A stretch of DNA of 64,000 nucleotides from Eukaryota sp. GEM-RC1 (taxonomy: Eukaryota), in contig JAUFOQ010000017.1 in assembly GCA_040285855.1 (NCBI GenBank), positions 1,240,001-1,304,000 of the forward strand, read 5' to 3'. The notes under the pieces were generated by a model that saw only the letters and a program-made list of their open reading frames with translations, had not been told where the DNA came from and searched no databases. The position numbers and the translations under genes were made by a program. Each line of letters begins with the position of its first letter. Within the stretch, counting starts at the first letter, position 1. This document shows positions 1-64,000 of the stretch, piece by piece.

Positions 1-1290
1 AGCCCTTCTAATCGCTCTCGCAATCCGACCTCCAAATCATAACCCTGAGAATGATTGACAAATCTATCATGGCAAAGATTCCACCGACGAAGCTGGCGAA
101 TCTCTTTATCACCACCTCCACGTTTTGTTTTGTTATCACTGGTACGACTACACCCATAGTAATCACCATGCGACCTCCAATCAGCCATACAGGACCAACA
201 AAATTCGTAACGACACGATGAACACGTCATATGAAGACAACCTCTAAAATTAGTAATCATTTAAATAATTAAACATACCCATTCTTTTCAATCTTTTTAG
301 CACAACTAGGACACTCCTTTGTGTTCTCCTTTAGCCAAATACTTGACAACTTATCCAGAGCACCTTTATCTTCCCACACCTTCACGTCATCACAACTAGC
401 AGGTCGATGATCCTCTTGAAAGGCGCATTTAGGACAGAATGTCTTACCACAAGCACATTCTAAAAAGTCTGGGGTTGGGTCTGGTTTAGAAACAATTCTA
501 CAACATCCTGGATGAGGGCAGTAAACATATCTACGTGAGGAAGTAACGAAATGATCAACCAAGTACTTCTCGTATTTGGCTCTCACGTCATCAGAAACTT
601 TACTGACTACGAACTCGGGGTCGGCAATCACAGGACAATCAGCCATGAGGATACACTTGATCTCTACTGAGTTGGAACCTTCTATTTGACTCTTGAGATA
701 GACCGAGTAACATTCAGCACATCCAGCGTGACCACAGCATAGGCAGTACCAGGGATCTTCTATTTCCATGTAGCAGGCCTGGCAGTGAGTGTTGACGGGA
801 ACTTTTGGCGGGAAAACTAAGGACTTGTCAATTTTGAGATATTTGGAGTCAGATATGAGAGCCATTCCTTTCTCAGCGTAGAGTTCACACAGCTTGGAGA
901 AGTCCCACTTGAGGCGGCTGAGGAGAGCGAGAATGCAATGGAGGGAGGGAGGCGGGTGAGCTCGGTTGTTCTGGATATTTCGTAGTAGATGCAATTAAGA
1001 AGTTCTTCTTGTGAGAATGTTGTACCCCCCGAGGACTGAGCATGCACGGGGGTGGAGGTCATGGGAACATGTACAAAGTCTGAGCTAGGCGAGAAGTCGT
1101 CTAATCCTTCGAACTCTTCAAGTGAGAACGACGAAAGTATGTTGTTCGAGCCCAATAGTTCATGAGATGGAACGCTCTGTGAAGATTGAAGAACGTCCGT
1201 TCCGGTGTCTTGAGAAGAATAAGTACCGTCACTCTTAGGGATTTTTGGAGGCGGAATGCCCTGAGAGGCGTTGTGTTGCAGATGGTACAT
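1..1290 (-). CDS. ARIH: Ariadne-type RBR E3 ubiquitin ligase (runs off window start; frameshifted; one intron)
   Basis: RING1 (CQACY..CGHAGCAEC..C), IBR (YCPHPGC..CACGKTFCPKC..H..ASC), RING2 (TKECPSC..IEKNG|GCLHMTCSSCRYEFCWSC after removing intron 244-278), then Ariadne-like 'LRRWNLCHDRFVNHSQGYDLE'. Frame breaks near 930 and 125. Confidence 0.9.
244..278 (-). other. 35-nt spliceosomal intron
   Basis: Minus strand GTATGT...TACTAATTTTAG; splicing restores the KNG-GCLHMTC RING2 motif. Confidence 0.9.
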
Positions 1291-1487
1291 GACAAAAGTA
1301 CAATTTACAAAAACTTTAATAATTCCCACTATAAGTTAATACACAAGTATGTATTTAGGAGACTCTACCAATGTTCACAATGAGTTCGATTAACCGCAAT
1401 TCAATAAAAAACTAAGACTAAATCCAAAATACTTCATCTTTGTTTAATAAAAGACTTCGATTTTCGACAAAATTCCTAGGTATTGTC

Positions 1488-2246
1488 CAGGCGTGGGAAA
1501 ACAATATTGCAATAAATATTTATATTTTTTAGCCACAAAATAAATATTGCAATTCTGAAATAGTGCCAATAAATATTGCAATTATTCGACCAATATTGCA
1601 ATATTGCAACAACATGAATCAAATTATGTATTTATTACAAAAAAACTCACATATTCTATTGTTCATCATCATCAAAATTATCCGAAATAATCTCAATACC
1701 GTTATCTACATCTTGAAATTTGAGAAACCGCTCCCAGATTTAACAAAGAGGGGTGTAGTATCAGGGCATTTTCTGCACTTCCAGGCTGTTTTTCCTTCGG
1801 GAGTATTGCTTGGTTGAGAATCTAACTTCGTACAGTAGAATAGTGCTGTTTCTTTGGGCTTCGTCATTAGAAGTAATTATGACAATGTAGAATCAGAAGT
1901 GTGAGGGAAAGAATTTACATTGTACTTCTAGTTCACAGTCGAACTGAGCTCAAATGACAGACATTATGACAATACACCAACTACAATTCATTACCGATAA
2001 ATCAACTCTCATTATATTTAAACACATAAGACAACAAACCTGGTTTTGGAAGTCCAAATGATGATGCAAAACAACGAAATGAACAACTCAAAGTATATTG
2101 ACCAATATTTCAATATTGAAATATTGAAATGTTGCAATAATTAACCGGTGTAACAATAAATATTGCTCCACCTCAAAGAGCGGAAATAAATATTGGAGCA
2201 ATATTTATTGCAATATTGGAAGAGCAATATTGTTTTCCCACCCCTG
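1488..2246. mobile_element. Non-autonomous hAT-like TIR element (MITE), 759 bp
   Basis: TIR CAGG(C/G)GTGGGAAAACAATATTGC at both ends; perfect 8-bp TSD GTATTGTC (1480-1487, 2247-2254); subterminal AATATTG repeats. Confidence 0.9.
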
Positions 2247-2364
2247 GTATTGTCCCTACAGAGTACATGTACAGTAGGACTGTTTCATATTCTTGCAACA
2301 GATACGTTCACGACAAGGAAAACCCCCTACAACATCAGAAAAACGAGGACACCACCACATTGAC

Positions 2365-3769
2365 TCAACAGATCTTCAAGAAAGAAGTAATTGCTGACCT
2401 TGACTGCACAGTCTAAAAAAAGGAACATAAAGATCATCAGATTTTACTAGATTTGGTAGTGTCCCTGATAGATTAATCCTTGACCGAGAAAGTGATCGTA
2501 TAGTGAGCTTTAGTTCAATCATATCTGCAATCACTTCCAGCACTTCGTCTTGTTGAATTCTTGCACATTCTCCTACCAGACAGCCGTAAACCAGATTCTG
2601 AGCACAAAATGAATGTGAATCATTTAACGAAAGAATGCCTTTTTAGAGATCCTTGATTTTGGAATGATTCCAACAATTACGCCAGCAGCATTTTGACTCT
2701 TGAAGGTTATGTTCCACGTGTAAACAACTCCAGGTAATAGAGATGGCTGGCCCATACAATTCTTTTTAACCGTAGGACCTGAGAAAGTTAGCTTCTTTTG
2801 ATCATCAGAAACTTCTAGTTCTAAAAAATTGAAAACATTTGAAAATAAGATATCGTTTGACTCAACTAAGTCGGATTCCAATTCTTCTACTTTTGCTAGT
2901 TTCAATGGTGGCTCTAATGCTGGTAGAGCAGTGCTTTGAGGTGATTCTCGAACTAGAGACGAAGACTGTGAATTTAACAATGATTGTAACTGTTGATTTT
3001 CTTCAACAAGCTTTCCTCTCAACCTTGAGAAATGAAATTCCATTAAAAGTGGAGTAAGTTCTGTATGGGCTTGAAGCTGGGTGAATAGAGAATTCTCTAA
3101 GTCTAAAGCAGGAATTAAATCAATGTCAGCATTTTGAAGAAGTTTTGAAAATTGATCCAAGGTGATTCTTTGCTTTAAATAAGAATTCACCATTGTTTTG
3201 AGGAACCAAGACTGTGATTGCTTAGATTGACAACATTCATTAAGTGATATTAAAGTTTGATTTCTAAGTGTTGGTAAGTTGTCTAAATCTATCTCATCAA
3301 GAGACGAAAGATAACGGCCAATGAATTCAATGGCAGATTCATCATTGTTTTGATCGGCTTCTGCCAAGAACTTGAGGAATAGCGGCCATTCATTGAAAGA
3401 AAGTGGTACAAGTGATGATATTCTGGAAATCAAGTTAGGAATCTCAAAGTATTTGGCTAAAAAGAGAAGTTGGTAATTGTTAGTTCCATGAAAAGGGACT
3501 CCGATGCCATACAAGTAGTGGATAACATGAGAAAGGGAAGTGAGGTCTACGTCAAGGTATGAAAGATCGAAGGGATTTACTCTCTTCTCAACAGATGGAC
3601 TTCCAAACCAGAGACGTTTGAAGAAGTTGGAATGTACTGCCAATACAAAGGTGTTGACTGGGATTACCACGCCTCTGAAGAGAAGAATTTGGTCAGAGAA
3701 ACATCGTTCAGTGAGAATAATGTCTAAAGTACTTGCCGGAGACTCTAAAATGGATGAGGTTTTATCCAT
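2365..3769 (-). CDS. BTB/POZ domain protein with possible C-terminal SPRY-like beta domain
   Basis: 'FSDQILLFRGVVIPVNTFVLAVHSNFFKRLW...VIHYLYG...LLFLAKYFEIPNL' is BTB-like; ORF 2624-3769 appears to continue after a frameshift to a stop at 2365. Confidence 0.8.
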
Positions 3770-4099
3770 ATAACAAACGAATTTTGAATTGACTGTCTAG
3801 GTTTCCCAAAAGCATTTTTCCCAATATATTTCAAATATTTCGATATGATTAGAATGAGTAACGTGTCATTATTCATTGCCTGTTGAGAACTATGCAGAAG
3901 CAGAATTGATCGGAGTCGAATGCCACTGTTCTTGGGATAAATAGAGACATAAAATGGTGTCTCCATTTTCTTCTAATCCCGTTTCAAATTGCTAAAATTT
4001 GAAATTTGAAAGAAAAACAGTTTATTGATGGAGAGTACAAAAATACTTATCATAATAAAAGCTATGAAACACTAGACACAGAAAATTCCTGGTCAACAG

Positions 4100-5240
4100 T
4101 ACCACAGTTTTTATACAACTTTGTCAAAATTGATTTAAAAAGACTTAGGGATTGAACGGAACAATGAAAAAGTCAAACTGTTATGCCAAATTGATAAGTT
4201 TATCTTTTCTGAGACTTACACATAGATCCAAAATCAGTCAAAAACTGAGAAGCCATTTCACCAATACTACCAAAAATAGAAATAGCAAATGGCACAAATA
4301 TAAATTTTGATTGAGTTTAGTAACATCTTTGGAATACAAATCAATATTGCGTTTTTCAGCTGTTTCTAGGTGATTGAAACCTTTTGAATTTAAGCCATTA
4401 ACATAAGTTTGAGCACATAGTTCTACTGTTGTAACATCAAGGATAATTTGACTAGAATCAATAAAAGGACCATGTAAGTCACCTCGACGAGAATTAGTAA
4501 TTATATCAAGACCCAACTTACTAAGTTAAGGTTCAACTTTGGCATGAAGTCCATGAGCTTCAAACATTTCAAATGTAACATCTCTGACAGCATTATGAAG
4601 AACTGAACGAAGTTGAATAAATTTGGGGCAGTTAATTACATGTCTAAAAGTTGTAATGCGACGATGACTACAAACACATTCAAAATTGTTCAGCAATTCT
4701 GCAGGAAACAAACCTAAACGGAATCGCATATCTAATTTCCAAGCCTCATCAGACAAATGCAAACCAAAAGGACGTGGTTGTTGAACGATCAAAAAGTTGA
4801 ATTCTCTATACTATCATTGTATCATTTAAGAAAGCAGTAAATCGGGATCATTTTTTTAGTAACACTAAAACGATCAAAATCCAGGTTTTCAAATGCATTC
4901 AAAAGCTTATTTTGAAGTTTGACCACACACAAAGGGAGAGACAATGGAGATTTTTCAGGAATACTTGGTAAATGAGAAGAAAAACAGCTGTTCCAAATAT
5001 CTAAATCCAAATTGTCGATAACTGAGACTAACGAACTTAGCCAAGGAGTAGAATGAATGAGATTTTCATTAAACAAAAAACCGTATCTGGATCTAAATTC
5101 AAATAGAAAATTCTTCATTCCACCAATAAACGCACTTTTGGTTAAGTATGAAGCTCGTGAAAAGCCCACACCGCCAAAACTAGCCGATGAAAAAACGTGA
5201 TAAGGCAATTTCGAGTCATTAACCTCTACTAGATCACTTA
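4100..5240 (-). mobile_element. 5'-truncated non-LTR retrotransposon relic with restriction-like endonuclease (CRE/R2-group-like)
   Basis: Fragments in order: post-RT 'SSASFGGVGFSRAS..AFIGG', 'MRFRLGL..CVCSH..RHVINC..LHNAVRD' zinc knuckle, 'RRGDL..IILDVTTV..ETAEKRNIDLY' RLE-like motif; several stops and frameshifts. Confidence 0.75.
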
Positions 5241-5277
5241 AATCAATATAAATGAAATTTATGTGTCATGGTCAAAC

Positions 5278-5896
5278 TATACTTGTAAAATACAGGAGTT
5301 TTCATTGGAAAAATACAAAAATACATAAAATACAAAAAAAACATAAAATACGCTAAAGGACAAAGTAAAATACAAACATATCAGTCTGCTAATTTTCTTC
5401 CACGAGTGGTCAACCATAACGGTACAGTATAAGATTGTATTCGTTTCCATTTCCTGCAGGTGGATACAACGATGTCCAACAAAAGTTCAAGGTTGATCTC
5501 CACTAATTCACTGATTCCAGCATCTGCGTCCTGGACCAGGTGCTCCTTCTTATGTTCCAAGAGTTACTTCTTGGATTGTTAGGATGAATTAAGGAAAGAG
5601 ACTACTAGTACATCATAGAGAGGTTGATGAACAGAATTTGTTCAATTTCACAGATTGAGTTTGATAAATGCAAGTAAATCTTAACCAAATGGTATGGAAG
5701 ATCTGAACCAAAGGGAAACTGCATCTGAAACTAACACTTGATATCATTATAATGCACACAAATGAGCGGACGAAGCACTTGTCAAGCATATTGTAAAATA
5801 CAGTAAAGTACAGTTTGTATTTTAAATCACACCTTTTGAAAAATACGTAAAATGCAAAAATACATAAAATACAGATTTTTGTATTTTACAAGTATG
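5278..5896. mobile_element. TIR element (MITE), 619 bp
   Basis: TIR (T/C)ATACTTGTAAAATAC; 8-bp TSD GGTCAAAC/GTTCAAAC (1 mismatch); subterminal AAAATAC repeats. Confidence 0.8.
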
Positions 5897-6134
5897 GTTC
5901 AAACCAAGTCAGTACGTACTTCAATTTCAAATCAATCGAAAATAGAATCAATTGTGTATTCCAAAAACCAGGGCTGTTTTGGCAGAAAAAGGATGTACAT
6001 GAAAAGATAAAGAAGTCGAAGACAACTAGTCCAGTGGTTTGTCTTGGTTAATCTGATTAATCTGATAATGCAAATTTGCTTACTAAGGAGAATTAAACTT
6101 CCAAACATCACTCACTAAAACTAATGTCCACTTT

Positions 6135-6914
6135 ATGCTTCTCGACTTTGTCCTTGATATATTCATCACAGAACTGCAACTGATTAACAATCTGACTGTT
6201 CAAGATTGGAAGCTTTCCTTTCTAGATTATTCCATACTACCATTACAGCTAAACTCTGGTCTCACCTGCCACTTCCAATCAGACCTTTCGTCCTTTTCCT
6301 TAGTTTGTTCACAGCATTCCATTGATCTTCATTCTGCAGATCATTTTTGTTTCACCTCACTTCGATTAGAACTCCCCTCGTCCTTTCAGATCTTTTCATC
6401 TACTTCTGCTGTTCTATCACACTCCTTCAAGTGTAAGATTAGAAACTGCCAGGATTCTACTCCCATTGGCTCCCTCCTCCTTGTCATAAACCTCACTTGT
6501 TCCTTACCAGCCACTTCAGTTGCCGCCACTTCTCCACCAGCCACTTCTCCAACACCTCCATCTACGAAGGATATTAATACATCTCCTGCCTTCCGTCAAA
6601 GTCCTCCCTCAAAATCTGTCTCTGTACCAGCTCCTTCCAATTCGAGTTCTTCTCCTTCTGTTTCTGTTTCTCCTAGGGTTAACAAGTGTGAGTCGTCTAC
6701 GACAACTAATGATTTTGTTTCTGTGGTAAGGGGCAGTCAAACAATCCAATCAAGGTCAAAATCAAGGAATAATTATTTCAGAACTTTTGAAAAATTCAAA
6801 ATTGATGATCACCCTCCGCCACTTTTTTTTAAAAAAAGTAGCACTGGTTTGCTTTTGTCGAATTACTGGTTGTTCACGACAATTTATTATTTTTGTTTTT
6901 TGAATTGGCCTTAA
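6135..6914 (+). CDS. Probable microtubule-associated protein 10 (MAP10)-like protein
   Basis: 259-aa ORF; 'FVLDIFITEL..LSFLDY..SGLTCHF', 'PIGSLLLVINL' and 'PPPLFF' resemble the MAP10 N-terminal domain; S/P-rich linker. Recognised by eye only. Confidence 0.45.
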   Translation: MLLDFVLDIFITELQLINNLTVQDWKLSFLDYSILPLQLNSGLTCHFQSDLSSFSLVCSQHSIDLHSADHFCFTSLRLELPSSFQIFSSTSAVLSHSFKCKIRNCQDSTPIGSLLLVINLTCSLPATSVAATSPPATSPTPPSTKDINTSPAFRQSPPSKSVSVPAPSNSSSSPSVSVSPRVNKCESSTTTNDFVSVVRGSQTIQSRSKSRNNYFRTFEKFKIDDHPPPLFFKKSSTGLLLSNYWLFTTIYYFCFLNWP

Positions 6915-7929
6915 TATTTAAATTAACATTGTCGCCTTTTTTGACTTACTTGATCTGAATTTGAAGCAGATTTTTCTCAAAGTTAAATAGTTGATGATTT
7001 TAAATTAACCAATGTTTCTTAGATACTTCAATTTCAGTAGTTTACGGGCTTGTAGAGAACATCATCTATGATGGAAATCTCAAAGTTAACAGATCTCGGA
7101 GTGACACTAAGACGCTAAATCACTGTATTAATGTTTATCTTTTAGTGGATTTCCCGAACTGTTAGTGTTGACTTGCTGTAACTATGATATTTTTGGTTCA
7201 AATTCAATCAGTTACAAACACTCTAGAGATAAATTGCCGATAATAACAATGTTTATCCATGTTAATCATTCAGTCACAAAAAACAAGAATATATTGATAC
7301 AAATCTCAGCATTGTAGCATAGTTTCTCAAAGACACCGTCTAGGTTGAAATCCGTTTGTTAATCTCTCATAGGCTCTTTTTAAAGGTCTAAATCAAGATT
7401 AGCTGGAACTCTGAAATTTAAATTAAATAAGTTGACCAAGGACAACTGTTGGTTTTTCCCAACGTGTTTCTTTGTTTTGTAGTTCATATATACATTTTCG
7501 TGCACAAGAGCAAATAACATTCTAACATCAAGATCAAATATTTCTAGCAATTGATGAACTGATACATATTCTTGTCGTTACAGAGTCACTTTAGAAACGA
7601 ACATGCACCGCTAACAGCATTGAATTCAAAATTGAGACCAGTCACTAATTAGTTTGAATCAGACTAAATGTTGTTTGCCTACTTTAGACGAGTGCTTTAG
7701 AATTCAATCAATCTGTAGCATATTAACAATTTCTTCAGCCTATCTTATCTTTCTAAACGGGGATCCAATTGACAATTACTAAAGACACAATAGAACTGTC
7801 ACGTGGATCAGTTTAATCTCATGTTTTGATCGTCAAGCAAAATAGTTACTCTGATTCAGACTAATGAGGTGTAGTTCCTGTAATACAGTACAGTATGTAA
7901 AATCACTATTATTACTAGAAGTGACATAT

Positions 7930-10900
7930 TTACAATAAATTAATTCTCCCAAAAAGGAAGTGACATAAGCATTCCAGATAAACAGTGAATAAACGAAACG
8001 TAATAGTTAAAGTACTGGTATTTACTGGTCTAATTTACGATATTCTGAAGGAATATATTGTTCACAGCATGAAAAGAAAATGTAAAATTGTTGAGAATTC
8101 GCTTTATCATCACGTAATCAGATAACGTCATCATGTCCTCAGCAACAATCCAACAACATTAAATTTACAATACAAGGGAACAAAAACTATACAATACAAC
8201 GTTCTATTATCAAGATCTTGATAAAACAATCGGAATAAACTCAAAATCATTAGTAAGTTGATGTTTAAATTGAAGAACCTTAGAATCATCAACGTCACCG
8301 AAATGATTGATTGCAATGGCAGTCAAAAAGAAATCAACTAAATAAACCTCTACTTTCTGTATAACACCCACCGAGACCTCATCCGGTAGGACATAACTTT
8401 CTTCAATAAAAGACTTACACAAAGAATCGAGTTTGGACAATAAACCATTAGAAATATCCGTCGTTAAATCTACTAATCTTAGTTTGAGGCACAAAACATC
8501 CACAACATCTAAAAAGATGACATAGCACATTAAATAAGTGAGGAGAAGATGATTGAGGTGCTAAAACGGTTAGATTGTAATGCAGATCATTGGAAAAAGT
8601 CTGCCTTTTGAGACAGAAAGACGGACATGCATCAATGGACCGCAGCGATTGAAAGATGTTGTAAAACATTTCTAGTAGTAAATCAGCAGCAAAGACTTCA
8701 GGACAATATTCAATTATTTTACTGATCATTTGGATTAGGTGATTGTGGATAGCATCTTTTAAAAATTTGTCGGTGAGATACATATTTCGACAATTCTTTT
8801 CAGAAACTAGCATAGAATGCTTTGAGTTAGAGGTAGTATTAACAGAAATGATTAGGGACAATAGAAATTTTAAATAAACTGTTAGAGACTTTTGAGACAA
8901 AATTTCAATTTTTTCAGGGCAATTATCAATAAAAGCAACGAAATTCTGTAAACATTCATGTAGTACTTCGGCTATTAAGGAGCTGTTACGTGTAGAAAAC
9001 GAAACAATTGTGGAGAGAGTTTTTGTGAATAAAAGTAGAAAAGAATCATCCAACTGCCCCGCAATCGAAAAGAAAGTGGCATCAGTATTTAAAATTTGAT
9101 TAGAATAGTTGGGGGTAAAATTAACAGAAAAGTCAAATTTTTCAGAGATTCCATTTGAGATTCATAGTTTTCAAAATTCTCGACGGTTTGGACCGCAGAT
9201 TCAAAATTGTCGATATGATCTTCATGATGTGGTTCAGAGCTTTGGAAATCTTTTACATTATATTGTTCATCTTGAATTTCAGGAACAGAATTTTGAACAA
9301 TTTCCACTTCAGATTCTGAATTTTCAACATTATCAGCATCAAAATGTTCATCTTGAATTTCAGGAACAGAATTTTGAACAATTTCCACTTCAGATTCTGA
9401 ATTTTCAACATTATCAGCATCAAAATGTTCATCTTGAATTTCAGGAACAGAATTTTGAACAATTTCCACTTCAGATTCTGAACTTTCAACATTATCAGTA
9501 TCAAATTGTTCATCTTGAATTTCAGGAACAGAATTTTGAACAATTTCCACTTCAGATTCTGAATTTTCAACATTATCAGCATCAAAATGTTCATCTTGAA
9601 TTTCAGGAACAGAATTTTGAACAATTTCCACTTCAGATTCTGAATTTTCAACATTATCAGCATCAAAATGTTCATCTTGAATTTCAGGAACAGAATTTTG
9701 AACAATTTCCACTTCAGATTCTGAACTTTCAACATTATCAGTATCAAATTGTTCATCTTGAATTTCAGGAACAGAATTTTGAACAATTACCGCTTCAGAT
9801 TCTGAATTTTCAACATTATCAGCATCAAAATGTTCATCTTGAATTTCAGGAACAGAATTTTGAACAATTTCCACTTCAGATTCTGAATTTTCAACATTAT
9901 CAGCATCAAAATGTTCATCTTGAATTTCAGGAACAGAATTTTGAACAATTACCGCTTCAGATTCTGAATTTTCAACATTATCAGCATCAAAATGTTCATC
10001 TTGAATTTCAGGAACAGAATTTTGAACAATTACCGCTTCAGATTCTGAATTTTCAACATTATCAGCATCAAAATGTTCATCTTGAATTTCAGGAACATAC
10101 TTTTCAACAATTTCTGCTTCAGATTCTGAACTTTCAACATTATCAGCATCAAATTGTTCATCTTGAATTTCAGGTACAGACTTTTCAACAATTTCCACTT
10201 CAGATTCTGAACTTTCAACATTATCAGTATCAAATTGTTCATCTTGAATTTCAGGAACAGACTTTTCAACAATTTCCACTTCAGATTCTGAACTTTCAAC
10301 ATTATCAGCATCAAATTGTTCATCTTGAATTTCAGATACAGAATTTTCAACAATTTCCACTTCAGATTCTGAACTTTCAACATTATCAGCATCAAATTGT
10401 TCATCTTGAATTTCAGATACAGAATTTTCAACAATTTCCACTTCAGATTCTGAATTTTCAACATTATCAGTATCAAATTGTTCATCTTGAATTTCAGGTA
10501 CAGACTTTTCAACAATTTCCGCTTCAGATTCTGAATTTTCAACATTATCAGCATCAAATTGTTCATCTTGAATTTCAGGTACAGAATTTTCAACAATTTC
10601 CACTTCAGATTCTGAACTTTCAACATTATCAGCATCAAATTGTTCATCTTGAATTTCAGGTACAGAATTTTGAACAGTTTCCACTTCAGATTCTGAACTT
10701 TCAACAATATCAGTATCAAATTGTTCATCTTGAATTTCAGGAACAGAATTTTGAACAGTTTCCACTTCAGATTCTGAACTTTCAACAATATCAGTATCAA
10801 ATTGTTCATCTTGAATTTCAGGAACAGACTTTTCAACAATTTCCGCTTCAGATTCTGAACTTTCAACATTATCATCATCAAATTGTTCATCTTGAATTTC

Positions 10901-13029
10901 AGGAACAGACTTTTCAACAATTTCCGCTTCAGATTCTGAACTTTCAACATTATCATCATCAAATTGTTCATCTTGAATTTCAGGTACATAATTTTGAACA
11001 ATTTCCGCTTCAGATTCTGAACTTTCTACAATATCAACATCAAATTGTTCATCTTGAATTTCAGGTACAGAATTTTGAACAATTTCCGCTTCAGATTCTG
11101 AACTTTCTACAATATCAACATCAAATTGTTCATCTTGAATTTCAGGTACAGAATTTTGAACAATTTCCGCTTCAGATTCTGAACTTCCACCATGATGACG
11201 CTCAGCATCTGCTTCAGAGTCTTTACCATAATCACCATTGTCAAAGTGCTCATCAACAAAATCACCACGAACAGTATCCGAATCAAACTTACCAGAGCAT
11301 TCCTGTAATCCATTGTCAAACTTTTCGATACTAACTCGGAAAAGGTCTGACCCTCATCAACGTCATCAATAACGTCATCATCGACTATGTGATTGATCTT
11401 AGAATTATCATGACTGTGTTCAATATCCACAAACGTTGAAACAGTTTCGACAACATCTGCATTAGAAGGTAGGGATTCGCAATCAATCACATTTGATAGT
11501 GGCACGTCATCTTTGGACAAAAACTGACTGGAGCTTGGTAGAGGATTAGACGAAAATATTTCTGTAATTTTTTTGAATTTTTTCATTGCTAGTAGATCAA
11601 AATTGGGTGCTAGAATTAAATTTTCTAATGATTTATGATCAACAATTACTTGTTGAAATTGATGATCGAAAACCATTTCAAATACTGCTCCAATAGAGAC
11701 AAATGAATTTGAAAAATCAACAAATTGTAAATAATCTGCAGACGTTAAAAAATTCGACATTGTACTACATAGCTGGTCATCATCAGATGTCACTAATTTT
11801 TTAAAATTACAAGCGGATAAACTGACTAGACAAGAGTTTTGAATATTCCCTAAAACATTTAAAAATAGATCTGAATCAATTAAAATCTTATCAACAATTA
11901 ATTCCTCAATTAAACTGAAAACAATCAACAATCCATCAAAATTTGATTGCGAAAAGAAACACTGACTAAGATTCAACTTTTTAACTCCAATATCAGCAAT
12001 AACTGTGGCTAATTCATCAAATCCACCAGTAGAGATCATAGTCGAAGACAAATCTAAAACGGAAAGTGATCGTAACTCGGTCAAAATCAAAACGACAGAA
12101 TCAGCATTCAGATCATTTCCACTAAGATCAAGCTCAGATACATTGCTCTTGGACAAGGCCTTTCCTAGTAAAGAGCAATGAGTCATTGAAAGTCCAGTGC
12201 CACGTAGCACGAGACGTGATAGATTACACGACAAAACAATCAATTTTGATAGATTCAGCACACACATGTCATCCAACTGATTACATCCCAAATCTAAATT
12301 CTGTAGCACAGAGTTGCGATCCAATGAAGACACCAAAGCATCAAGAGATGAAGGTAAAAGGTTTGTACGGGAAAGGTTCAAGTGTGATAGACGTAGTTGA
12401 CAGCGTGGTTTGAAGAAGGTAGTAAGCCCTGGTTCAAGGTTAGGGTTGTTAGAGAAGTCAATGTGGGTGAGAGAGGAGTTAGAGGAAAGGACACGTGATA
12501 GGGAATGCAGGAGAGCGGGATGGAGGTTGGTTGAGGAGAGAGATAAGTCTGTGAGGTTTCGAAGAGAACAGATGAGATCAGAGAAAGCCATGATAGAAGG
12601 TTTGGAGGGGAAAACAGGACCATGAAGTGAAAGGTGTGAGAGGGAATGTAGTTGGGAGCAAGAGTGGTGAAGGGATCTGAAGAGAAAAGTAAAAGGGCAG
12701 TGATTAGGGTAGTCTGTACTAACTGCAGAGACAAATCCAGAGATTGACAGTGATGAGAGATTGCATCTAACCAAAAGATGCACTAGGCATGATGTGACGA
12801 GAGTAGTAGATAAGGGAAACAAAGAAGATAAAAGGGATTTACGGAAAAATGAAACAGAACCAACATGAAAGCGTCTAGTTGAAACTGTATTCAGAAGAGA
12901 CGCTAGTTCTTCTTCTGTGGATATTTGATCAAGACAGATCTGCAAATTCGATATGGCAGAATCGTTAGGAAAAGCGGAGAGAAGAGCATCACTTTCAACC
13001 TCAGTTGGAGGTAGAGTGAGCCAATGCAT
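7930..13029 (-). CDS. Large RNI-like leucine-rich repeat protein with central acidic 27-aa tandem repeats (frameshifted)
   Basis: LRRs (LTDLSLSSTNL, LTHIDFSNN, LQNLDLGCNQL, VSELDLSGNDL) in 11107-13089. Continues via a frame change near 11320 into the EIQDEQFD repeats (9089-10765 ORF) and via further shifts into the 8448-9053 and 8210-8530 ORFs. The single-gene model is inferred. Confidence 0.7.
9265..11190. repeat. 81-bp tandem repeat array, about 24 copies (coding: EIQDEQFDADNVESSESEVEIVENSVP)
   Basis: Unit GTTCATCTTGAATTTCAGG... recurs every 81 nt (9265, 9346, ...). Confidence 0.95.
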
Positions 13030-13119
13030 TTGAAGATGTTGAAAGTGACAATTGACGTGAAAAGTTAGTTGTTGAAAGTCAATCCTCAAAATTACCTTTT
13101 CTGAACTCTTTTATTAAGT

Positions 13120-15201
13120 ATGGCCGGTGATAATATCAAAGTTGTCTGTCGTTTTAGACCTATCAATGGTCGTGAAAGAAAGGAACAAGAAGAAACTGGT
13201 ATTGGTGGTAATGAGGTGGTCTTCTTCCCCAACAACCAAACTGTGGAGATTATGGCATCTGCCTTGGGAAAGCAGACCTTCAACTTCGACCGTGTCTTCG
13301 GTCCTAATACAGAGCAACCTATTATGTTCAACGAATCCGCCAAATCTGTGGTTCTCGATATCGCCAAGGGTTTCAACGGTACTATCTTTGCTTACGGCCA
13401 AACTGGTGCCGGTAAATCTTGGTCTATGTTCGGTGACGTTCGCAAACTTGAGAACAACGGTATCATCCCTCGTGCCTCCCGTTACATGTTTGAATACATT
13501 GCTGAAGACACTAGTGGATCCGAATTCTCCATCAAATGCTCCTTTCTTGAAATCTACAATGAAACCATCAATGATCTCCTTAACCCTGCTGGACGTAACC
13601 TTCGTGTTAAAGAAAGCAGAGATCAAGGTGTCTTTGTTGACTCCCTCACTGAAACCCCTGTAGGAACTGTTGATGACATCATGGAGTGTCTTGACATTGG
13701 TGAATCTGCTCGTTCTGTTTCATGTACCCAAATGAACGCCGTCTCCTCCCGTTCTCATTCAGTCTTTGTTATGATTCTGGAGTCCAAATCTCCCGATGGT
13801 GCTACTAAGAAGGCTAAGCTGAACCTTGTGGATCTTGCTGGATCTGAAAAGATTGGTAAAACTGGTGCTGAAGGTCAGACCCTAGCTGAAGCTAAAAAGA
13901 TTAACCAATCTCTTTCCTCCCTGGGTAACTGTATTAATGCGTTAGTTGAAGGATCTGGGCATATTCCCTTCCGTAACTCTAAGCTTACTCGTATTCTACA
14001 GGATGCTTTGGGTGGAAATTGTAAGACGACGCTGCTCATTGCGTGTTCACCTCACGAGTTTAATGTTGAAGAAACTCTTTCTACTTTGAAGTTTGGACAG
14101 CGTGCTAAGTGTATTAAGCTCAAGGCCAAGGTTAATGCTCAACGATCACCTGCTGAAATGATGCGTATGATTGACCGATTGACTAAGCAAGTAAAAGAGC
14201 TCAGAGACAAGAATACCCTCATGGAAAAGGCAATTGCCTGGTACAAATCTTCTGAATACGCTCCCGGTAAGCTCTGTCCTATTCAAATCGATGGTGATGG
14301 CGAAGAAGGTGGTGAGAACCCGGAAGAAGAAGAAGGTGGACCAGTCACCTACGATCCTGAAAAGGAAGCTGTGCTGCAAGTCAAGGAAGATAAGATTAGA
14401 GAGGAGTATCTGTCTCAAATTCAAGAGCTTAAGGATGAGATTGAAGAGATGAAGTTGGCTGAGAATGACTATAAGGAGGAGATTACCATTCTACACAAGG
14501 ATCTACAGGAGGCCCATACGCAGTTAGCTGAGCTTCAGGATGCTCCCCCTCAGATTATTTATACTCAAGTGCCAGTGGAAGGACAGGCGACGTCCACCCC
14601 TCAATCTAGTAACTCAACGTCTTCCCCAGCTCAGGTTTCTCATGCACAACCATCAGGAACAACTGCTGCAGTGTCTTCTCCCAGTGTACAAGCTCCAGTT
14701 ACTCAAGCTCAAGGAAAGCAGAGTTTTGCATCTCCTGTTAATAACACTGTTAATAAGAGTGGTACTCCGGTTGCTAAAACTAATACTCCTGTTCATAATG
14801 CTTCACCAATTGTTTCTCCCAAGGGAACTCCTCAATCTGGCCCAGTTGCTCACCATCAGGTCCAACAAGTGTCTGGTGATGTACATGAGTTGTTGAATAG
14901 ATGCAGTGACTTAGAGCATCAGTTAGCAAGGTCAAAGAGAACTGAGAAGAAGCTGGAGTATGATATTATTCAACTCCAACACGAATTAGAAACTACGCAA
15001 CGTAACTTTATTCAGAAGTTGTCTGAGCAAGCGGCTGAACTTGCAGAGAAGTTTGGAAATCAACGAAAGAGAGCTGGTGGAATTGTTGTTAAAAAACTAA
15101 CAGGAAAACCAAGAACTCTTCATGAAGCTTCCAAGGAGAAGATTGATTTATTGTCTGCACGTAGACGTTTGAGAAGAGTAGATAGCGTTAGCATTGAGTA
15201 G
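13120..15201 (+). CDS. Kinesin heavy chain (kinesin-1-like)
   Basis: IKVVCRFRP, GFNGTIFAYGQTGAGKS (P-loop), NAVSSRSH, LVDLAGSE, HIPFRNSKLTRILQDALGGN; coiled-coil tail. Confidence 0.95.
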   Translation: MAGDNIKVVCRFRPINGRERKEQEETGIGGNEVVFFPNNQTVEIMASALGKQTFNFDRVFGPNTEQPIMFNESAKSVVLDIAKGFNGTIFAYGQTGAGKSWSMFGDVRKLENNGIIPRASRYMFEYIAEDTSGSEFSIKCSFLEIYNETINDLLNPAGRNLRVKESRDQGVFVDSLTETPVGTVDDIMECLDIGESARSVSCTQMNAVSSRSHSVFVMILESKSPDGATKKAKLNLVDLAGSEKIGKTGAEGQTLAEAKKINQSLSSLGNCINALVEGSGHIPFRNSKLTRILQDALGGNCKTTLLIACSPHEFNVEETLSTLKFGQRAKCIKLKAKVNAQRSPAEMMRMIDRLTKQVKELRDKNTLMEKAIAWYKSSEYAPGKLCPIQIDGDGEEGGENPEEEEGGPVTYDPEKEAVLQVKEDKIREEYLSQIQELKDEIEEMKLAENDYKEEITILHKDLQEAHTQLAELQDAPPQIIYTQVPVEGQATSTPQSSNSTSSPAQVSHAQPSGTTAAVSSPSVQAPVTQAQGKQSFASPVNNTVNKSGTPVAKTNTPVHNASPIVSPKGTPQSGPVAHHQVQQVSGDVHELLNRCSDLEHQLARSKRTEKKLEYDIIQLQHELETTQRNFIQKLSEQAAELAEKFGNQRKRAGGIVVKKLTGKPRTLHEASKEKIDLLSARRRLRRVDSVSIE

Positions 15202-15710
15202 GGGTGTATAATATGTAGTAGTATATTTCAATCAAAGAGTGTATAAATGTCAAATTGAAAATTCTGTGTTTAGATTAGGTTGTACAAAATAAGTCCCGCA
15301 ACTGCTTCATGACATCACAGTGATGGTGCTTTAGATTGGTCGCTGCTTTCTGCAACAGAGCACTGAAACATATATTCCGGGCTAATTCTCATCCCATGTG
15401 TAGAAATTTGTATATGAATTTTCAAACAAGAATACCTTGAATTACTTTTCTATCCCAAATAATGTAATCAAGACCCTTCAATTGTCCGTTGTCGAGTAAA
15501 ACTATAGTGGTTTACATACTTCCACGACTTTGATTCCGCTTAAAAATGTCCTAAACATTGTTTGCAAAGGCAATTGTTTCAGATTGATCATAAACCACGT
15601 CTTTTAAAGTCTACCACACATATAATGCTATAGCCTGCCTATTGGAGCACTTACAACAACAATAAAATTCTGCTTGTAGTTGTATCAAAAAGTGATTGTA
15701 TGGATCCCAG

Positions 15711-16357
15711 CAGGGATGTTCAAACAATAATTGCATTCTGCAAGTATTGCAATAATGTATTGCAAGGTAAGTTGATTATAGCAATAACGTATTGCAACAT
15801 TGTGGAGTATTGAAATTATTTATTGTATAATTTTGTCTACCTTAGAGCACATAAACTACCATATCAATTCAATAACAAGAATAAAATTTCCTTTATTAAA
15901 ACTCCAAAAGAACAAAATGACTAATTTTTAAGAAAAATTAATAGAAGAGAGTCTTATGCTAACTTGAACCGTCAACAAGATCAATCTTTTGTCCATTCAC
16001 CATTTCGTTCACAGTGATTGAAAAGAATGACCGAACTTCAAGTCTTTCATGACTAAAAACCATTCGTGATAATTCTTTTGTTGTTCTAACACGACTTTGC
16101 ATTTTGTCCGGAAGTAAAAGGGGGCGCAGGGCAACTGTTGAGGACAAAAGTGCCCAGAGAAGGATTAGAACAGTATTAGGGGCGAGTAAATTGGGGCTTT
16201 TTGTACTTTCACAACTATTAATTGTAATATTTTCAGTATTGGAATAAAGTATTGTAGAAACATTGTGTATTGTTGCAATAATGTATTGCAAAATCATTGT
16301 GTATTGTGAATCAATTTTTAGTTGCAATATATTGCAATATATTTTTGAACATCTCTG
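15711..16357. mobile_element. hAT-like TIR element (MITE), 647 bp, older
   Basis: TIR CAG(G/A)GATGTTCAAA; degenerate TSD GATCCCAG/GATTTTAG; subterminal TATTGCAA repeats. Confidence 0.7.
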
Positions 16358-16809
16358 GATTTTAGTATGAAATGCTGGGACAGGAGATCACAGTTGTTTA
16401 TACCCCATGTTAACACCTTTAGATGAACATTGGTTTTACCTTTAATCCTTGACTTCTTTTTAATCTCATAAACAGAGATACTAGCATCATCTTCGTTTTA
16501 TAGACTTTAGCCATCACAGTATTGAAATCTAAGGACTGATATTTGCGTACTAAGTGTTTTCTATTTCATTGACAGTGATTGTATATGAATATGTTCTATC
16601 ATTACCTAACACAAACCAAAATACATAATTATGATTTAATTCACCAAATCGAGAGTTTGCAAAAGATTGCTTTACTTTTGTTTCCCTAATACAGAACTAG
16701 CCTGCGCAAAACTGTTACTAGCCTACCCCGTCTTGGCTTGTATTAGGGGAGTGCTAGTACATGTAACAGGTTACAGTAATTAGATTGGCAACAACAAATT
16801 ATGAAATAA

Positions 16810-17431
16810 TAGGGTTGCACCCGACGTCGCCGTCACTGTGACGTGACGCGACGATTCCATCACGGCGACGTCACGGAGCAGTGCGTGACGTATCTTGTGC
16901 TTAGAGCTCTTTTCATCTTTAGTTTGAATCTGACTCTCGTATTTGTCTTGGACCTTTTGTTCTTGTGTATTACATGATATTTACAAACGCAAAATTAAAA
17001 CTGAAATTAACGAGAGAGTTCTGAGCATCCCAATACACAAAACTAGTAATATTTTGAAGTAAACTGTAATTCAGGGCATTTCTTAAAAGGCGTAAATTGT
17101 GATGAAGAAATATCAAATCATCCACTCTGTCAGTGATTCAACAACTTCATCAGAGTTGATTGTGAAAAATAATGACAGAAATAGCGCTCAGAATTTCTAT
17201 GGAAGTCGATCGTATAACTTTCAGTTTAATTATTTGATTAGAGAATTTACAATACTGTCAATTTAACGTTTGGTAGAGTCATATATGAAGCGTCGTTGAC
17301 ATGAATATGTTTAGACAAAATGTTCCCCAAAAAATGGCCAAGTGGTGACGTCACCGTCACTGTGACGTGACGCGACGAATCCGTCACGGTGACGTCACGG
17401 AGCAGTGCGTGACGTATGTTGTGCAACCCTA
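16810..17431. mobile_element. hAT-like TIR element (MITE), 622 bp
   Basis: TIR TAGGGTTGCAC; perfect TSD TGAAATAA (16802-16809, 17432-17439); a ~70-bp GTGACG-rich block at both ends. Confidence 0.9.
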
Positions 17432-17466
17432 TGAAATAACCTAGACCCGTTCTATCATCCTATCGA

Positions 17467-20063
17467 ATGTCTCTTCTTGAATTCGCGACCCACTTTCACC
17501 TGTACTTTAAGGGGAAACCGCTGCGTATTGATAACGTGGAATCAGTTGCGGAGGAGATCCAGAAATATCCTCCTGATCCAGAGGTGGATACCTCTTATAT
17601 TCTATCTTATTTCCTTTTCTCTTTGCGATATATTGTACATGACGACTCGCTCTCAGCAAATTTTCCCTTGCTTCATGCTGTCTTGAGATTCTATCAAAAT
17701 AGCCCTGATTACCCTCCTTATCTGATTATGCATGCCACAGAAAATCTCATTCAAAGGTATGCCATACACATAGACATTTACGAAGAGTCAGACCCAGCTA
17801 TAGGCGCAACTCGGTTAAAGATAGTTTTTGACAACAAAAAGTGTAAAAAAGGATGGCGATTTTGGGGTGACCTATTCGAGTTTCTTGCAGGTCAAGTAAA
17901 GCCTCCTTTCATCTACGAAAAGACCAAGAAAGGGGACAAAGTGTCATTTGTATTCCCTAAAACTACACCGTGGTTTCACTATGAACCTTCTACAGGAATT
18001 CCACTGTTTTCATCACTTCCCGATGATTATAACAATTGCTCTGATTATGTGAGGGAAAATCATGGATCTGCACATCTTTTGCTTGTGGTCTTTGATGTTG
18101 TGCGTATGTTCAGTTCTAAACAAGTTATTGCTGATAGCTACAATGATATCTACAATCTCATTGATGACTTGGATAGAACACTGCATTCTGGCTTCTTCTC
18201 TTTACACGATGTTCTGAAACGCATTTCTGGTCTTTTTACTGATAGTTTCAGGGATGTTTCATGTGTTGTGGACCGTTCTAGAGTTCCATTGCCCCATTTT
18301 GATGGACGTCATTATGAGTGGATTTGCTGTTTGTCAAACACTGTTGATACTGCTTCAAACACACTAGATAAACTACTCGGATTCTTTGACCTCTTCAATA
18401 GTCTTCTGACACCACTCAAGGAAAAAGAAAATCACACAAACTATAATTTACTGACGGCACTGGACTTTCGTTATGAACTTGTTGATGGTCGTATCAAAAT
18501 CAGTTGGTGGTCACTTTACCTGAATCGATCATCTGTCAATCTCATTTCTCATGATCTTCTTGAGTTTAGTTATCCTCTTTCAGCCTCTTACCAATCTGTC
18601 ACTCCTGAGTTTCAGAATAGTGAAGAAACTCCGTGCTTTCTTAATAGGAACGATAAGACATCAGAAGGGTTTTGTCAGTTCTTGGGGGATCAATATGAAC
18701 GAGATTTACCTGATGTACCTTACCGCTTCCTTGATGAACAAGTTGATAGGAGTGATTGGGAAATCCCACCTCCTTTAAGAAATCTATGGAAGATTGTGCC
18801 TCAAGTTGGTTTCACTAATAACAGTGATGGGAGATTATCAGATTCTAGGTCAAGATTCAATGGCAGTGGTTGGCTTTATCCTGTACATTACAACAATAAG
18901 ATACGGTGGGTTTTGGTGACAAATAATCATGTAGTTTATCCTTGCAAGGAGTTGTATATTTTGTGTCTTTTCAAAAACAATGATGTTACCAATACTCAAA
19001 CTTTGCGTTTCCACTCTTTTGTTTGTTCGTCACCAGCTGTCGGTGAGAAATCTGTTATACCTCAAATTGATGTTGCTGTTGGTATTTTTGAGCAAGATTT
19101 CTCCGAGAACTTTTTTTATGATGAGGATGAAGAGACTCAGTATTCCGAGTTATTTAAACACACCCGCTACAAATTTGAATTGTCTCAAGATCCTATTGAA
19201 TTTACCACTGCTTTTGAAGACCGCCGACCAGTGTATTTAATTAGCCATCCTGGGTCTACCAGTGCAGGAGCTGTTGTATCTAAAAGTATAATCGAAGATC
19301 ATGATTATCATACGTTTACAACAGAATCATGTAGTCTTCCTGGGTCTTCGGGGGCTTATTGGTCTCTATCACGGAAGATGATGACGTTTTCGTTATTGGG
19401 TTTGTTTATGGTTCATTTCAGATAACAGGAAAACACTTCACAGTTGGTATTAAGTTTTGGCGTTTTCGGAGTATGTTTGAATGTCCTATCCAAACCTATG
19501 TTTTACGTCGTCAGATTTTTGAGAATCCATTTATCCGAACAGCCGTTCAAAACTATGCTTTGAATAATAATTACCATGCTCTGGAGTTTCTCCGTTATGA
19601 GCCAACAACAACAGTTTTGCTCTATTCTGCTCTACACCCAACTTTCCTGTACAATATATTGAACAACCTGGTCAGATCGTTTTCTCCAGCATTTTATCAA
19701 ATTTTGTTCGACAAACTAGATCCTTTTTGGAAACGGTTGTTTTTTCATGCAATGACTCTTACTCATCATTTCTTTGGACGAATTGACCTCAATGTCGTTG
19801 ATTTCTACAGACATTGTGCATGTTTGCTTATGTTTCTTTATCAGAAATTATCTGTGTTTTTTACTGACTCGAATCAATTTTCCAACGCGGTAACTTCTGA
19901 TTCCCTAGATGTTACTTCTTTAGTCCGTGTGTTTATCTCTGTGGATGATGTGGGAATGGAAATGCGTTTAGGAGCTCAAATCAAAGACCCGGAAAGTGAT
20001 TCGCTTGTGTATTATGCTCACACAGATAGCTTTTCGCAATTAACAACTTCAAATGAAGACTAG
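17467..20063 (+). CDS. Protein with internal trypsin-like (S1/Trypsin_2) serine peptidase domain
   Basis: GSGWL..VLVTNNHVV (His), IDVAVGI (Asp), SLPGSSGA (Ser); frameshift near 19360 joins the 19359-20063 ORF (VFVIGFVYG follows the Ser motif as expected). Confidence 0.75.
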
Positions 20064-20372
20064 ATTCGCCATTATCTTTAAACTCTCCATTATTAAAAAT
20101 GTATATAAAATTATTTAAACATGTATTTTAGAGTCCGTTTAGGCAATTAAATTTCTACAGTCTACTGTTGCTTTAATGTATCCCTCGAATTGAAATCGAA
20201 TGACAAGTCTCTTCCAGCTCCTGTGAGACTCTATAGATTGCTGACTGTATTTGCTGCAATGCGTTACTGTCAAAATTCTACGAACGAAAGAATTAAAATA
20301 TTGATGCTGTGTCTAAAAAAAGTCGATTTAGATAACATATTGAACGACAACTTATGGGCCAATACAAGTATT

Positions 20373-21701
20373 TTATTCATCAGAAAAAGAAACTTCAGCT
20401 GCATCGACACTTTCAGCTACAAATAGCAAGTCATTTCTCTGTGAAGGATCAACATATCGTTTCAAATAAAACTCTTTCCAAACATAATCCATCACGTCAT
20501 CAACATCTGACTCCTTAACCATGGCAATACAATTCCCACCAAATCCTGCACCAGTCAACCTTCCTCCCAGTACAGACGGATGACCAAGCATCACTGATAA
20601 TAGTAAATCAATGTTAGGGGATGAACACTCGTAATTGTCTCGAAGGGAGTCTTGACTTTGATTCAATAGCTTTCCAAGAACTGTACAAATATTTAAATTG
20701 TCTCCTCCCAAAGAAGATAAATGATCAAATTCCATAACTCTTTGAAATTCTGTAACAACGTGCAATGCTCGTTTGAAAGGTTTGTAGTAGATATCAAAGG
20801 GATTGGTGGATGTAGCAAATGCATTTTTTAAAATTTTTGATTGAATGATGTCTGTTGAAATGTTTAACATTTCGGAAATTTCGAGCAAACTTAACGGTCG
20901 TTGAGGAATTGCACTTTGCAACACTTCTATCATGGCAGATGCTTCATAAACTTCCCCGGCATAAAAGACATCCCGTAGAGACAAAATTTCAAAAATATCA
21001 TCAAGATTCAAAAATTTGGCAACAAATACACACGCCATCCTCATTTCAACAACACATAGATTATATTTCAAATCCTTGGATTCCGCTTTATGACACTCTT
21101 CCAACGAATGTGCTACAATGAACTTAACACAAGAGGGAAGTAAATTTGAGTGACATCTCAAGGGAGAGAAAGATATGTAAGAGTAATGGGATCGCTTGGC
21201 ATTTAGAATGACTGCTTGGTCCATCCCACCACTTAGAGTGCCACAGAATTGTTCAGCTTTGCGTGTGAGTTCAGCAAGAACCATACGGTCGGTAATGGGT
21301 TGGGATAGGAAAAAGTAATTGAAGATTAACATGAAAGTAACTACAATGGCAGAGCTTGAACTTAAACCAGAGGCGATAGGGATGGTAGAGTGACAAGTGA
21401 CATTGAGACCTGAAGAAGTAAGAGGTGAAGATTGTAGATGGTGTATTCCTTTCAATGCACAAATGGCATATGAAGCAAGATTGGGTTTTGAACACGTTAT
21501 GGGGCTATTAGAGAGATTATTGGGATCATCAAGTGAGATATCAAAGGTCTGGTTGTTGATCGTTATGTGAATGGTGTTGGATTCTGTTTTCTTAACTTCG
21601 GCAGTGAAATACCTATTAATTGCAAAGGGGAGAACTTGGAAGTGAGAATAGTCCACATGTTCACCAATGATATTGACTCTAGAAGGTGTGCGAATAATCA
21701 T
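20373..21701 (-). CDS. GALK: Galactokinase / N-acetylgalactosamine kinase, copy 1
   Basis: PSRVNIIGEHVDY, PIASGLSSSSA (GHMP), GGMDQ, RALHVVTE, GGRLTGAGFGG. Confidence 0.93.
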   Translation of the reverse strand: MIIRTPSRVNIIGEHVDYSHFQVLPFAINRYFTAEVKKTESNTIHITINNQTFDISLDDPNNLSNSPITCSKPNLASYAICALKGIHHLQSSPLTSSGLNVTCHSTIPIASGLSSSSAIVVTFMLIFNYFFLSQPITDRMVLAELTRKAEQFCGTLSGGMDQAVILNAKRSHYSYISFSPLRCHSNLLPSCVKFIVAHSLEECHKAESKDLKYNLCVVEMRMACVFVAKFLNLDDIFEILSLRDVFYAGEVYEASAMIEVLQSAIPQRPLSLLEISEMLNISTDIIQSKILKNAFATSTNPFDIYYKPFKRALHVVTEFQRVMEFDHLSSLGGDNLNICTVLGKLLNQSQDSLRDNYECSSPNIDLLLSVMLGHPSVLGGRLTGAGFGGNCIAMVKESDVDDVMDYVWKEFYLKRYVDPSQRNDLLFVAESVDAAEVSFSDE

Positions 21702-21802
21702 AAAGAATAACTTTTCAGAAATGAAATGCATCGACTACTACAATGTAGTATGTTGAATCAGTTTCACTGCAGCAGAATATGCTAGAATCTGCGATGTGAG
21801 CC

Positions 21803-22735
21803 CAGGAGTGTGTATCGATAAAATCTTATTGTTCGATAACGATATATCTACTCTTATCGACCCGACAATTCTGAAAGATATAATTATCGACTGTCTCCAG
21901 CAACATTCCGATATATTGGGATAAATAAGGACAAATTGTTGGAGACAAAATAGACCATTTTTCTGGTTTCACTGAGTGATTTCACTGAAACATGTACACC
22001 GATTGTTTCATTTTTTCATTTTCTCTGGTCACATATCTATATTTATCTATATATGTGACATGGGTGATGTGATATGTGTGATTCACATGTATCACAAAAT
22101 GCATGAAAGTGTGATACCCAAGTATGTATTCAAGTAGGGTTTTAAGTTGATCTTACAAGTATAAAAGTTCATCTAACTTTAAAAGCTCAGTCGATCATTG
22201 GCATTTTTGTTGCGTTTTTCTCGTTAAAGACCAACGAAGTAGTACATTGTGTATTTGGGAGGTCAAAATTGAAACTTTCATATCGAAGTTAGTCTCACTG
22301 AGACCATTTTCTAGTGAGACTAATTGGAAACAATCGCTGTGTTGAAAAGTGTAGTAAAGACTGATAAATGATGTTGGAGAAATTGATTGCTGCAGCACAA
22401 TTACATTTGACCCATGATTTGTCCAGAAAAGACATTGAGGCTGTAGCAAGGTCGCCAACTTGTACTTTAGGCTAGCTAATTCTGCTCTAACCCCTCCAAA
22501 AGCTGAGCACAGAGATACGCGTGGTGCTTGGAAATGCGTTAAGCATAATAAACGTAGTTTTATTAATACACATATATTTCATATTTCTATTGTACGTCAT
22601 TCAATTATCGAAGATATTTTTACCGATTTATGGTTGAATAGTCCATAATTAGATAAGATATACTCCCTGACATTATATTTATCGAAGTTGCCTAACAAAA
22701 CGATAAATAAAAGATATCGAAAATACACACTCCTG
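21803..22735. mobile_element. hAT-like TIR element, about 933 bp, present only in duplication copy 1
   Basis: TIR CAGGAGTGTGTAT; TSD ATGTGAGC (21794-21801, 22736-22743); single empty site at 27326-27333 in copy 2. Confidence 0.92.
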
Positions 22736-23841
22736 ATGTGAGCTATCAATCAGTGAATCAAATGTAATTTACAAAGAGAAGAATATTAAATCGTCAATTC
22801 TATTACAAACACTACAATTGCCCTTGATATTAGGTGAATTTGGTTCCTCTAGTGACATTATTGGAAACAGAGTTTATGAATGAGACGGACTGTAATATGA
22901 ATCAAAATATTAGCTACGAAGCTCTAGACACTCTCATACAACATAATGACAAATATTCAAATGAGGGTAATGGAATCAAGTCTTGGCCCCAGATGTTCAA
23001 GTACTTCAAATTTAGTCTGCACAATTGCCTAATGGAATTCAAATTGTAGGAATTTGGTTAAACAAAACTTGAAATACAAAGAAAAGTTTTCATTGCTTCT
23101 GGTAGTGGCTGATCCAGATCATACAACTTCCTTATCATGTATATAACATGTGTTTGACACGTCACAGGGATATGCCTTGATATGATGAAGTCACGTGTCG
23201 GTAAACGTGTAAGGATGTAGTCAACACCATGTACAATTGTAAAAGCAGGGGATGTTGGTGCAAGAATTGGATGGGAACACAAGTATCCATCATAGATAGA
23301 AGCACGCTGCTATTAGATCAATGAGAAAGACTTGACGCTACTCAGGAACAGCGAGAAGTAGTTGCATCTGATCCAAAATGAATTAAAGATGAAGAAGAAG
23401 AAAGAAGAATTCTCTGGAAAAAAGAAGATTGAGAGAGGAAGGGAAAGCAATGCTACGAGCCTGTTTGACAACAAAGGGTATGATTGTAAGGGCAAATGAA
23501 GAGATCTAGCATATGAAACAATCTCTCTCCTTAATAGGTACAATAGTACGAGCAATGACAGAACGCAATTGAAGGTCATGATACGATGTGGATGTTAGAG
23601 CTAAAACACGGTTAGGGCAAATGATGTGATCACTGGCGGTATATAAGAGTTGATTAGGACACCAATATATGTTCCATCTCATACGAGGAGGATGTTAGAG
23701 CTAGAACACACTTGCAAGAAAAAAAACCAATGGAAGCGTGTTAGCACTGATATGACATTAAGGCCTGTCCGCTATACAAGCCGCCCTCAAGGCATTATAG
23801 AGAAGATAGAGATAGAGAAGATAAAGGCTTAAGACAACCCT

Positions 23842-25643
23842 AAAGTAGTATTTTATTAAAGCCATGAACATGAGAAAGACTCATCAGCTATTTAGAGGAT
23901 TGTTGGAAAAAGTCTATCACAAGCACTAGTGGTAGCAGTAAAAAGTGAAAAGAAAACTGTTGGCAAAATCAAAATCCCCTATGACACGGAATCCTGCTGA
24001 GAGGAAAGTGATGAACAATCAATTACAATGTCGACAGTGACTTATTTCCGTCTCATGACTCCATCAGGTTTGTTGATGTCTCACACAATAAGAGGTTCCA
24101 ATCCTCCTCGGCTGGATGTTTCGTATCCAGTTGAGACTGAAAGTTCCGTCCTTTCAGTTATGTGTTCAGGAGGTTCCAATCCTCCTAACACTATAAGAGG
24201 TTCCAATCCTCCTCGGCTGGATGTTTCATATCCAGTTGAGACTGAAAGTTCCGTCCTTTCAGTTATGTGTTCAGGAGGTTCCAATCCTCCTAACACTATA
24301 AGAGGTTCCAATCCTCCTCGGCTGGATGTTTCATATCCAGTTGAGACTGAAAGTTCCGTCCTTTCAGTTATGAATTTGGGTGGGGACTACGGCCCTAACC
24401 CAGGATTAACAACTCAGGGCAGTTGCAGAGAAGAGGCTTATAGCTTGATATCTGCAACTCCTGATGAGTTAATACCGCAGTGGTCCGTGTCTTGTTGTAA
24501 AACTCGACAAAAGCAATTCACTTTTGATTTGGAGAATAAACACAATTTCAAATTTTGTTTGATTCATTTGTTTGTGAAAGATTTAACCAACGATGGTGAT
24601 ATCGAGTCGAATCCCGGACCGGTATCATTTAACTCACATGAATTTGAAGACATAACATTGTTGTCTGAATGTGAATGGTTAGAGCTATTCCATCTTCTTT
24701 TTCCATAAATAATATCAGTTTGGATTACCCACTCGCCAATCAAACTATTGGATTTTTATCATGTATATAACTTTCTAACGTTAGAGAAAGATGTTATTTA
24801 TCATGATATAAGAGAAAAAAATGCAGATTGTCGGCTTGTTCTTATTCTCATGAACAATGGTATTATTGACGGATTTGCTGGAACTCACTGGGGACTATGT
24901 GTTATAGATTTCATGACTGAAACGTTATACTTCATGGATTCTATTTCTAACAGTGATTTGTTGTCCTCAAAAATTGATTTTATACAATCGTTTTGCCCAA
25001 ACAACTTTTACCATTGTCACATTAATTCTGTGAAACAGGACAATGGTTATGATTGTGGCATATTTGTTCTGTATTTTATTGAAGTTTTATTTAAGACATT
25101 TAACGTTGAAACAATTGATCACATTGATCACTGTATAATGATGACAGATTTTCAAAATGAAATTATGCATCATCAATTTGATCCCTCTCAATTTCGTATC
25201 AGATTGAACTTAAAACTGGACAGCCACGTTAATCCAGGAAAAAGGCTTGCCACTGTCAGCAATATGCCTCCAAGAAAACAAAAACGATCAAACAATAATA
25301 ATGAAAACGAACCCCAACTGGTGAAAAAACCAATTGGGCGTAAATGTTCAAAGTGTAGAAACACTGGTCATGATATAAGAAAATGCCCATTGGCAGTAAA
25401 AACAAGTGAAAAAACAAACGAAAAAGAATCACCAGTTAAGTCTGAAAAAAGAAAAGATCCTTTCGAAAACGTAACCTTAATGTTAGATCACAAACACTCG
25501 ATTAAGTGCATTTTTGTGAAAATGATCGAAGCTTCAGCAGCTATTAAAGAAACTAAAAAAGAAAAAAGAGAAAAAAATAATCACATCAATTATCACTCAA
25601 ACAGTTCAAGTCCAGGACCAAGTAATTACAATTGTAGAATCAA
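23842..25643 (+). mobile_element. 3'-truncated copy of the Fanzor element (repeats, 2A, Ulp1-like protease, zinc knuckle)
   Basis: Near-identical to 28432-30125; ends at the duplication junction. Confidence 0.85.
24085..24372 (+). repeat. 105-bp (35-aa) coding tandem repeat, about 2.8 copies (about 1.8 copies in copy 2 at 28675-28857)
   Basis: AGAGGTTCCAATCCTCCTCGG at 24091, 24196, 24301. Confidence 0.9.
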
Positions 25644-25907
25644 AATTATTTAAACATGTATTTTAGAGTCCGTTTAGGCACTTAAATTTCTACAGTCTAC
25701 TGTTGCTTTAATGTATCCCTCGAATTGAAATCGAATGACAAGTCTCTTCCAGCTCCTGTGAGACTCTATAGATTGCTGACTGTATTTGCTGCAATGCGTT
25801 ACTGTCAAAATTCTACGAACGAAAGAATTAAAATATTGATGCTGTGTCTAAAAAAAGTCGATTTAGATAACATATTGAACGACAACTTATGGGCCAATAC
25901 AAGTATT

Positions 25908-27236
25908 TTATTCATCAGAAAAAGAAACTTCAGCTGCATCGACACTTTCAGCTACAAATAGCAAGTCATTTCTCTGTGAAGGATCAACATATCGTTTCAA
26001 ATAAAACTCTTTCCAAACATAATCCATCACGTCATCAACATCTGACTCCTTAACCATGGCAATACAATTCCCACCAAATCCTGCACCAGTCAACCTTCCT
26101 CCCAGTACAGACGGATGACCAAGCATCACTGATAATAGTAAATCAATGTTAGGGGATGAACACTCGTAATTGTCTCGAAGGGAGTCTTGACTTTGATTCA
26201 ATAGCTTTCCAAGAACTGTACAAATATTTAAATTGTCTCCTCCCAAAGAAGATAAATGATCAAATTCCATAACTCTTTGAAATTCTGTAACAACGTGCAA
26301 TGCTCGTTTGAAAGGTTTGTAGTAGATATCAAAGGGATTGGTGGATGTAGCAAATGCATTTTTTAAAATTTTTGATTGAATGATGTCTGTTGAAATGTTT
26401 AACATTTCGGAAATTTCGAGCAAACTTAACGGTCGTTGAGGAATTGCACTTTGCAACACTTCTATCATGGCAGATGCTTCATAAACTTCCCCGGCATAAA
26501 AGACATCCCGTAGAGACAAAATTTCAAAAATATCATCAAGATTCAAAAATTTGGCAACAAATACACACGCCATCCTCATTTCAACAACACGTAGATTATA
26601 TTTCAAATCCTTGGATTCCGCTTTATGACACTCTTCCAACGAATGTGCTACAATGAACTTAACACAAGAGGGAAGTAAATTTGAGTGACATCTCAAGGGA
26701 GAGAAAGATATGTAAGAGTAATGGGATCGCTTGGCATTTAGAATGACTGCTTGGTCCATCCCACCACTTAGAGTGCCACAGAATTGTTCAGCTTTGCGTG
26801 TGAGTTCAGCAAGAACCATACGGTCGGTAATGGGTTGGGATAGGAAAAAGTAATTGAAGATTAACATGAAAGAAACTACAATGGCAGAGCTTGAACTTAA
26901 ACCAGAGGCGATAGGGATGGTAGAGTGACAAGTGACATTGAGACCTGAAGAAGTAAGAGGTGAAGATTGTAGATGGTGTATTCCTTTCAATGCACAAATG
27001 GCATATGAAGCAAGATTGGGTTTTGAACACGTTATGGGGCTATTAGAGAGATTATTGGGATCATCAAGTGAGATATCAAAGGTCTGGTTGTTGATCGTTA
27101 TGTGAATGGTGTTGGATTCTGTTTTCTTAACTTCGGCAGTGAAATACCTATTAATTGCAAAGGGGAGAACTTGGAAGTGAGAATAGTCTACGTGTTCGCC
27201 AATGATATTGACTCTTGAAGGTGTGCGAATAATCAT
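25908..27236 (-). CDS. GALK: Galactokinase / N-acetylgalactosamine kinase, copy 2
   Basis: Same GHMP motifs as copy 1; retains YNLRVVE. Confidence 0.93.
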   Translation of the reverse strand: MIIRTPSRVNIIGEHVDYSHFQVLPFAINRYFTAEVKKTESNTIHITINNQTFDISLDDPNNLSNSPITCSKPNLASYAICALKGIHHLQSSPLTSSGLNVTCHSTIPIASGLSSSSAIVVSFMLIFNYFFLSQPITDRMVLAELTRKAEQFCGTLSGGMDQAVILNAKRSHYSYISFSPLRCHSNLLPSCVKFIVAHSLEECHKAESKDLKYNLRVVEMRMACVFVAKFLNLDDIFEILSLRDVFYAGEVYEASAMIEVLQSAIPQRPLSLLEISEMLNISTDIIQSKILKNAFATSTNPFDIYYKPFKRALHVVTEFQRVMEFDHLSSLGGDNLNICTVLGKLLNQSQDSLRDNYECSSPNIDLLLSVMLGHPSVLGGRLTGAGFGGNCIAMVKESDVDDVMDYVWKEFYLKRYVDPSQRNDLLFVAESVDAAEVSFSDE

Positions 27237-28617
27237 AAAAAACAGAAAACAAACTAAAGAAAAACTTTTCAGAAATGAAATGCGTTGAATCAGTTTCACT
27301 GTAGTAGAAGATACTAGAATCTGCGATGTGAGCTATCAACAGTGAATCAAATGTAATTTAGAACGAGAAGAATATTAAATCGTGAATTCAATTACAAAGA
27401 CAACAATAGCCCTTGATATTAGACGAATTTGGTTCGCTAATCACGTTATTTGAAACAGAGTTTATGAATGAGACGGACTGTAATAAGTATCAAAATAATA
27501 GCTACGAAGCTCTCGACACTGAACATATTGGAGCCACAGTTCTCATACAACATACTGACAAATATTCAAATAAGGGTAATGGAATCAAGTCCTGGCCCCA
27601 GATGTTCAAGTACTTCAAATTTAGTCTGCACAATTGCCTAATGGAATTCAAATTGTAGGAATTTGGCTAAACAAAACTTGAAATACAAAGAAAAGTTTTC
27701 ATTGCTTCTAGTAGTGGCTGATCCAGATCATACAACTTCCTTATCATGTATATAACATGTGTTTGACACGTCACAGGGATATGCCTTGATAAGATGAAGT
27801 CACTTGATGGTAAACGTGTAAGGATGTAGTCAACACCGTGTACAGTTGTAAAAGTAGGGGATGTTGGTGCAAGAATTGGATGGGAACACAAGTATCCATC
27901 ATAGATAGAAGCACGCTGCTATTAGATCAATGAGAACGACTTGACGCTACTCAGGAACAGCGAGAAGTAGTTGCATCTGACCCAAAATGAATTAAATGAA
28001 TTCTCTGGAAAAAGAAGATTGAGAGAGGAAGGGAAAGCAATGCTACGAGCCTGTTTGACAACAAAGGGTAGGATTGTAAGGGCAAATGAAGAGATCTAGC
28101 ATATGAAACAATCTCTCTCCTTAATAGGTACAATAGTACGAGCAATGACAGAACGCAATTGAAGGTCATGATACGATGTGGATGTTAGAGCTAAAACACG
28201 GTTAGGGCAAATGATGTGATCACTGGCGGTATATAAGAGTTGATTAGGACACCAATATATGTTCCATCTCATACGAGGAGGATGTTAGAGCTAGAACACA
28301 CTTGCAAGAAAAAAAACCAATGGAAGCGTGTTAGCACTGATATGACAATAAGGCCTGTCCGCTATACAAGCCGCCCTCAAGGCATTATAGAGAAGATAGA
28401 GATAGAGAAGATAAAGGCTTAAGACAACCCTAAAGTAGTATTTTATTAAAGCCATGAACATGAGAAAGACTCATCAGCTATTTAGAGGATTGTTGGAAAA
28501 AGTCTATCACAAGCACTAGTGGTAGCAGTAAAAAGTGAAAAGAAAACTGTTGGCAAAATCAAAATCCCCTATGACACGGAATCCTGCTGAGAGGAAAGTG
28601 ATGAACAATCAATTACA

Positions 28618-29193
28618 ATGTCGACAGTGACTTATTTCCGTCTCATGACTCCATCAGGTTTGTTGATGTCTCACACAATAAGAGGTTCCAATCCTCCTCG
28701 GCTGGATGTTTCATATCCAGTTGAGACTGAAAGTTCCGTCCTTTCAGTTATGTGTTCAGGAGGTTCCAATCCTCCTAACACTATAAGAGGTTCCAATCCT
28801 CCTCGGCTGGATGTTTCATATCCAGTTGAGACTGAAAGTTCCGTCCTTTCAGTTATGAATTTGGGTGGGGACTACGGCCCTAACCCAGGATTAACAACTC
28901 AGGGCAGTTGCAGAGAAGAGGCTTATAGCTTGATATCTGCAACTCCTGATGAGTTAATACCGCAGTGGTCCGTGTCTTGTTGTAAAACTCGACAAAAGCA
29001 ATTCACTTTTGATTTGGAGAATACACACAATTTCAAATTTTGTTTGATTCATTTGTTTGTGAAAGATTTAACCAACGATGGTGATATCGAGTCGAATCCC
29101 GGACCGGTATCATTTAACTCACATGAATTTGAAGACATAACATTGTTGTCTGAATGTGAATGGTTAGAGCTATTCCATCTTCTTTTTCCATAA
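28618..29193 (+). CDS. N-terminal segment with 35-aa repeats and 2A (StopGo) peptide
   Basis: FVKDLTNDGDIESNPGP matches the D(V/I)ExNPG-P consensus exactly (29083-29106). Confidence 0.8.
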   Translation: MSTVTYFRLMTPSGLLMSHTIRGSNPPRLDVSYPVETESSVLSVMCSGGSNPPNTIRGSNPPRLDVSYPVETESSVLSVMNLGGDYGPNPGLTTQGSCREEAYSLISATPDELIPQWSVSCCKTRQKQFTFDLENTHNFKFCLIHLFVKDLTNDGDIESNPGPVSFNSHEFEDITLLSECEWLELFHLLFP

Positions 29194-29232
29194 ATAATAT
29201 CAGTTTGGATTACCCACTCACCAATCAAACTA

Positions 29233-29720
29233 TTGGATTTTTATCATGTATATAACTTTCTAACGTTAGAGAAAGATGTTATTTATCATGATATAAGAGA
29301 AAAAAATGCAGATTGTCGGCTTGTTCTTATTCTCATGAACAATGGTATTATAGACGGATTTGCTGGAACTCACTGGGGACTATGTGTTATAGATTTCATG
29401 ACTGAAACGTTATACTTCATGGATTCTATTTCTAACAGTGATTTGTTGTCCTCAAAAATTGATTTTATACAATCGTTTTGCCCAAACAACTTTTACCATT
29501 GTCACATTAATTCTGTGAAACAGGACAATGGTTATGATTGTGGCATATTTGTTCTGTATTTTATTGAAGTTTTATTTAAGACATTTAACGTTGAAACAAT
29601 TGATCACATTGATCACTGTATAATGATGACAGATTTTCAAAATGAAATTATGCATCATCAATTTGATCCCTCTCAATTTCGTATCAGATTGAACTTAAAA
29701 CTGGACAGCCACGTTAATCC
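29233..29720 (+). CDS. Ulp1/SENP (C48) cysteine protease domain, SENP8/DEN1-like
   Basis: GTHWGLCVID (His 29371), YFMDS (Asp 29422), KQDNGYDCGIFVL (Gln and Cys 29539). Confidence 0.88.
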
Positions 29721-29747
29721 AGGAAAAGGCTTGCCACTGTCAGCAAT

Positions 29748-32700
29748 ATGCCTCCAAGAAAACAAAAACGATCAAACAATAATAATGAAAACGAACCCCA
29801 ACTGGTGAAAAAACCAATTGGGCGTAAATGTTCAAAGTGTAGAAACACTGGTCATGATATAAGAAAATGCCCATTGGCAGTAAAAACAAGTGAAAAAACA
29901 AACGAAAAAGAATCACCAGTTAAGTCTAAAAAAAGAAAAGATCCTTTCGAAAACGTAACCTTAATGTTAGATCACAAACACTCGATTAAGTGCATTTTTG
30001 TGAAAATGATCGAAGCTTCAGCAGCTATTAAAGAAACTAAAAAAGAAAAAGAGAAAAAAATAATCACATCAATTATCACTCAAACAGTTCAAGTCCAGGA
30101 CCAAGTAATTACAATTGTAGAATCAATTATATTCACTACACAACAAAGTTGCGATTCAGTTCTGTCACCTAATTCTGAGCATGCTAGAGTGAATGTTCAA
30201 GCGTTTAATCAAGAGGAATCTATAATTAGTGCGTTTAATGATTATTTAGTTTTAACTGACTGTGGTCTGATAATTGGTTATGATGCAAGTTCTACGATGG
30301 ATGAATTTAATTTAAAATCAGAGAATTGTTCAATTATTCAGTGTCCTCTTTTTTACAAATATTTTTTAAAACAATTCAAAAATTCAAAAATTCAGTTAAT
30401 AGATTTGGGCCGTGTTATTAGAAATTATTACAGACCTAGAACTGGAAAATCTTTGAATTGGGTTACTGTTGTAAAGAACATTTTAAAAAATGAAAGTTAT
30501 TCAGTTCCCACACCAGTTTCTACAGATTTCACCATTGAACAAAACTTGAACTGTTTACGTGAACATTTTAACGATATTGTTGAATTACAAAGCCTTTTTG
30601 TGTATTTCCTTCAAGTCGAAACACAAGAATTGCTGAAATGCCCGGGTGAAAAAACGGTTATAGTAACCCTAAAATCTGTTTGGACTGATAACAACATATT
30701 GGTAGATGAAATTTCTATAAATCATCACCGAATTAAACAACGTGCATTGCTGCTACTTCAAGGCTTTTGCATGAACTCTTTTGATAATCAGGAATTGAAT
30801 CCAGTAGAATGGACCAAAGAAAGTGTCCACCAATTGCTCTGGACTATTGGATTCTTGTCTCCATTAGCTCATCAAAGATTTAAAAATGAGGAAAATATTG
30901 ATGGAAGTGAAATTCTCAAATGGGTAACTGAGATTGTTCAAAGTACTCCAGGCAAAAAGCACAATGCTTTAAAAATTCAACTCGGATGCTTCTATATCCA
31001 ACATCTTCTCCCCGTGGATATGGAAATTCCCAATGTCAAGTACTCTGATATGTCTCGTACATTAAGTTATACAGCTACTGAGATTGTTACAATGTATCAA
31101 AATAATATTTCATCCCATTTTATTGAATATTTGGAAAAAACATGGGAACTCTTCTTTAATTTAAATGGACAACTAAAAATTATTAAAAACAATGCACTTA
31201 AAAAAGTCGAAAAAGACCAGTTGCAAAAGTTGTCCAATAATATCCTTAAAGAAATTTTAGAAGGCAGAGGATCCGATATTGATTTTACCGAGATCTGGCA
31301 AAATCCATCAGATGAACATCAAAATTTCATTACATTTGTCAAAAACTTTAAGCCAGACTCTAAAGGACTCAAATACCAATTAAAGGTAAAGCCTTTGGAG
31401 CTCTTACCAGAGGCCTTCGTTCTCAACAAATTGATTGAGAATAACCCTTCCTGTAATGAGATTCCACCAAAGATGTACCGCATGTTTCCACAATCCACCA
31501 GCTTAATTCCTGATCACCTTCGATTGGACACGTAAGCTATGATTAAATTATTCAAACCTCAAGTTCAAGGTTATAATCTAACACATCTGACCAAAAACAT
31601 TAATTTATTTAAAAATGAAATTTGGAGCCAGTATTTGAATCTTGATCACAAATACTTGAACACTTTCAAAAGATGTATTCATTTGGTCACCAGATAACTA
31701 CCAATGGTGAATCAATCAGTCTCATGATGACCAGAAATGATCTACTGTTCAAACCATACTCTGCCAAGTCTCCGGAGGAAAAAGAGGAGTATGTGGAAGA
31801 TTTACATCCTGAAAAATTAGAGGATTTTAAAAAATAAAAAAAGTCGTGGTAGGGGACCCTAACCAATGGGATATTCTGTACTTGGTTGGAAGAAAAACCC
31901 AGGAAGAAATTGATAATTCTGGGCATTGTGCTCCCCACTTGACCCAAAAATCTCAAAAACATATGAAAAGAAGAGATTGAAAGAAATTAAAAGGCATAAA
32001 GCCCAGTTCCAAAAAGAGAATGATGAGGTCAAAAAATCAAGTAAAAAGAGACCATTTCAAAAGAAAAATCAATTCAAAAAAATGAGATATACTCAAGGAA
32101 CTCGAAGGCACGAAGGAAAACAAAAAAAAATACAATGTATTTCAGAACCAAGCCTTCAATAACTATTCTTTTACCGAAATTTCAGGAAGACAACTGACAG
32201 CTGAACAGATTCAGACAGAATTTTCAGAATTTACTTCCAAAACAACAAAGTTTTCAAAATTTAAAGCTTACGTCCAACAATTCTACAAGTATGCAAATAG
32301 AATGGAGTCTCTGTACCATCAATCTAAATGGCGCAAATGGAGCTATTGGAAATCAGTATACAAGGAAAAAAGTGAACGTAAAATGCTCCATCGATTCCGT
32401 CAAGTTTACGGAGATCCAACCAACACGTGGTTGGCCATAGGTGATTGGAGTCAGTCAAGGCATAGGAAATACAAGCCTCCAACCATGGGGAAAGGATCAA
32501 GAAAGTTGTTCAAAAAGCTGGCTATCAGGTTCTTCTGGTTAACGAATTCAGGACATCTCTTCAGTGCCACGGATGTTCTGAGAACAACGATGACGAAGGG
32601 GAAACGGAAACCTTCCTTAAAGTCAAGGATCCAAACTTCAGGAAGAAGAAGCGAAGAGTTGAAAAGAAGGCAAATCGCCTATCAGCGCTGATGAATTGGT

Positions 32701-33017
32701 CTAGTTGGACGGACGAAGATGACAAGCTGTTGTGGCAGGAAGAGGCAGATGAAGTCAAGTGTTGGGGTTTAGTGCGTTGTAAAAAATGTCATAAACTCTG
32801 GAATCGAGACTTCAATAGCTGTTTGAATATTCTGAAGATTGTTGAGTGTACTCTCGCTGGTGAGGATCGACCAATGTGTTTCTCCGACAAGTTAGCTGAA
32901 GAAAGACGGAAGAGAGCAGCAAAGAGTACAAACAACAATGAAGATTCAATAACAGAAACAGTGGCGGACCCGCAAGGGATAGAACCGCCACAGCCCATGT
33001 GCACTGAATGTAGATGA
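29748..33017 (+). CDS. Zinc knuckle + degenerate exonuclease-like domain + Fanzor1 (TnpB-family RuvC) nuclease; interrupted in this assembly
   Basis: CSKCRNTGHDIRKC knuckle; Fanzor1-type motifs LSYTATEIVTMYQNNISSHF, FPQ..IPDHLRLDT, ITTNGESISL; RuvC-I VVVGDP (31855); MRYTQ; LAIGDWS..PPTMGKG; RuvC-II VLLVNEFRTSLQCHGC (32544); zinc ribbon CKKC; RuvC-III WNRDFNSCLNI (32808). One TAA at 31533 plus several frameshifts, mostly in A runs. Confidence 0.88.
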
Positions 33018-33100
33018 ATGTCCATATATCGTTACATCTTAGGAGAAATTCACAGAAAATGAATTAAGAAAACTACTCTTGACAACTCTCTTTTGAAATG
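32955..33100 (+). ncRNA. Candidate Fanzor omegaRNA (scaffold plus start of guide)
   Basis: GTGGCGG/CCGCCAC stem enclosing a CCC-GCAA-GGG tetraloop hairpin; AATTCA/TGAATT hairpin; located at the ORF 3' end and element right end. Confidence 0.55.
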
Positions 33101-33779
33101 AACAATTGCTGAGTCACCGTCTTGTAAACTAGCTATTGGTGATCTTTGCGTGTAAAGACAGAAGCATTTTCGAAAAGACTATTGTTTGATATTGTTGATC
33201 AATTTTCCAACACTGTTTTGAGCTACATTTTCTACCTACAAAGAGAGTTTGCTGTCGATATTTTTGATGTATCTTAAAGATTATAACTTGTACCCTGAAA
33301 CACTAATTAAAGAAACATATTAAATAATATCCAAAGTAAGTAACAAAAACAGTCATCAGAAATTCCAATGTTTGATTTTACATTGTACTTTTGAAATGAG
33401 TTGTTTGAAATATTCAGAATCGGTTTGAATGGATACTACAATGGTAATTCCTTGTTTTTAATTCCTTGTTTTTTTTAATTTTCTAAATCACGTCAATTAA
33501 TCATCCAGAAACACTAATGATCCGAGCCAATCATTTATTCGCGTTGATTTGCCAACTGAGTAAACACATATTCTAGTCAAACGTTTGTATTAGAAACAAT
33601 TGAAAATTGCACAAAATCTACATTGTTTCCGTTTGACTAATTTAACAAATTTTGAAAGTGGTAAACATGGTCTTATAATCAAGACAGTTAAAAACAAAAT
33701 TAGTAACAAATGAAAAAACAATATGATAAGCAGAAATTTGAAAAATTGGTTCCATCATTACTGAAAATTAGTAGAACCA

Positions 33780-34440
33780 TTGAAGTAAAACGTGAATTCG
33801 TAACAAAATGATTGTGAGTTTTCTATAACACACATCCTGAACCAACACAATTAAAAAATGTCCAATTACTATTAAAGATTTGATAGTTGAATAACCGATT
33901 CAAAACTTTTTGCAGTTTCAATCAGCAACTTTTCAACTTCTGGTATTTCCTTTACCTTACAAAACACCTGTAATTCAACAACTAACTCCTCTTCTTCAGC
34001 CAAACGATACACAAGCATCTGCTGGTTTGAAAAGAATAACAGCTGCCTTTCTTAGTTCGATTTCCAATCTCTGAAAATCCCAGAGACCGAAGAAAGCTCT
34101 TTGAAGAAGAGCCATACATGTGAGAAGTATTGAAGGATTCTATTTTTATCCTTAGTGAAGTTCGTTGAGGGAGAGAGTGGAGGATGATGGTTCTGTCAAG
34201 GTCTGATGAACAGTCTTTTGATCGATCAGGATGAAGACAGCTTGATGGATGTCAGGAAGTTGAGTACATCTAAATAAGGTTTCTTTCACGTCAAAATTGA
34301 CTGGGACAGCTGAGAATATATTGAGAAGATCAGTGAGTTTGTGAAGATCTGAGGAAGAAATAACTCCACGAAGACAGCATCTTACTTCAATAGAGCTGGA
34401 GAAAGGTGGGAAAAAGAGAGGCATGTGTGAAGCCAACAAT
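33780..34440 (-). CDS. Hypothetical protein, fragmented
   Basis: Coding-like composition and a 95-aa ORF with apparent continuation across frame breaks; no recognisable motif. Confidence 0.3.
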
Positions 34441-34745
34441 TAATTCAAGATTTCGTTGAACACTTATTTGTGTTTCATGACGAAAGATTGCAGTGTTGTG
34501 ACTATACTACCTATATCTAATCGTTGTTGTTTCACTTAAAACCACATGTGTTTTGGAAAACTGTTGTTCTCAAATATGAAAAGCTTCTTGAAAAAACGCA
34601 AATGCATTCACAATGTTGTTCACCACGCAAAAGTTCACATTTTGGTTTAATTACTAGTAATTCTTATAAACAAAAATTGAATATTTTAAACAAAAAATGT
34701 CTGTAAATAACTTGCTCCCAACACAAAAGTCAGCCCAAAGTTCTC

Positions 34746-35255
34746 TTAAAATCGGCCTCTAAATCGTCTACCTCTGCCCCTTCCTCGACCTCTACCCCTA
34801 CTCATGTTTGGTAGGTTTGTCCTTTTAGCTACAACAGCAATCTGTCTACCATTATCCTTGATGATACTATCATTAAGTGCAAGAGCGGCTTCGGCCTGAG
34901 ATTTCTCTGAGAACTCAATATACGCAAAGCCTTTTGGTTGTCTCATGGGATTCACTGGAAGAGTTACACGTTCAATGTTACCGCACGCTGAGAAATGATC
35001 TTCTAGTTCAGCTGATGTGGTTGCAGGACCAAGATTTCCAACGAAGATGCTCCGACTGTCTACTTCCTCCTTTTGTGCCCACGATATCTGTGGTTTAGGC
35101 GACGGAGTAACAGATGGTTGGCGAGCTGCTGCAGGAGAAGATGGTTTGTTGACTTCGGTCAATTTTTCGGCTTCTGATTGAAGTTGACGTAGTCTTTCCT
35201 GGTACTCTTGATATTTGTCAGATACAGAAGAGGTTTCAGTCGTTGTGTCAGACAT
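34746..35255 (-). CDS. PABPN1: Nuclear poly(A)-binding protein (PABPN1/PABP2)
   Basis: KEEVDSRSIFVGNL, PKGFAYIEF, VVAKRTNLP, RG-rich tail. Confidence 0.88.
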   Translation of the reverse strand: MSDTTTETSSVSDKYQEYQERLRQLQSEAEKLTEVNKPSSPAAARQPSVTPSPKPQISWAQKEEVDSRSIFVGNLGPATTSAELEDHFSACGNIERVTLPVNPMRQPKGFAYIEFSEKSQAEAALALNDSIIKDNGRQIAVVAKRTNLPNMSRGRGRGRGRGRRFRGRF

Positions 35256-35361
35256 TTGTATTGTGTTTAAGGTGTGTGTCTGGTTGAAAAGAAATTGGAA
35301 TTCCACTTTGATCTTTTTGACTCTACCTGACCACTACTTTGTAGTACAACCTCTAACTTAA

Positions 35362-36621
35362 ATGAACTCTCTTGTTGTCACTGAAGCCAAACGCACTGTG
35401 GCCGTTCTTAAAGAAGCAAATACCAAAGCTCAAGCTCTTGCCTTTGTAACCAATGATCTTACTCCACATCTAAAAGACCTCAAATCCATTGACAGCGATC
35501 TTACACACCTCATTGAACAACTTCTCGACACATACAACCAGTACTCCAACCTTGTCAGCAACATTGGTCAAGGATCTCGTGTCAGAGTAGAAGCCTCCCC
35601 AGAATACTCTGAAATCGTTACTATTCTACGTCGTCTTGTTCGTAACTACTGTTCCAAAGCCGTCACTAGCCCTGCTTTCCTTGAAGCTCTGGAGATCCTC
35701 AACAAAGAGGACATCCAGCTGTCTCAGTTCCGACAGACATTGGTTGAACTGACTAGGCTGACAAGTGCAAAGCTACTAGAGTATAATGATCAGCTTCTGC
35801 TTCTTAAAGATGATGATTTATCCACGTTGTTGATTGAGCATTCTAAGTTAAATGATGAGATTAGTAGACTCCGGGTTGATTATAACCGGATTTCTAGTGA
35901 ATTCTCAACAGCTCAAAAATCAAAAGATGACGTGCTTTCAAAACTTCAGAAGTCAATATTTGATTTGGAACAGGAGAAGCAAGCCGCACTTAGTGAAATC
36001 TCAAAAGTTAATGCAGTGCAACGTGAGAACGACCTTAAATCACATACTGAGACAGTCAAAAATCTAAAAGAGGAAAGAGATCGATTGTACAAGCAGTGGA
36101 TGGCTGAAATAGATGATCATAACAAGATTGAAAACGAAGCACGGACTGTCAAATTACAGAAACAAAAGGCTGCTAAGAAGTGGATTGAAGATTATGATGA
36201 CGTTATGACCAAGAAACAACAGGACTATGACGAGTTAAATGAGAAATTTTTAGCAAATAGAGCTGAATTGGAGCGGCTTTCTGAAAAATGGAATGAAATT
36301 GACAGGTTGAAAGCAATCGAAGATGAAAAGCTCAAGATTGAAGCTGAACATCAACAGCATTTGAGGTACATTAGGTCTGTTATTATTATTCAATCACTGT
36401 GGAGAAGACATCAAGTACTGAAAATCCATGGTGCTCTGGTACAGGCTGCTATTGATAAGGTCAGACCGAAGAAGAAGAAAGGGAAAAAAAGGAAAGAAAG
36501 GAAAAAAGGGCGGGAAGAAAAAGAAAAAAGTAGGTGTACTGTTTCTAAGCTGTTTGTTATTCTCTCTGTATTTCTTGTGAAGTCTTTATTTCACTTCAAA
36601 TTCATTATTTCTGTAAAATAA
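35362..36621 (+). CDS. DRC10: Dynein regulatory complex subunit 10 (IQCD)-like
   Basis: N-terminal 'EAKRTVAVLKE', coiled coil, 'WIEDYDDVMTKKQ', IQ motif IIIQSLWRR, Lys-rich tail; true stop may be ~36533. Confidence 0.7.
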   Translation: MNSLVVTEAKRTVAVLKEANTKAQALAFVTNDLTPHLKDLKSIDSDLTHLIEQLLDTYNQYSNLVSNIGQGSRVRVEASPEYSEIVTILRRLVRNYCSKAVTSPAFLEALEILNKEDIQLSQFRQTLVELTRLTSAKLLEYNDQLLLLKDDDLSTLLIEHSKLNDEISRLRVDYNRISSEFSTAQKSKDDVLSKLQKSIFDLEQEKQAALSEISKVNAVQRENDLKSHTETVKNLKEERDRLYKQWMAEIDDHNKIENEARTVKLQKQKAAKKWIEDYDDVMTKKQQDYDELNEKFLANRAELERLSEKWNEIDRLKAIEDEKLKIEAEHQQHLRYIRSVIIIQSLWRRHQVLKIHGALVQAAIDKVRPKKKKGKKRKERKKGREEKEKSRCTVSKLFVILSVFLVKSLFHFKFIISVK

Positions 36622-37209
36622 AATTAGTCGGTCTTAATGATTAGAATGGAAGTGGCAATACATGTACACTACATATATGTATATAAGAAGGAACCGTGTT
36701 ATTCAAACAAATCTAATTACAGTCTTGTTCTACTACATGTAGTAGTTGATGGTGATGATTTGTTGGCAGTGTGTTGAATTATAGTTCATTAAATCATCTG
36801 ATTTACTTAACTAACTTTATTCGGTAACCTTCCAACAAAACTATGAAATTGCAAAAACAACCAAGTAATACCAATATTAAATCCAAACGACTTTATCACC
36901 ACCCGGTAAAAGATTACGTTTTTCAACATCACCCTTCACACCAAACTTGTACAATTTCTCAATTAACTTCTGCAAATGCTTTTATTTCACTGATTGATCA
37001 TAAACCCCGTATTAATCGAGAGAAATAGAAAGGTATATTCCGATATATGGAAAACACTATACGGGTTTTCCGTTCAGCTATTCTAAACTTACGCTAAATT
37101 TACTTAACTAGTGTGTTCTAGTTTTGGTTAGTGTACATTGTACGTGGTAAGTTGGTGTCTTCAAATATAAGTATGTTTTCTGATTTACTCCAGACTTCAA
37201 TCTTCTCTT

Positions 37210-37895
37210 ATGCGATACAAACCTCATCAACCTCGTATTCCCAATGGACTCTCCATTCATTTAGCAATGTTTGACACTGGACAATGTGAAAGTTCTAAAT
37301 GTTCTGGCAAAAGATTGCTCGAATGGGTTTTGTCCAAGAAATGTCTGTCAAGTCCCGATTCAATGGCATTGTTCTTACTCCAATGTCTTCCTCATATGTA
37401 TCTCCAGCTGACAAACCATTTGTTCTCAAATATGGCATCGCTGTTGTCGATTGTTCTTGGAACAGAGTTGATGAACCAGAATCCCAACTCATCCTCAAGA
37501 AAACCGCTGGACCATTCCCAAGACTCCTTCCCTTCCTTGTTGCAGCCAATCCCATCAACTACGGACGACCCTTCAAACTCAACGATGCCGAGGCCTTTGC
37601 TGCTGCATTGTACATTACAGGATTTGAAGAGGATGCTTATAAAGTTCTAGAACCTTTCAATTGGGGAACTGCCTTCTTTGATATCAATGAAGAGTATTTG
37701 GATGTTTACCAACAGTGTTCTAACAATGATGACGTCACTAATGCTCATGAGCAGTTTTTGTCATCAATTGCTGAACATTTGGAGGAAAAGGAAGCTAGAA
37801 AACAAGAGGAAAGCGGTGGTGACTATCTTAATGGGTTTGATCTGCCACCTCAATCGTCAGAGGAGGAGCAGGAGTCTGATTATGAGTACAAGTAG
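37210..37895 (+). CDS. TSR3: 18S rRNA aminocarboxypropyltransferase TSR3
   Basis: LAMFDTGQC..KCSGK, VSPAD, VVDCSW, RLLPFLVAANPINYGRPFKL..AEAFAAALYI; one A missing near 37310. Confidence 0.95.
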
Positions 37896-38334
37896 TTTGT
37901 CTGACCGTTTTTTGGTAGGTTTTTTGTGTTAGTTTATTTTTTAGTTTTTTTGTTCTTTATATTTAAGTTTAGCAAACGGTTTGGTACTGCTGTTTGTATT
38001 CAAAGCAAGGTTTGCAGATTTTCTTTTATGCACTCCTTATTACATTTTGTCTAGACACAGTTAATTATTGATTTAGTAGTATTATTTCATTTAAAACTAT
38101 ACAAATTCGATATGGTCACAGAAACAAAGGATCAGACAATGTTTTAGACTATGTCCTCAACGTTATTTCTTAGACGTTCTTTAATTTTATTTGAACTTGG
38201 AATTTCTATTTCATACATAAGGTTTTACTCACGACAATATCACGAAAAAATGTTAAACCACTTCAAACACCGTCTTATGGTTGGCATGTGTAAATCTTTG
38301 AATACCAGATTTGAGAAGTAGCAAACATTATAGT

Positions 38335-39270
38335 CAGGGGTACTCAAAATTGAATTGCCAATTAATTGGTTCTCAAATTATGGAAACAATTAATATTGCA
38401 ATTAGTGCAATTAATTGGCAATTAATTGACCAATTCATCAGTTATTGTTTATGAAAACAAAATCGTAGATTATAAAACTAAATTCGGAATACAATCGTGT
38501 TCCGCATACAAATTTGCTTCGCCAATCTTCGTTAAAACTTCCCTTCCCACAACAAAGGCATTTTGTACCCCTCTTTTATTATCCTTAAGAGAATGTCTGC
38601 TGGCAGAAATCGATCGCTTTCCGTCTGTCTCACCATTATCAACATTGACAACATTGCTGTGCAGGGCCATTGTTCGACACTTTAACCATTGAAAAGTTTT
38701 CAGTTATGTTGGTGGAGTCTTGTTATTGCTATATAAATTTGTGATTTGAAATACATAAATCAAAAAGATTTAACTTCTTCTGAATCGGCTAATGTTTTTT
38801 TTTGAGATGATCTTTTATTCGAGAATAAAAAAAAGATGATCTAAAACTCAATGTCATCAAAACAAGATTCCTTCGAATCGAACCTTGTTGAAGCTTTGTC
38901 TTCATAAAAACACACTTAGGGATAACAAAGCTTTTGAAATCATTGTTGGAACTGCCTTTAGAATCGTAAAGACAATTCGGTTCTGCCAAAAGAACGATCA
39001 AATATTTTGTGATCGGCTAATGTAGACACACTTTATGAGATTTCGATAAAAAAGTTTTTGTTCGCACACATTTTTTAAAGCTAGATTGCTTTCTTTTCGC
39101 ATTTCAATAATTGTTCTGCAGTATATTCATAACAAACTGATTAGACCAATAATTGGTTAATTGGTCAATTAATTGCCAATTAATTGGTGGGGTATGACGA
39201 TCGACCAATTAATATTGCAATTAATTGATTGGCAATAACTGAATTGGCAATTCAATTTTGAGTACCCCTG
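38335..39270. mobile_element. hAT-like deletion derivative, 936 bp
   Basis: Perfect TIR CAGGGGTACTCAAAATTGAATTGCCAATT; TSD ATTATAGT; minus-strand remnant ending 'IKDHLKKKH' (possibly BED-finger-like). Confidence 0.9.
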
Positions 39271-39278
39271 ATTATAGT

Positions 39279-40274
39279 CAGGGCTCTGTAATATTGAATT
39301 GCCAATTCAATATTGTCAATAAATATGTACCAATATTGATTGGTTGCCGAAAAACCAATACCAATATATTGCCAATATTGATCAATATGGATGTTTGGGT
39401 ATTTTGTCTCAAACATCTACGGGACAATGTATATGAGTGTCTGTCAGCTGTACATTAATTGAACTTCTTAGTACAAATGAGCCAACCACTTACGTTATGA
39501 GAAAATCTGTCAATCCAATAGAAGAATTATATAGTTCAAACTTAACTTACTCTTACTATCTTTATGACGGACAATAAAACAATCTGTCTCACCTTTTATT
39601 CCCTTACATCCAAGAATTTGAGTCCGGTGTCTTGAAAGTAATTGATGGAACCGAAAGTTTATTTACTACTCAAGAAAAGAACTATCTTCAGAAGTTTGAA
39701 ATGGGGGAAAGTCCTGTCATTTTGTTTCCAGAACCAGAAAGTCAGGGAAGGAGAGAAAGGAACGCTTTCTGAACGAGCCTCTCAATTATCACAGACCAGA
39801 AGAACTGCCAATAGAAAATATCAAGATTTGACTTGGATTCCAGCCACTTCTGTGGAGATTGAGAGACTTTTTTCCAAAGTCAAACTTGCAGTTGGAATGA
39901 CTCGCTATTCTTTATCCAATAGCAGATTGAAAGCTCAACTTTGGTTGCATTACAACAGAAGTCTTTGGAATGTTGGAACTGTTCGTAAAGCTTGTTGAAT
40001 ACAATTAATCAATGTTAATCTAAAGAAGTCTTTAGTTTCTTTTTCTGGATTAGTATGTATTATATTATAATTATTGTTGCAAGTACACTCTTCATTGGTT
40101 TTACAGTAGTAGTTTATTGTTTTATGCATTTTAGAAGTAGATCTTGATAAAGCTACTTCATATACTAGGTTTAACTATATTGGCAATATTGGCAATATAT
40201 TGGTCGATACCAATATTGATTGGAAGGTCAAAAACCAATACCAATATATTGCAATACAATATTACAGAGCCCTG
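39279..40274 (+). mobile_element. hAT deletion derivative with C-terminal dimerisation domain, 996 bp
   Basis: TIR CAGGGCTCTGTAATATTG; TSD ATTATAGT; ORF 39642-39998 contains 'WIPATSVEIERLFSKVKL..RYSL..L.AQLWLHYNRSLW'. Confidence 0.93.
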
Positions 40275-41159
40275 ATTATAGTACACCTTTCTTTATATTT
40301 GTATACATATGTGATTTCTTACGATTAATGTTTCAAACATCTGACATTATACTGTATATGTAACAGTATCTATTTTTCCTTCATGTTCCTTCATCTAGAA
40401 GTTGTTGATTGATAGGATTCTTTAAAAAATGTGGAAATTTAATTATACATGTAATCTTCTGAAAACATTAAAATTTGTTATCATCCAAACAAGACACATC
40501 ACGGTCAAATCGTTCAATTGCTTTGTTCATATAACGAACTCACAGAGAAAGATAGGATCTTTTATAGGAAATTAAGATACTGATGAAGATAGATTACACA
40601 ACGATTAGCAACACCCATGTAGTGTTGCCACATTATATTAAACAATGAAATTCTCATTCTGAACAAACTACATTTAGAATACAAAACAACATTCAAGTCT
40701 GCTGGATGAGGTCGAGGAAGACTTGCTCCTTATACGTGGGAAAAAAGCCACAAGCAAAGAAAAGTTGAATTGAGTCTGAGGGGTGTGAATCAATTGATTA
40801 ATAGGAATTTATGGAGTGAATTTTATTGCAGAAAAAGTGAGTGTTACTAAAAACGTACATTTTACATGTGTAGCTCGTTAGTTGCTCATGGGTCAATACT
40901 TATGTATATGTTCACTACTCAAACTAAAAAATATGAGGTAATACAACATCTCTGCTCTTGTATTTATCTATTTGTACTTTTTGCACCCCTTGTATTTTCC
41001 AGGTACAACAGTACATGTAGTACTTAAAAAACGAATTGATTTGAAAATGATTTGAACGGACTTGCAGACAAACAATGACATTTCGTCTTCTCGGAACTGC
41101 GAAATTGTTGTGGTGACGTGATAATTAATAAATACTACTTAAGGTCTTTAAAAGATCGT

Positions 41160-41223
41160 AAAAATGACTTCGACTTGAGTCAAATGAAAAAAATGACTTG
41201 AGTCAAGTCATTGGACAACCCTA
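41160..41223. repeat. Orphan MITE end
   Basis: GACTTGAGTCAA repeats ending in GGACAACCCTA (reverse complement TAGGGTTGTCC), like other TIRs in the window; no partner end was found. Confidence 0.45.
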
Positions 41224-42060
41224 ATATTTACTGGTCTTGATGGTTCTTTCATTTTTACTGATGTTATGTCTATTGATGTTTGTATTGACTGGAACTAGAA
41301 ACTTGCCAGTCTAATAGTCGAGTGTAAACCGAATTCAATAATTTTAGTTTAGCACATTATTTTTCATTTTATATTTTTCACTAATCAACAATGGGTTTTA
41401 ACATTAGATTTAACAAGTTTCTTGCTATTTACTAACTGTCCGTAAATTGAATCACCAAGTCTACCTTCCACTTTTTGATGGTGGTGAAGACTAACCTGTC
41501 CCTTATAATGTGAAATCATCCTAGACTAGCAGTGGTCCGACATCGTTTCCAGCATTTCTTTTTTCTTGTTGTGCTGAAAGAAATTTTCACAACATGTTTT
41601 TCACAGATTTATAGGTTTCAGTTTATTACAACAATATATATATGGTTTATTCTCTTCGAAAAATTAATTTACTTTTCAATTTTTCGACATCCGTGGCCTC
41701 GAGCGCAAAGCGGCACGTGAAAGGGTACAATTAACCTTTTCATCTATCTCCATGCATTGATACTTTAGTTCAATCGTGGCAGGATTTTCATCATCAATCA
41801 TTTGGGCTTCAAGAATATTGTTGTCAGCGATTGGACCAAATGATTACTTGATCTCATCTGATTTCAATTCTTTAAATAGACAGCCGTCAGAACGATAATA
41901 GTACACAGACTTTGACCATTTCAGACAGTTCATTGTTATATTTTTCAGTGGATAAAGAGTAGCAGCTGTTGTGTTGAGCATGAGCATTTCCCGGGGTTTA
42001 TGATCAATCAGTACATGTACAGTAGTAAGACAAAATTTGGATCCTGAAATTTCACACCAA

Positions 42061-42613
42061 ATGCTCCTCATGTACAAGTTCCATATCAGGGCTTATACAG
42101 TGCTGTCGCTAACTATCACATGTTTCGGCATTCTTGCTGGATTTAACGCCCTTTCAATGTTCTGGTTAAACCAACCAGGCAAGCTTCAAGATTTCTCCAT
42201 TTCATCTTCCACGTTTGCTACAACACTTGTTCCGACCTGATCTCAGACATACACACTCTAACTATGGTAAAAATCTTCATTATGCACTTTTCAGTTTCAA
42301 CCTGACACTCGATCTAACCCCTGAGATCAATTGGAACACAAAACAGGCTTTTGTTTACATTAGAATCAATTATCTGTATCACAACAAACCACAAAGCAAG
42401 ATCATATGGGATACCATCGTGACACGGACAGATAATTGGCATCTACAACTTTCTGAGGATATTGATGGCATGTCCCATTTTCCCTTAGTGTTACACCAAC
42501 CATCCATGAACAAAGACTTCACTGCATCCGTTCATTGGGATATTTCTCCATACGCAGGGCTTCTTTATAGACGTAATGCTGACGTTTCCATTCCAGTCTC
42601 AGTGAATAAATAA
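42061..42613 (+). CDS. SPCS3: Signal peptidase complex subunit 3 (SPC22/23)
   Basis: N-terminal TM segment, 'DLTPEINWNTKQAFVYI', 'IIWDTIV', 'HWDISPYAGLL'; frameshift near 42215. Confidence 0.88.
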
Positions 42614-44148
42614 GAGAAATTTGTAGTAAAAACTAAGCGTTTATTATGTGAAACAAATGAGCTTTGGAGTTTCATGTGAACTATAAGGGTTGATTGTTCT
42701 ATATACAGCGCAATGTTTTGGAAGCATATCATATCATGCATCCCGTTTGAAACTTTGTAAACCAGTACCGAACACGTGTCATCATCATGATTCATGTGAA
42801 ATGCGATATTTCTAGCATACCAGACAGAAGAAGTAAGATAAAAATATTCGGTATATGGAAGATGGAAATCACCAAAATTGTTGCGTTCTGCCTTACGGTC
42901 AATTCCTTCCAGTATACTGTCAGCAGCCCTGCAACTTGGTCCCTTTGTGAGCACAATTATGTATTAAATGACGATAATTTTCCGGCCAGGATTTTTTCTT
43001 TGTGGTCTCTTAAATTCTGTTCGGATTTAAGACCCAAATATTGTTCATTTTTGAACAATTGTCTATCGCAGTCTTCTCTCTTGTTTACACTTTTAATAAT
43101 AGTAAATTGTTAATGGATAGAACTTTCAATGCACTTAGACCGTTCAACTCTTGTTGAAAAACTGTTCGATTCGGTTTCTCGTGTCTGTTAGTTTTTTAAA
43201 ATAGTTAATGATTGACACTTAATGACCACCAAGCTTCATTAGTAATTGTTTATGCATTTGCCAATATTTTTGATTACCTATATAAATACTTGTAATTAAT
43301 AACGGAAAATTGATTATGATAACAATCAAACTACCTGTATAAAATCTAAAGTGGAAAATTCAGAATAAGCCGTCTTTAAGGATGTCTTATTGCAAACATC
43401 CGCAGACACTTCATCAACGACATGCAATTTGCCCGAAGAAGAAGGGTCAACCACATCTGCTCTCCGTTTACCAAGAAGTTGTCAACTAGAAGTTCGTTTT
43501 ATCTCATAATTTAGGTCCAGCTTCAATAATCGTCTGCTTGAAGAGAACTAAAGTTTCACAGACTGTTAAGTTATCTATCTCTCAAGTTATTTGAGTCCTT
43601 TTAGAACTGTACTCACTTTAAAAATTGAACGAGAGTAAGAGTATCACTTTTATAAACACCAATAAACGAAACACAAACTAGTACGTATGATGTTCGAATA
43701 CAATAACATCATCAATGTCAACGTGTGAGAATTGCGTAGTTCGTTTGAAAGTTGTTTTAATAGTCTGTATTTATATTTAGTTTCTTATTGTGTATTTGTC
43801 AATGCACATAAATTTACTCTTTTTAGTAACTAATAGATACTACACATTTTTCTAGATTCCAATTTAATTGAAAGTATCATCTCACTAATAAAATTCAAAT
43901 TTTTTCCAAGAAATGTCTGTTATAAATGTCATCGTTTTGTTACAATTTATTGGAGAATTTTCGTCGTCTAGCTGTTGATGTTCTTTGTTCTAATCATCCA
44001 ATCACATTTTGGGCCATAATGTTGATCCCTAATTAATAACGTAATTACACATCCTAAACAGATCACAATCGTCACGTTTGATAACTTAAACTACACGCAT
44101 TTCAGATTGCAGAAATTCGAAATTGAATTCGCTTTAGTTTCTCTCAAA

Positions 44149-45006
44149 ATGTCTCTTGAAGAAGAGAACATCCCAACTGTCTCATGGACAAATGACAACC
44201 CCTCGTCTCCCCTATCAGAGCCACAGGATTCTATTAAGACAGAACCCTCCTCTGAAGTCCGTTCTGAGTTTGAACGTCCTCCATCACGTAACGATAGAAG
44301 TCCTCCTCCTAACCTTCCTCATCCCTCTAACACTCGCTCTCCGCATCCCTCAGACACTCATTCTCCTCGTCACATGGATACCTCTCACCCTAGTGACGAA
44401 AACACCCCTCCCTCTCAAGTCTTGGCACTATTCAATCTACACAACACCATCACTGAACAGGATATTTCAGACTTTTTCACTTCTCTTTCATTTCCACCTT
44501 CCAGCACTACCATCCCGAGGGGCAAGTTCTTTGCTTTTGTTGACTTTGGTGATGTGGAAACTGCGACGAAAGCTCTCGCCGAGGTTTCTTCTGCCCCCCT
44601 CATCATTGGCAACAACTCAAATCACATACGCATTGACTTCTCCAAGACCCTGGAGCCTCACAAAAGCACTCCTGGGAGGTACATGGGAAGACCAGTAAGG
44701 CGGAGCTTCGAACGTCATCGAGATTTCCACCCGGTGCGGTCTGGGTCCCGCCTCGCTCCACCAGAGCCTTACCGAGACTACCGGCGCTACAGAGATGAAC
44801 CTAGGAGAGATTCCTATAGGAGAGATTTTCATCCACGTGATGATAGGGGTTATGGTCCCAGAGATGGCCATAGGGATCATGGTTATTATGACCGTGTTCC
44901 AGATAGAAGGGATGATTATGGCTCAAGTAGAGGTTATAGGGATGATCGCAGAGAGCCTAGTAGGCCATATGGAGATTATTATTCTAGTAGTTACGGTAGA
45001 TATTAG
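44149..45006 (+). CDS. TRA2: Transformer-2-like RRM splicing factor
   Basis: RRM (VLALFNL, FAFVDF) followed by the TRA2 signature 'IRIDFSKT..PHKSTPGRYMGRP'; RD/RG/Y-rich tail. Confidence 0.8.
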   Translation: MSLEEENIPTVSWTNDNPSSPLSEPQDSIKTEPSSEVRSEFERPPSRNDRSPPPNLPHPSNTRSPHPSDTHSPRHMDTSHPSDENTPPSQVLALFNLHNTITEQDISDFFTSLSFPPSSTTIPRGKFFAFVDFGDVETATKALAEVSSAPLIIGNNSNHIRIDFSKTLEPHKSTPGRYMGRPVRRSFERHRDFHPVRSGSRLAPPEPYRDYRRYRDEPRRDSYRRDFHPRDDRGYGPRDGHRDHGYYDRVPDRRDDYGSSRGYRDDRREPSRPYGDYYSSSYGRY

Positions 45007-45116
45007 ATGTTATGAACATCTAATTAGTTGTTGTTGCTGCTTCTTGTATTAGTATGCAGATGTATTTTTTTTGGAAATTTCTAGCTCGGTGGATAAATAT
45101 TGGTGGTTTATTTGTT

Positions 45117-45530
45117 TTAAAGCGGACTCTTGGGTTCAGCAAGAGGAAAACCTGTATTGGGACTAAATCCATAGCCAAAGTCCATGAGACACTCTCCTGG
45201 AGGGCAATAAGACGAAGGATACTGTTGTGGTGTTGAAGGAGGTTGTGATTCGTCCGTAAGAGAGCTGTTGTGTATGAGTTCAATAAGATCTGGTTTTGTA
45301 CATGAATGAGGTGGTATAACATCGTGATCAATAAGATACTGTCGAAGCTGTTGAACTGTGAAAGATTGGAAAGGACTTGATGCTAACGGATTGAAGTGAA
45401 CATTTGCTAGCGAAACAAGATCAGATTTACGCTTTGTGGTAGGTGGAATATCGATGTTGTGGCTATTGAGCAATTCTCTTAGTTCTTTAATGGTTAAAGC
45501 CCTGAGTTGTTTGAGACAAGCGGTTGTCAT
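45117..45530 (-). CDS. Small protein with two HeH/SAP-like repeats
   Basis: 'LTIKELRELLNSHNI..KSDLVSL' and 'FTVQQLRQYLIDHDV..KPDLIEL'. Confidence 0.6.
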   Translation of the reverse strand: MTTACLKQLRALTIKELRELLNSHNIDIPPTTKRKSDLVSLANVHFNPLASSPFQSFTVQQLRQYLIDHDVIPPHSCTKPDLIELIHNSSLTDESQPPSTPQQYPSSYCPPGECLMDFGYGFSPNTGFPLAEPKSPL

Positions 45531-45600
45531 TTGAATTTTTGCCTATCATTGACGTAACGTCAACTATTAAATTCTGGTTTTTGCACAAATTGGTAAAACC

Positions 45601-46228
45601 CATAGTTGTGGATACCTAAATTCGAGGTATTTCGGTAGGTATCAGGTATTGAGGTAGGTATGAGGTATTTTCATGTCTCATATTGGAGATACCTGTTGCT
45701 ACCAAAAGTACCCTTCTAATGCTACATTTAAATAGTATTAATTTTGTTTAGTACATTTGGATTAATCAACTTTTCTATTTTAGAACAAATGGATACAATG
45801 TACGTGTTCTAAGTCAACACCACATTAAAACTGTTTGTTGAATTATTGCCAACCTTCGCATTGAATCATCTTTTCCCAAAAAAGGACACTTTTTTGCTAC
45901 CATTAGGCAATCTTCTATGAACCCATTGTGGAAGCTTGACACAGCCAAGATTATTAAGACAGAATTTGTGGATATCAGGTGTAATGGTTGTCAACTATAA
46001 GGATGGACTATGTGGAAGAAAAACAAGACGCAGCGACGAGTAATATAGTTTATAGCACTGTATATTGTTGATTGAGATGTTTGTACAACAGGTTATATAA
46101 ATTAGCTTCGATAATGTGTTCAATCATTTTTCTGGGTATTCAGGTATCAGGCTGAGGTATTCGGTATTTTGGTATTTTGGTAGGTATTAGGTATTCTTTT
46201 TATTGGGATATAGGTATCCACAACTATG
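45601..46228. mobile_element. hAT-like TIR element (MITE), 628 bp
   Basis: TIR CATAGTTGTGGATACCTA; perfect TSD GTAAAACC; subterminal AGGTAT repeats. Confidence 0.92.
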
Positions 46229-46410
46229 GTAAAACCTACTACTAGTAATAATTGTTTCAGTATAAACCTATTTTACGTGCAGTGTCTTACACAGGAATTG
46301 ATGAAAACCCTGGCATTCGAAGTTCAAATGACCTTCGAACCGTGCTCTGAATTCTCAAATTCCATAATCAATCGCTTCTTTTCATCTCATTGTCTTCTTA
46401 AGTTACCCTA

Positions 46411-48897
46411 ATGCCCGAATCTGATGATTCAGAGAGTCGCGTTAGAGTCTTTATTCGACCTAGACCTCCAACGGTTGAAGAAGCCAAACTTGGCTCATGC
46501 ATCTCTCTTAATGGCAACTCCATTATTGTTCAAAAAGATCAAACTACTTCGAATCAGTTCCACTTTGACGCTGTATTCCCTCTTTCTGCATCTCAACAAG
46601 ACTTATATGACAAAGTAGGACGACCTGTAGTTTCTGATGTTCTCAATGGCATTAATGGTGCCATTCTAGTATATGGACAGGTATTTTTATCACTCTCCAC
46701 CTAACCAAAGACTGGTACTGGTAAAACCTATACCCTTGGAATTCTTGACAATCTCCGTACCACTAACTTAGAAGATGCTGGTATCATTCCCAAAGCTCTC
46801 TCAGAGTTATACTCAACCATTGAATCTAAGCGTAAAACCAAAGAAATCTCTAAATATTCCATCAAGCTATCTTTTCTCCAGCTCTATCTTGAAACAGTCC
46901 AAGATCTCCACCATCCTACAGACAACCTCAGCATCAGAGAGCACCCAGAACGTGGAATCTACGTGGCAAATCTTTCTGATCAAGAATGTCCCTCCTTATC
47001 TTCCGCAATAGACTTCATCAACAAGGGTCTTTCCAATCGAATCGTGGCTCCCACACTCCTCAATGTCACGTCAAGTCGAGCTCATACCGTCCTGACAGTC
47101 AACGTGAAGACTTTGGGAGTTTCTGAAGATAAGATTCCTGTTAAAAGATCTGCTAAGTTAGTGTTTACTGACTTGGCAGGAAGTGAGAGGGTTAAGAAGA
47201 GTTTGAGTAGAAGAGGGTTAGAGGAGAACTATCAAAAAAGATTGGCAGAGTCACGTGCGATTAACACATCACTTGCCGCTTTGGGCAATGTGATCTCTAT
47301 TTTGAGCTGTACTAATCAATCAACAATCAGTCACATACCTTATCGTGATTCTAAACTTACTAGAATTCTACAACCGGTTTTCAGTGGTCATTGTCGAGTT
47401 TCTGTTGTTTGCACTGTCTGTGAGTCTAAAGCTGCAGGTTCTGAATCTCTTTCAACTCTGCTATTTGCTGAAAGATGCGCAGGAGTCCGTATAGTACCTG
47501 TTCTGAACGAGTCTGTGTCTTCTAATGATCCCGTCTACGTCATCAAACAACTGACAGAGGAAGTGAGGAGATTGAAGAAGGAATTGGCGGAGGTGAAGAG
47601 TAGAAAGGAGGGTCAATCTAGTGGAGTTGAGTATGTGAAGAGTGAAAGTGGTGACGTTGTTGATTGCAATCAGGATTTGATGGGGGTTGTTGGTGAGGTG
47701 TATTCAGCGTTGGTTTCACAGGTTTCTGACTTGAGTGTGCGTTCAAACATTAGACGTCAGCTTCAGGAACGATCTCTGTATCAGGAAGTCGAAGCAGAAG
47801 TCAGACGAAGTCAAGAGAATTCTGAGCTATTTAGACGTGATGAGATGAAGTATGCAGTGCCATCAAAACAGATTGAGTCTACGTCAGTGATACAACAGAA
47901 TTATCCTATTCCAGAACCAAATGTTTCTCAATCACCGACTGTCAATCAGTTGACTACGGAAGACTTGATTAATGGACGAGCACAAGTTTCCCGAGAAAAT
48001 TTAAATATTGTGTCTAATACTCTAACGAATCTAGTTTCCACTCTAGCAGTGCATACGACAGCTGCTGAGGATTCTTGTCTGGAATTTAGGGATGAAATTG
48101 TTCATTTATTAAAATTCAAACAAAATTTAGAAGCGGAACAAGAAAACTGGCGTCAAGTTTTAAAAAGTTTGTTATTAAAAAATGGCGAACAACGATCTCA
48201 GATTCAACGTCAATGTTTAATTATTGAAAAGGCATTCACTGAGAATAACTACTTACGTGAATCTCTGTCTCAGTCAGAATCAATAATCGTTCAATCACGT
48301 CGCCAATCAAAAATGCCGAATTTCTCTGTTATCAATGCCGAGTTGCTGCCATCAGTAACACGTGGTATAAGAAAAGCTCAGACTTTATGGAGAATCAAAA
48401 GGTATTGTAGGAAGATGAAAAAGGAAAGTTCTGTTTCCAAAGCACGTTCACGAGCTCAATCAAATGCCTCATTACAAAATTCAAATATTTCAAAAATTAC
48501 AAATGTTTCAACTGTTTTCGCAAAGCCATCCCCGCTTTCTTCAGAAGGTCCTCTCCACAAAGCCACTCAAGAAATCCTGAACGCCTTCCAGTACACTCTA
48601 GATTATCTACTGCCCAATCAACGTGATTGTAAGGGATCAGATGCTGATGACGTGACGTCACAGACACCTTCCCTAGTCAGTTCAAGGTCTTCTCGTCTGC
48701 GGAGTTTTTCCTCATGGACAGACACGTGCACTGTGCCGTCTAGGTCATCGACACCTTCCCACTCAATGACGTTTCCATCTCAATCAAGTAGGTTTTTGAC
48801 CCCAGCTCTAAATGTTCCTCCGAAAAGAGCGGCTGAATTACTCAGAGCTGATTCTGATTCCAGTGAGAGTGATGGGTTTGAGCAGATTGCATTGTAA
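46411..48897 (+). CDS. Kinesin-like motor protein, one intron (46681-46710)
   Basis: VRVFIRPRP, YGQ|TGTGKT after splicing a 30-nt GT..CTAAC..AG intron, SSRAH, DLAGSE, HIPYRDSKLTRIL. Confidence 0.92.
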
Positions 48898-49778
48898 ATA
48901 TTTAAAGATTTTTTTGATTTTGTATCGTTGATGTGGTGTGTTTTGTTCCATTATTTTGCTTTTGGTTGTTTTAAATAACAATGAATTGTGAAATTCTTAA
49001 ACTTGTCGGAATTGTATGTGGCATTTTGTATGACATGTCTTCTGACATTATTATTAATTGCAATCACTGGACTAAGCGTACATCTGTTGATACATACCCG
49101 AATTGAATTGTTCACTCAAGCGTTTTACATTTGCTTTTTTAATAAACAGGGTCTATTTAATTTTGAAAGTATTTCGGTAACAAATTGTTTTTAACGTATC
49201 TATTTATTATTTAATGATTGATTTTGAGCTGAATTTTGATAGCTTACGAAAATAATAATCATGCTAAAAATACAGAATTGGGCACTATTTGATGTCCAGT
49301 GTAATGCAAAAACAGTCAAAAAACCCATCTTTCTTCGGATTATGCCTGATTAGAATATCTCCAGTATACAAAGGCCAAGGCCAAGACTATTGAAACACAC
49401 GCAATATCAGTTCTGTAAAAGTGAAATCTACTGAAATCTACACTTGATTATGGGAGTTGAAGACGATTCAAAATAGGCTGCTGGTGTTTATTTGAAGGGT
49501 TTATGACAATGCTGGCCAATATGCTGGAAACTACCTCTGGAAACCAATTTACAAATATTTGGAGCACGGTTCACGGTGTGCCATTTCCTTGGTTAAATTT
49601 TCACACACAATACTATTGCACTAAATAAACTTTGGATGCTGTATTAATCTAAAATACAGATTTTCTCTGTTGTCAAATGCACACTCTTTCCAAAAATGAA
49701 ATGCGCCAAATGCATGTTGGCTGAATGCGCGCATTTTACGTACGCATTTTGAAAGAAAATCATTTTCTTTAACTTTCA

Positions 49779-50883
49779 ATGTCACAAGCTTACAAAGGAA
49801 GTCATGGCAAAATTGGTGTTTTTGGAGGCTCTTATGAATACTGTGGTGCTTCCTTCTTTGCTGCCATGTCTGCCTTAAAGTATGGTGCTGATTTGTCATC
49901 CATAATATGTTCTCCAGACGCTGCAATCCCAATCAAGTCATATTCTCCCGATCTCATCGTTTTCCCTTCCTTATATGACATACCTGCGTGTATGGAACTT
50001 ATTCCCAGATTTGATAGCATTGTGATCGGTCCTGGAGCTGGCAGAAGCGAATCAGCCGTTGCATCAATGAAACAGATCATTCCCAAGGCAATTGAGTCTG
50101 CTAAAGTAGTTGTACTTGATGGAGATGCTCTCTGGTTGTTATCCCAAGACAAGTCTATTCTACCTTCTGATTTTGGATCTTGTACAGTAGTTTTAACCCC
50201 AAACTTTATGGAATTAACCCGTCTTTGTCATACGTATCTTGATCGTACCCCACGAGATGTATCACGTAATTTTTCAGGTAAGCTGGGAAAAGACTAGGTA
50301 CATTTGTTGTTCAAAAGGGACCAGTAGATTTCATTGGAACACCCTCTGGAGTTTCCTTTTTGGTAAACCTTCCACAAGATATGAACAACCAAAAAGACCT
50401 GGAGGACTAGGTGATATACTTGCGGGTTGTATTGCTGTCTATACGCTGCACGGTTTGCGATCTAATGATCGTGTTGAGTTGGCTTTAGACGGAGCTTGTC
50501 AGGTTAACAGATGTGTTGCTTACAAAACTTTTAAAATGTGGAGTTTATGTTATTCAATGACTGCTTCGGATGTGCTTAAGAACATTAAACAAAAGAGTCG
50601 ACTCAAGCTACCGCTGTCAGTTCTGAGAAAGCATCAGTATTACTTGTTTTTTTGGATTAGTTTGGCTTTCGCGTACTTGTTGGTATTTATTGCATACAAA
50701 CATGGTGATCGGTTTGCGGGCGGAATGATTCTTTGTTTTCTGGCCGTGTTGTTACTTTTCTCTATCTCTGCTCTTATCGATGATAGGGGACCTTTCAGGG
50801 ATGAACTTCAACAAACAAATTACGACGGTGTTACAACCATTCAATCAGGACAGTCTAAGGACAAGGTCTCACACTCTGATTAA
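49779..50883 (+). CDS. NAXD: ATP-dependent (S)-NAD(P)H-hydrate dehydratase (YjeF-C/CARKD)
   Basis: KGSHGKIGVFGGSYEYCGA, IKSYSPDLIV, VIGPGAG, VLDGDAL, LTPNFME, RPGGLGDILAG; frameshifts around 50290-50365. Confidence 0.92.
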
Positions 50884-51760
50884 TTTTAGGAACTTTATTT
50901 TGTTTTAGTTTTGCTCTTGATATCTTCACGTAGTTTCTGAGCAATTAAAGCAATTGGTGTGGCCCAAGAATTACATTTAGTGTGTATTTTACAATATTTG
51001 TACCGGAGTAGAATTAGTATGGCCCACACTAATTCTTATTATCTGTCTCTTTCAAAGTGTTAATTTTCGACTCAATTATTGTGGATCACATTTCTTTAAA
51101 AAATAAAACAGTGAATTAGACATAGCTTGAATGGTATTAATTTATTGTCGATCCAGCAACCAGCCAAGATTTGAGAGGCAAGAACAACTTTACAGAACGG
51201 AAAGAAGACGTTTGTTGATTTATGGATCGATCTTACATTGCAATATACTCTAACACAACGATGAGTCGGGAATATTGACTTACTATATCATTTTGGTGGA
51301 AGATTTTCACCCACACTTCAACTAATTCTTCTTAGGGAAAGCAAATGCAACTTTGATCCGACAACTCGGGACTATTAATACCCAAAGTGTTTATTAATGT
51401 AATATTCTGGAACTAAGAAAACTACAATGTGATATCATTAAAACAACACTCTTCATTACAGTATCAAATCTTACAACAGCTGATATAATTGTATTCCACA
51501 AGAATTCTAATTTCTACAATCTCATCATAGTGATGAAAATTACTCTAGCTGCTGTAGACTCCAAAGCTTTACTAGCTGTGAGTTACTATTATGAGGATAG
51601 CCCGTAACTGAAGGCTGTTACTTCAATGATATCAAATTATAGGTTTTTTTGTATATTACAGATCATTCAAAAAAAGTAGACTTTGCTTGTGCAGTAATTA
51701 ACTTTGGCAACCCAATTCATCTCTCTCAGATAGTCCATTCTCAAAACTCTTTTCCTGTCT

Positions 51761-53149
51761 ATGGAATCGATCCAAGTAGTTTGTCGGATACGTCCTCTTT
51801 CTGCTTTTGAGTTATCCAACAATGCTTCCTCAATTGTCGATACTCCTTCATCAAACCTCATTCGAGTTCATGTAAACGAAGAACAATCCTTTGACTATTC
51901 CTTCCACACAGTTCTTCCTGAATCAACTTCTCAAGCTTCCGTATTTTCTTCCTGTAACATTCCTCAATTACTCGACTTAGCTCTTCAAGGATATCCATGT
52001 TCCATTCTATGCTATGGTCAAACTTCCGCTGGTAAGACATACACTCTCTTTTCTCCTAACAATCCTTCTCCAGCTGATCTTGGCATCATCTACCGCTCTT
52101 TAGACTACCTCAACACCATCCAATCTTCCTCCATCCGAGTTTCTGCTTCCTTTCTCGAAGTCTACAACGACAATGTCTTTGACCTTTTAAATGACTCAGC
52201 ACAGGTCTCCTTAAAGTTCAACTCAAAACGCAGTGAGTTCTATCCTTCAGGAGCTTTTGTTGTTGACTGTATGTCGTTAGATGATTGCTTCGCGGTGATT
52301 CAGGAAGGTCTTGGGAAAAGAGCAACAGGGTCTCACGAAGTCAACGTTGACTCGTCAAGAAGTCACGCTCTGTTGACGTTAAACTTTCCTGATTCAGGAG
52401 GGAAACTTACCTTTGTTGATTTAGCTGGGTCAGAAAAGGTCAAAAGACTAATTCTTCAGGCGTGACGTTGCAGGAATCCAAGTTTATCAACAAGTCTCTT
52501 CATCATCTTGGAAACGTCATAGCTTCCAGATCGAAGCAATCAAAAGGAAGTAAGGCTCATATATCATATCGTGATTGCAAACTCACGTCGCTTTTGATGG
52601 ATTCTCTAAACGGAAACTCTTTCAGTCTATTGATTGGAACAGTCACGCCAGCAAGTTTGTTTTACGACGAAACCATTTCTACTCTTTCCTATTGCTCTTT
52701 GGCTAAGAAAATCAAGACAAATCCTGTCCGAACTACTGATGACAAGGGTAAGGAGGTGGAGTTGTTGAGAAGGGAAGTACGTGAATTAAGAAGAAGATTG
52801 GGGGGAGTTGGAAAGGGAAAATGGTCACGTTAGTGATTCTGAGGGTTCGGTTTTGATCCCTTTTAGGAGGGATTCTGATTTTGAGACGCAATCAGTCATG
52901 TCGAGTGATTCACAGTCGAATCATGCTTTGATTGCTCTGAGTGAGGTTAAAACAACTCTTGCCAGAAATGGAAGAAGGAAACCAGTAGGGATCAGTTCGG
53001 TCAAAAACCGGAATGACGTGGAAGGATTACGGAAGGCCAATAATCAATTAAGACATGAGCTGCAGGCAATGCGACGTCAAGAAGCGTTGTATGTTGAGCA
53101 AATTGAGAAGTTGTTGGAACGAGATTTGTCAGATTGTTTGTCACTGTAA
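51761..53149 (+). CDS. Kinesin, KIF12-like
   Basis: VVCRIRP, YGQTSAGKT, SSRSHAL, GGKLTFVDLAGSEKV, HISYRDCKLT; homopolymer frameshifts near 52445 and 52810. Confidence 0.88.
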
Positions 53150-55959
53150 TTTTGTTTGATCATTGATCGTTCTTTTTTTTGATACGAGCTATTGTTTAAT
53201 TTGTAAGAATTGAAACAATATTTGATTAAGTACCATATTGTATTTATTTAATTCTCTAATTTAAGTCTATTATGTCATTTGACTGGCCATGTGATTGACA
53301 AATGAAAGGTGGTTTCTTTGGATATTTGTTTCGACTTTTAGTGGATTCTGCATCTATGGGAGAGCATTTACTAAGACAAGTTATTGCTGCTTGTTCAATT
53401 TATTATATTGTGCTATTTTGTTTCCATATTTTTGCTGTACATTGTGCTTATATTAACTATAGTACTACACGTAAATCATCGATTTCCAAATTTTGAATTT
53501 TATAAACCTTGTTCCATTTTTCTAAAAGTACACATATTTTGTCGTTGAATTCCCGTTTTTCCTATACCAAAGTTAAATCCGGAACATTTTCCTCGGATGT
53601 CCGAATTTCATACCCTTACTAATTAGAGCAGGGTATTCTTCTTGTTGATGCACCGTGGAAACGCAGTTACGTTTTCGAAAAAATGACTGAATAGAACAAT
53701 ATCAAAAGTCCGTATTTATTGTTATTGTCAATATTGACGTTCAACAAAACACCTCAACATCCTTGCGTTCTTTCAGCAAAAGGACAAAAATGAGACACTG
53801 ACTTAGAAACCGTCAAATAACACAACCCAACATATAAACATATTAAACGATATATGAACAGTACACGACAGTGACATATCAGCATAGCTAACAAAGACAA
53901 GCAACACCAGTTCTAAAAATACAAGTGATCAAAAATCATTTACTACACAGTAAAAGTCCAACACACAAAGTTGAATTTAAGTCAATAAGCAAACAGAGCA
54001 AATTTGGTATTATTGATAATGTTGTTACCAGTCCTCTTCCTCGTCTTGGAACTCTACATTTCCATCTTGTACATTGTACATTAATCACAACACTTACTTT
54101 CACTAGAACTCATTTATATTTGACGATACTAGCCTCCAAACGGTTCACAATGAAGTAAAACATAAAACAGTACAAGTGAAACGAATTTTCAACTGAGACT
54201 ATAGATTGTGACTAGTGCAGCAACCGAAGATTGGCGGTCTAATTTGTTTGTTCCGGTCGGAGAACAAACAGATGAGGTGCATATTTTAGGTGAATGCTGT
54301 TCCATAACGACATTGTAGTTTATTGATAATCTCAACGCTAATCACAACAACTGAAGCACAAGTTTAAACTACTCCTCACCGACGCATATACTGATGTCAG
54401 CTTGAATCGAAGTACCAACAAAGACAGTATGAGCAAAATCAAAATGGAAAAAAGTCGAAAGGCAAAATCTCTATTCAGATTAATAGACGACATTCTTTTA
54501 AATATACGAAACACTTGAAAACCAAAGTCTGGACAAAGTAGCCACAACTGTTTGATTTACTATTACAAAGAACTTTCTTATGTTTGGCGATCATCTTTAG
54601 AGTGACAAAGAACTATAGCCAACCACATTCAGTCAAAAAAATAGAATGATACAGAAATTCATCAATTTGTATTTTGTGCATATCAGTGCATGTAGTTTTC
54701 AAAATACGTAAGAATGTTTTGTTATATAATGACAATTATGTTTAATCTGTATTCGATACCTCAATACTAAATGTCCCACAAAAATGACAATTTGTGAAAA
54801 CAAATAAAAAATACTACATGCAACACTATAAGATATTGACAAACATTTTTGAAAACATGTTGTTCATCCATTTATTCTACCACATCTACTGACAGTTTTA
54901 GATTTCTCGATCAACATCATCATTGTTCATTTGGAGAAACGTCAATGAAAGAAATCTAAACACAACAATTGAAAATGAATACGGTAATTGTTACTTGCAA
55001 TACCAAAACTATTAACGATAATAAAATTAATTAATCCTCTTTGTCGTTGGAAAACGGAACACATGACAGTAAAGTGGTTTAAACATTTTAGCAGTGCGTA
55101 ACGTATTTAATGTGGAAAAGGCAGGGCAAACCAAATTCTTTGTCAATTTTCTGCACTCTACAGGTTGGTTTCATCACAGCAGACTTCATCAACAGTGACT
55201 TTCTTTGGGGGATTCGTATTTGATAAAATAAAGCCAAGATTTCTGTCCCAACGTACTGTGTGAAACATAATTACTTGTGCCCATAAAGTAAATCAAAAGT
55301 AAAAGTTGATTTCTGATGAACAATTAACAAATGAGAAAAGGACAATTGTTTTCCACAGCTACATTGAAGAACATTTGGCAAATTGTACGGCTATAAATAC
55401 GAAGTCCAATTGTGGTAATCTAAATACAACGATTATTATTTTATTTAGAGCAAACACACGATGTGACAAAAACCTAATCCGTGTGACACATGGCCACAGG
55501 TGTGGAAGTACATGTACCTTATTTTTATTATATTCTCTTCAATTGATAATTTGTTCAAGATGTGGATGTGAAGACGATAATGTATTATGTTGGCATCAGT
55601 TGGTATCCAGGTCCATCATGCTTCGTTGCAATGGAGACGATCTAGTGACTCTTATGGAATCCAACACATCCCATCCTACTGATCTTGCTTTCCTCCCGCT
55701 ATTCGTGTTTCCAAAGACTACCGTATTTCCACTAGAGATCGTCTGCGCGTGTAGCTAGAATTCTCCATCTTCCTGAGCGGTATGAAATGGGAAATCGTAT
55801 CAAATTGTATTGGCTGCTTAGACGAGTCTATTCTTGTATCTTTATTAGACTATTTCGAAAACTAATTCGTTCCCCACAGCCTTCTGTTTTGTGGGACAGT
55901 CATTTTACGGCACATTTTACCTTTAAATCTCAATCTGTGACCGATTTCTTACAACGAAT

Positions 55960-56092
55960 TTATGACACTGCACCGCTGCAATATTCACCTACAGTTCGAG
56001 GTGTATTTTTACGAAAAATTTTGAGAAGAGTTGGGAATTGAACTTCATGTTTACTTGGTTGACGAATTCCGAACCATCAAGAAATGTGGACC
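55960..56092 (+). pseudogene. Decayed Fanzor fragment (RuvC-II region)
   Basis: 'YSPTVRGVFLRKILRRVG' followed, after a frame break, by 'HVYLVDEFRTIKKC'. Confidence 0.65.
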
Positions 56093-58287
56093 ACTTGAAG
56101 TCATGTTTCAATCATTGCCCTGAAATTGCTGTTGATTTAGCTGTTTTTTTCAATCTTGTATTGTTGAATCCAGCAACCTAACGGTCACGTTTTTGGAGCT
56201 TATTTTCCGTGGATGGCTCTTTCCCATCGGAATATTTGTAAATCGATTGCAAAAGTGTTTATCAAGTGACCATTGTAATCTAGCAATTGCCAAAATATTA
56301 GCCGAAATTGAAACTCTTGCTGGTAAAAAATTCTTCCCAAATCCCTTAGATTCGGCAAAAACGCTGGAATTGCAGCAACTTGTGTTGCCTCGTCAGTTCT
56401 CGGAACTAATGTTTCTAAACTTCGCACAACTGAGTTTGTCCAACTGAGATCCGCTAGAATTAAATCAATTATAGTTGATAATGACATTGGTCAGGTTGCA
56501 GAATCACATCGAGGGTACGTTCAATGGAACTGTCGAGGTCAATTTTCATATGAAGTTCAATTGCAACAATCTCTTTTATCTGCCTATGCTGTCTCTAATG
56601 CCCTGGTTGCTCTTGATGAAAATTTAAAATTTGGTAAAATCTGTGTTTGATACCATTTCATCTATAATTGTAGAACCGTCATTTCGTAATCACCTGGATA
56701 CAAAGGTTAGACCTTTTCTCAACGAAATCTTTGCAATTTTTAAATTCCATTTTTCCGTTCTTTTGTACGTGAGTATACTTCTTCTTAATTTAGCTCTCTG
56801 TAATGATGACTTTGGCCACATAACAGAACATGGAGTATGTCAACACATTTAATAGTTAAAATTATATTTCAAAAGGATCTGCAAATGTGTTGTACACAAG
56901 TAACAACCACCAAAGTCTTTTTGAACCACCAAATTTTGAAAAAATTGAGTATTGTAGGAATAATTCAGTGTTTAATAATAACTCCAAAAAAATGCGCCAT
57001 GTATTGAGGATGGGCACTTGAAGAATCAAATCAGATTGGTGACGTGCTAAAACAAGGTGCCGAGTGTTGAAAATTTCCTCCAACACTAAATAGAACCATT
57101 GAAAAATTGAAAGAATGAACTGAAAAACTAAAACTTCCTCAAAGTAAAGGATCTGAACCTCACGGTCAGGGGAAAACGTGATCATGATTTGAACGGATGA
57201 CTTAGAATCCAGTTTTTCTTGAAGTGATTAAGAAGTATGAGTGTTTGACTAGGACATTTGCTTCGGGGAGGGGAAGATGGAGGAAGCGTTATCTAACAGG
57301 CAGTTGCCGAACTGCTCGTCATCTTGAGGTTAGGGTTATTAGAAAAACGTAAAATGAGCGGTGTTAGAGGAATCAGTAGAGAGAACAACAATAACAGAAG
57401 ATGTTTGACCAAAGTATGTTTCAGGAATCTCAACTTCCGGTTGATTAAGAGCCATCACAAAAATGTATAAGGAAATGTATATCAGAGGATCAACGAAAAG
57501 AGATTAAAGAAGTTCTCTGATGTGATGCTTGTTCTTATCACTAGAGGAAGGATCATCATAGAGAAATACAGTTCTGAAGTGAGAGTTAAATCGACATACA
57601 CTGCATGTACATGTAAATGCGTCAGGTAACAACTGAAGTATAATCAATGATTCACTTACAAAAATTGTTCTTCATAAGGAATAACAGTAGACCTGTCACA
57701 ATTTGACATGACACTGACAAAGTAGACTTTCTATCCATTCGAGACGTTTCAGGTCCCCACTTTTGTGAATGGAGAAATAACTTGAGAATCATTGTAAAGG
57801 AATCGGTCAAGCTCTCGCAGGCTTCTTGTTGACTATTGTAAACAAGCGCTGTTTTTGAGTCATTATCACAATAGCAAATGTACCTCAACACACACTTCTT
57901 TGTTTCTGTTGTGCCCCTGATCGAACTAACTCTTCTCGTACCATATCATTCTTCCTTACTCTTACTTCCAAGATAAGTTCATGGTGGATTTACTAAGGAA
58001 CTGATCTCTCTCTTTAAAAGCTTTCTTGAAATGTTATTCTATGGTTGTTTCGAGAAGCGCTGTTTGTCCTCCGATGAAATGGTTTGTCTTTTGAAGCAAA
58101 AGTCTCGTAGATCCTACACCTTCTCCTTTCACTTGATCCGTGATCTCAAGGATCAGTTACAGGTCCTCTCTTTTGTCTTTTGTGTTGGATACTTGGTCAT
58201 CATACTAGATGGAAGTGATCCGGACTCTAATAAAGTACTTTATTGAGATACATACATTATCAAAATATATGTAGAGTTGGTAACATC

Positions 58288-58905
58288 CTAAGTTACCGAG
58301 TACGCACTCGGTGTGAAGTAAGCACACTTTGTGTTAACTTTCTTTTGCCCTTTTGAATGCAATACCTGAGCGTTGTGATTGAATACGGTATTCATTTTGA
58401 TGCTGCGTTGATGCAACCTGCTATAGACTATACTAAAATGAAAATGCAAACTTGTGGTGTGCTTGTGTCTCATAGCTGAACAAAATGGAACTGACATTTT
58501 TCAAACTTCTAACCATTACTGTTAGTACGATAAATGTTGTACAGAATCCAGTTATTTGGTAGCGACATTTGCAAAGAAGAGGTGTTTCGGTTTTAGTTTC
58601 AAAGAATGACGAATATTGTCATTGAAGTCACTGAAATTGAGGTCAGACGAAGAGTCTGTCCATTCATTTTCACTCATTGAGTCTATTTCAACACTAAATC
58701 GAGACAAAATGATTCTTAAGCAAACAGTGTATTTGGTGTAGAATCAGGTTCTTGCAATTTCAACCCCCTTAATTTCAAGGTCCGGACAGGGTTGAAATTA
58801 TAGGAATTTGACTGTACCAATGTACACACCATAAAACTACAATTACTAAAATACTATTTCACTTTATACATCGCACCCAGATTGCACTCGTACTCAGTAA
58901 CTTAG
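58288..58905. mobile_element. TIR element (MITE), 618 bp
   Basis: TIR CTAAGTTAC(C/T)GAGTACG; perfect 8-bp TSD GTAACATC (58280-58287, 58906-58913). Confidence 0.88.
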
Positions 58906-59855
58906 GTAACATCTAATTTCAAGAGTGGGTCATCCACTTATTTTTACTTATTTTTCATATTATCAACATACAATAACAAAATGTGATTACACACCATCAC
59001 GTGTTATAAGTCATAACAAAGGGCATTTGTGAAAACCGTTTGTAAAATACCAACTGCTATTAAGCACTTTTATAGTGGAAAAACTCACCAAAAACTACAC
59101 ACAAAAACAAGACTACTTTTGGCAATTCGTTAGTGGGCGATCACTGAAGCCCGTACTCTGTTTTCCTCCTGTTTTCTGCGCAAACGGTCTACTTGTGATC
59201 AATTGTCTATTCAACATCAATCTCTTCAAATAGTCCCAACTGCTGCGTCAGATTCGTCTTCGGGTTCTGTCTTCTTCTTCAGTGTTTCGTGATCATTATT
59301 TGAGGAATATCCGTCACTACTGATTCCAAATGAATACGTTCATTATTGGGTAATATTGTTTGTGTTGTTTGGTGGTCCACAGTTTGCTTTAGGGCAAAAA
59401 AGTGCTTTATTCTGTAAACTAACACTAAAGAAAATATAATACATACGTGTAGTTTCCTTTAGTTGTGGTAGATGATTCTGAGTTGTTAACTGGACACTAC
59501 AAATCGATAACAGACAAGCAATCATACACGAATACCATTTAATGGTCGAAAACGGTTTTTTATTAGTAGTCAAAATATTAACAAATGAGATATCAATACC
59601 TCTACAAACCATCTATTGGTTGTAATTAATTTTGTAAAATTTTAGTTTATTAAGACTCAATGTTATCACAAGATATTTCATATTGTTATTAGTTGTGTTC
59701 TTGTTTTGTGTTTTTCTCCGCACATTAATCCTGTTTTTTTTGTTTGTAATCACATCTTATCACGTTGTTATTGTTATCAAGAAGTATGGTGTCGTTCCTT
59801 TAAACAAAGAGAAGACAACAAGAAAAATTGTGATCGGTTCCTACAGTAATATCAC

Positions 59856-60254
59856 TAGGGGTGTACAACAACTAGACTCAAGTTTAGACTCAAGCTGAGT
59901 TAAGACTCAGCCACAGGCTCATACTCACAACCCCAAAGTCCGACCCTGGTGTTTCATATAAAGATATTTGAACAATGGTAAATCATAGTATATCATAAGG
60001 TGTAAAATTGTAGACTTGAAGATTACGATATTTTAGAGTTTCACTTTTCTTTCATCAACAACTTAACTGTCCTTCATAACTCAATGTCCTTCATAACTCA
60101 ATGTCCTTCATAACTCAATGTAATCCTCTAGAAGTCGTCAAAAATCTCAACACTTCAGTGATGACGATTTTACTAAAAATGACTGTTTACAATAAAGAAT
60201 GTTTATGATGTGAGACTCAAGCTCAGATTCAGACTCGAGTCTTGAACACCTGTA
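59856..60254. mobile_element. Degenerate TIR element, about 400 bp, with internal 17-bp x3 tandem repeat
   Basis: Ends TAGGGGTGTACAA / TTGAACACCTGTA; TSD AATATCAC/AATACCAG; GACTCAAG subterminal repeats; TGTCCTTCATAACTCAA x3 at 60068-60118. Confidence 0.6.
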
Positions 60255-60419
60255 AATACCAGATGTACGTTCCATGTAAGGACAATAGTGCCAAAAGACA
60301 AAAGCTACTGGAAGATAACGAAAGCTGCTGAACAAACCTGATTTGGTACCAAACATTCAACCAATTCAATAATACACACTCCCATAGTATTGTCAGCCAT
60401 TCCCTATCTTGTAAAGAGT

Positions 60420-61500
60420 AGACCCTAATCGCTTAAAGCAATTACGGATGAAGTCAAAATTACTTTTGAAGGAACAGAGATTTCATATCTTACAGTCTAT
60501 CGAGCTAAACATCTCCGTAGAGACTGTATTTGGTTCTGAAGAAGCAAATTACCGCTATTGAAAACACTACTTGAACAGAATAATAATGGATATGTATGTC
60601 CTAAATTTTGACAAATTCGACGGTATTTGTAACGAATTTTTTTTGTTTTGGGACTTCATTTAAAGCACTATCTCATTGTCGAAGGCTAATCACTCTGGAT
60701 GATTGTCATTTAAAGACAAGAATTGTAAGTGTGTTGTTGGTTGTCTGTACAATTATAGGAAAAGGCCAATTGTACCCATTGCTTTTGTAAAATTCTAATT
60801 TGTACGATGAAGAACAATATTGAGGGATTTGCTGTTTGGCTAACCTGAAGGAACATGCAATCCATATATCATTTGTCAATGAAGCTATTACTTATGTTGC
60901 TGATGATCAAAAGGATCCTTTGGTGGAATCTGCAACAACAGTATCAGTAGAAGAATTTAACCTCTCAATTGCTGCAATAGATGCCATTTCTCTGGGAGTA
61001 GCTCAGTATATGAACAAGGTTGGGAACAACATTGTTTCAAAGAGATAGGTACGGCTATCTGACCAGCAATACGAGTGAATCCTTGAATAGTTGGTTACTC
61101 TCAATGAGAGAATTGTCTACTATTGCAATGATTCAAGAAATCCGTTACAAAACTGATTGATTGGATTAAAAATCGCAGAGATGATACCGCAAAACAATTA
61201 GAAAAGGGATTACTGCTTGTGGAAGATTGTATAAATATATCAATTTTTATCTCTAGGAGAGAAAGAAATTCCAGTTCGTGAAGTGTGGGGAAGTCAATGA
61301 CGAAAGTTCTAGACAACATGTCAAGTTTTGTCGTCAAAATGGACAACAACAACTGTACATGTACCTGTAGGGGACCATCCATTTTTGGATATCCTTGTTG
61401 TAGCAGCTGTACTTGGCAGATAAAGAGATCTCCGATCTTTATATCAAACATTTTCAGAAACACTTCTTATACTAATTCAATTCATCAGAAGTGTCCATGA
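60420..61500 (+). pseudogene. MuDR/Mutator (MULE) transposase relic
   Basis: 'ISYLTVYRAK', 'CRRLITLDDCHLK..VLLVV..GQLYP', 'YGYLTSNTSESLNSWL', SWIM-like 'CTCTC..FGYPCC'. Confidence 0.8.
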
Positions 61501-63827
61501 TCTCATTGTGATGTCTGTTGATTGTCAACTTCGATCATGCGCTAACCGGCAACAGTACCATAAGATCATCCCGTTGATTCAAAGTAACAAATCAAAGAAA
61601 TTGGACGTATAGATGTGATGTGATTTCATGGAAGGTCACTGTAAACAATGTTTGTTGTGTTGTTCATCAGCTTAACTGTTTCGGTTAACAGTTGATTCGT
61701 GGTACTGATTTGCTAAATGTGGGTTTTTCGATACAAAATTCTCCAGGAATCATCAAAAATAACCTCCCAGAAATAAAATAGGAATACAAGATTTAAATCC
61801 AATTAAGCAAATACAGGAACTACAATAAATACAAAACAGTGTACAAACAAACTATGGTGTGTGTTTCACTGTCAACTCATGTTTCTTGTTACAATCGTTT
61901 ATGAACACCATTCCTCCTCATTTGGGCCTAAAGTTCTGGCATAGTACTCTCATGGTACTTTCCTGCCACAAATTGATAATCCAAATTTAAAAATGTTAAG
62001 CTTGGACTTCTTAATTAATGAACTGATTTTTTTGCTGATTATAATCGGTTTGCCACTGATCTGCAAAAACAGTAATACGAGCTATTGGACTCGTCGACAA
62101 TCAGTTGAGACTACTCGTTATCAATTATTTACCCGACATAGCCAACAATACAGTTGCATTTCTTAATAATCGAATTTCGTAACATGTTCAGTGTAGTGAT
62201 CAAAAGAATCAATCTGCTGCTGACATTCATGTATTTCAATCTTTCATTGCTATTTGTTCAATCAACCCATTTATTTGAGTTTTTCATATACATTTTGGCA
62301 GAGTTGGCCTGTTGTGGTAAGATTTCTATCACATGGGAGCTTTCCAGAGCTGTCTAAAATTGCACTCAAAAATTCACAATTGAAAATATTCATAAATAAT
62401 CAAAAAATTCAACTCATAAGAATTCAAAATGATTGAGAATCAAATCTCATTGGTGACGTGATAAAATGGGGGTTCTAAGTAATGAGAATTTCTTTCAATA
62501 CTAACCTGAACCATTATCAAATTTAAAATATTACAAAAGAAGAGTCAACTACACGGAGATTGACCACCAGCAATACAGGTGACACGTAATCCTTCCCAAA
62601 GTCAAGAACCCAATCTTGAAAAGAAGAAGAATAGAGTTGAATCTGATTGATTGGTCTAGTTGAAGCTTTTGAACCCATAGAGTGAGAAGTTGTTGTAAAG
62701 TGACCATCATGGTCAGAGGAAAACGTGATCATGATATGAACGGATGATGTAGGATCCAGTTTTCTTTGAAGTGATTGAGAAGTTTGAGTGTCTGAATAGG
62801 ACCCCGGGGTGGGGGAGATAGTAGAAGCGCTATCTAACATGAGATCTTCAGGCAAAGCCTGTGGGAAGAACGTAAAATGAGCCATGTTGAAGGAATCAAT
62901 GAAGAAGTAAAACAATATCTTTACAATCCTTCTTAAAGGAAAAGGTCAAAAGCTCGCAAGTCTCTTGTTGACTACTGTAGATAGCCACCGTTTTGAGTTA
63001 TCCTCAAATCGAAGGATATCAATCGTATATGTTTCTTCACCCACATCTTTGATTCTGTTTAACGACTTCAGATCATTCTTCCTTACTCTTACTTCAAGAT
63101 AGGTTAATGGTGGATTTACTAAGGAACTGATCTCGGTCTCTATAACAGCTTTTTTGAAAGATATTTCTCTGGTTGTTTTTGTTCTTTGATGAAATGGTTT
63201 GTCTTTTGAAGCAAAAGTCTCGTACATCTTCTCCTTTCACTTGATCCGTGATCTCAATTATCAGTTACAGGTCCTCTCTTTTGTCTTTTATGTTTGATCC
63301 TTCGCCCTAGTACACCAGCGACAGCATTTGGTCTCACTGCGCCTTTAGTCTCAGTGAGACTATTAATGGTAATCGATTTTCCAAATACGTTCAAAAATGA
63401 TGTACAGTTTAAGTACATTGACATATTTGGGACCAATAAAAGTCGTATATCTATGTGTAAGTAACAGAAACCGACTTTGTACTAATGTTCATTATTTTAT
63501 CCATTTTATTGATCACAAATTTGACAGAAACATGACATTTTCATGAGAATCAACTCTCTGTTGATTTGCAGACAATTATCAACAAGAATTGACTTTACTT
63601 CAATGGATGAGATCATTGGTTAAAATGTGAGGAAAGTGAGGATCCAGATAATGAGGAGGTCTCAACTTGACATCATAAGTGTAGTATCCAGGGGTTTGAA
63701 ATATGACATGTGCCATATTATGTATTGTGTCCAAATCATTTGCCGCCATAATGGCCATAATCAATTACACTTCCCATACTTGGCCATTGTGGACCAGGCT
63801 TCACTAAAGTAGTAAAGTGATAAAGTG

Positions 63828-63857
63828 ACTTTACTTTACTTTACTTTACTTTACTTT
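63828..63857. repeat. (ACTTT)6 microsatellite
   Basis: Direct reading. Confidence 0.85.
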
Positions 63858-64000
63858 AAAATTTCGGAACGGTAAAGTGACAGACCTCAATCTTGTTAAT
63901 TTTGCTTTCTGAGCACAGTAAATAACTCTTTGACACCAAAAGTACACTATTATAGATGTTTTATTGTAGAAACTCACCAAAAACTGGAATGTAAAAATGG

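Follow-up and report, generated by a model that had tools for sequence, protein, structure and literature searches.

A broken Fanzor1 locus with a 2A site and a NEDP1-like protease points to a probable new Fanzor1 architecture

In a 64,000-nucleotide stretch of DNA from Eukaryota sp. GEM-RC1 (the window), we identified a broken Fanzor1 locus that, judging from its sequence, probably represents a new Fanzor1 architecture, seen at this one place. Its coding span runs on the plus strand from an ATG at 28618 to a TGA at 33015-33017 and comprises ~1,466 codons; an earlier sequence-only reading of the window had placed start and stop correctly and had estimated about 1460 codons. All modules lie collinear on the plus strand where that reading had seen them, i.e., in the order 2A, C48 protease, CCHC zinc knuckle, exonuclease-like stretch and Fanzor1. 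It had also supposed such a Fanzor to be undescribed, and the layout is indeed absent from the Fanzor surveys searched. On balance, we lean towards a mobile Fanzor1 element that occurs repeatedly and of which this locus is a broken copy; intact copies would encode one long protein that loses a leader at the 2A site and keeps a NEDP1-like protease, a knuckle and a likely inactive exonuclease attached ahead of the nuclease.

The Fanzor1 part (30648..33017, plus strand) consists of WED/REC, RuvC and a TNB zinc finger and is broken by a TAA at 31533 and by five homopolymer sites. The residues on which its identification had been based could all be located: the RuvC residues D31855, E32544 and D32808 are kept, CxxC pairs are found at 32565 and 32778 (CHGC/CKKC), and the TNB domain is matched with an E-value of 5.8e-8. 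A C-terminal region without a Fanzor match had been named as a refutation; the C-terminus matches. Across the frame breaks, the Fanzor1 pattern D-X(125,275)-[TS]-[TS]-X-X-C4 finger-X(5,50)-RD is present (D31855, RTS at 32553, CHGC/CKKC and WNRD), together with a conserved glycine (IGDW at 32437) and a conserved glutamate (VNEFRTS at 32538) near the zinc finger, which are marks of Fanzor1 (PMC3627910). The best PDB matches, in three separate stretches, are GtFz1, SpuFz1 and PpFz1, and the N-lobe aligns with relatives of 600-700 aa; by these matches and this alignment, the protein appears nearer to Fanzor1 than to Fanzor2 or TnpB, with an extended REC. A basic insertion of ~60 aa follows RuvC-I. 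At a REC-loop position where relatives have an arginine, the locus and the proteins P0001 and P0065 show STPG. This position is possibly equivalent to R85 of GtFz1, whose exchange to alanine is reported to abolish activity (PMC11423790), and the STPG loop counts against an active nuclease.

The leader peptide (28618..29103, plus strand) is an open frame of 162 codons from ATG 28618, or 83 from ATG 28855, without a match in Pfam and with a best E-value of 0.28 in PHROGs. The 2A/StopGo motif proposed earlier, at its end (29056..29106, plus strand; FVKDLTNDGDIESNPGP; FVKDLTNDG-DIESNPG/P), is intact, and the chance expectation for 2A core octapeptides in the six frames of the window is 1.4e-4. The core (D/G/C/N)(V/I)ExNPGP is preceded by an upstream motif of the functional type and lies in frame with coding sequence on both sides. 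It corresponds to upstream motif 4, WV(R/K)DLTx[acidic]G with D(V/I)ESNPGP (PMC12846837), and 2As of this class have been demonstrated elsewhere to skip almost fully. Ribosomes are thus predicted to skip before the proline at 29104, releasing the leader peptide. To call the locus a 'virus-like polyprotein' is a slight overstatement, as there is one good 2A site, in the N-terminal position also seen in retrotransposons that carry a 2A.

Within the leader lies a tandem 105-nt hairpin repeat that had been overlooked (28670..28892, plus strand; two units here and three in an upstream copy, see below). It contains T-loop-like GAGG-UUCCAAU-CCUC hairpins and a last hairpin capped by cUACGg, and it folds strongly both as RNA (z of -6.5 on the plus and -3.6 on the minus strand) and as DNA (z of -5.3 and -4.6). 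A tRNA was rejected, as the tRNA search was negative, and the repeat had no match in Rfam, with purpose-written HDV-like and hammerhead descriptors, or among viral sequences. The overlap of the leader with this strongly folding repeat may explain the presence of a 2A site.

The protease (29104..29709, plus strand) belongs to family C48 (clan CE) and resembles NEDP1/SENP8. Its earlier assignment as an Ulp1-type enzyme (deSUMOylase/deNEDDylase) is well founded: Peptidase_C48 matches with an E-value of 4.2e-10 (40.3 bits against a cut-off of 20.7), the catalytic set is complete (H29371, D29422, the oxyanion glutamine Q29521 and C29539), and the best PDB sequence matches are Ulp1 and SENP8. In a model with a pLDDT of 57, the top fold match is NEDP1 (E 1.2e-6, TM ~0.5), ahead of others that include poxvirus core proteases. 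The domain is interrupted by a TAA at 29191-29193, downstream of the conserved WL, and a degenerate NPG directly follows it. Since the host has short GT-AG introns, an intron spanning this TAA was considered; in the GT-AG pairs inspected by hand, the frame runs into a stop or much of the domain is lost. Also overlooked before was a tandem duplication upstream, which involves galactokinase and contains a second, truncated copy of leader, 2A, protease and knuckle (24028..25643, plus strand). This copy carries the counterpart of the protease TAA at 24706, so that the domain is interrupted in both window copies, a point against our preferred reading.

Downstream of the protease, a basic, NLS-like start, MPPRKQKR, precedes a CCHC zinc knuckle (29748..29870, plus strand; knuckle at 29829-29870). 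We infer that MPPRKQKR acts as an NLS. The knuckle is found as claimed, with a zf-CCHC match that falls short of the cut-off (E 0.011). The following stretch (~30039..30620, plus strand) is a putative remnant of a PolB/DnaQ-type 3'-5' exonuclease. Its match to PF03104 is weak (E 0.013; 15.4 bits against a cut-off of 23), a viral PolB profile scores 15.1 bits, which none of 500 shuffles reaches, and the hhalign probability is below 6%; an Atlas score of 0.84-0.86, below 0.9, is taken as a lead only, and the single-sequence model has a pLDDT of 33. No ExoI D-x-E occurs upstream of the DQVITI strand. Of the 'dead exonuclease' seen earlier, the missing D-x-E and the consistency of the matches stand, whereas the match itself stays below the cut-off.

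In-frame linkage of the modules can be seen directly at two junctions. In the upstream copy, a 314-codon ORF (24709-25653) leads from protease into knuckle without a break, and in the full copy a single 605-codon ORF holds the knuckle, the exonuclease-like stretch and the Fanzor N-lobe. Upstream of the Fanzor start, ~115 codons lack an in-frame ATG, which supports a single protein; an out-of-frame ATG just 5' of that start counts against it. The physical fusion of nuclease and protease inferred earlier therefore stands in so far as the frame is continuous at these two junctions. It would be the state of the family if sister copies, whose known proteins cover the Fanzor part alone, had the same front half, and the protease may stay attached in the cell or be missing from a product that begins at ATG 29748.

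Six frame changes are seen, each within a homopolymer run (29724, 31668, 31825-31842, 31933, 32122 and 32512). The remark that most breaks lie in A runs like those of housekeeping genes is consistent with this, and a host kinesin is broken likewise: its motor domain (profile 1-240 / 239-327) is split at 52443 in a 4-A run like those at 29724 and 31668. The sister proteins P0002 and P0066 read through 31668 and through the first slip before RuvC-I. Both end, however, at the 7-A run ahead of the RuvC-I Asp, so that this slip is shared, and the three later slips are known from the window copy alone; both points count against a single protein. We consider most frameshifts likely to be assembly errors. 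Both in-frame TAAs reported earlier (29191 and 31533) are present, and one or both are likely real damage in the window copy.

These breaks bear on a rather doubtful alternative, in which the locus makes two products: leader, 2A and protease would stop at TGA 29806-29808, and knuckle, exonuclease and Fanzor would start from ATG 29748, so that the protease acts in trans, untethered. The full copy reads so as assembled, with a frame break in the A-run at the protease-knuckle junction (29724..29727, plus strand), MPPRKQKR resembles a natural start with an NLS, the degenerate NPG directly follows the protease, and runs in this assembly show gained bases besides missing ones. However, the upstream copy is in frame across that same junction, and the other 4-A/5-A breaks before a G (31668, 32512 and kinesin 52443) are all short of a base.

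We further investigated whether other copies share the layout. Four sister proteins on four contigs (KAL0246105.1, KAL0228837.1, KAL0241711.1 and KAL0232615.1), 92-96% identical to the window Fanzor, indicate dispersed copies, some of which may be haplotypes. They comprise the Fanzor part only; none covers protease, knuckle or exonuclease, which counts against fusion as the family state. Their silence on the front half says little, because the protein collection also lacks all nine ORF variants of the window that were queried. No fused relatives were found in protein searches of limited reach at 1060-3025 aa (query, region 300-605 of the long ORF) and 172-550 aa (query, the protease-knuckle ORF), or at 1512-4315 aa with a Fanzor alignment, a range above the predicted size. 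Window pieces used as queries had no match in viral or metagenome contigs, and a fused protease or 2A core occurred at 0/80 viral Fanzor loci. Two scans with a DNA pattern for 2A plus protease produced 5 matches in viral and at least 119 in metagenome sequences, a chance level, with none in frame among the matches listed. Ulp1 genes lie beside viral Fanzors at 2 of the 80 loci; we rejected these as the same layout, as they are separate ORFs and 7/9 near-complete giant-virus records carry an Ulp1 gene anyway.

At the 3' end, a 7-bp stem with an inner GCAA hairpin (32961..32991, plus strand), identified by fold and descriptor, is a candidate for the first omegaRNA stem-loop. The RNA-like hairpins noted after the Fanzor thus exist, but their stability is modest (z of -1.9 and -0.5). 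With a descriptor that was drawn up once both had been seen, a similar stem in the same context is found at 28 of 73 viral loci. A covariance model derived from viral ends failed to detect the stem of the locus. No transposase matched Pfam in the three forward frames of 27409-28470, and around the locus no TIR or TSD was convincing, the ends being judged from one copy.

It is unlikely that the locus is a local chimera or relic, in which an ordinary Fanzor1 acquired, by a deletion or insertion, accessory domains from a different transposon that now persist in front of it as non-functional passengers. Such an origin would fit the protease TAA shared by both window copies, the front half lacking a sister protein, and the descriptions of Fanzor1 elements whose 5' parts have been deleted or swapped (PMC3627910). 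It would also fit an inverted match of 23/27 between 30102 and 33428, which exceeds 60 of 60 shuffles; this match, however, lacks a TSD and runs through the DQVITI strand. Moreover, long open frames cross the joints, the linkers are short, the catalytic set and the 2A are intact, and the absent sister calls carry little weight.

A true polyprotein, cut in cis by its clan CE protease like substrates of the adenovirus and poxvirus core proteases to release free Fanzor, is very improbable. The fold matches do include poxvirus core proteases, and the sole two Gly-Gly sites (SGG and LGG) lie in the leader, but NEDP1 ranks first and the ~1,270 residues downstream contain no Gly-Gly, an absence that weakly suggests that cis-processing at Ubl-like sites does not take place. 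Decoding of the breaks, either by translating TAA as an amino acid or by a programmed frameshift in the A-run that precedes RuvC-I, is scarcely credible: P0002 and P0066 do share the slip at the 7-A run ahead of the RuvC-I Asp, but TAA ends host genes such as galactokinase and both sisters have Leu at 31533, on which grounds reassignment was rejected, and in a second Fanzor family under the same NCBI label the lysine run before RuvC-I is read through in P0082 and P0007 and slipped in P0083 and P0084.

If the locus encodes one long protein, the hairpin repeat would constrain the leader sequence while ribosomes read through it, and 2A skipping would free an enzyme part of ~1,300 aa that begins with Pro. 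Basic motifs would carry this part to the nucleus, where the Fanzor would load a right-end omegaRNA beginning at the 32961 stem and cut alleles that lack the element; repair would then restore it by copying, a mechanism proposed for OMEGA systems. The knuckle and pseudo-exonuclease may bind nucleic acid, and the protease might take NEDD8 or SUMO off host factors in the vicinity of the element or cut and so counter silencing or degradation, a role already proposed for the Ulp1 domains that other transposons carry. More speculative, and in our estimate improbable, is an RNA-guided eraser of ubiquitin-like marks, i.e., an active Fanzor1 family, freed by skipping from a structured-RNA leader, that brings its own NEDD8/SUMO protease to a guide-chosen site, clears such marks off chromatin and repair factors at the cut and steers repair to element copying. 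If true, the architecture would couple targeted DNA cutting to the removal of ubiquitin-like tags. In eukaryotic cells, break repair and silencing are under the control of chromatin and of ubiquitin-like signals, and with a protease-bearing Fanzor the question of Fanzor function there could be addressed by mutating single catalytic residues. Such a protein would, moreover, constitute a natural precedent for effector fusions engineered on TnpB or Cas proteins and demonstrate that the Fanzor1 N-terminus tolerates several hundred added residues.

Compared to known systems, the locus shares with the Fanzor1s SpuFz1, GtFz1 and PpFz1 the D-X(125-275)-TS-C4-RD motif, the GDW glycine and the glutamate just before the zinc finger (PMC3627910, Bao and Jurka 2013; PMC10432273; PMC11423790), and further the PDB matches, the repeated copies and, as a candidate, the 7-bp stem at the 3' end. 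It differs by ~680 extra codons at the front (leader, 2A, protease, knuckle and exonuclease remnant), whereas described Fanzor1s reach ~800 aa by internal insertions (PMC10711439), and by the transposase and TIR not found here. With NEDP1/SENP8, the protease has in common the H-D-Q-C set, a long loop before HW and the top fold rank; identity is ~18%, the domain at the locus holds a TAA, and the substrate cannot be deduced from this likeness. The 2A-bearing non-LTR retrotransposons L1Tc, Ingi, CR1 and L2 (PMC3708506) also have one 2A near the N-terminus that drops a short leader, of 40-80 aa compared to 83 or 162 aa here; in contrast to them, the locus has no reverse transcriptase or APE domain, and its 2A belongs to the DLTxDG class known from viruses. 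Ulp1 capture is known from MULEs (Kaonashi/VANDAL), which, according to PMC13317346, likewise keep a C48 protease, proposed there to aid escape from host control. Its partner in these MULEs is the VANC anti-silencing gene; at our locus, the partner is an RNA-guided nuclease and the protease fold is nearest to NEDP1.

The element spans 28618-33017 on the plus strand (~1,466 codons), in which a leader, a 2A motif (FVKDLTNDGDIESNPGP, 29056), a Peptidase_C48 domain between the 2A and the knuckle (profile E 4.2e-10), a CCHC knuckle (29829; E 0.011, below cut-off), an exonuclease-like stretch and a Fanzor follow one another on that strand. All modules of the sequence-only reading were thus located in the order proposed. 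The Fanzor carries the catalytic residues D31855, E32544 and D32808, along with two CxxC pairs. Its TNB domain is recognised by profile at E 5.8e-8, and three separate stretches of the Fanzor find GtFz1, SpuFz1 or PpFz1 as their best PDB match (E 2.8e-4, 0.02 and 1.5e-4), which bears out the earlier assignment of the C-terminus to Fanzor1. Stand-alone relatives start at the position of EKTVIVTLK (30648). Among 1.84 billion representatives, 64 matches were found, 62 to the Fanzor N-lobe and two to the knuckle only. Four sister proteins, labelled 'Eukaryota sp. GEM-RC1' (an unclassified eukaryote) at NCBI, sit on contigs of four distinct lengths and are 92-94% identical (alignment A4). We take the Fanzor to be a genuine Fanzor1 whose family is present in several copies. 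A second Fanzor1 family with the same organism label (P0007, P0008 and P0082-P0084) is ~35% identical and likewise split at A-runs; a relative, P0004, bears another organism label.

A tandem duplication (20092-25643 and 25625-30126) covers a galactokinase gene and the 5' part of the element, so that the 5' third is present twice; its junction lies inside the element at ~30126. The two units hardly differ within galK or downstream of 28000; between 27250 and 28000, by contrast, the 724 aligned bases hold 38 mismatches, and unit 1 carries ~930 extra bases. An inverted match of 23/27 positions (30102-30128 and 33428-33454), found after the fact, exceeded 60 of 60 shuffles; it overlaps the duplication breakpoint and shows no TSD at 30102/33428. 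Elsewhere in the window lie a long 81-bp tandem array (9256-11196) that codes on the minus strand for an acidic repeat and adjoins a leucine-rich ORF, and a 661-codon ORF (17440-19425) in which a trypsin-like domain is weakly matched (E 0.043).

The full copy contains two in-frame TAA codons and six frame-change sites, each of the latter in a homopolymer run. Two of the sister proteins, P0002 and P0066, have Leu at the position of TAA 31533 and are open across both 31668 and the earliest slip ahead of RuvC-I, but like the window sequence they end at the run of seven A that precedes the catalytic Asp. At the matching lysine run of the second family, P0082 and P0007 are open and P0083 and P0084 slip. 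A host kinesin motor domain switches frame at a run of four A, the only host-gene slip in the window confirmed by profile continuity. Because sisters read through, the second family shows mixed states and the kinesin is split, assembly error is the likely cause of most slips, as judged by sequence comparison, with three late slips having no second copy for comparison. Apparent homopolymer frameshifts lie in the genes for NAD(P)H-hydrate dehydratase, this kinesin and an IBR-domain protein (50290-50400, 52443, ~990), and short GT-AG introns are present (46681-46710). The two window copies share TAA 29191, which falls within the protease domain, 3' of a WL motif that is present in 9/9 viral Ulp1 domains; it is probably real damage. 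The slips and the kinesin are in keeping with the suggestion that the breaks fall mostly in A-runs, as in host genes; both in-frame TAAs were confirmed.

A 605-codon ORF links the knuckle, the exonuclease remnant and the Fanzor N-lobe. No in-frame ATG occurs in 30297-30771, so the Fanzor lacks its own start as assembled, with the small caveat of an out-of-frame ATG directly 5' of the Fanzor start. The fusion of protease to knuckle depends on one window copy against the other: the upstream copy reads from one into the other in a single 314-codon ORF, with one more A at the junction than the full copy; at a later point, which the full copy reads without a break, it carries an additional A of its own. 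A knuckle-exonuclease-Fanzor protein could plausibly start independently at ATG 29748, which begins MPPRKQKR; against this, the other frame-breaking short A-runs before G each miss a base, which favours the fused state. Protein searches returned no sister protein covering the front half of the element, which says little since 0/9 window ORF variants are in the collection. We are inclined to think that the intact element encodes one ORF, represented here by a single broken locus.

The 2A motif fits upstream motif 4 in the available text of PMC12846837, where a tested example skips at almost 100%; 1.4e-4 such cores are expected per window by chance. The leader overlaps a 105-nt repeat (two units at 28670-28892, three in the upstream copy at 24080-24410) that bears T-loop-like hairpins and folds much more strongly than expected by chance, with z -6.5 as plus-strand RNA and -5.3 as DNA; ATG 28855 comes after the last full hairpin set. 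The repeat matched neither tRNA nor an Rfam family. We infer that this stretch may be kept for its nucleic-acid structure, the 2A freeing the enzyme from the encoded peptide. In L1Tc, a structured 5' end precedes the 2A.

The five best fold matches of the protease model (pLDDT 57) are all NEDP1, and by sequence Ulp1 ranks ahead of SENP8; neither ranking indicates the substrate. The exonuclease-like stretch matches PF03104 at E 0.013 and scores 15.1 bits with a profile of nine viral PolB domains (maximum 11.7 in 500 shuffles), but hhalign gave under 6% and Atlas 0.84-0.86, a lead only. As ExoI was not found in it, the proposed 'dead exonuclease' is reasonable by sequence but not firm. At the 3' end of the Fanzor, a 7-bp stem at 32961 (folding z -1.9) is a candidate for the first stem of the omegaRNA; in three Fz1 omegaRNAs described in the part of PMC11423790 available, that stem has seven pairs. 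A stem descriptor, written after both sets had been seen, fires in 28/73 viral loci, at the 32961 stem and in 3/490 window tiles. A covariance model of nine viral ends did not detect the 32961 stem.

An intact product would skip at the 2A, enter the nucleus and load its omegaRNA; the Fanzor would then cut empty alleles, with repair copying from the filled one, as in the homing model outlined in the available part of a review (PMC13565253). The attached protease might remove NEDD8 or SUMO and so counter silencing or degradation. Window searches found no transposase and no clear element ends, which would make the element depend for its movement on a partner in trans or on homing by itself.

The earlier remark that no described Fanzor with such a layout was known to the reader stands for the material covered. 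Literature searches, at the level of titles and listings, yielded no protease- or 2A-fused Fanzor, nor did the accessible portions of PMC3627910, PMC10530073, PMC10432273, PMC10711439 and PMC6338049. The supplement files searched for the first four yielded no Peptidase_C48, no Ulp1 and none of three 2A cores, though unlabelled sequence tables would conceal a protease fusion. Across 86 viral Fanzor ORFs in 80 loci, which are giant-virus relatives of one subgroup and not a protist survey, an N-terminal extension >100 aa occurs in one, and a fused protease or a 2A core in none (0/86 each). Separate Ulp1-family genes adjoin giant-virus Fanzors at L018:8047-8982 and L040:5453-6406; a giant-virus Fanzor1 at L020:5275-7827 has a 205-aa N-terminal extension with a weak RNA_helicase match (PF00910, E 7e-4, below cut-off). 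The front half of the window Fanzor was thus not found in the print sources covered. Its ingredients do have counterparts in other mobile elements: going by the available text of each source, Ulp1 capture is known from MULEs (PMC13317346) and an N-terminal 2A from non-LTR elements (PMC3708506).

What the first reader, a model, noticed from the sequence alone, without database searches (positions are those of the whole stretch)
29020..29232. Canonical 2A StopGo peptide in a DNA-transposon-like element
HLFVKDLTNDGDIESNPG-P is a perfect 2A motif present in both copies (also 24598-24621). 2A peptides are established in RNA viruses and some non-LTR retrotransposons. Here it would create a new N-terminal Pro for the protease-Fanzor product. 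Both copies have an in-frame TAA 29 codons later with the same frame continuing into the protease, so readthrough, a shared mutation or recoding must be resolved.
Basis: partly seen in the sequence, partly recalled or inferred. Interest (0 to 1): 0.8.

Follow-up and report, generated by a model that had tools for sequence, protein, structure and literature searches.

The report
2A-split protease–Fanzor mobile-element polyprotein
A repeated element in a single-celled eukaryote carries a virus-type ribosome-skipping (2A) sequence directly in front of a ubiquitin-like protease and an RNA-guided Fanzor nuclease gene; the signal is predicted to split one long protein in two, but these copies are broken by a stop codon that is likely an inherited mutation.

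Summary
The 2A motif is real. FVKDLTNDG-DIESNPG|P (29056-29106) fits both the core and a published upstream class (motif 4). It scores at the median of 112 viral 2A contexts and is invariant in 7 of 7 database copies. It sits exactly at the start of a SENP8/DEN1-like C48 protease, followed by a zinc knuckle and a Fanzor1. An unnamed protein only 28% identical (P0050) has the same repeats-2A-protease order in one open frame, which argues the junction is a functional design. The two window copies are a tandem duplication, not independent evidence. A stop at or next to codon 30 ends all 7 copies. It lies inside the protease fold, beside loss of a conserved Asp, so it is most likely an inherited nonsense lesion. 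A homopolymer assembly error is not excluded; an intron or readthrough is unlikely. No transposase or element ends were found, so 'DNA transposon' is inferred. Skipping is untested. I found no paper describing a 2A or a C48 protease fused to Fanzor; 2As with deubiquitinase domains are already reported in retrotransposons.

The parts
28618..29103 (+). Leader ORF, 162 codons from the first ATG to the 2A Gly; holds 105-bp tandem units (28670-28857; one more unit in copy 1)
   Evidence: varying unit number among 7 database copies
29056..29106 (+). 2A/StopGo peptide FVKDLTNDG-DIESNPG|P, upstream motif-4 type; predicted skip between 29103 and 29104
29104..29703 (+). SENP8/DEN1-like C48 cysteine protease; His 29371, Asp 29422, Gln 29521, Cys 29539 present; Asp of the WLxD motif missing
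29191..29193 (+). In-frame TAA inside the protease, just after the WL helix
   Evidence: stop at or next to this place in 7 of 7 database copies
29704..29873 (+). Linker (DSHVNPG, A4/A5 run at 29724), basic MPPRKQKR stretch from ATG 29748, CCHC knuckle 29829-29870
   Evidence: zf-CCHC E 0.32, below the Pfam cut-off
29874..30650 (+). Unassigned region of about 260 codons; weak DEDD/RNase H-like leads only
   Evidence: scores 0.77-0.79; pLDDT 33
30651..33017 (+). Fanzor1 nuclease, all 3 RuvC acidic residues present (Asp 31855, Glu 32544, Asp 32808); broken by TAA 31533 and five frame changes near 31665, 31830, 31935, 32125, 32492
22735..25643 (+). Upstream duplicate of 27325-30126, truncated before the Fanzor domain; 2A core 24598-24621, TAA 24706-24708
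28870..28893 (+). Degenerate in-frame 2A-like octamer DYGPNPGL (no Glu, no terminal Pro); predicted inactive
27556..28090 (+). Possible older decayed 2A-protease unit (ESSPGP, WLN, YHVYN, GYDC-like); weak lead only
   Evidence: not significant

Best explanation
This is a multicopy Fanzor1-carrying element whose ancestral single reading frame likely ran repeat leader - 2A - C48 protease - zinc knuckle - unknown domain - Fanzor1; the 2A is predicted to release the 162-residue leader during translation, and the TAA is likely a nonsense mutation inherited from the family's founder copy. Shown: the motif and its context, the domain order, the catalytic residues, and a stop at or next to this place in all 7 database copies. 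Inferred: that the ribosome skips at G|P; that the downstream product starts with Pro at the first residue of the protease fold; that this frees the protease-nuclease protein from the leader and may ration it, as proposed for retrotransposon 2As; that the protease removes NEDD8/SUMO-type tags. In the present copies translation would end 29 codons after the skip, so no protease would be made, and any Fanzor would need a downstream start such as ATG 29748.
For: Motif expected 3e-5 times by chance. The upstream 12 residues score 6.5 bits against a median of 6.2 for 112 viral contexts; 0.14% of 4343 null windows reach it. It fits the published motif-4 signature WV(R/K)DLTx[acidic]G with D at p12 and S at p15, except F for W; a representative of that class gave almost 100% StopGo in reticulocyte lysate (PMC12846837 section 10). 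GDIESNPGP is invariant in 7 of 7 copies while nearby residues vary. P0050, 28% identical over 193 residues, has tandem repeats, FKEDLTMDGDVESNPGP, then a C48 protease with no stop, and a weakly colinear GKRLA/basic tail. The codons before the TAA match the family's D..LL....WL start (5 of 300 shuffles as high) and form a helix in the model (block pLDDT 76). The stop falls in a column with Tyr in 21 of 33 rows and is one base from a Tyr codon; the Asp present in 29 of 29 rows is absent. Trp-to-catalytic-His spacing is 70, within the family range of 61-80. The second TAA (31533) is Met in a 95% identical copy, so nonsense changes do arise in this family.
Against: No skipping assay. Only 1 of 61 non-self protease hits carries a 2A, and a quick tree neither joins it to the window's protease nor excludes one origin. 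No intact copy with the Fanzor attached was found. The fusion is pieced together from two copies, each open where the other shifts. The segment around the TAA fits the family equally poorly in the annotated frame and in a two-indel detour (2.3 vs 2.2 bits; 76.6 vs 78.6 bits). The Tyr alignment depends on where a 2-residue gap is placed. For the other five copies I saw protein ends only, not codons. Some motif-perfect retrotransposon 2As had little or no activity (PMC3708506 passages). No transposase or ends were found.
Confidence: 0.6

Rival explanations
1. The TAA is an assembly artefact. Paired single-base errors around the T5C2 run (29183-29189) and about 60 bases downstream put it in frame, and some genomic copies encode an intact 2A-protease(-Fanzor) polyprotein.
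For: One copy (P0011) differs by a one-base shift at this very spot. Host genes in the window show single-base frame changes at homopolymers (read by eye). The two window copies differ by one base in two A runs. The named sibling records come from a Nanopore assembly corrected with Illumina (PMC11316075 passages). A frame-3 detour aligns almost without gaps to the family profile.
Against: The missing WLxD Asp lies upstream of the run and is not explained by it. The detour gains only 2 bits, or none. No control was computed for how often breaks would lie near homopolymers by chance.
Confidence: 0.18
2. The 2A-like motif is a relic that no longer skips in this organism; the element is a decaying passenger.
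For: The protease start is damaged family-wide. Two further in-frame DxxxNPG octamers in the element lack key residues. Context can silence a perfect core.
Against: Full motif-4 context is retained and the core is invariant in 7 of 7 copies, though these are young copies.
Confidence: 0.1
3. A short intron removes the TAA (best candidate GT 29156 to AG 29203, 48 nt, in frame).
For: The host has short GT...CTAAY-NNN-AG introns (46681-46710). ATAAT-ATC-AG at 29194-29203 has similar spacing, and a close match to the host pattern lies at 29248-29269.
Against: Splicing would delete the WL motif and shorten Trp-to-His spacing to about 55, below all 39 measured homologs. The branch site is ATAAT, not CTAAY. 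Removing the 22-nt candidate creates TAG or a shift. Spliced variants score no better.
Confidence: 0.06
4. Programmed readthrough or a changed genetic code decodes the TAA and meters protease-Fanzor output.
For: The stop position is shared across copies and the frame stays open for 204 (copy 2) or 314 (copy 1) codons beyond it. A weak hairpin follows (z about -1.7).
Against: TAA ends 21 of 35 long ORFs, including host genes. P0050 has no stop here. The context TAA-ATA is not a known readthrough signal (recalled). The element has other stops and shifts.
Confidence: 0.04

Closest known systems
Viral 2A/StopGo, upstream motif 4 (DLTxDG; PMC12846837, section 10 read)
   Same: Core DIESNPGP, G at p11, D at p12, S at p15, V-K-D-L-T-x-D-G upstream.
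   Different: F in place of the usual W; in a cellular repeated element, not an RNA virus; activity untested.
2A-like peptides of non-LTR retrotransposons (L1Tc, Ingi, CR1, L2, Crack; PMC3708506 passages) and ORF2p with Josephin or OTU deubiquitinase domains (bioRxiv 10.64898/2026.06.17.732966 passages)
   Same: A 2A near the N-terminus of a mobile-element polyprotein, ahead of the first enzyme domain; some carry a ubiquitin-family protease.
   Different: Here the protease is C48 (SENP8-like) and the nuclease is Fanzor1; Pfam found no reverse transcriptase or APE domain in the ORFs scanned.
Fanzor1 elements (PMC3627910 and PMC10530073 passages; structures 8gkh, 9cf0, 9cer)
   Same: Fanzor1-like N-terminal half, RuvC D/E/D, zinc ribbon; multicopy.
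   Different: Relatives found are stand-alone proteins of about 630 aa; 0 of 49 viral Fanzor1 loci had a 2A or a C48 protease within the fetched flanks. No transposase partner or termini identified.
Kaonashi MULE-Ulp1 transposons (PMC6117577 passages citing Hoen 2006)
   Same: A DNA transposon carrying a C48 protease domain.
   Different: No MULE transposase here; those passages mention neither 2A nor Fanzor.
DEN1/NEDP1/SENP8 deneddylase (PDB 1xt9)
   Same: Top fold match (E 1.8e-7, TM 0.53); catalytic His, Asp, Cys and oxyanion Gln present.
   Different: 18% identity, WLxD Asp lost, stop inside the domain; substrate unknown.

Membership tests
2A/StopGo peptides | Core (D/G/C/N)(V/I)ExNPGP | tested here: met
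   DIESNPGP
2A/StopGo peptides | Suitable upstream tunnel-binding context | tested here: met
   Motif-4 fit; median score among 112 viral contexts
2A/StopGo peptides | Within an open frame, at a domain boundary, with a long downstream product | tested here: inconclusive
   Boundary met; frame stops 29 codons later in all copies seen, open in P0050
2A/StopGo peptides | Co-translational skipping at G|P | not testable with these tools
   Needs a reporter assay
C48 (Ulp1/SENP8) proteases | His-Asp-Cys triad with oxyanion Gln and CE-clan fold | tested here: met
C48 (Ulp1/SENP8) proteases | Intact N-terminal WLxD segment in an open frame | tested here: not met
   Asp absent, TAA at codon 30: a broken member
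Fanzor1 | RuvC D, E, RD motifs and C4 zinc ribbon | tested here: met
Fanzor1 | Closest to Fanzor1 rather than Fanzor2/TnpB | tested here: met
   Only Fanzor1 chains matched in PDB; no tree was built
Fanzor1 | Structured guide RNA at the 3' end | tested here: inconclusive
   Best folding z about -1.5 in 32850-33100; no Rfam match
DNA transposon | Transposase, terminal repeats or target-site duplication | tested here: inconclusive
   None found in the window; ends cannot be mapped without the other copies' DNA
DNA transposon | Dispersed multicopy family | tested here: met
   7 leader proteins on contigs of 5 different lengths

The most novel reading that the evidence does not exclude
A family of protist mobile elements expresses an RNA-guided Fanzor1 nuclease as part of a virus-style polyprotein: an active 2A releases a repeat leader, and the nuclease travels fused to its own deneddylase/deSUMOylase. 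Some copies are intact, the breaks here being partly assembly errors, and P0050 marks a distant branch of the same 2A-protease module.
Probability: 0.3. Interest if true: 0.78.

Novelty: new variant of a known kind. Interest (0 to 1): 0.55.

Why it matters
Natural 2A use outside RNA viruses is rare and is described mainly for retrotransposons. A 2A ahead of a protease-Fanzor1 would extend StopGo to RNA-guided nuclease elements and suggest how such elements limit a toxic nuclease and counter ubiquitin-like host control. The peptide can be tested in one reporter assay. The value is capped because every copy seen is broken and the element class is unresolved.

Tried and rejected
No whole genome or reads were available, so the TAA was not checked in raw data and element ends were not mapped. 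Longer (406-2000 aa) relatives of the 2A-protease: none among 407 candidates. Relatives of the protease in viral and metagenome contigs: none; of P0050 in viral contigs: none. Motif-4 scan of metagenomes: 48 loci, 52 motifs; no tblastn hit to the protease or Fanzor in any. I sent 39 of the 52 ORF windows to Pfam, leaving out overlapping or near-duplicate ones; 10 matched (RNA helicase 6, capsid 2, dsRNA-binding 2, APE-type endonuclease 1; one window had two), none C48 or TnpB. Older paralog at 27556-28090: protein alignment 37 and 42 against 24 controls of 26-49; DNA scores reached by 5 to 105 of 400 controls; kept as a lead only. SNSSSPGP at 30080 is off the Fanzor-bearing frame in this copy and was set aside. 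Middle domain: single-sequence model unusable. Tree: quick method only, unresolved. Rfam: one chance-level match. Literature searches without a description of 2A or C48 with Fanzor, or of 2A in a DNA transposon: (listings only; subscription papers and supplements were not seen).

Full report
OBSERVATION. DIESNPGP is at 29083-29106 and 24598-24621; chance expectation in the window is 3e-5. The TAA is at 29191-29193, after 29 sense codons from the Pro, and the frame continues into a Peptidase_C48 domain. The two copies belong to a tandem duplication (20092-25643 and 25625-30126) that also copies galactokinase, and they are 99.5% identical over the 2A region. They are one observation, not two.

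THE 2A. The residues upstream read FVKDLTNDG. PMC12846837 (section 10 read in full) defines motif 4 as WV(R/K)DLTx[acidic]G with D at p12 and S at p15, and reports almost 100% StopGo for one representative. These gave 119 distinct full contexts, 112 after removing near-duplicates. The window's 12 upstream residues score 6.47 against a leave-one-out median of 6.22, and 0.14% of 4343 null windows score as high. The collection holds seven copies of the leader protein: two from the window and five that NCBI labels Eukaryota sp. GEM-RC1, on contigs of five lengths. GDIESNPGP is unchanged in 7 of 7, with 0-9 differences in the last 112 residues. These copies are young, so invariance is weak evidence of selection. 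A perfect core is not proof of activity (PMC3708506 passages).

WHAT FOLLOWS IT. The Pro is the first residue of a SENP8/DEN1-like protease. The catalytic His, Asp, Gln and Cys are invariant in a 36-row alignment; the model has pTM 0.76 and its best fold match is DEN1. Then come a linker, a basic stretch from ATG 29748, a CCHC knuckle (below the Pfam cut-off), about 260 unassigned codons and a Fanzor1 from 30651 with all three RuvC acidic residues. Only Fanzor1 structures matched. Copy 1 is in frame from protease to knuckle; copy 2 is in frame from knuckle to Fanzor. The single ancestral frame is therefore inferred from the pair. No transposase, reverse transcriptase or termini were found.

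AN INDEPENDENT PARALLEL. A full HMMER search with the protease gave 62 hits. One of the 61 non-self hits, P0050, holds a 2A. It has N-terminal 33-residue tandem repeats, FKEDLTMDGDVESNPGP, a C48 protease beginning 14 residues before its conserved Trp (19 in the window), a second degenerate protease and a basic tail, all in one frame. Identity to the window is 28% over 193 residues. The tails align weakly, sharing GKRLA (E 0.002 pairwise). P0050 has no Fanzor. A quick tree of 64 domains does not join the two proteases and does not exclude one origin. Controls: 0 of 49 viral Fanzor1 loci had a 2A or this protease, and 0 of 48 metagenome motif-4 loci had the protease or a Fanzor.

THE TAA. Six of seven copies end LLFP and one ends LLFHK through a one-base shift, so the stop is family-wide; I saw protein ends, not codons, for the five outside the window. 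It is not a recoded codon: TAA ends 21 of 35 long ORFs here. It lies inside the protease. The preceding codons match the family's start (5 of 300 shuffles), the stop aligns with a Tyr-rich column (21 of 33), and the neighbouring invariant Asp (29 of 29) is missing. An intron would cut Trp-to-His spacing to about 55, outside the 61-80 seen in 39 homologs. An assembly error remains open. Host genes in the window have single-base shifts at homopolymers (gene names from recalled motifs), the Fanzor breaks lie at or near such runs (no chance control), and the named siblings come from a Nanopore assembly with Illumina correction (PMC11316075 passages). A two-indel detour scores the same as the annotated frame. 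Real mutation also occurs: the TAA at 31533 is Met in P0018, which shares the next frame change.

MECHANISM. In the intact ancestor the ribosome would start at ATG 28618, translate a 162-residue repeat leader, skip at G|P and continue into protease-knuckle-Fanzor. The likely purposes are to free the protease's N-terminus and to lower the amount of nuclease; the rationing idea is borrowed from retrotransposon 2As. The protease would remove NEDD8- or SUMO-type tags; its substrate is inferred from fold only. In today's copies the protease would not be made. Two further in-frame DxxxNPG octamers (28870, 29704; 0.0008 expected in this span for one) lack key residues and may be relics; P0050 has no NPG at the second site.

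COMPARISON. It works like the 2A-headed polyproteins of non-LTR retrotransposons, some of which carry Josephin or OTU domains (bioRxiv 10.64898/2026.06.17.732966 passages). C48 domains in DNA transposons are known from Kaonashi MULEs (PMC6117577 passages). Fanzor1 capture by several DNA-transposon groups is known (PMC3627910 and PMC10530073 passages). PMC12338488 (outline and section 7) and bioRxiv 10.64898/2026.09.24.754024 (passages) contain no word starting 'transpos'. My searches found no account of 2A or C48 joined to Fanzor; supplements and subscription papers were not seen. An unchecked note from this scan describes a 2A-OTU-Rep Helitron in another genome, which suggests the theme recurs.

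VERDICT. Observation confirmed. The 2A is very probably genuine by sequence. The architecture is a new variant of known parts, seen only in broken copies plus one partial relative. Interest 0.55.

Noticed in passing
window 21802-22734: About 930-bp insertion present only in the first duplicate, with inverted ends (CAGGAGTGTGTAT) and an 8-9 bp duplication (GATGTGAGC): a likely non-autonomous hAT- or MULE-type element.
   Followed up: partly
window 38329-39309 and 39273-40280: Two adjacent elements of about 1 kb with terminal inverted repeats beginning TATAGTCAGGG, sharing a TA at the junction; Tc1/mariner-like MITEs by recall.
   Followed up: no
window 9095-11338: About 25 tandem 81-bp units, 90-99% alike, with ORFs over 740 codons open on both strands.
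   Followed up: no
window 55850-56100, 57130-57162, 62600-63080: Faint remnants resembling the Fanzor C-terminal region, inside a decayed duplicated stretch (57154/62701, 58112/63220).
   Followed up: partly
window 4012-4086: 74% identical to 27452-27526, upstream of the element's leader; may mark another decayed copy of a 5' region.
   Followed up: partly
window 46681-46710 (+), 278 (-), 53240 (+): Short introns or candidates (26-35 nt) with GTAT start and a CTAAY-NNN-AG end; the first restores the kinesin P-loop.
   Followed up: partly
window 49773-50883 and 51734-53149: Host genes (carbohydrate-kinase-like and kinesin, named from recalled motifs) each broken by two single-base frame changes at homopolymers, suggesting uncorrected long-read errors.
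   Followed up: partly
window 20373-21734 and 25908-27332 (-): Two intact galactokinase copies, 97% identical, made by the same tandem duplication.
   Followed up: no
L160-L165 and L170: Fanzor1 relatives in very large viral contigs (up to 733 kb); in L160-L162 and L164-L165 the match spans about 2.2 kb, longer than the usual 1.9 kb.
   Followed up: no

Follow-up and report, generated by a model that had tools for sequence, protein, structure and literature searches.

A decayed Fanzor1 element with an upstream 2A motif and C48-type protease domain in a eukaryotic genome

The 64,000-nt stretch of DNA from Eukaryota sp. GEM-RC1 analysed here (the window) holds a locus at which a leader, a 2A motif, a C48-type protease, a basic stretch resembling a nuclear localisation signal (NLS), a CCHC zinc knuckle, an N-terminal extension and a Fanzor1-type nuclease follow one another head to tail, on one strand and free of spacers. 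No intact copy of the Fanzor element exists at the locus; the element is decayed and partly duplicated, and it likely has no function there today. We give about even weight to the reading that the locus is the relic of an element which once encoded the leader, 2A motif, C48 protease, NLS, CCHC knuckle and Fanzor1 nuclease as a single polyprotein. A more tentative extension of this reading is that intact members of the family possess a 2A StopGo site, followed by an Ulp1-like deconjugase fused ahead of a nuclear-targeted, zinc-knuckle-bearing Fanzor1, again as a single polyprotein. The combination of a 2A motif, a SUMO-type protease, a zinc knuckle and a Fanzor was not found in the literature searched. 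The flanks are host genes (for a galactokinase and an RRM protein); a profile search at E up to 0.1 returned no transposase among the eight flanking ORFs, no other element gene was found nearby, and no convincing inverted repeats were found as element ends.

The initial annotation had taken the 5' portion of the element, which occurs twice in the window, to represent two copies that complement one another. Self-BLAST and a reading of the junction identify them instead as the arms of one tandem segmental duplication of 4.5-5.5 kb, comprising a galactokinase gene and the 5' end of the element. Unit 1 (20092-25643) holds the galactokinase gene (20373-21734, minus strand, by Pfam), a MITE insertion (21802-22735) and copy 1, in which the element's 5' part is truncated, while unit 2 (25625-30126) holds the second galactokinase gene (25908-27332, minus strand, by Pfam) and copy 2, where the 5' part belongs to the full element and continues beyond 30126. 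The self-matches are 97.6% identical between 20092-21801 and 25625-27333, 95.1% between 22735-24267 and 27325-28857, and 99.45% over 1459 nt between 24185-25643 and 28670-30126, the last pair differing by six substitutions and exactly two one-base indels, both of which lie within A-runs. Copy 1 ends at the duplication breakpoint, 25643, only 81 nt past its extra A, and lacks the body of the Fanzor; as such, it does not count as independent evidence for a protease-Fanzor gene. The duplication is later than the element and copied the adjoining galactokinase gene together with the element's first ~1.5 kb, and given that both arms have the same join of protease to Fanzor parts, the join is older than the duplication. 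The protease is thus seen beside a Fanzor at one locus, whose two arms are not independent.

The leader ORF of copy 2 lies at 28618-29106 on the plus strand, with its first ATG at 28618 and an alternative at 28855, and it ends in a canonical 2A/StopGo motif, DIESNPG|P (29083-29106; 24598-24621 in copy 1), which the initial annotation had passed over. The motif conforms to the definition D(V/I)ExNPG|P as given in the accessible part of 10.64898/2026.09.24.754024, and a search of all six frames for D[VI]ExNPGP returned just these two matches, against an expectation of 3.2e-5 per window. It stands in frame and directly ahead of the protease; its frame, open from 28591 onward, continues past the motif for about 28-30 codons until a TAA at 29191-29193, and the leader/2A and protease ORFs are one frame split by this single stop. 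The hydrophobic segment FKFCLIHLFVKDL upstream of the motif resembles the 2A-like helices described as hydrophobic in the excerpted text of PMC13405545, and the motif may be regarded as a putative skipping site. The leader contains two 105-nt (35-codon) repeats at 28673-28884, its copy 1 counterpart (24028-24621) having 2.8 repeats. The leader ORF has no Pfam match and a best ESM Atlas score of 0.75 (recognition 1061), which is no protein-like signal, and its repeat region folds as RNA with z = -7.75; on these grounds the upstream part of the leader may be non-coding. The repeat is T-loop-like, and as a tRNA or known RNA it gave no genes in ARAGORN and no Rfam matches at E up to 1.

Immediately beyond the 2A motif, and in the frame of the leader, a C48 (Ulp1/SENP-type) cysteine protease domain occupies 29104-29723 on the plus strand. 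The domain, claimed in the initial annotation, is borne out by a match to Pfam PF02902 (Peptidase_C48) of 39.1 bits against a cut-off of 20.7 (E = 9.2e-10), which covers profile positions 79-192 of 217, begins 67 residues past the 2A site and is unchanged when the stop is read as X. The catalytic His in GTHWGL (29365-29382), the Asp in FMDSIS (29416-29433) and the oxyanion Gln and Cys in KQDNGYDCG (29518-29544) align to those of yeast Ulp1 (1euv), with tHW, mDS and QdNGYDCG on the matching residues. Among sequences in the PDB, Ulp1 scores best (E = 5.5e-5), followed by SENP8 (6.1e-4), ChlaDub2 (2.4e-3) and SENP1 (0.012). The GTHW motif had been taken to suggest an affinity with the NEDD8-specific C48 protease SENP8/DEN1. 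Such an affinity may exist, but SENP8 scores below Ulp1, and its GGTHW at the aligned catalytic His (PDB 1xt9; AGTHW here) amounts to a two-residue resemblance, too little to indicate a substrate preference. The two do have in common a short N-terminus before the WL... helix.

The protease is itself broken. A TAA falls within its N-terminal part in both copies (29191-29193 in copy 2 and 24706-24708 in copy 1), and the C48 catalytic domain does not lie within one open frame: since the Pfam match opens at profile position 79, the first 78 positions must span the stop, alignments to SENP1 begin at residue 11 and cross it (at a marginal E of 0.012), and the first Met past it falls within the matched C48 core. 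As the stop is common to both arms, the protease was broken before the duplication. A single-sequence AlphaFold2 model of the protease, with the stop read as X, has a mean pLDDT of 34.1.

The protease gives way to the remainder of the element at an A-run on the plus strand, which lies at the C-terminal edge of the protease domain, ~60 residues past the catalytic Cys, and holds the one-base difference that joins or separates the two frames. It reads GGAAAAAGG in copy 1 (5 A, 25239-25243) and GGAAAAGG in copy 2 (4 A, 29724-29727); a second A-run has 6 A in copy 1 (25562-25567) and 5 A in copy 2 (30046-30050). The alignment therefore agrees with the initial annotation on both lengths of the first run, and its positions of 29722 and 25562 were right to within 2 nt. 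Just past the junction, read directly on the plus strand, lie an ATG and an NLS-like basic stretch, MPPRKQKRS (29748-29774), and then the knuckle CSKCRNTGHDIRKC (29829-29870), the whole spanning 29748-29870. The knuckle has the pattern C-x2-C-x4-H-x4-C that the initial annotation had noted; Pfam zf-CCHC was not reported for the region at E up to 1, and a CCHC-repeat protein, P0003, aligns to it. In copy 1, a stop-to-stop frame of 314 aa (24709-25653) passes from the protease into MPPRKQKRS and the knuckle and goes off frame past 25562. In copy 2, TGA 29806-29808 closes the protease frame (29194-29808, 204 aa). The frame that lies one base back, 605 aa long over 29718-31535, runs stop-free from MPPRKQKRS and the knuckle through the N-terminal half of the Fanzor, where copy 1 has its extra A. 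Both of these readings had been proposed before and are as described. Copy 1, the truncated arm, is thus the only one in which the protease and the NLS-knuckle-Fanzor part share a frame; in copy 2 their frames are offset by a single A. Either state of the run may be the original one. The composite protease-Fanzor frame put forward on this basis is open over 29194-31532, including the N-terminal half of the Fanzor, but it does not amount to a whole gene: the shared TAA lies inside the C48 domain, and the RuvC half carries a further TAA and five frameshifts. These stops and shifts, like the breakpoint at which copy 1 ends, had escaped the initial annotation.

Between the knuckle and the Fanzor core, an N-terminal extension of ~250 aa without a recognisable family occupies 29871-30630 on the plus strand (best Atlas score 0.76; single-sequence AlphaFold2 mean pLDDT 32.9). 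The Fanzor1-type core follows at 30630-33017, also on the plus strand, decayed yet colinear with its relatives, and the presence of such a nuclease, as first claimed, is well founded. Pfam Cas12f1-like_TNB (PF07282) matches within 32466-33017 at 33.2 bits against a cut-off of 26.3 (E = 5.8e-8); six full-length relatives used in tblastn are covered in order from residue ~70 to ~640 over 30920-32950; direct PDB matches include a Parasitella Fanzor1 (E = 1.5e-4) and another at 0.013; and one relative, P0014, matches SpuFz1 (8gkh) over its full length at 3.7e-41. The kept motifs are GDPN (31843-31866), NEFRTS (32532-32558), CxxC (32565-32576 and 32778-32789) and NRD (32799-32819). They compose the Fanzor signature D-X(125,275)-[TS]-[TS]-X-X-C4-X(5,50)-RD of Bao and Jurka 2013 (PMC3627910, as excerpted), readable across frameshifts only, with the D ~233 codons ahead of the TS and with TSLQC from 32550 onward followed by two CxxC and NRD.

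One TAA (31533-31535) and five frame changes fall between 31533 and 32520, and the nuclease gene is accordingly not intact. The frame path is 0>2>1>0>1>0, with shifts at the A-runs 31668-31671, 31829-31842, 32122-32130 and 32512-32516 and a fifth that is unpinned within 31867-32081; the last frame ends at TGA 33015-33017. Judged from the sequence, this decay is real at least in part, since the TAA at 31533 sits in a conserved LDTxxL block where the paralog P0002, which also reads through the first shift, has Leu. We considered whether the stops might be spared in other ways. An alternative genetic code that reads through TAA is rejected, as 7 of 12 host ORFs checked, the two galactokinase genes among them, terminate in this codon; an intron that removes TAA 31533 is rejected because the surrounding codons match conserved positions of Fanzors and are coding in P0002. 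As to a guide (omega/f) RNA, Rfam returned nothing over 20000-36000 at E up to 1, and the region 32880-33260 folds with z = -1.05.

Searches for relatives returned 64 Fanzor-like matches, of which two that matched the knuckle only were set aside. In all 62 that remained, the residues ahead of the aligned core number at most 219, and the alignments of Fanzor relatives 600-770 aa long begin at query residue ~410 and at residue ~90 of the relative. None of the 12 relatives scanned has a C48 domain. The protease-knuckle ORF (314 aa) had no match at any length among ~15 billion proteins at E up to 1e-3, which is weak evidence, given that the window's own 605-aa ORF is missing from the same collection. 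Among metagenome contigs, the exact 25-nt junction pattern had no matches and the protease ORF gave 165 pattern matches, none of them confirmed; among viral contigs, the N-terminal Fanzor ORF gave six, again with none confirmed. The Fanzor part is multi-copy, with the paralogs P0001 and P0002 each on two contigs.

The explanation that competes most closely, and one that we hold to be a substantial possibility if somewhat short of even, is that homopolymer errors in the assembly of repeated DNA account for both A-run differences, and perhaps for the five downstream shifts, the arms being really identical there. Both arm indels and at least four of the five downstream shifts lie in A-runs and occur in both directions, the fragments of P0001 and P0002 differ from the window by one-base frame shifts that a reading of the window DNA places at A-runs, and paralogs have broken frames even though long blocks of their protein sequence are 96-100% identical. 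Against a general failure of this kind, seven host ORFs (12.3 kb, 53 runs of at least 5) are unbroken, with the proviso that they were chosen for being open. Furthermore, the N-terminal half of the Fanzor has 26 runs and no shifts as against 18 runs and five shifts in the C-terminal half (Fisher p = 0.008), an imbalance that a uniform error process does not predict, and the two TAA codons are substitutions which stay whatever the run lengths. In any case, assembly error bears on the real run lengths and leaves the element's identity unaffected.

It is unlikely, in our estimation, that the locus instead held two separate overlapping genes, the leader-2A-protease running to TGA 29806-29808 and the Fanzor starting from ATG 29748, with the 4-A state original and the in-frame reading of copy 1 a product of chance slippage at an A-run in a duplicate that is truncated and dead. 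Such an arrangement draws on the natural look of the ATG and NLS at 29748, with an in-frame TAA (29715-29717) just 10 codons upstream, on N-terminal NLSs being the rule among Fanzors (in the portion of PMC10530073 at hand), and on the absence of a protease head from the relatives examined; moreover, any +1 change in the 88-nt overlap fuses the frames, and four A-runs of at least 4 lie there. Yet it is uncommon for a pair of eukaryotic genes to overlap by ~60 nt (from that ATG to the TGA) with no space left for a promoter, an ORF 1.1 kb downstream of the first AUG is out of reach for scanning ribosomes, and an element that already has a 2A motif follows a strategy of several products from one ORF.

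Less likely still is chance juxtaposition, in which a Fanzor-only element inserted beside an unrelated 2A-C48 gene or transposon relic, or into its 3' end, so that the common strand and near-common frame would be coincidence. Fanzor1 genes have been captured in many unrelated transposon types (PMC3627910, in the text consulted), several further groups of DNA transposons carry Ulp1/C48 domains (Ginger, PMC2836005; Crypton, PMC3212892; both in part), and no second protease copy was found in the protein search to set beside the multi-copy Fanzor part. These points have to be weighed against the lack of any spacer, terminal repeat or target duplication found between the two parts, a join that lies exactly at the end of the protease domain and is the same in both duplication arms, and the equal AT-richness of the parts (GC 0.309 in the protease and 0.313 in the NLS-knuckle-extension), which exceeds that of eight host ORFs (GC 0.37-0.44). 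Finally, it is very improbable that the 4-A state is native and that some ribosomes, as in the synthesis of retroviral Gag-Pol, shift -1 in the overlap and thereby fuse protease to Fanzor: the downstream part does lie in the -1 frame, the 88-nt overlap is short, and a near-slippery C AAA AAC lies at 29763-29769 ahead of a 91-nt stretch (29770-29860) that folds with z = -3.5, but the heptamer is non-canonical, the main hairpin ~26 nt beyond it is too distant for a usual stimulator (spaced 5-9 nt), the overlap folds no better than shuffles (z = -0.35 and -0.43), and comparative support is lacking.

Returning to the single polyprotein, it is reasonable to postulate how intact members might operate. 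A single mRNA would give rise to a polyprotein whose leader would be freed co-translationally at NPG|P by the 2A motif, and the protease would remain joined as the N-terminal head of a nuclear-targeted nuclease. The marks that this head would remove, SUMO-, NEDD8- or ubiquitin-like, would be those on the nuclease or those on chromatin and ribosome-quality-control factors that otherwise silence or degrade it. Fanzors are the RNA-guided nucleases of eukaryotes, and their means of coping with the host cell are poorly understood. If the proposal is true, an RNA-guided nuclease brings its own eraser of SUMO, NEDD8 or ubiquitin-like marks, which would point to host pressure on Fanzors by way of silencing, degradation or ribosome quality control that depends on SUMO, NEDD8 or ubiquitin, and would offer a natural design for stabilising genome-editing nucleases. 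A TnpB-family element would also join the RNA viruses and retrotransposons as a user of 2A-type recoding. With a single decayed locus as evidence, the finding has the value of a lead for the rest of the genome.

Fanzor1 elements have been described by Bao and Jurka 2013 (PMC3627910), Saito 2023 (PMC10432273) and Jiang 2023 (PMC10530073), and in the excerpts of these three papers no protease, peptidase or Ulp1 appears as a natural Fanzor partner. Compared with the Fanzor1 systems SpuFz1 (8gkh), Parasitella PpFz1 (9cf0) and Guillardia GtFz1 (9cer), the window element has the same colinear core, TNB zinc ribbon, D...[TS][TS]xxC4...RD motif and NLS-like basic stretch at its N-terminus. Unlike them, it has ~300 extra N-terminal residues (the NLS, the CCHC knuckle and an unassigned part) and an in-line C48 protease and 2A motif upstream, and it is a decayed copy for which no partner transposase or terminal repeats were found.

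A C48 domain inside a mobile element is also known from Ginger1, Crypton and other DNA transposons, KI-MULEs carry Ulp1, and the C48 domain of the window, likewise within a mobile element, keeps its catalytic His, Asp, Gln and Cys. As far as the excerpted sources go, such transposons move by integrase, tyrosine recombinase or MULE transposases, unlike the element here, and none of the C48-carrying DNA transposons listed in them pairs this domain with a Fanzor or TnpB. A closer parallel in design is found among non-LTR retrotransposons. In their ORF2 proteins, 2A-like peptides precede the endonuclease (PMC3708506 and PMC13405545, each in part), and some 2A-bearing ORF2 proteins have N-terminal Josephin or OTU deubiquitinase domains (PMC13405545, same portion); the standalone word 'transposon' does not occur in the available passages of PMC13405545 and PMC12338488. 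The order is the same as at our locus, namely a 2A-like motif, a protease for ubiquitin-like modifiers and a DNA-cutting enzyme in one frame. The components differ: the non-LTR proteases are Josephin or OTU enzymes whereas that of the window is a clan CE C48 enzyme, and the retrotransposons combine an APE endonuclease with a reverse transcriptase, whereas the enzyme here is a TnpB/Fanzor RuvC nuclease. Under the polyprotein reading, the succession of 2A motif, protease and endonuclease would have arisen here independently of the non-LTR retrotransposons.

The two near-identical stretches bearing the 5' part of the element are arms of one tandem segmental duplication, as judged by comparing the window with itself, and so the "two copies" of the initial annotation stand as near-identical stretches but not as two separate element insertions. 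Each unit (20092-25643 and 25625-30126) comprises a minus-strand galactokinase gene with Pfam GHMP kinase and galactose-binding domains (20373-21734 and 25908-27332, respectively), intergenic DNA and the element's 5' part. Because the junction at 25643/25644 joins the element interior to sequence equal to that from 20097 onward, copy 1, in the first unit, ends 81 nt past its extra A without a Fanzor body. Identity of the two units varies along their length (97.6% in the galactokinase part, 95.1% for 22735-24267 versus 27325-28857 and 99.45% for 24185-25643 versus 28670-30126), and across 20092-30126 it forms a mosaic, with 100% at 20107-20406 and about 90% at 21465-21801, a pattern suggestive of gene conversion or else of a complex history. 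The paralog fragment P0002 is likewise patchy, with 7 amino-acid changes crowded into 31 residues and long identical blocks on either side. Unit 1 alone carries a 934-bp insertion (21802-22735; empty site in unit 2 at about 27325-27340). Its terminal inverted repeats are 13 nt long (CAGGAGTGTGTAT), a direct repeat of 8 bp (ATGTGAGC) flanks it, and it has no internal ORF with a Pfam match; it looks like a hAT-like MITE that arrived after the duplication. Elsewhere in the window are a long tandem array of 81-bp period (9256-11193, about 24 copies, 91-96% identity) with an open frame on either strand (9089-11353 minus, 9109-11334 plus), two dispersed copies of a repeat of about 250 bp that are 83.6% identical (57942-58194 and 63069-63302), and three kinesin motor-domain genes (13105-15201, 46705-48897 and 51734-52465), two of whose ORFs begin or end mid-domain, which indicates that host genes here contain introns.

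Over 1459 aligned bases the arms differ by 6 substitutions and by two indels of one base, each in an A-run. As the initial annotation had read them, copy 1 has 5 A (25239-25243) where copy 2 has 4 (29724-29727), and an extra A downstream (6 at 25562-25567 versus 5 at 30046-30050). Its account of the frames is also borne out: in copy 1 the protease frame continues into the basic, NLS-like MPPRKQKRS and the zinc knuckle, and in copy 2 the knuckle-to-Fanzor frame, one base back, is open from 29718 through ATG 29748 and the knuckle for 605 codons to 31535. The protease frame of copy 2 terminates at TGA 29806-29808. Among the four substitutions scored inside frames, two, both in the protease, are synonymous, and two change an amino acid: K/T in the leader and E/K in the linker that follows the knuckle. 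The remaining two of the six, at 24187 and 24192, lie close to the 5' end of the alignment.

The protease domain is of the C48 type (Pfam PF02902, E 9.2e-10), and its His, Asp, Gln and Cys align with yeast Ulp1. Its scores against Ulp1, SENP8 and the chlamydial deubiquitinase/deneddylase ChlaDub2 differ by less than two orders of magnitude and so do not single out one modifier as its substrate. Upstream, past one TAA (29191-29193), the same frame extends as an open stretch of 200 codons that ends in FVKDLTNDGDIESNPGP. The motif D[VI]ExNPGP, which defines 2A/StopGo peptides according to 10.64898/2026.09.24.754024, occurs in six frames only at this site and its duplicate, with 3.2e-5 expected per window. 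The protease domain begins directly 3' of this motif; given that the Pfam match starts 67 residues past NPG|P at profile position 79, and that the alignments to SENP1 chains begin at residue 11 (E 0.012), the TAA, which stands at residue 30 in both arms, falls within the domain. A 105-nt tandem repeat also lies within the leader ORF (24083-24372 in unit 1, 2.8 copies; 28673-28884 in unit 2, 2.0 copies); within it are a hairpin of 13 bp and GGTTCCAATCC, which resembles a T-loop. The repeat folds far more stably than shuffled sequence (z -7.75), is open on both strands and has no tRNA or Rfam match, and it may represent a structured, non-coding 5' element rather than part of a coding sequence.

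The zinc knuckle is a canonical C-x2-C-x4-H-x4-C. Among 1.84 billion representatives, the 605-aa frame retrieves 64 proteins at E <= 1e-3, two of which align to the knuckle only. P0001 and P0002 are fragments 96-100% identical to the frame, annotated as hypothetical proteins of an unclassified eukaryote, and the others include proteins of about 600-770 aa whose alignment starts with query residue about 410 on their own residue about 90. When eight such proteins were searched against the window by tblastn, the six full-length ones spanned 30920-32950 in order, over three frames. This colinearity, the full-length match of one of these proteins, P0014, to Spizellomyces Fanzor1 (8gkh; 3.7e-41), and the match of the window's last frame to Parasitella Fanzor1 (1.5e-4), together with its TNB domain, argue that the nuclease is Fanzor1-type. 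By the same alignments, the ~300 residues before the Fanzor core are an extension made up of the NLS, the knuckle and ~250 aa with no recognisable family.

The nuclease half is decayed, which, like the 2A motif and the in-domain TAA, was absent from the initial annotation. A TAA (31533-31535) sits in the conserved LDTxxL block, where P0002 has Leu, and the frame path runs 0>2>1>0>1>0 from 31668 to 32516, the first shift being read straight through by P0002; the catalytic and zinc motifs remain legible. TAA is an ordinary stop here, terminating 7 of 12 host ORFs checked, and since both TAA codons are substitutions, the locus is broken whatever A-run lengths apply. It is somewhat doubtful, if quite conceivable, that homopolymer assembly error in repeated DNA produced the A-run differences and shifts. 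A-runs host at least four of the five downstream shifts and both inter-arm differences, and the paralog fragments are out of register with the window through one-base frame shifts which, on our reading of the window DNA, fall in A-runs, a placement that is the signature of homopolymer error. However, no break occurs in seven host ORFs, albeit picked for being open, that total 12.3 kb and contain 53 runs of at least 5, and uniform error poorly fits the N-terminal 605 codons (29718-31535; 0 shifts and 0 stops despite 26 such runs) versus the C-terminal half (31536-33017; a TAA and 5 shifts over 18 runs; Fisher p 0.008), an unevenness for which selection on the N-terminal part and patchy polishing are candidate causes. 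The question of assembly error cuts across every reading of how protease and Fanzor are joined, be it fusion, separate genes, juxtaposition or frameshifting.

We give an even chance to a native protease-Fanzor fusion in one frame. In its favour, all components are arranged head to tail without a spacer, leader and protease share a frame, the junction A-run falls at the protease domain end, and a 2A motif implies that several products are made from one frame. Protease and extension also share an AT-rich composition not seen in host genes, and host genes, with no transposase among them, lie on both flanks. Against it, the truncated arm alone shows the in-frame state, Fanzor has an ATG of its own, a long head is found in none of 62 Fanzor-like matches and C48 in none of 12 Fanzor relatives scanned. 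Protein and metagenome-contig searches yielded no second protease copy, a weak blank, as these collections lack even the window's own 605-aa frame. Separate overlapping genes, which we think unlikely, would suit a Fanzor with its own ATG and a stop ahead of it, but the 60-nt overlap is too short for a second promoter. Chance juxtaposition, which the shared composition speaks against, is distinctly improbable. Programmed -1 frameshifting is very hard to credit, as the heptamer in the overlap region is only near-slippery and the hairpin is misplaced.

Were the fused frame native, a single transcript would be translated starting at the leader, which the 2A motif would free at NPG|P, and the protease would be retained as the head of an NLS-knuckle-Fanzor protein, where it could strip ubiquitin-like marks. 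This protease-headed architecture rests on a single decayed locus. In the two papers found to name both Fanzor and Ulp1, Ulp1 appears, by titles and context, only as a purification reagent, and the main texts of the principal Fanzor papers (PMC3627910, PMC10432273, PMC10530073) use the words protease, peptidase, Ulp1 and fusion for reagents only, though their supplementary tables may list such an architecture. Two surveys of eukaryotic 2A-like peptides never use "transposon" except within "retrotransposon", and C48 domains are already known in other DNA transposons. The closest parallel found is with non-LTR retrotransposons, as described in PMC13405545: their 2A-like peptides stand before the endonuclease, some of their ORF2 proteins are headed by Josephin or OTU deubiquitinase domains, and the authors tie this layout of 2A and deubiquitinase head to relief of 2A-induced stalling.

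Follow-up and report, generated by a model that had tools for sequence, protein, structure and literature searches.

In GtFz1, SpuFz1 and PpFz1, the omegaRNA hairpin SL1 consists of seven pairs and the region beyond it is variable (PMC11423790, in the part available). In GtFz1 (PDB 9CER) the scaffold overlaps the C-terminal codons of the gene by 17 residues, and SL1 is followed by three more defined stem-loops. Fanzor proteins are recognised by a D-P at RuvC-I, a RuvC-III aspartate and, six residues ahead of the zinc finger, an alternative glutamate for RuvC-II, and the WED-domain motif of Fanzor1 is TDG (available part of PMC10711439). As overlap of Fanzor1 omegaRNAs with the gene end is established, a hairpin at that place is what one would expect of such a system.

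The window, by which we mean the whole 64-kb stretch of DNA that was analysed, contains a gene which, judged from its sequence, is a Fanzor1 with all three catalytic residues, and a hairpin within the 3' end of this gene that is likely to be SL1 of its omegaRNA. We read the hairpin as SL1 because its position, stem length and flanking bases are common to relatives; its predicted fold has the seven pairs of the described systems. The locus resembles SpuFz1 and PpFz1 (PDB 8GKH and 9CF0; PMC10432273 and PMC11423790, each in the part available) in the Fanzor1 protein (profile matches to 9cf0 at 2e-97 and to 8gkh at 1.8e-93) and, as compared by eye, in an RNA whose 7-bp SL1 follows a short x-C leader and is separated by a short linker from a second stem. 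The window differs from these two systems in the GCAA sub-hairpin inserted into the candidate SL1, in the position of this SL1 within the ORF, in an N-terminal protein extension of about 300 residues and in that inverted repeats were not found. The overlap with the C-terminal codons, about 19 residues, is like that of GtFz1, whereas no stem-loop beyond the second was supported in the window.

Table 1. Features of the Fanzor1 locus (positions in the window).
Feature	Position	Strand	Remarks
DGDIESNPGP motif	29077..29106	+	upstream reading frame
Ulp1-family protease domain	29302..29604	+	PF02902, E 4.2e-10 and 9.2e-10
Fanzor1 gene	29748..33017	+	about 1088 codons if read through, X at breaks
N-terminal extension of Fanzor frame	29823..30287	+	putative CCHC zinc knuckle, exonuclease-like domain
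Likely omegaRNA SL1	32958..32992	+	A-C-A, 7-bp stem 32961-67/32985-91, then A
GCAA (GNRA) sub-hairpin, 3 bp, in SL1 loop	32969..32978	+	predicted, probability 0.98-0.99; 6-nt bulge after
Predicted second stem-loop after 4-nt linker	32996..33016	+	candidate scaffold end 1, ~33016
Downstream hairpins	33040..33082	+	candidate scaffold end 2, ~33080-82; no better than shuffles
GCGTGTAAA	33148..33156	+	8/9 match to relatives' right end; candidate scaffold end 3, ~33156

In a Pfam scan of 29 ORFs, kinesins, galactokinase, RRM and ribosome-biogenesis genes marked the window as eukaryotic, and the frame ending at the stop codon TGA at 33015-17 contained the TnpB/Fanzor domain PF07282 (E 5.8e-8). A profile of 27 relatives matched three frames colinearly over 30650-32880 (E 6.5e-68, 3.9e-31 and 3.3e-9), and homology extended to the N-terminal lobe of Fanzor1, not to RuvC alone (profile positions 14-324, E 6.7e-40). 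When the alignment profile of the relatives was compared with the PDB, the three Fanzor1 chains PpFz1, SpuFz1 and GtFz1 were the only matches; direct similarity of the C-terminal piece of the window protein to 9cf0 was low (E 0.041). The RuvC-I motif is DPN (31855-63), as in relatives and SpuFz1, where DPN and not DPG is also found. The RuvC-II residue is the alternative glutamate (E at 32544-46), the RuvC-III aspartate is encoded at 32808-10, and the four zinc-finger cysteines are present. At the place of the WED motif TDG the window gene reads TNG (31700-08). The closest proteins for which DNA is available are 26-29% identical over about 650 residues. Two sister copies from Eukaryota sp. GEM-RC1, P0005 and P0006, are known at the protein level only, and each is 95% identical to the window Fanzor1.

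The reading frame of the gene is broken, a point that the first-pass annotation of this DNA did not mention. There is an in-frame TAA at 31533-35, and the frame changes five times (near 31670, 31830, 31920-31970, 32125 and 32515). P0005 has a Met at the place of the in-frame stop and terminates at the same first frame break. Every break lies near a run of at least four A, and such a run occurs in 40% of the gene's 30-nt windows. The host kinesin gene, too, changes frame at an A run (52439-52446); Pfam positions 1-240 are covered before the change and 244-327 after it. A look-alike frame change at a short A run was seen at 50285-50292 in a carbohydrate-kinase gene, in this case without Pfam confirmation. 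The kinesin and carbohydrate-kinase changes suggest homopolymer errors in the assembly and, because the host kinesin is broken in the same way, some of the Fanzor1 breaks may be assembly errors as well. The copy may be either a relic or mis-assembled.

The stem of the hairpin is formed by GTGGCGG and CCGCCAC around CCC-GCAA-GGG. Stem and sub-hairpin paired with a probability of 0.97-1.0 in all five intervals folded, and the interval 32955-33000 folded with a z of -2.90 (one of 200 shuffles as good) and in a separate run with a z of -3.38 (0/200); the first stem and its GNRA hairpin, as annotated in the first pass, are hence real. It is the sole perfect 7-bp stem with at least six G-C pairs and a loop of up to 25 nt in the window, although in folding strength it ranks 13th among the best 40-nt hairpin windows. 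It was also correctly seen that the scaffold would overlap the 3' end of the ORF: the hairpin lies wholly inside the coding tail, 156 nt past the RuvC-III NRD and 57 nt before the stop. The description of a GC-rich island held for 44 nt (32961-33004, 66% GC), one of 13 such clusters in the window, but not for the whole annotated interval 32955-33110, which at 40% GC is below the preceding coding DNA (44%). Of the structures annotated in this interval, the first hairpin alone exceeded chance; the interval in full gave a z of -1.34 with 21 of 200 shuffles as good. The longer interval 32900-33110 folded at a z of -4.05, aided by long-range pairing with upstream coding DNA. Rfam searches gave no match to the hairpin and only chance-level matches at 32000-34000.

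For comparison, 240 loci of distant relatives on giant-virus and metagenome contigs (L001-L240) were used. Rows for an RNA alignment were taken from 80 loci, from which 7 without the right-end motif (4 of them incomplete), 9 duplicates and a further 28 at 90% identity were removed. Three of the remaining 36 (L011, L022 and L035, with a wrong start or of great length) and five insertion-bearing loci were excluded, so that the alignment comprised 28 sequences; the starts of L075 and L077 were placed by hand. The relatives have a conserved right end (73 of the 80 loci, and 151 of 159 anchored loci), with an inverted copy upstream, within the flank examined, in 20 of the 73. Directly past the right end, conservation dropped from 92-100% to 34-50% in 64 distinct loci. 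In the 28 non-redundant sequences the RNA begins with UCA and an SL1 of eight pairs; some 10 nt of linker then lead to a helix closing on the element end. Their SL1 was paired in 97.3% of 224 cells with double changes in seven of the eight pairs, and its covariation score was 0.968 compared with 0.242 when shuffled and up to 0.23 when slid, counts that are inflated by kinship among the sequences. SL1 starts 92-180 nt past the RuvC-III NRD and -20 to 176 nt before the stop; it overlaps the ORF in 31 of 34 relatives and contains insertions in 6 of 34. Scaffolds are 77-208 nt long, the shortest (77 nt) being those of L004-L006 and L010. As a side observation, the closing helix of the strongly covarying omegaRNA in this large giant-virus and metagenome clade is formed with bases of the terminal repeat and of the target. 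In two further places (L071:3878-3960 and L114:1107-1170) SL1 was present without the standard right-end repeat and was followed by other hairpins.

The candidate SL1 shares with these TIR-bounded elements its place, the flanks (CA before the opening G, A after the closing C) and a loop C-G (32971-72, the same place as in the relatives). When a 7-bp stem was placed along both strands (4603 placements), the candidate alone combined these flanks with the loop C-G; the flanks without the loop criterion occurred in 6 of the 4603, and the features were picked post hoc. Its linker is unlike that of the relatives (score -15.9), with an overall rank of 261 of 4603, and its 5' base is A, where U stands in all 28 of the relatives aligned. 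A covariance model of the relatives' full scaffold gave the candidate -0.3 bits and had no match in the window at E up to 10, and a model of the 5' module did not match the candidate. This miss counts truly against SL1, if only weakly, because the same model failed on 6 of 16 held-out Fanzor loci too and gave most insertion-bearing SL1s, four of them, an E of 0.3-0.9. The claim that a Fanzor gene is accompanied by an omegaRNA starting at the hairpin was supported by position, stem length and flanks and not by the covariance-model search. DNA of close relatives was found neither in viral contigs (0 of 6 stretches) nor in metagenomes (0 of 180); of the 122 GC-rich loci returned by a pattern scan with the exact stem, none had a Fanzor that reached the inclusion threshold, and a protein search with the 108-residue tail ORF gave 0 of 3 candidates.

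Three positions were considered for the end of the scaffold. SL1 together with the second stem (32955-33020) folded with a z of -3.64 (0/200 shuffles), MFE and centroid being equal, and would give a compact two-stem form as in SpuFz1 and PpFz1. The motif GCGTGTAAA, which was picked after looking, has a chance rate of 0.03 per 230 nt. It could pair in part with 32997-33004, the expected start of the closing helix; folding formed no helix between the two. L001-L240 end in a conserved inverted repeat, whereas the window has this 9-nt partial match and no left repeat was found. The reverse complement of 33136-58 was absent upstream at up to 6 mismatches, a TIR search of 32950-33500 against four upstream blocks gave best scores of 21-25, which is the chance level, and no TSD was found. 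An end near 33156 is tentatively favoured and one near 33016 is a weaker possibility; an end near 33082 is rather unlikely, and we rate an end elsewhere the same. Candidate guides had only 3-mismatch matches within the window. The decayed remnants at 57.1 and 62.5 kb were rejected as a guide to the element end, their downstream parts being too decayed. In the zinc-finger region they are homologous (score 77 against a null maximum of 32), and nhmmer with a two-copy profile detected the remnant zinc-finger region at E 1.2e-7; the old remnant at 62.5-63.0 kb has no SL1-like hairpin.

The best overall explanation, which we consider probable, is a Fanzor1 gene whose omegaRNA has the hairpin as SL1. 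The RNA would start near 32958 with SL1, followed by a short linker and a helix that closes at the right end of the element, and about 15 nt of flanking DNA beyond this end would supply the guide. By analogy with described systems (PMC10432273, PMC10711439 and PMC10530073, each in the part available), it may be cut from the 3' end of the transcript, and SL1 may bind the RuvC/TNB surface. The roughly 15 nt past the element end might then guide cleavage of DNA beside the TAM, which would help the element to persist. The model proposed in the first pass differs in placing three further stems after SL1, closing the scaffold at 33080 and starting the guide at 33081. Its strings all exist where it placed them (ATGTA 33008-12/TACAT 33033-37, AATTCA/TGAATT 33047-65, AGGAG 33041-45/CTCTT 33076-80), the helix at 33040-33081 is the MFE of an isolated 46-nt piece, its 123-nt scaffold is within the range of the relatives, and GtFz1, too, has three stem-loops after SL1. 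The downstream stems nevertheless folded like shuffles (z +0.18 for 32993-33110, +0.30 for 33005-33085 and -0.47 for 33040-33085), and the guide start at 33081 is unsupported for this reason. The AGGAG/CTCTT helix reached a probability of 0.18-0.26 in one of five intervals and at most 0.04 in the other four, and the ATGTA/TACAT stem competes with the second stem of Table 1 and is excluded by it. The relatives' closing helix moreover begins about 10 nt after SL1, not 50, and the remnant at 62.5-63.0 kb shows weak colinearity that extends beyond 33081 up to about 33135 (z 2.7-3.0 in one of 12 hand-picked intervals; nhmmer found nothing there). The full model is unlikely.

A hairpin arising by chance from the codons of a disordered protein tail, with the true omegaRNA elsewhere or lost, would agree with the missed covariance models, with the lack of an Rfam match and with the 12 other 40-nt windows that fold more strongly. 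That the one GC-rich 7-bp stem of this kind in the window falls, with matching flanks, into the interval of about 90 nt in which the relatives' SL1s start makes this quite improbable. Least probable is that the hairpin marks, at the DNA level, the end of a Helitron-like (rolling-circle) element, instead of or besides forming an RNA stem. Fanzor1 occurs in Helitrons, whose 3' ends bear a hairpin and CTRR (PMC3627910, in the part available), and here the GC-rich hairpin is followed after 12 nt by CTGA (33004-07), a CTRR, with no TIR found. Such an end would leave the Fanzor1 stop codon outside the element, no Rep/helicase was present among the 29 ORFs scanned, and the flanks match SL1s of TIR elements. 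At the insertion site of Helitron1, T is expected after the CTRR end, whereas the base after CTGA is A. If the hairpin is SL1, it comes from a divergent system, whose protein is 27% identical to those of the closest relatives for which DNA is available, and its insertion, located in a stem kept by all solved structures, bears on how far SL1 can change.

More unusual than the hairpin is what is joined to the Fanzor frame. The upstream frame contains DGDIESNPGP, which we take to be a 2A-like motif, together with the Ulp1 protease domain, and is interrupted by a stop in each copy of a tandem duplication; in the copy at 24709-25653 the protease frame continues in frame into the Fanzor N-terminus. 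The extension matched PF00098 (CCHC knuckle, E 0.057) and PF03104 (polymerase-type exonuclease, E 0.0079), both below the Pfam cut-off and to be read as leads only. Its Atlas matches were at 0.83-0.87, and its AlphaFold model was uninformative (pLDDT 37). A protease, a knuckle and a possible exonuclease joined to Fanzor would suggest a carrier element that was unmatched in the searches. No description of this arrangement was found in the papers searched, including the available part of PMC3627910, and the supplements of the papers may list such domains. It is doubtful that the locus is an intact, recently spreading, TIR-less Fanzor1 element of an unclassified protist lineage, with a polyprotein that joins the 2A-like motif, the protease, the knuckle and the exonuclease-like domain to Fanzor1, a branched GNRA-capped SL1 and a scaffold of possibly about 59 nt. 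A hammerhead-like string near 28946 was dropped after Rfam gave no more than chance-level matches at 27300-29800, and a scan for bacterial promoters and terminators, unsuited to a eukaryote, stayed at chance level.

Several other repeats and elements were seen in the window. The tandem duplication (20092-25643 and 25625-30126) comprises galactokinase and the 5' part of the Fanzor element and is 95-99% identical; its first copy stops at about Fanzor codon 130 and harbours an insertion of about 930 bp (21801-22734), presumably a hAT-like MITE, whose terminal inverted repeats measure 13 bp and whose target duplication measures 8 bp. Upstream of the 2A-like motif, tandem repeats of 105 bp with strong hairpins are located at 28670-28857 and 24080-24372 (2 and 3 units), and the adjacent 28860-29060 also folded well (z -2.96). 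Heavily decayed Fanzor-related remnants lie at 57022-58205, 62436-63313 and 55964-56099, the first two being 72-75% alike. About 25 copies of an 81-bp unit are found inside long minus-strand ORFs at 9095-11338. Finally, nested elements at 38329-40280 have inverted repeats in common, which end in TATA/TA, and the fragment at 39645-39998 resembles, by eye, the C-terminal end of a hAT transposase.
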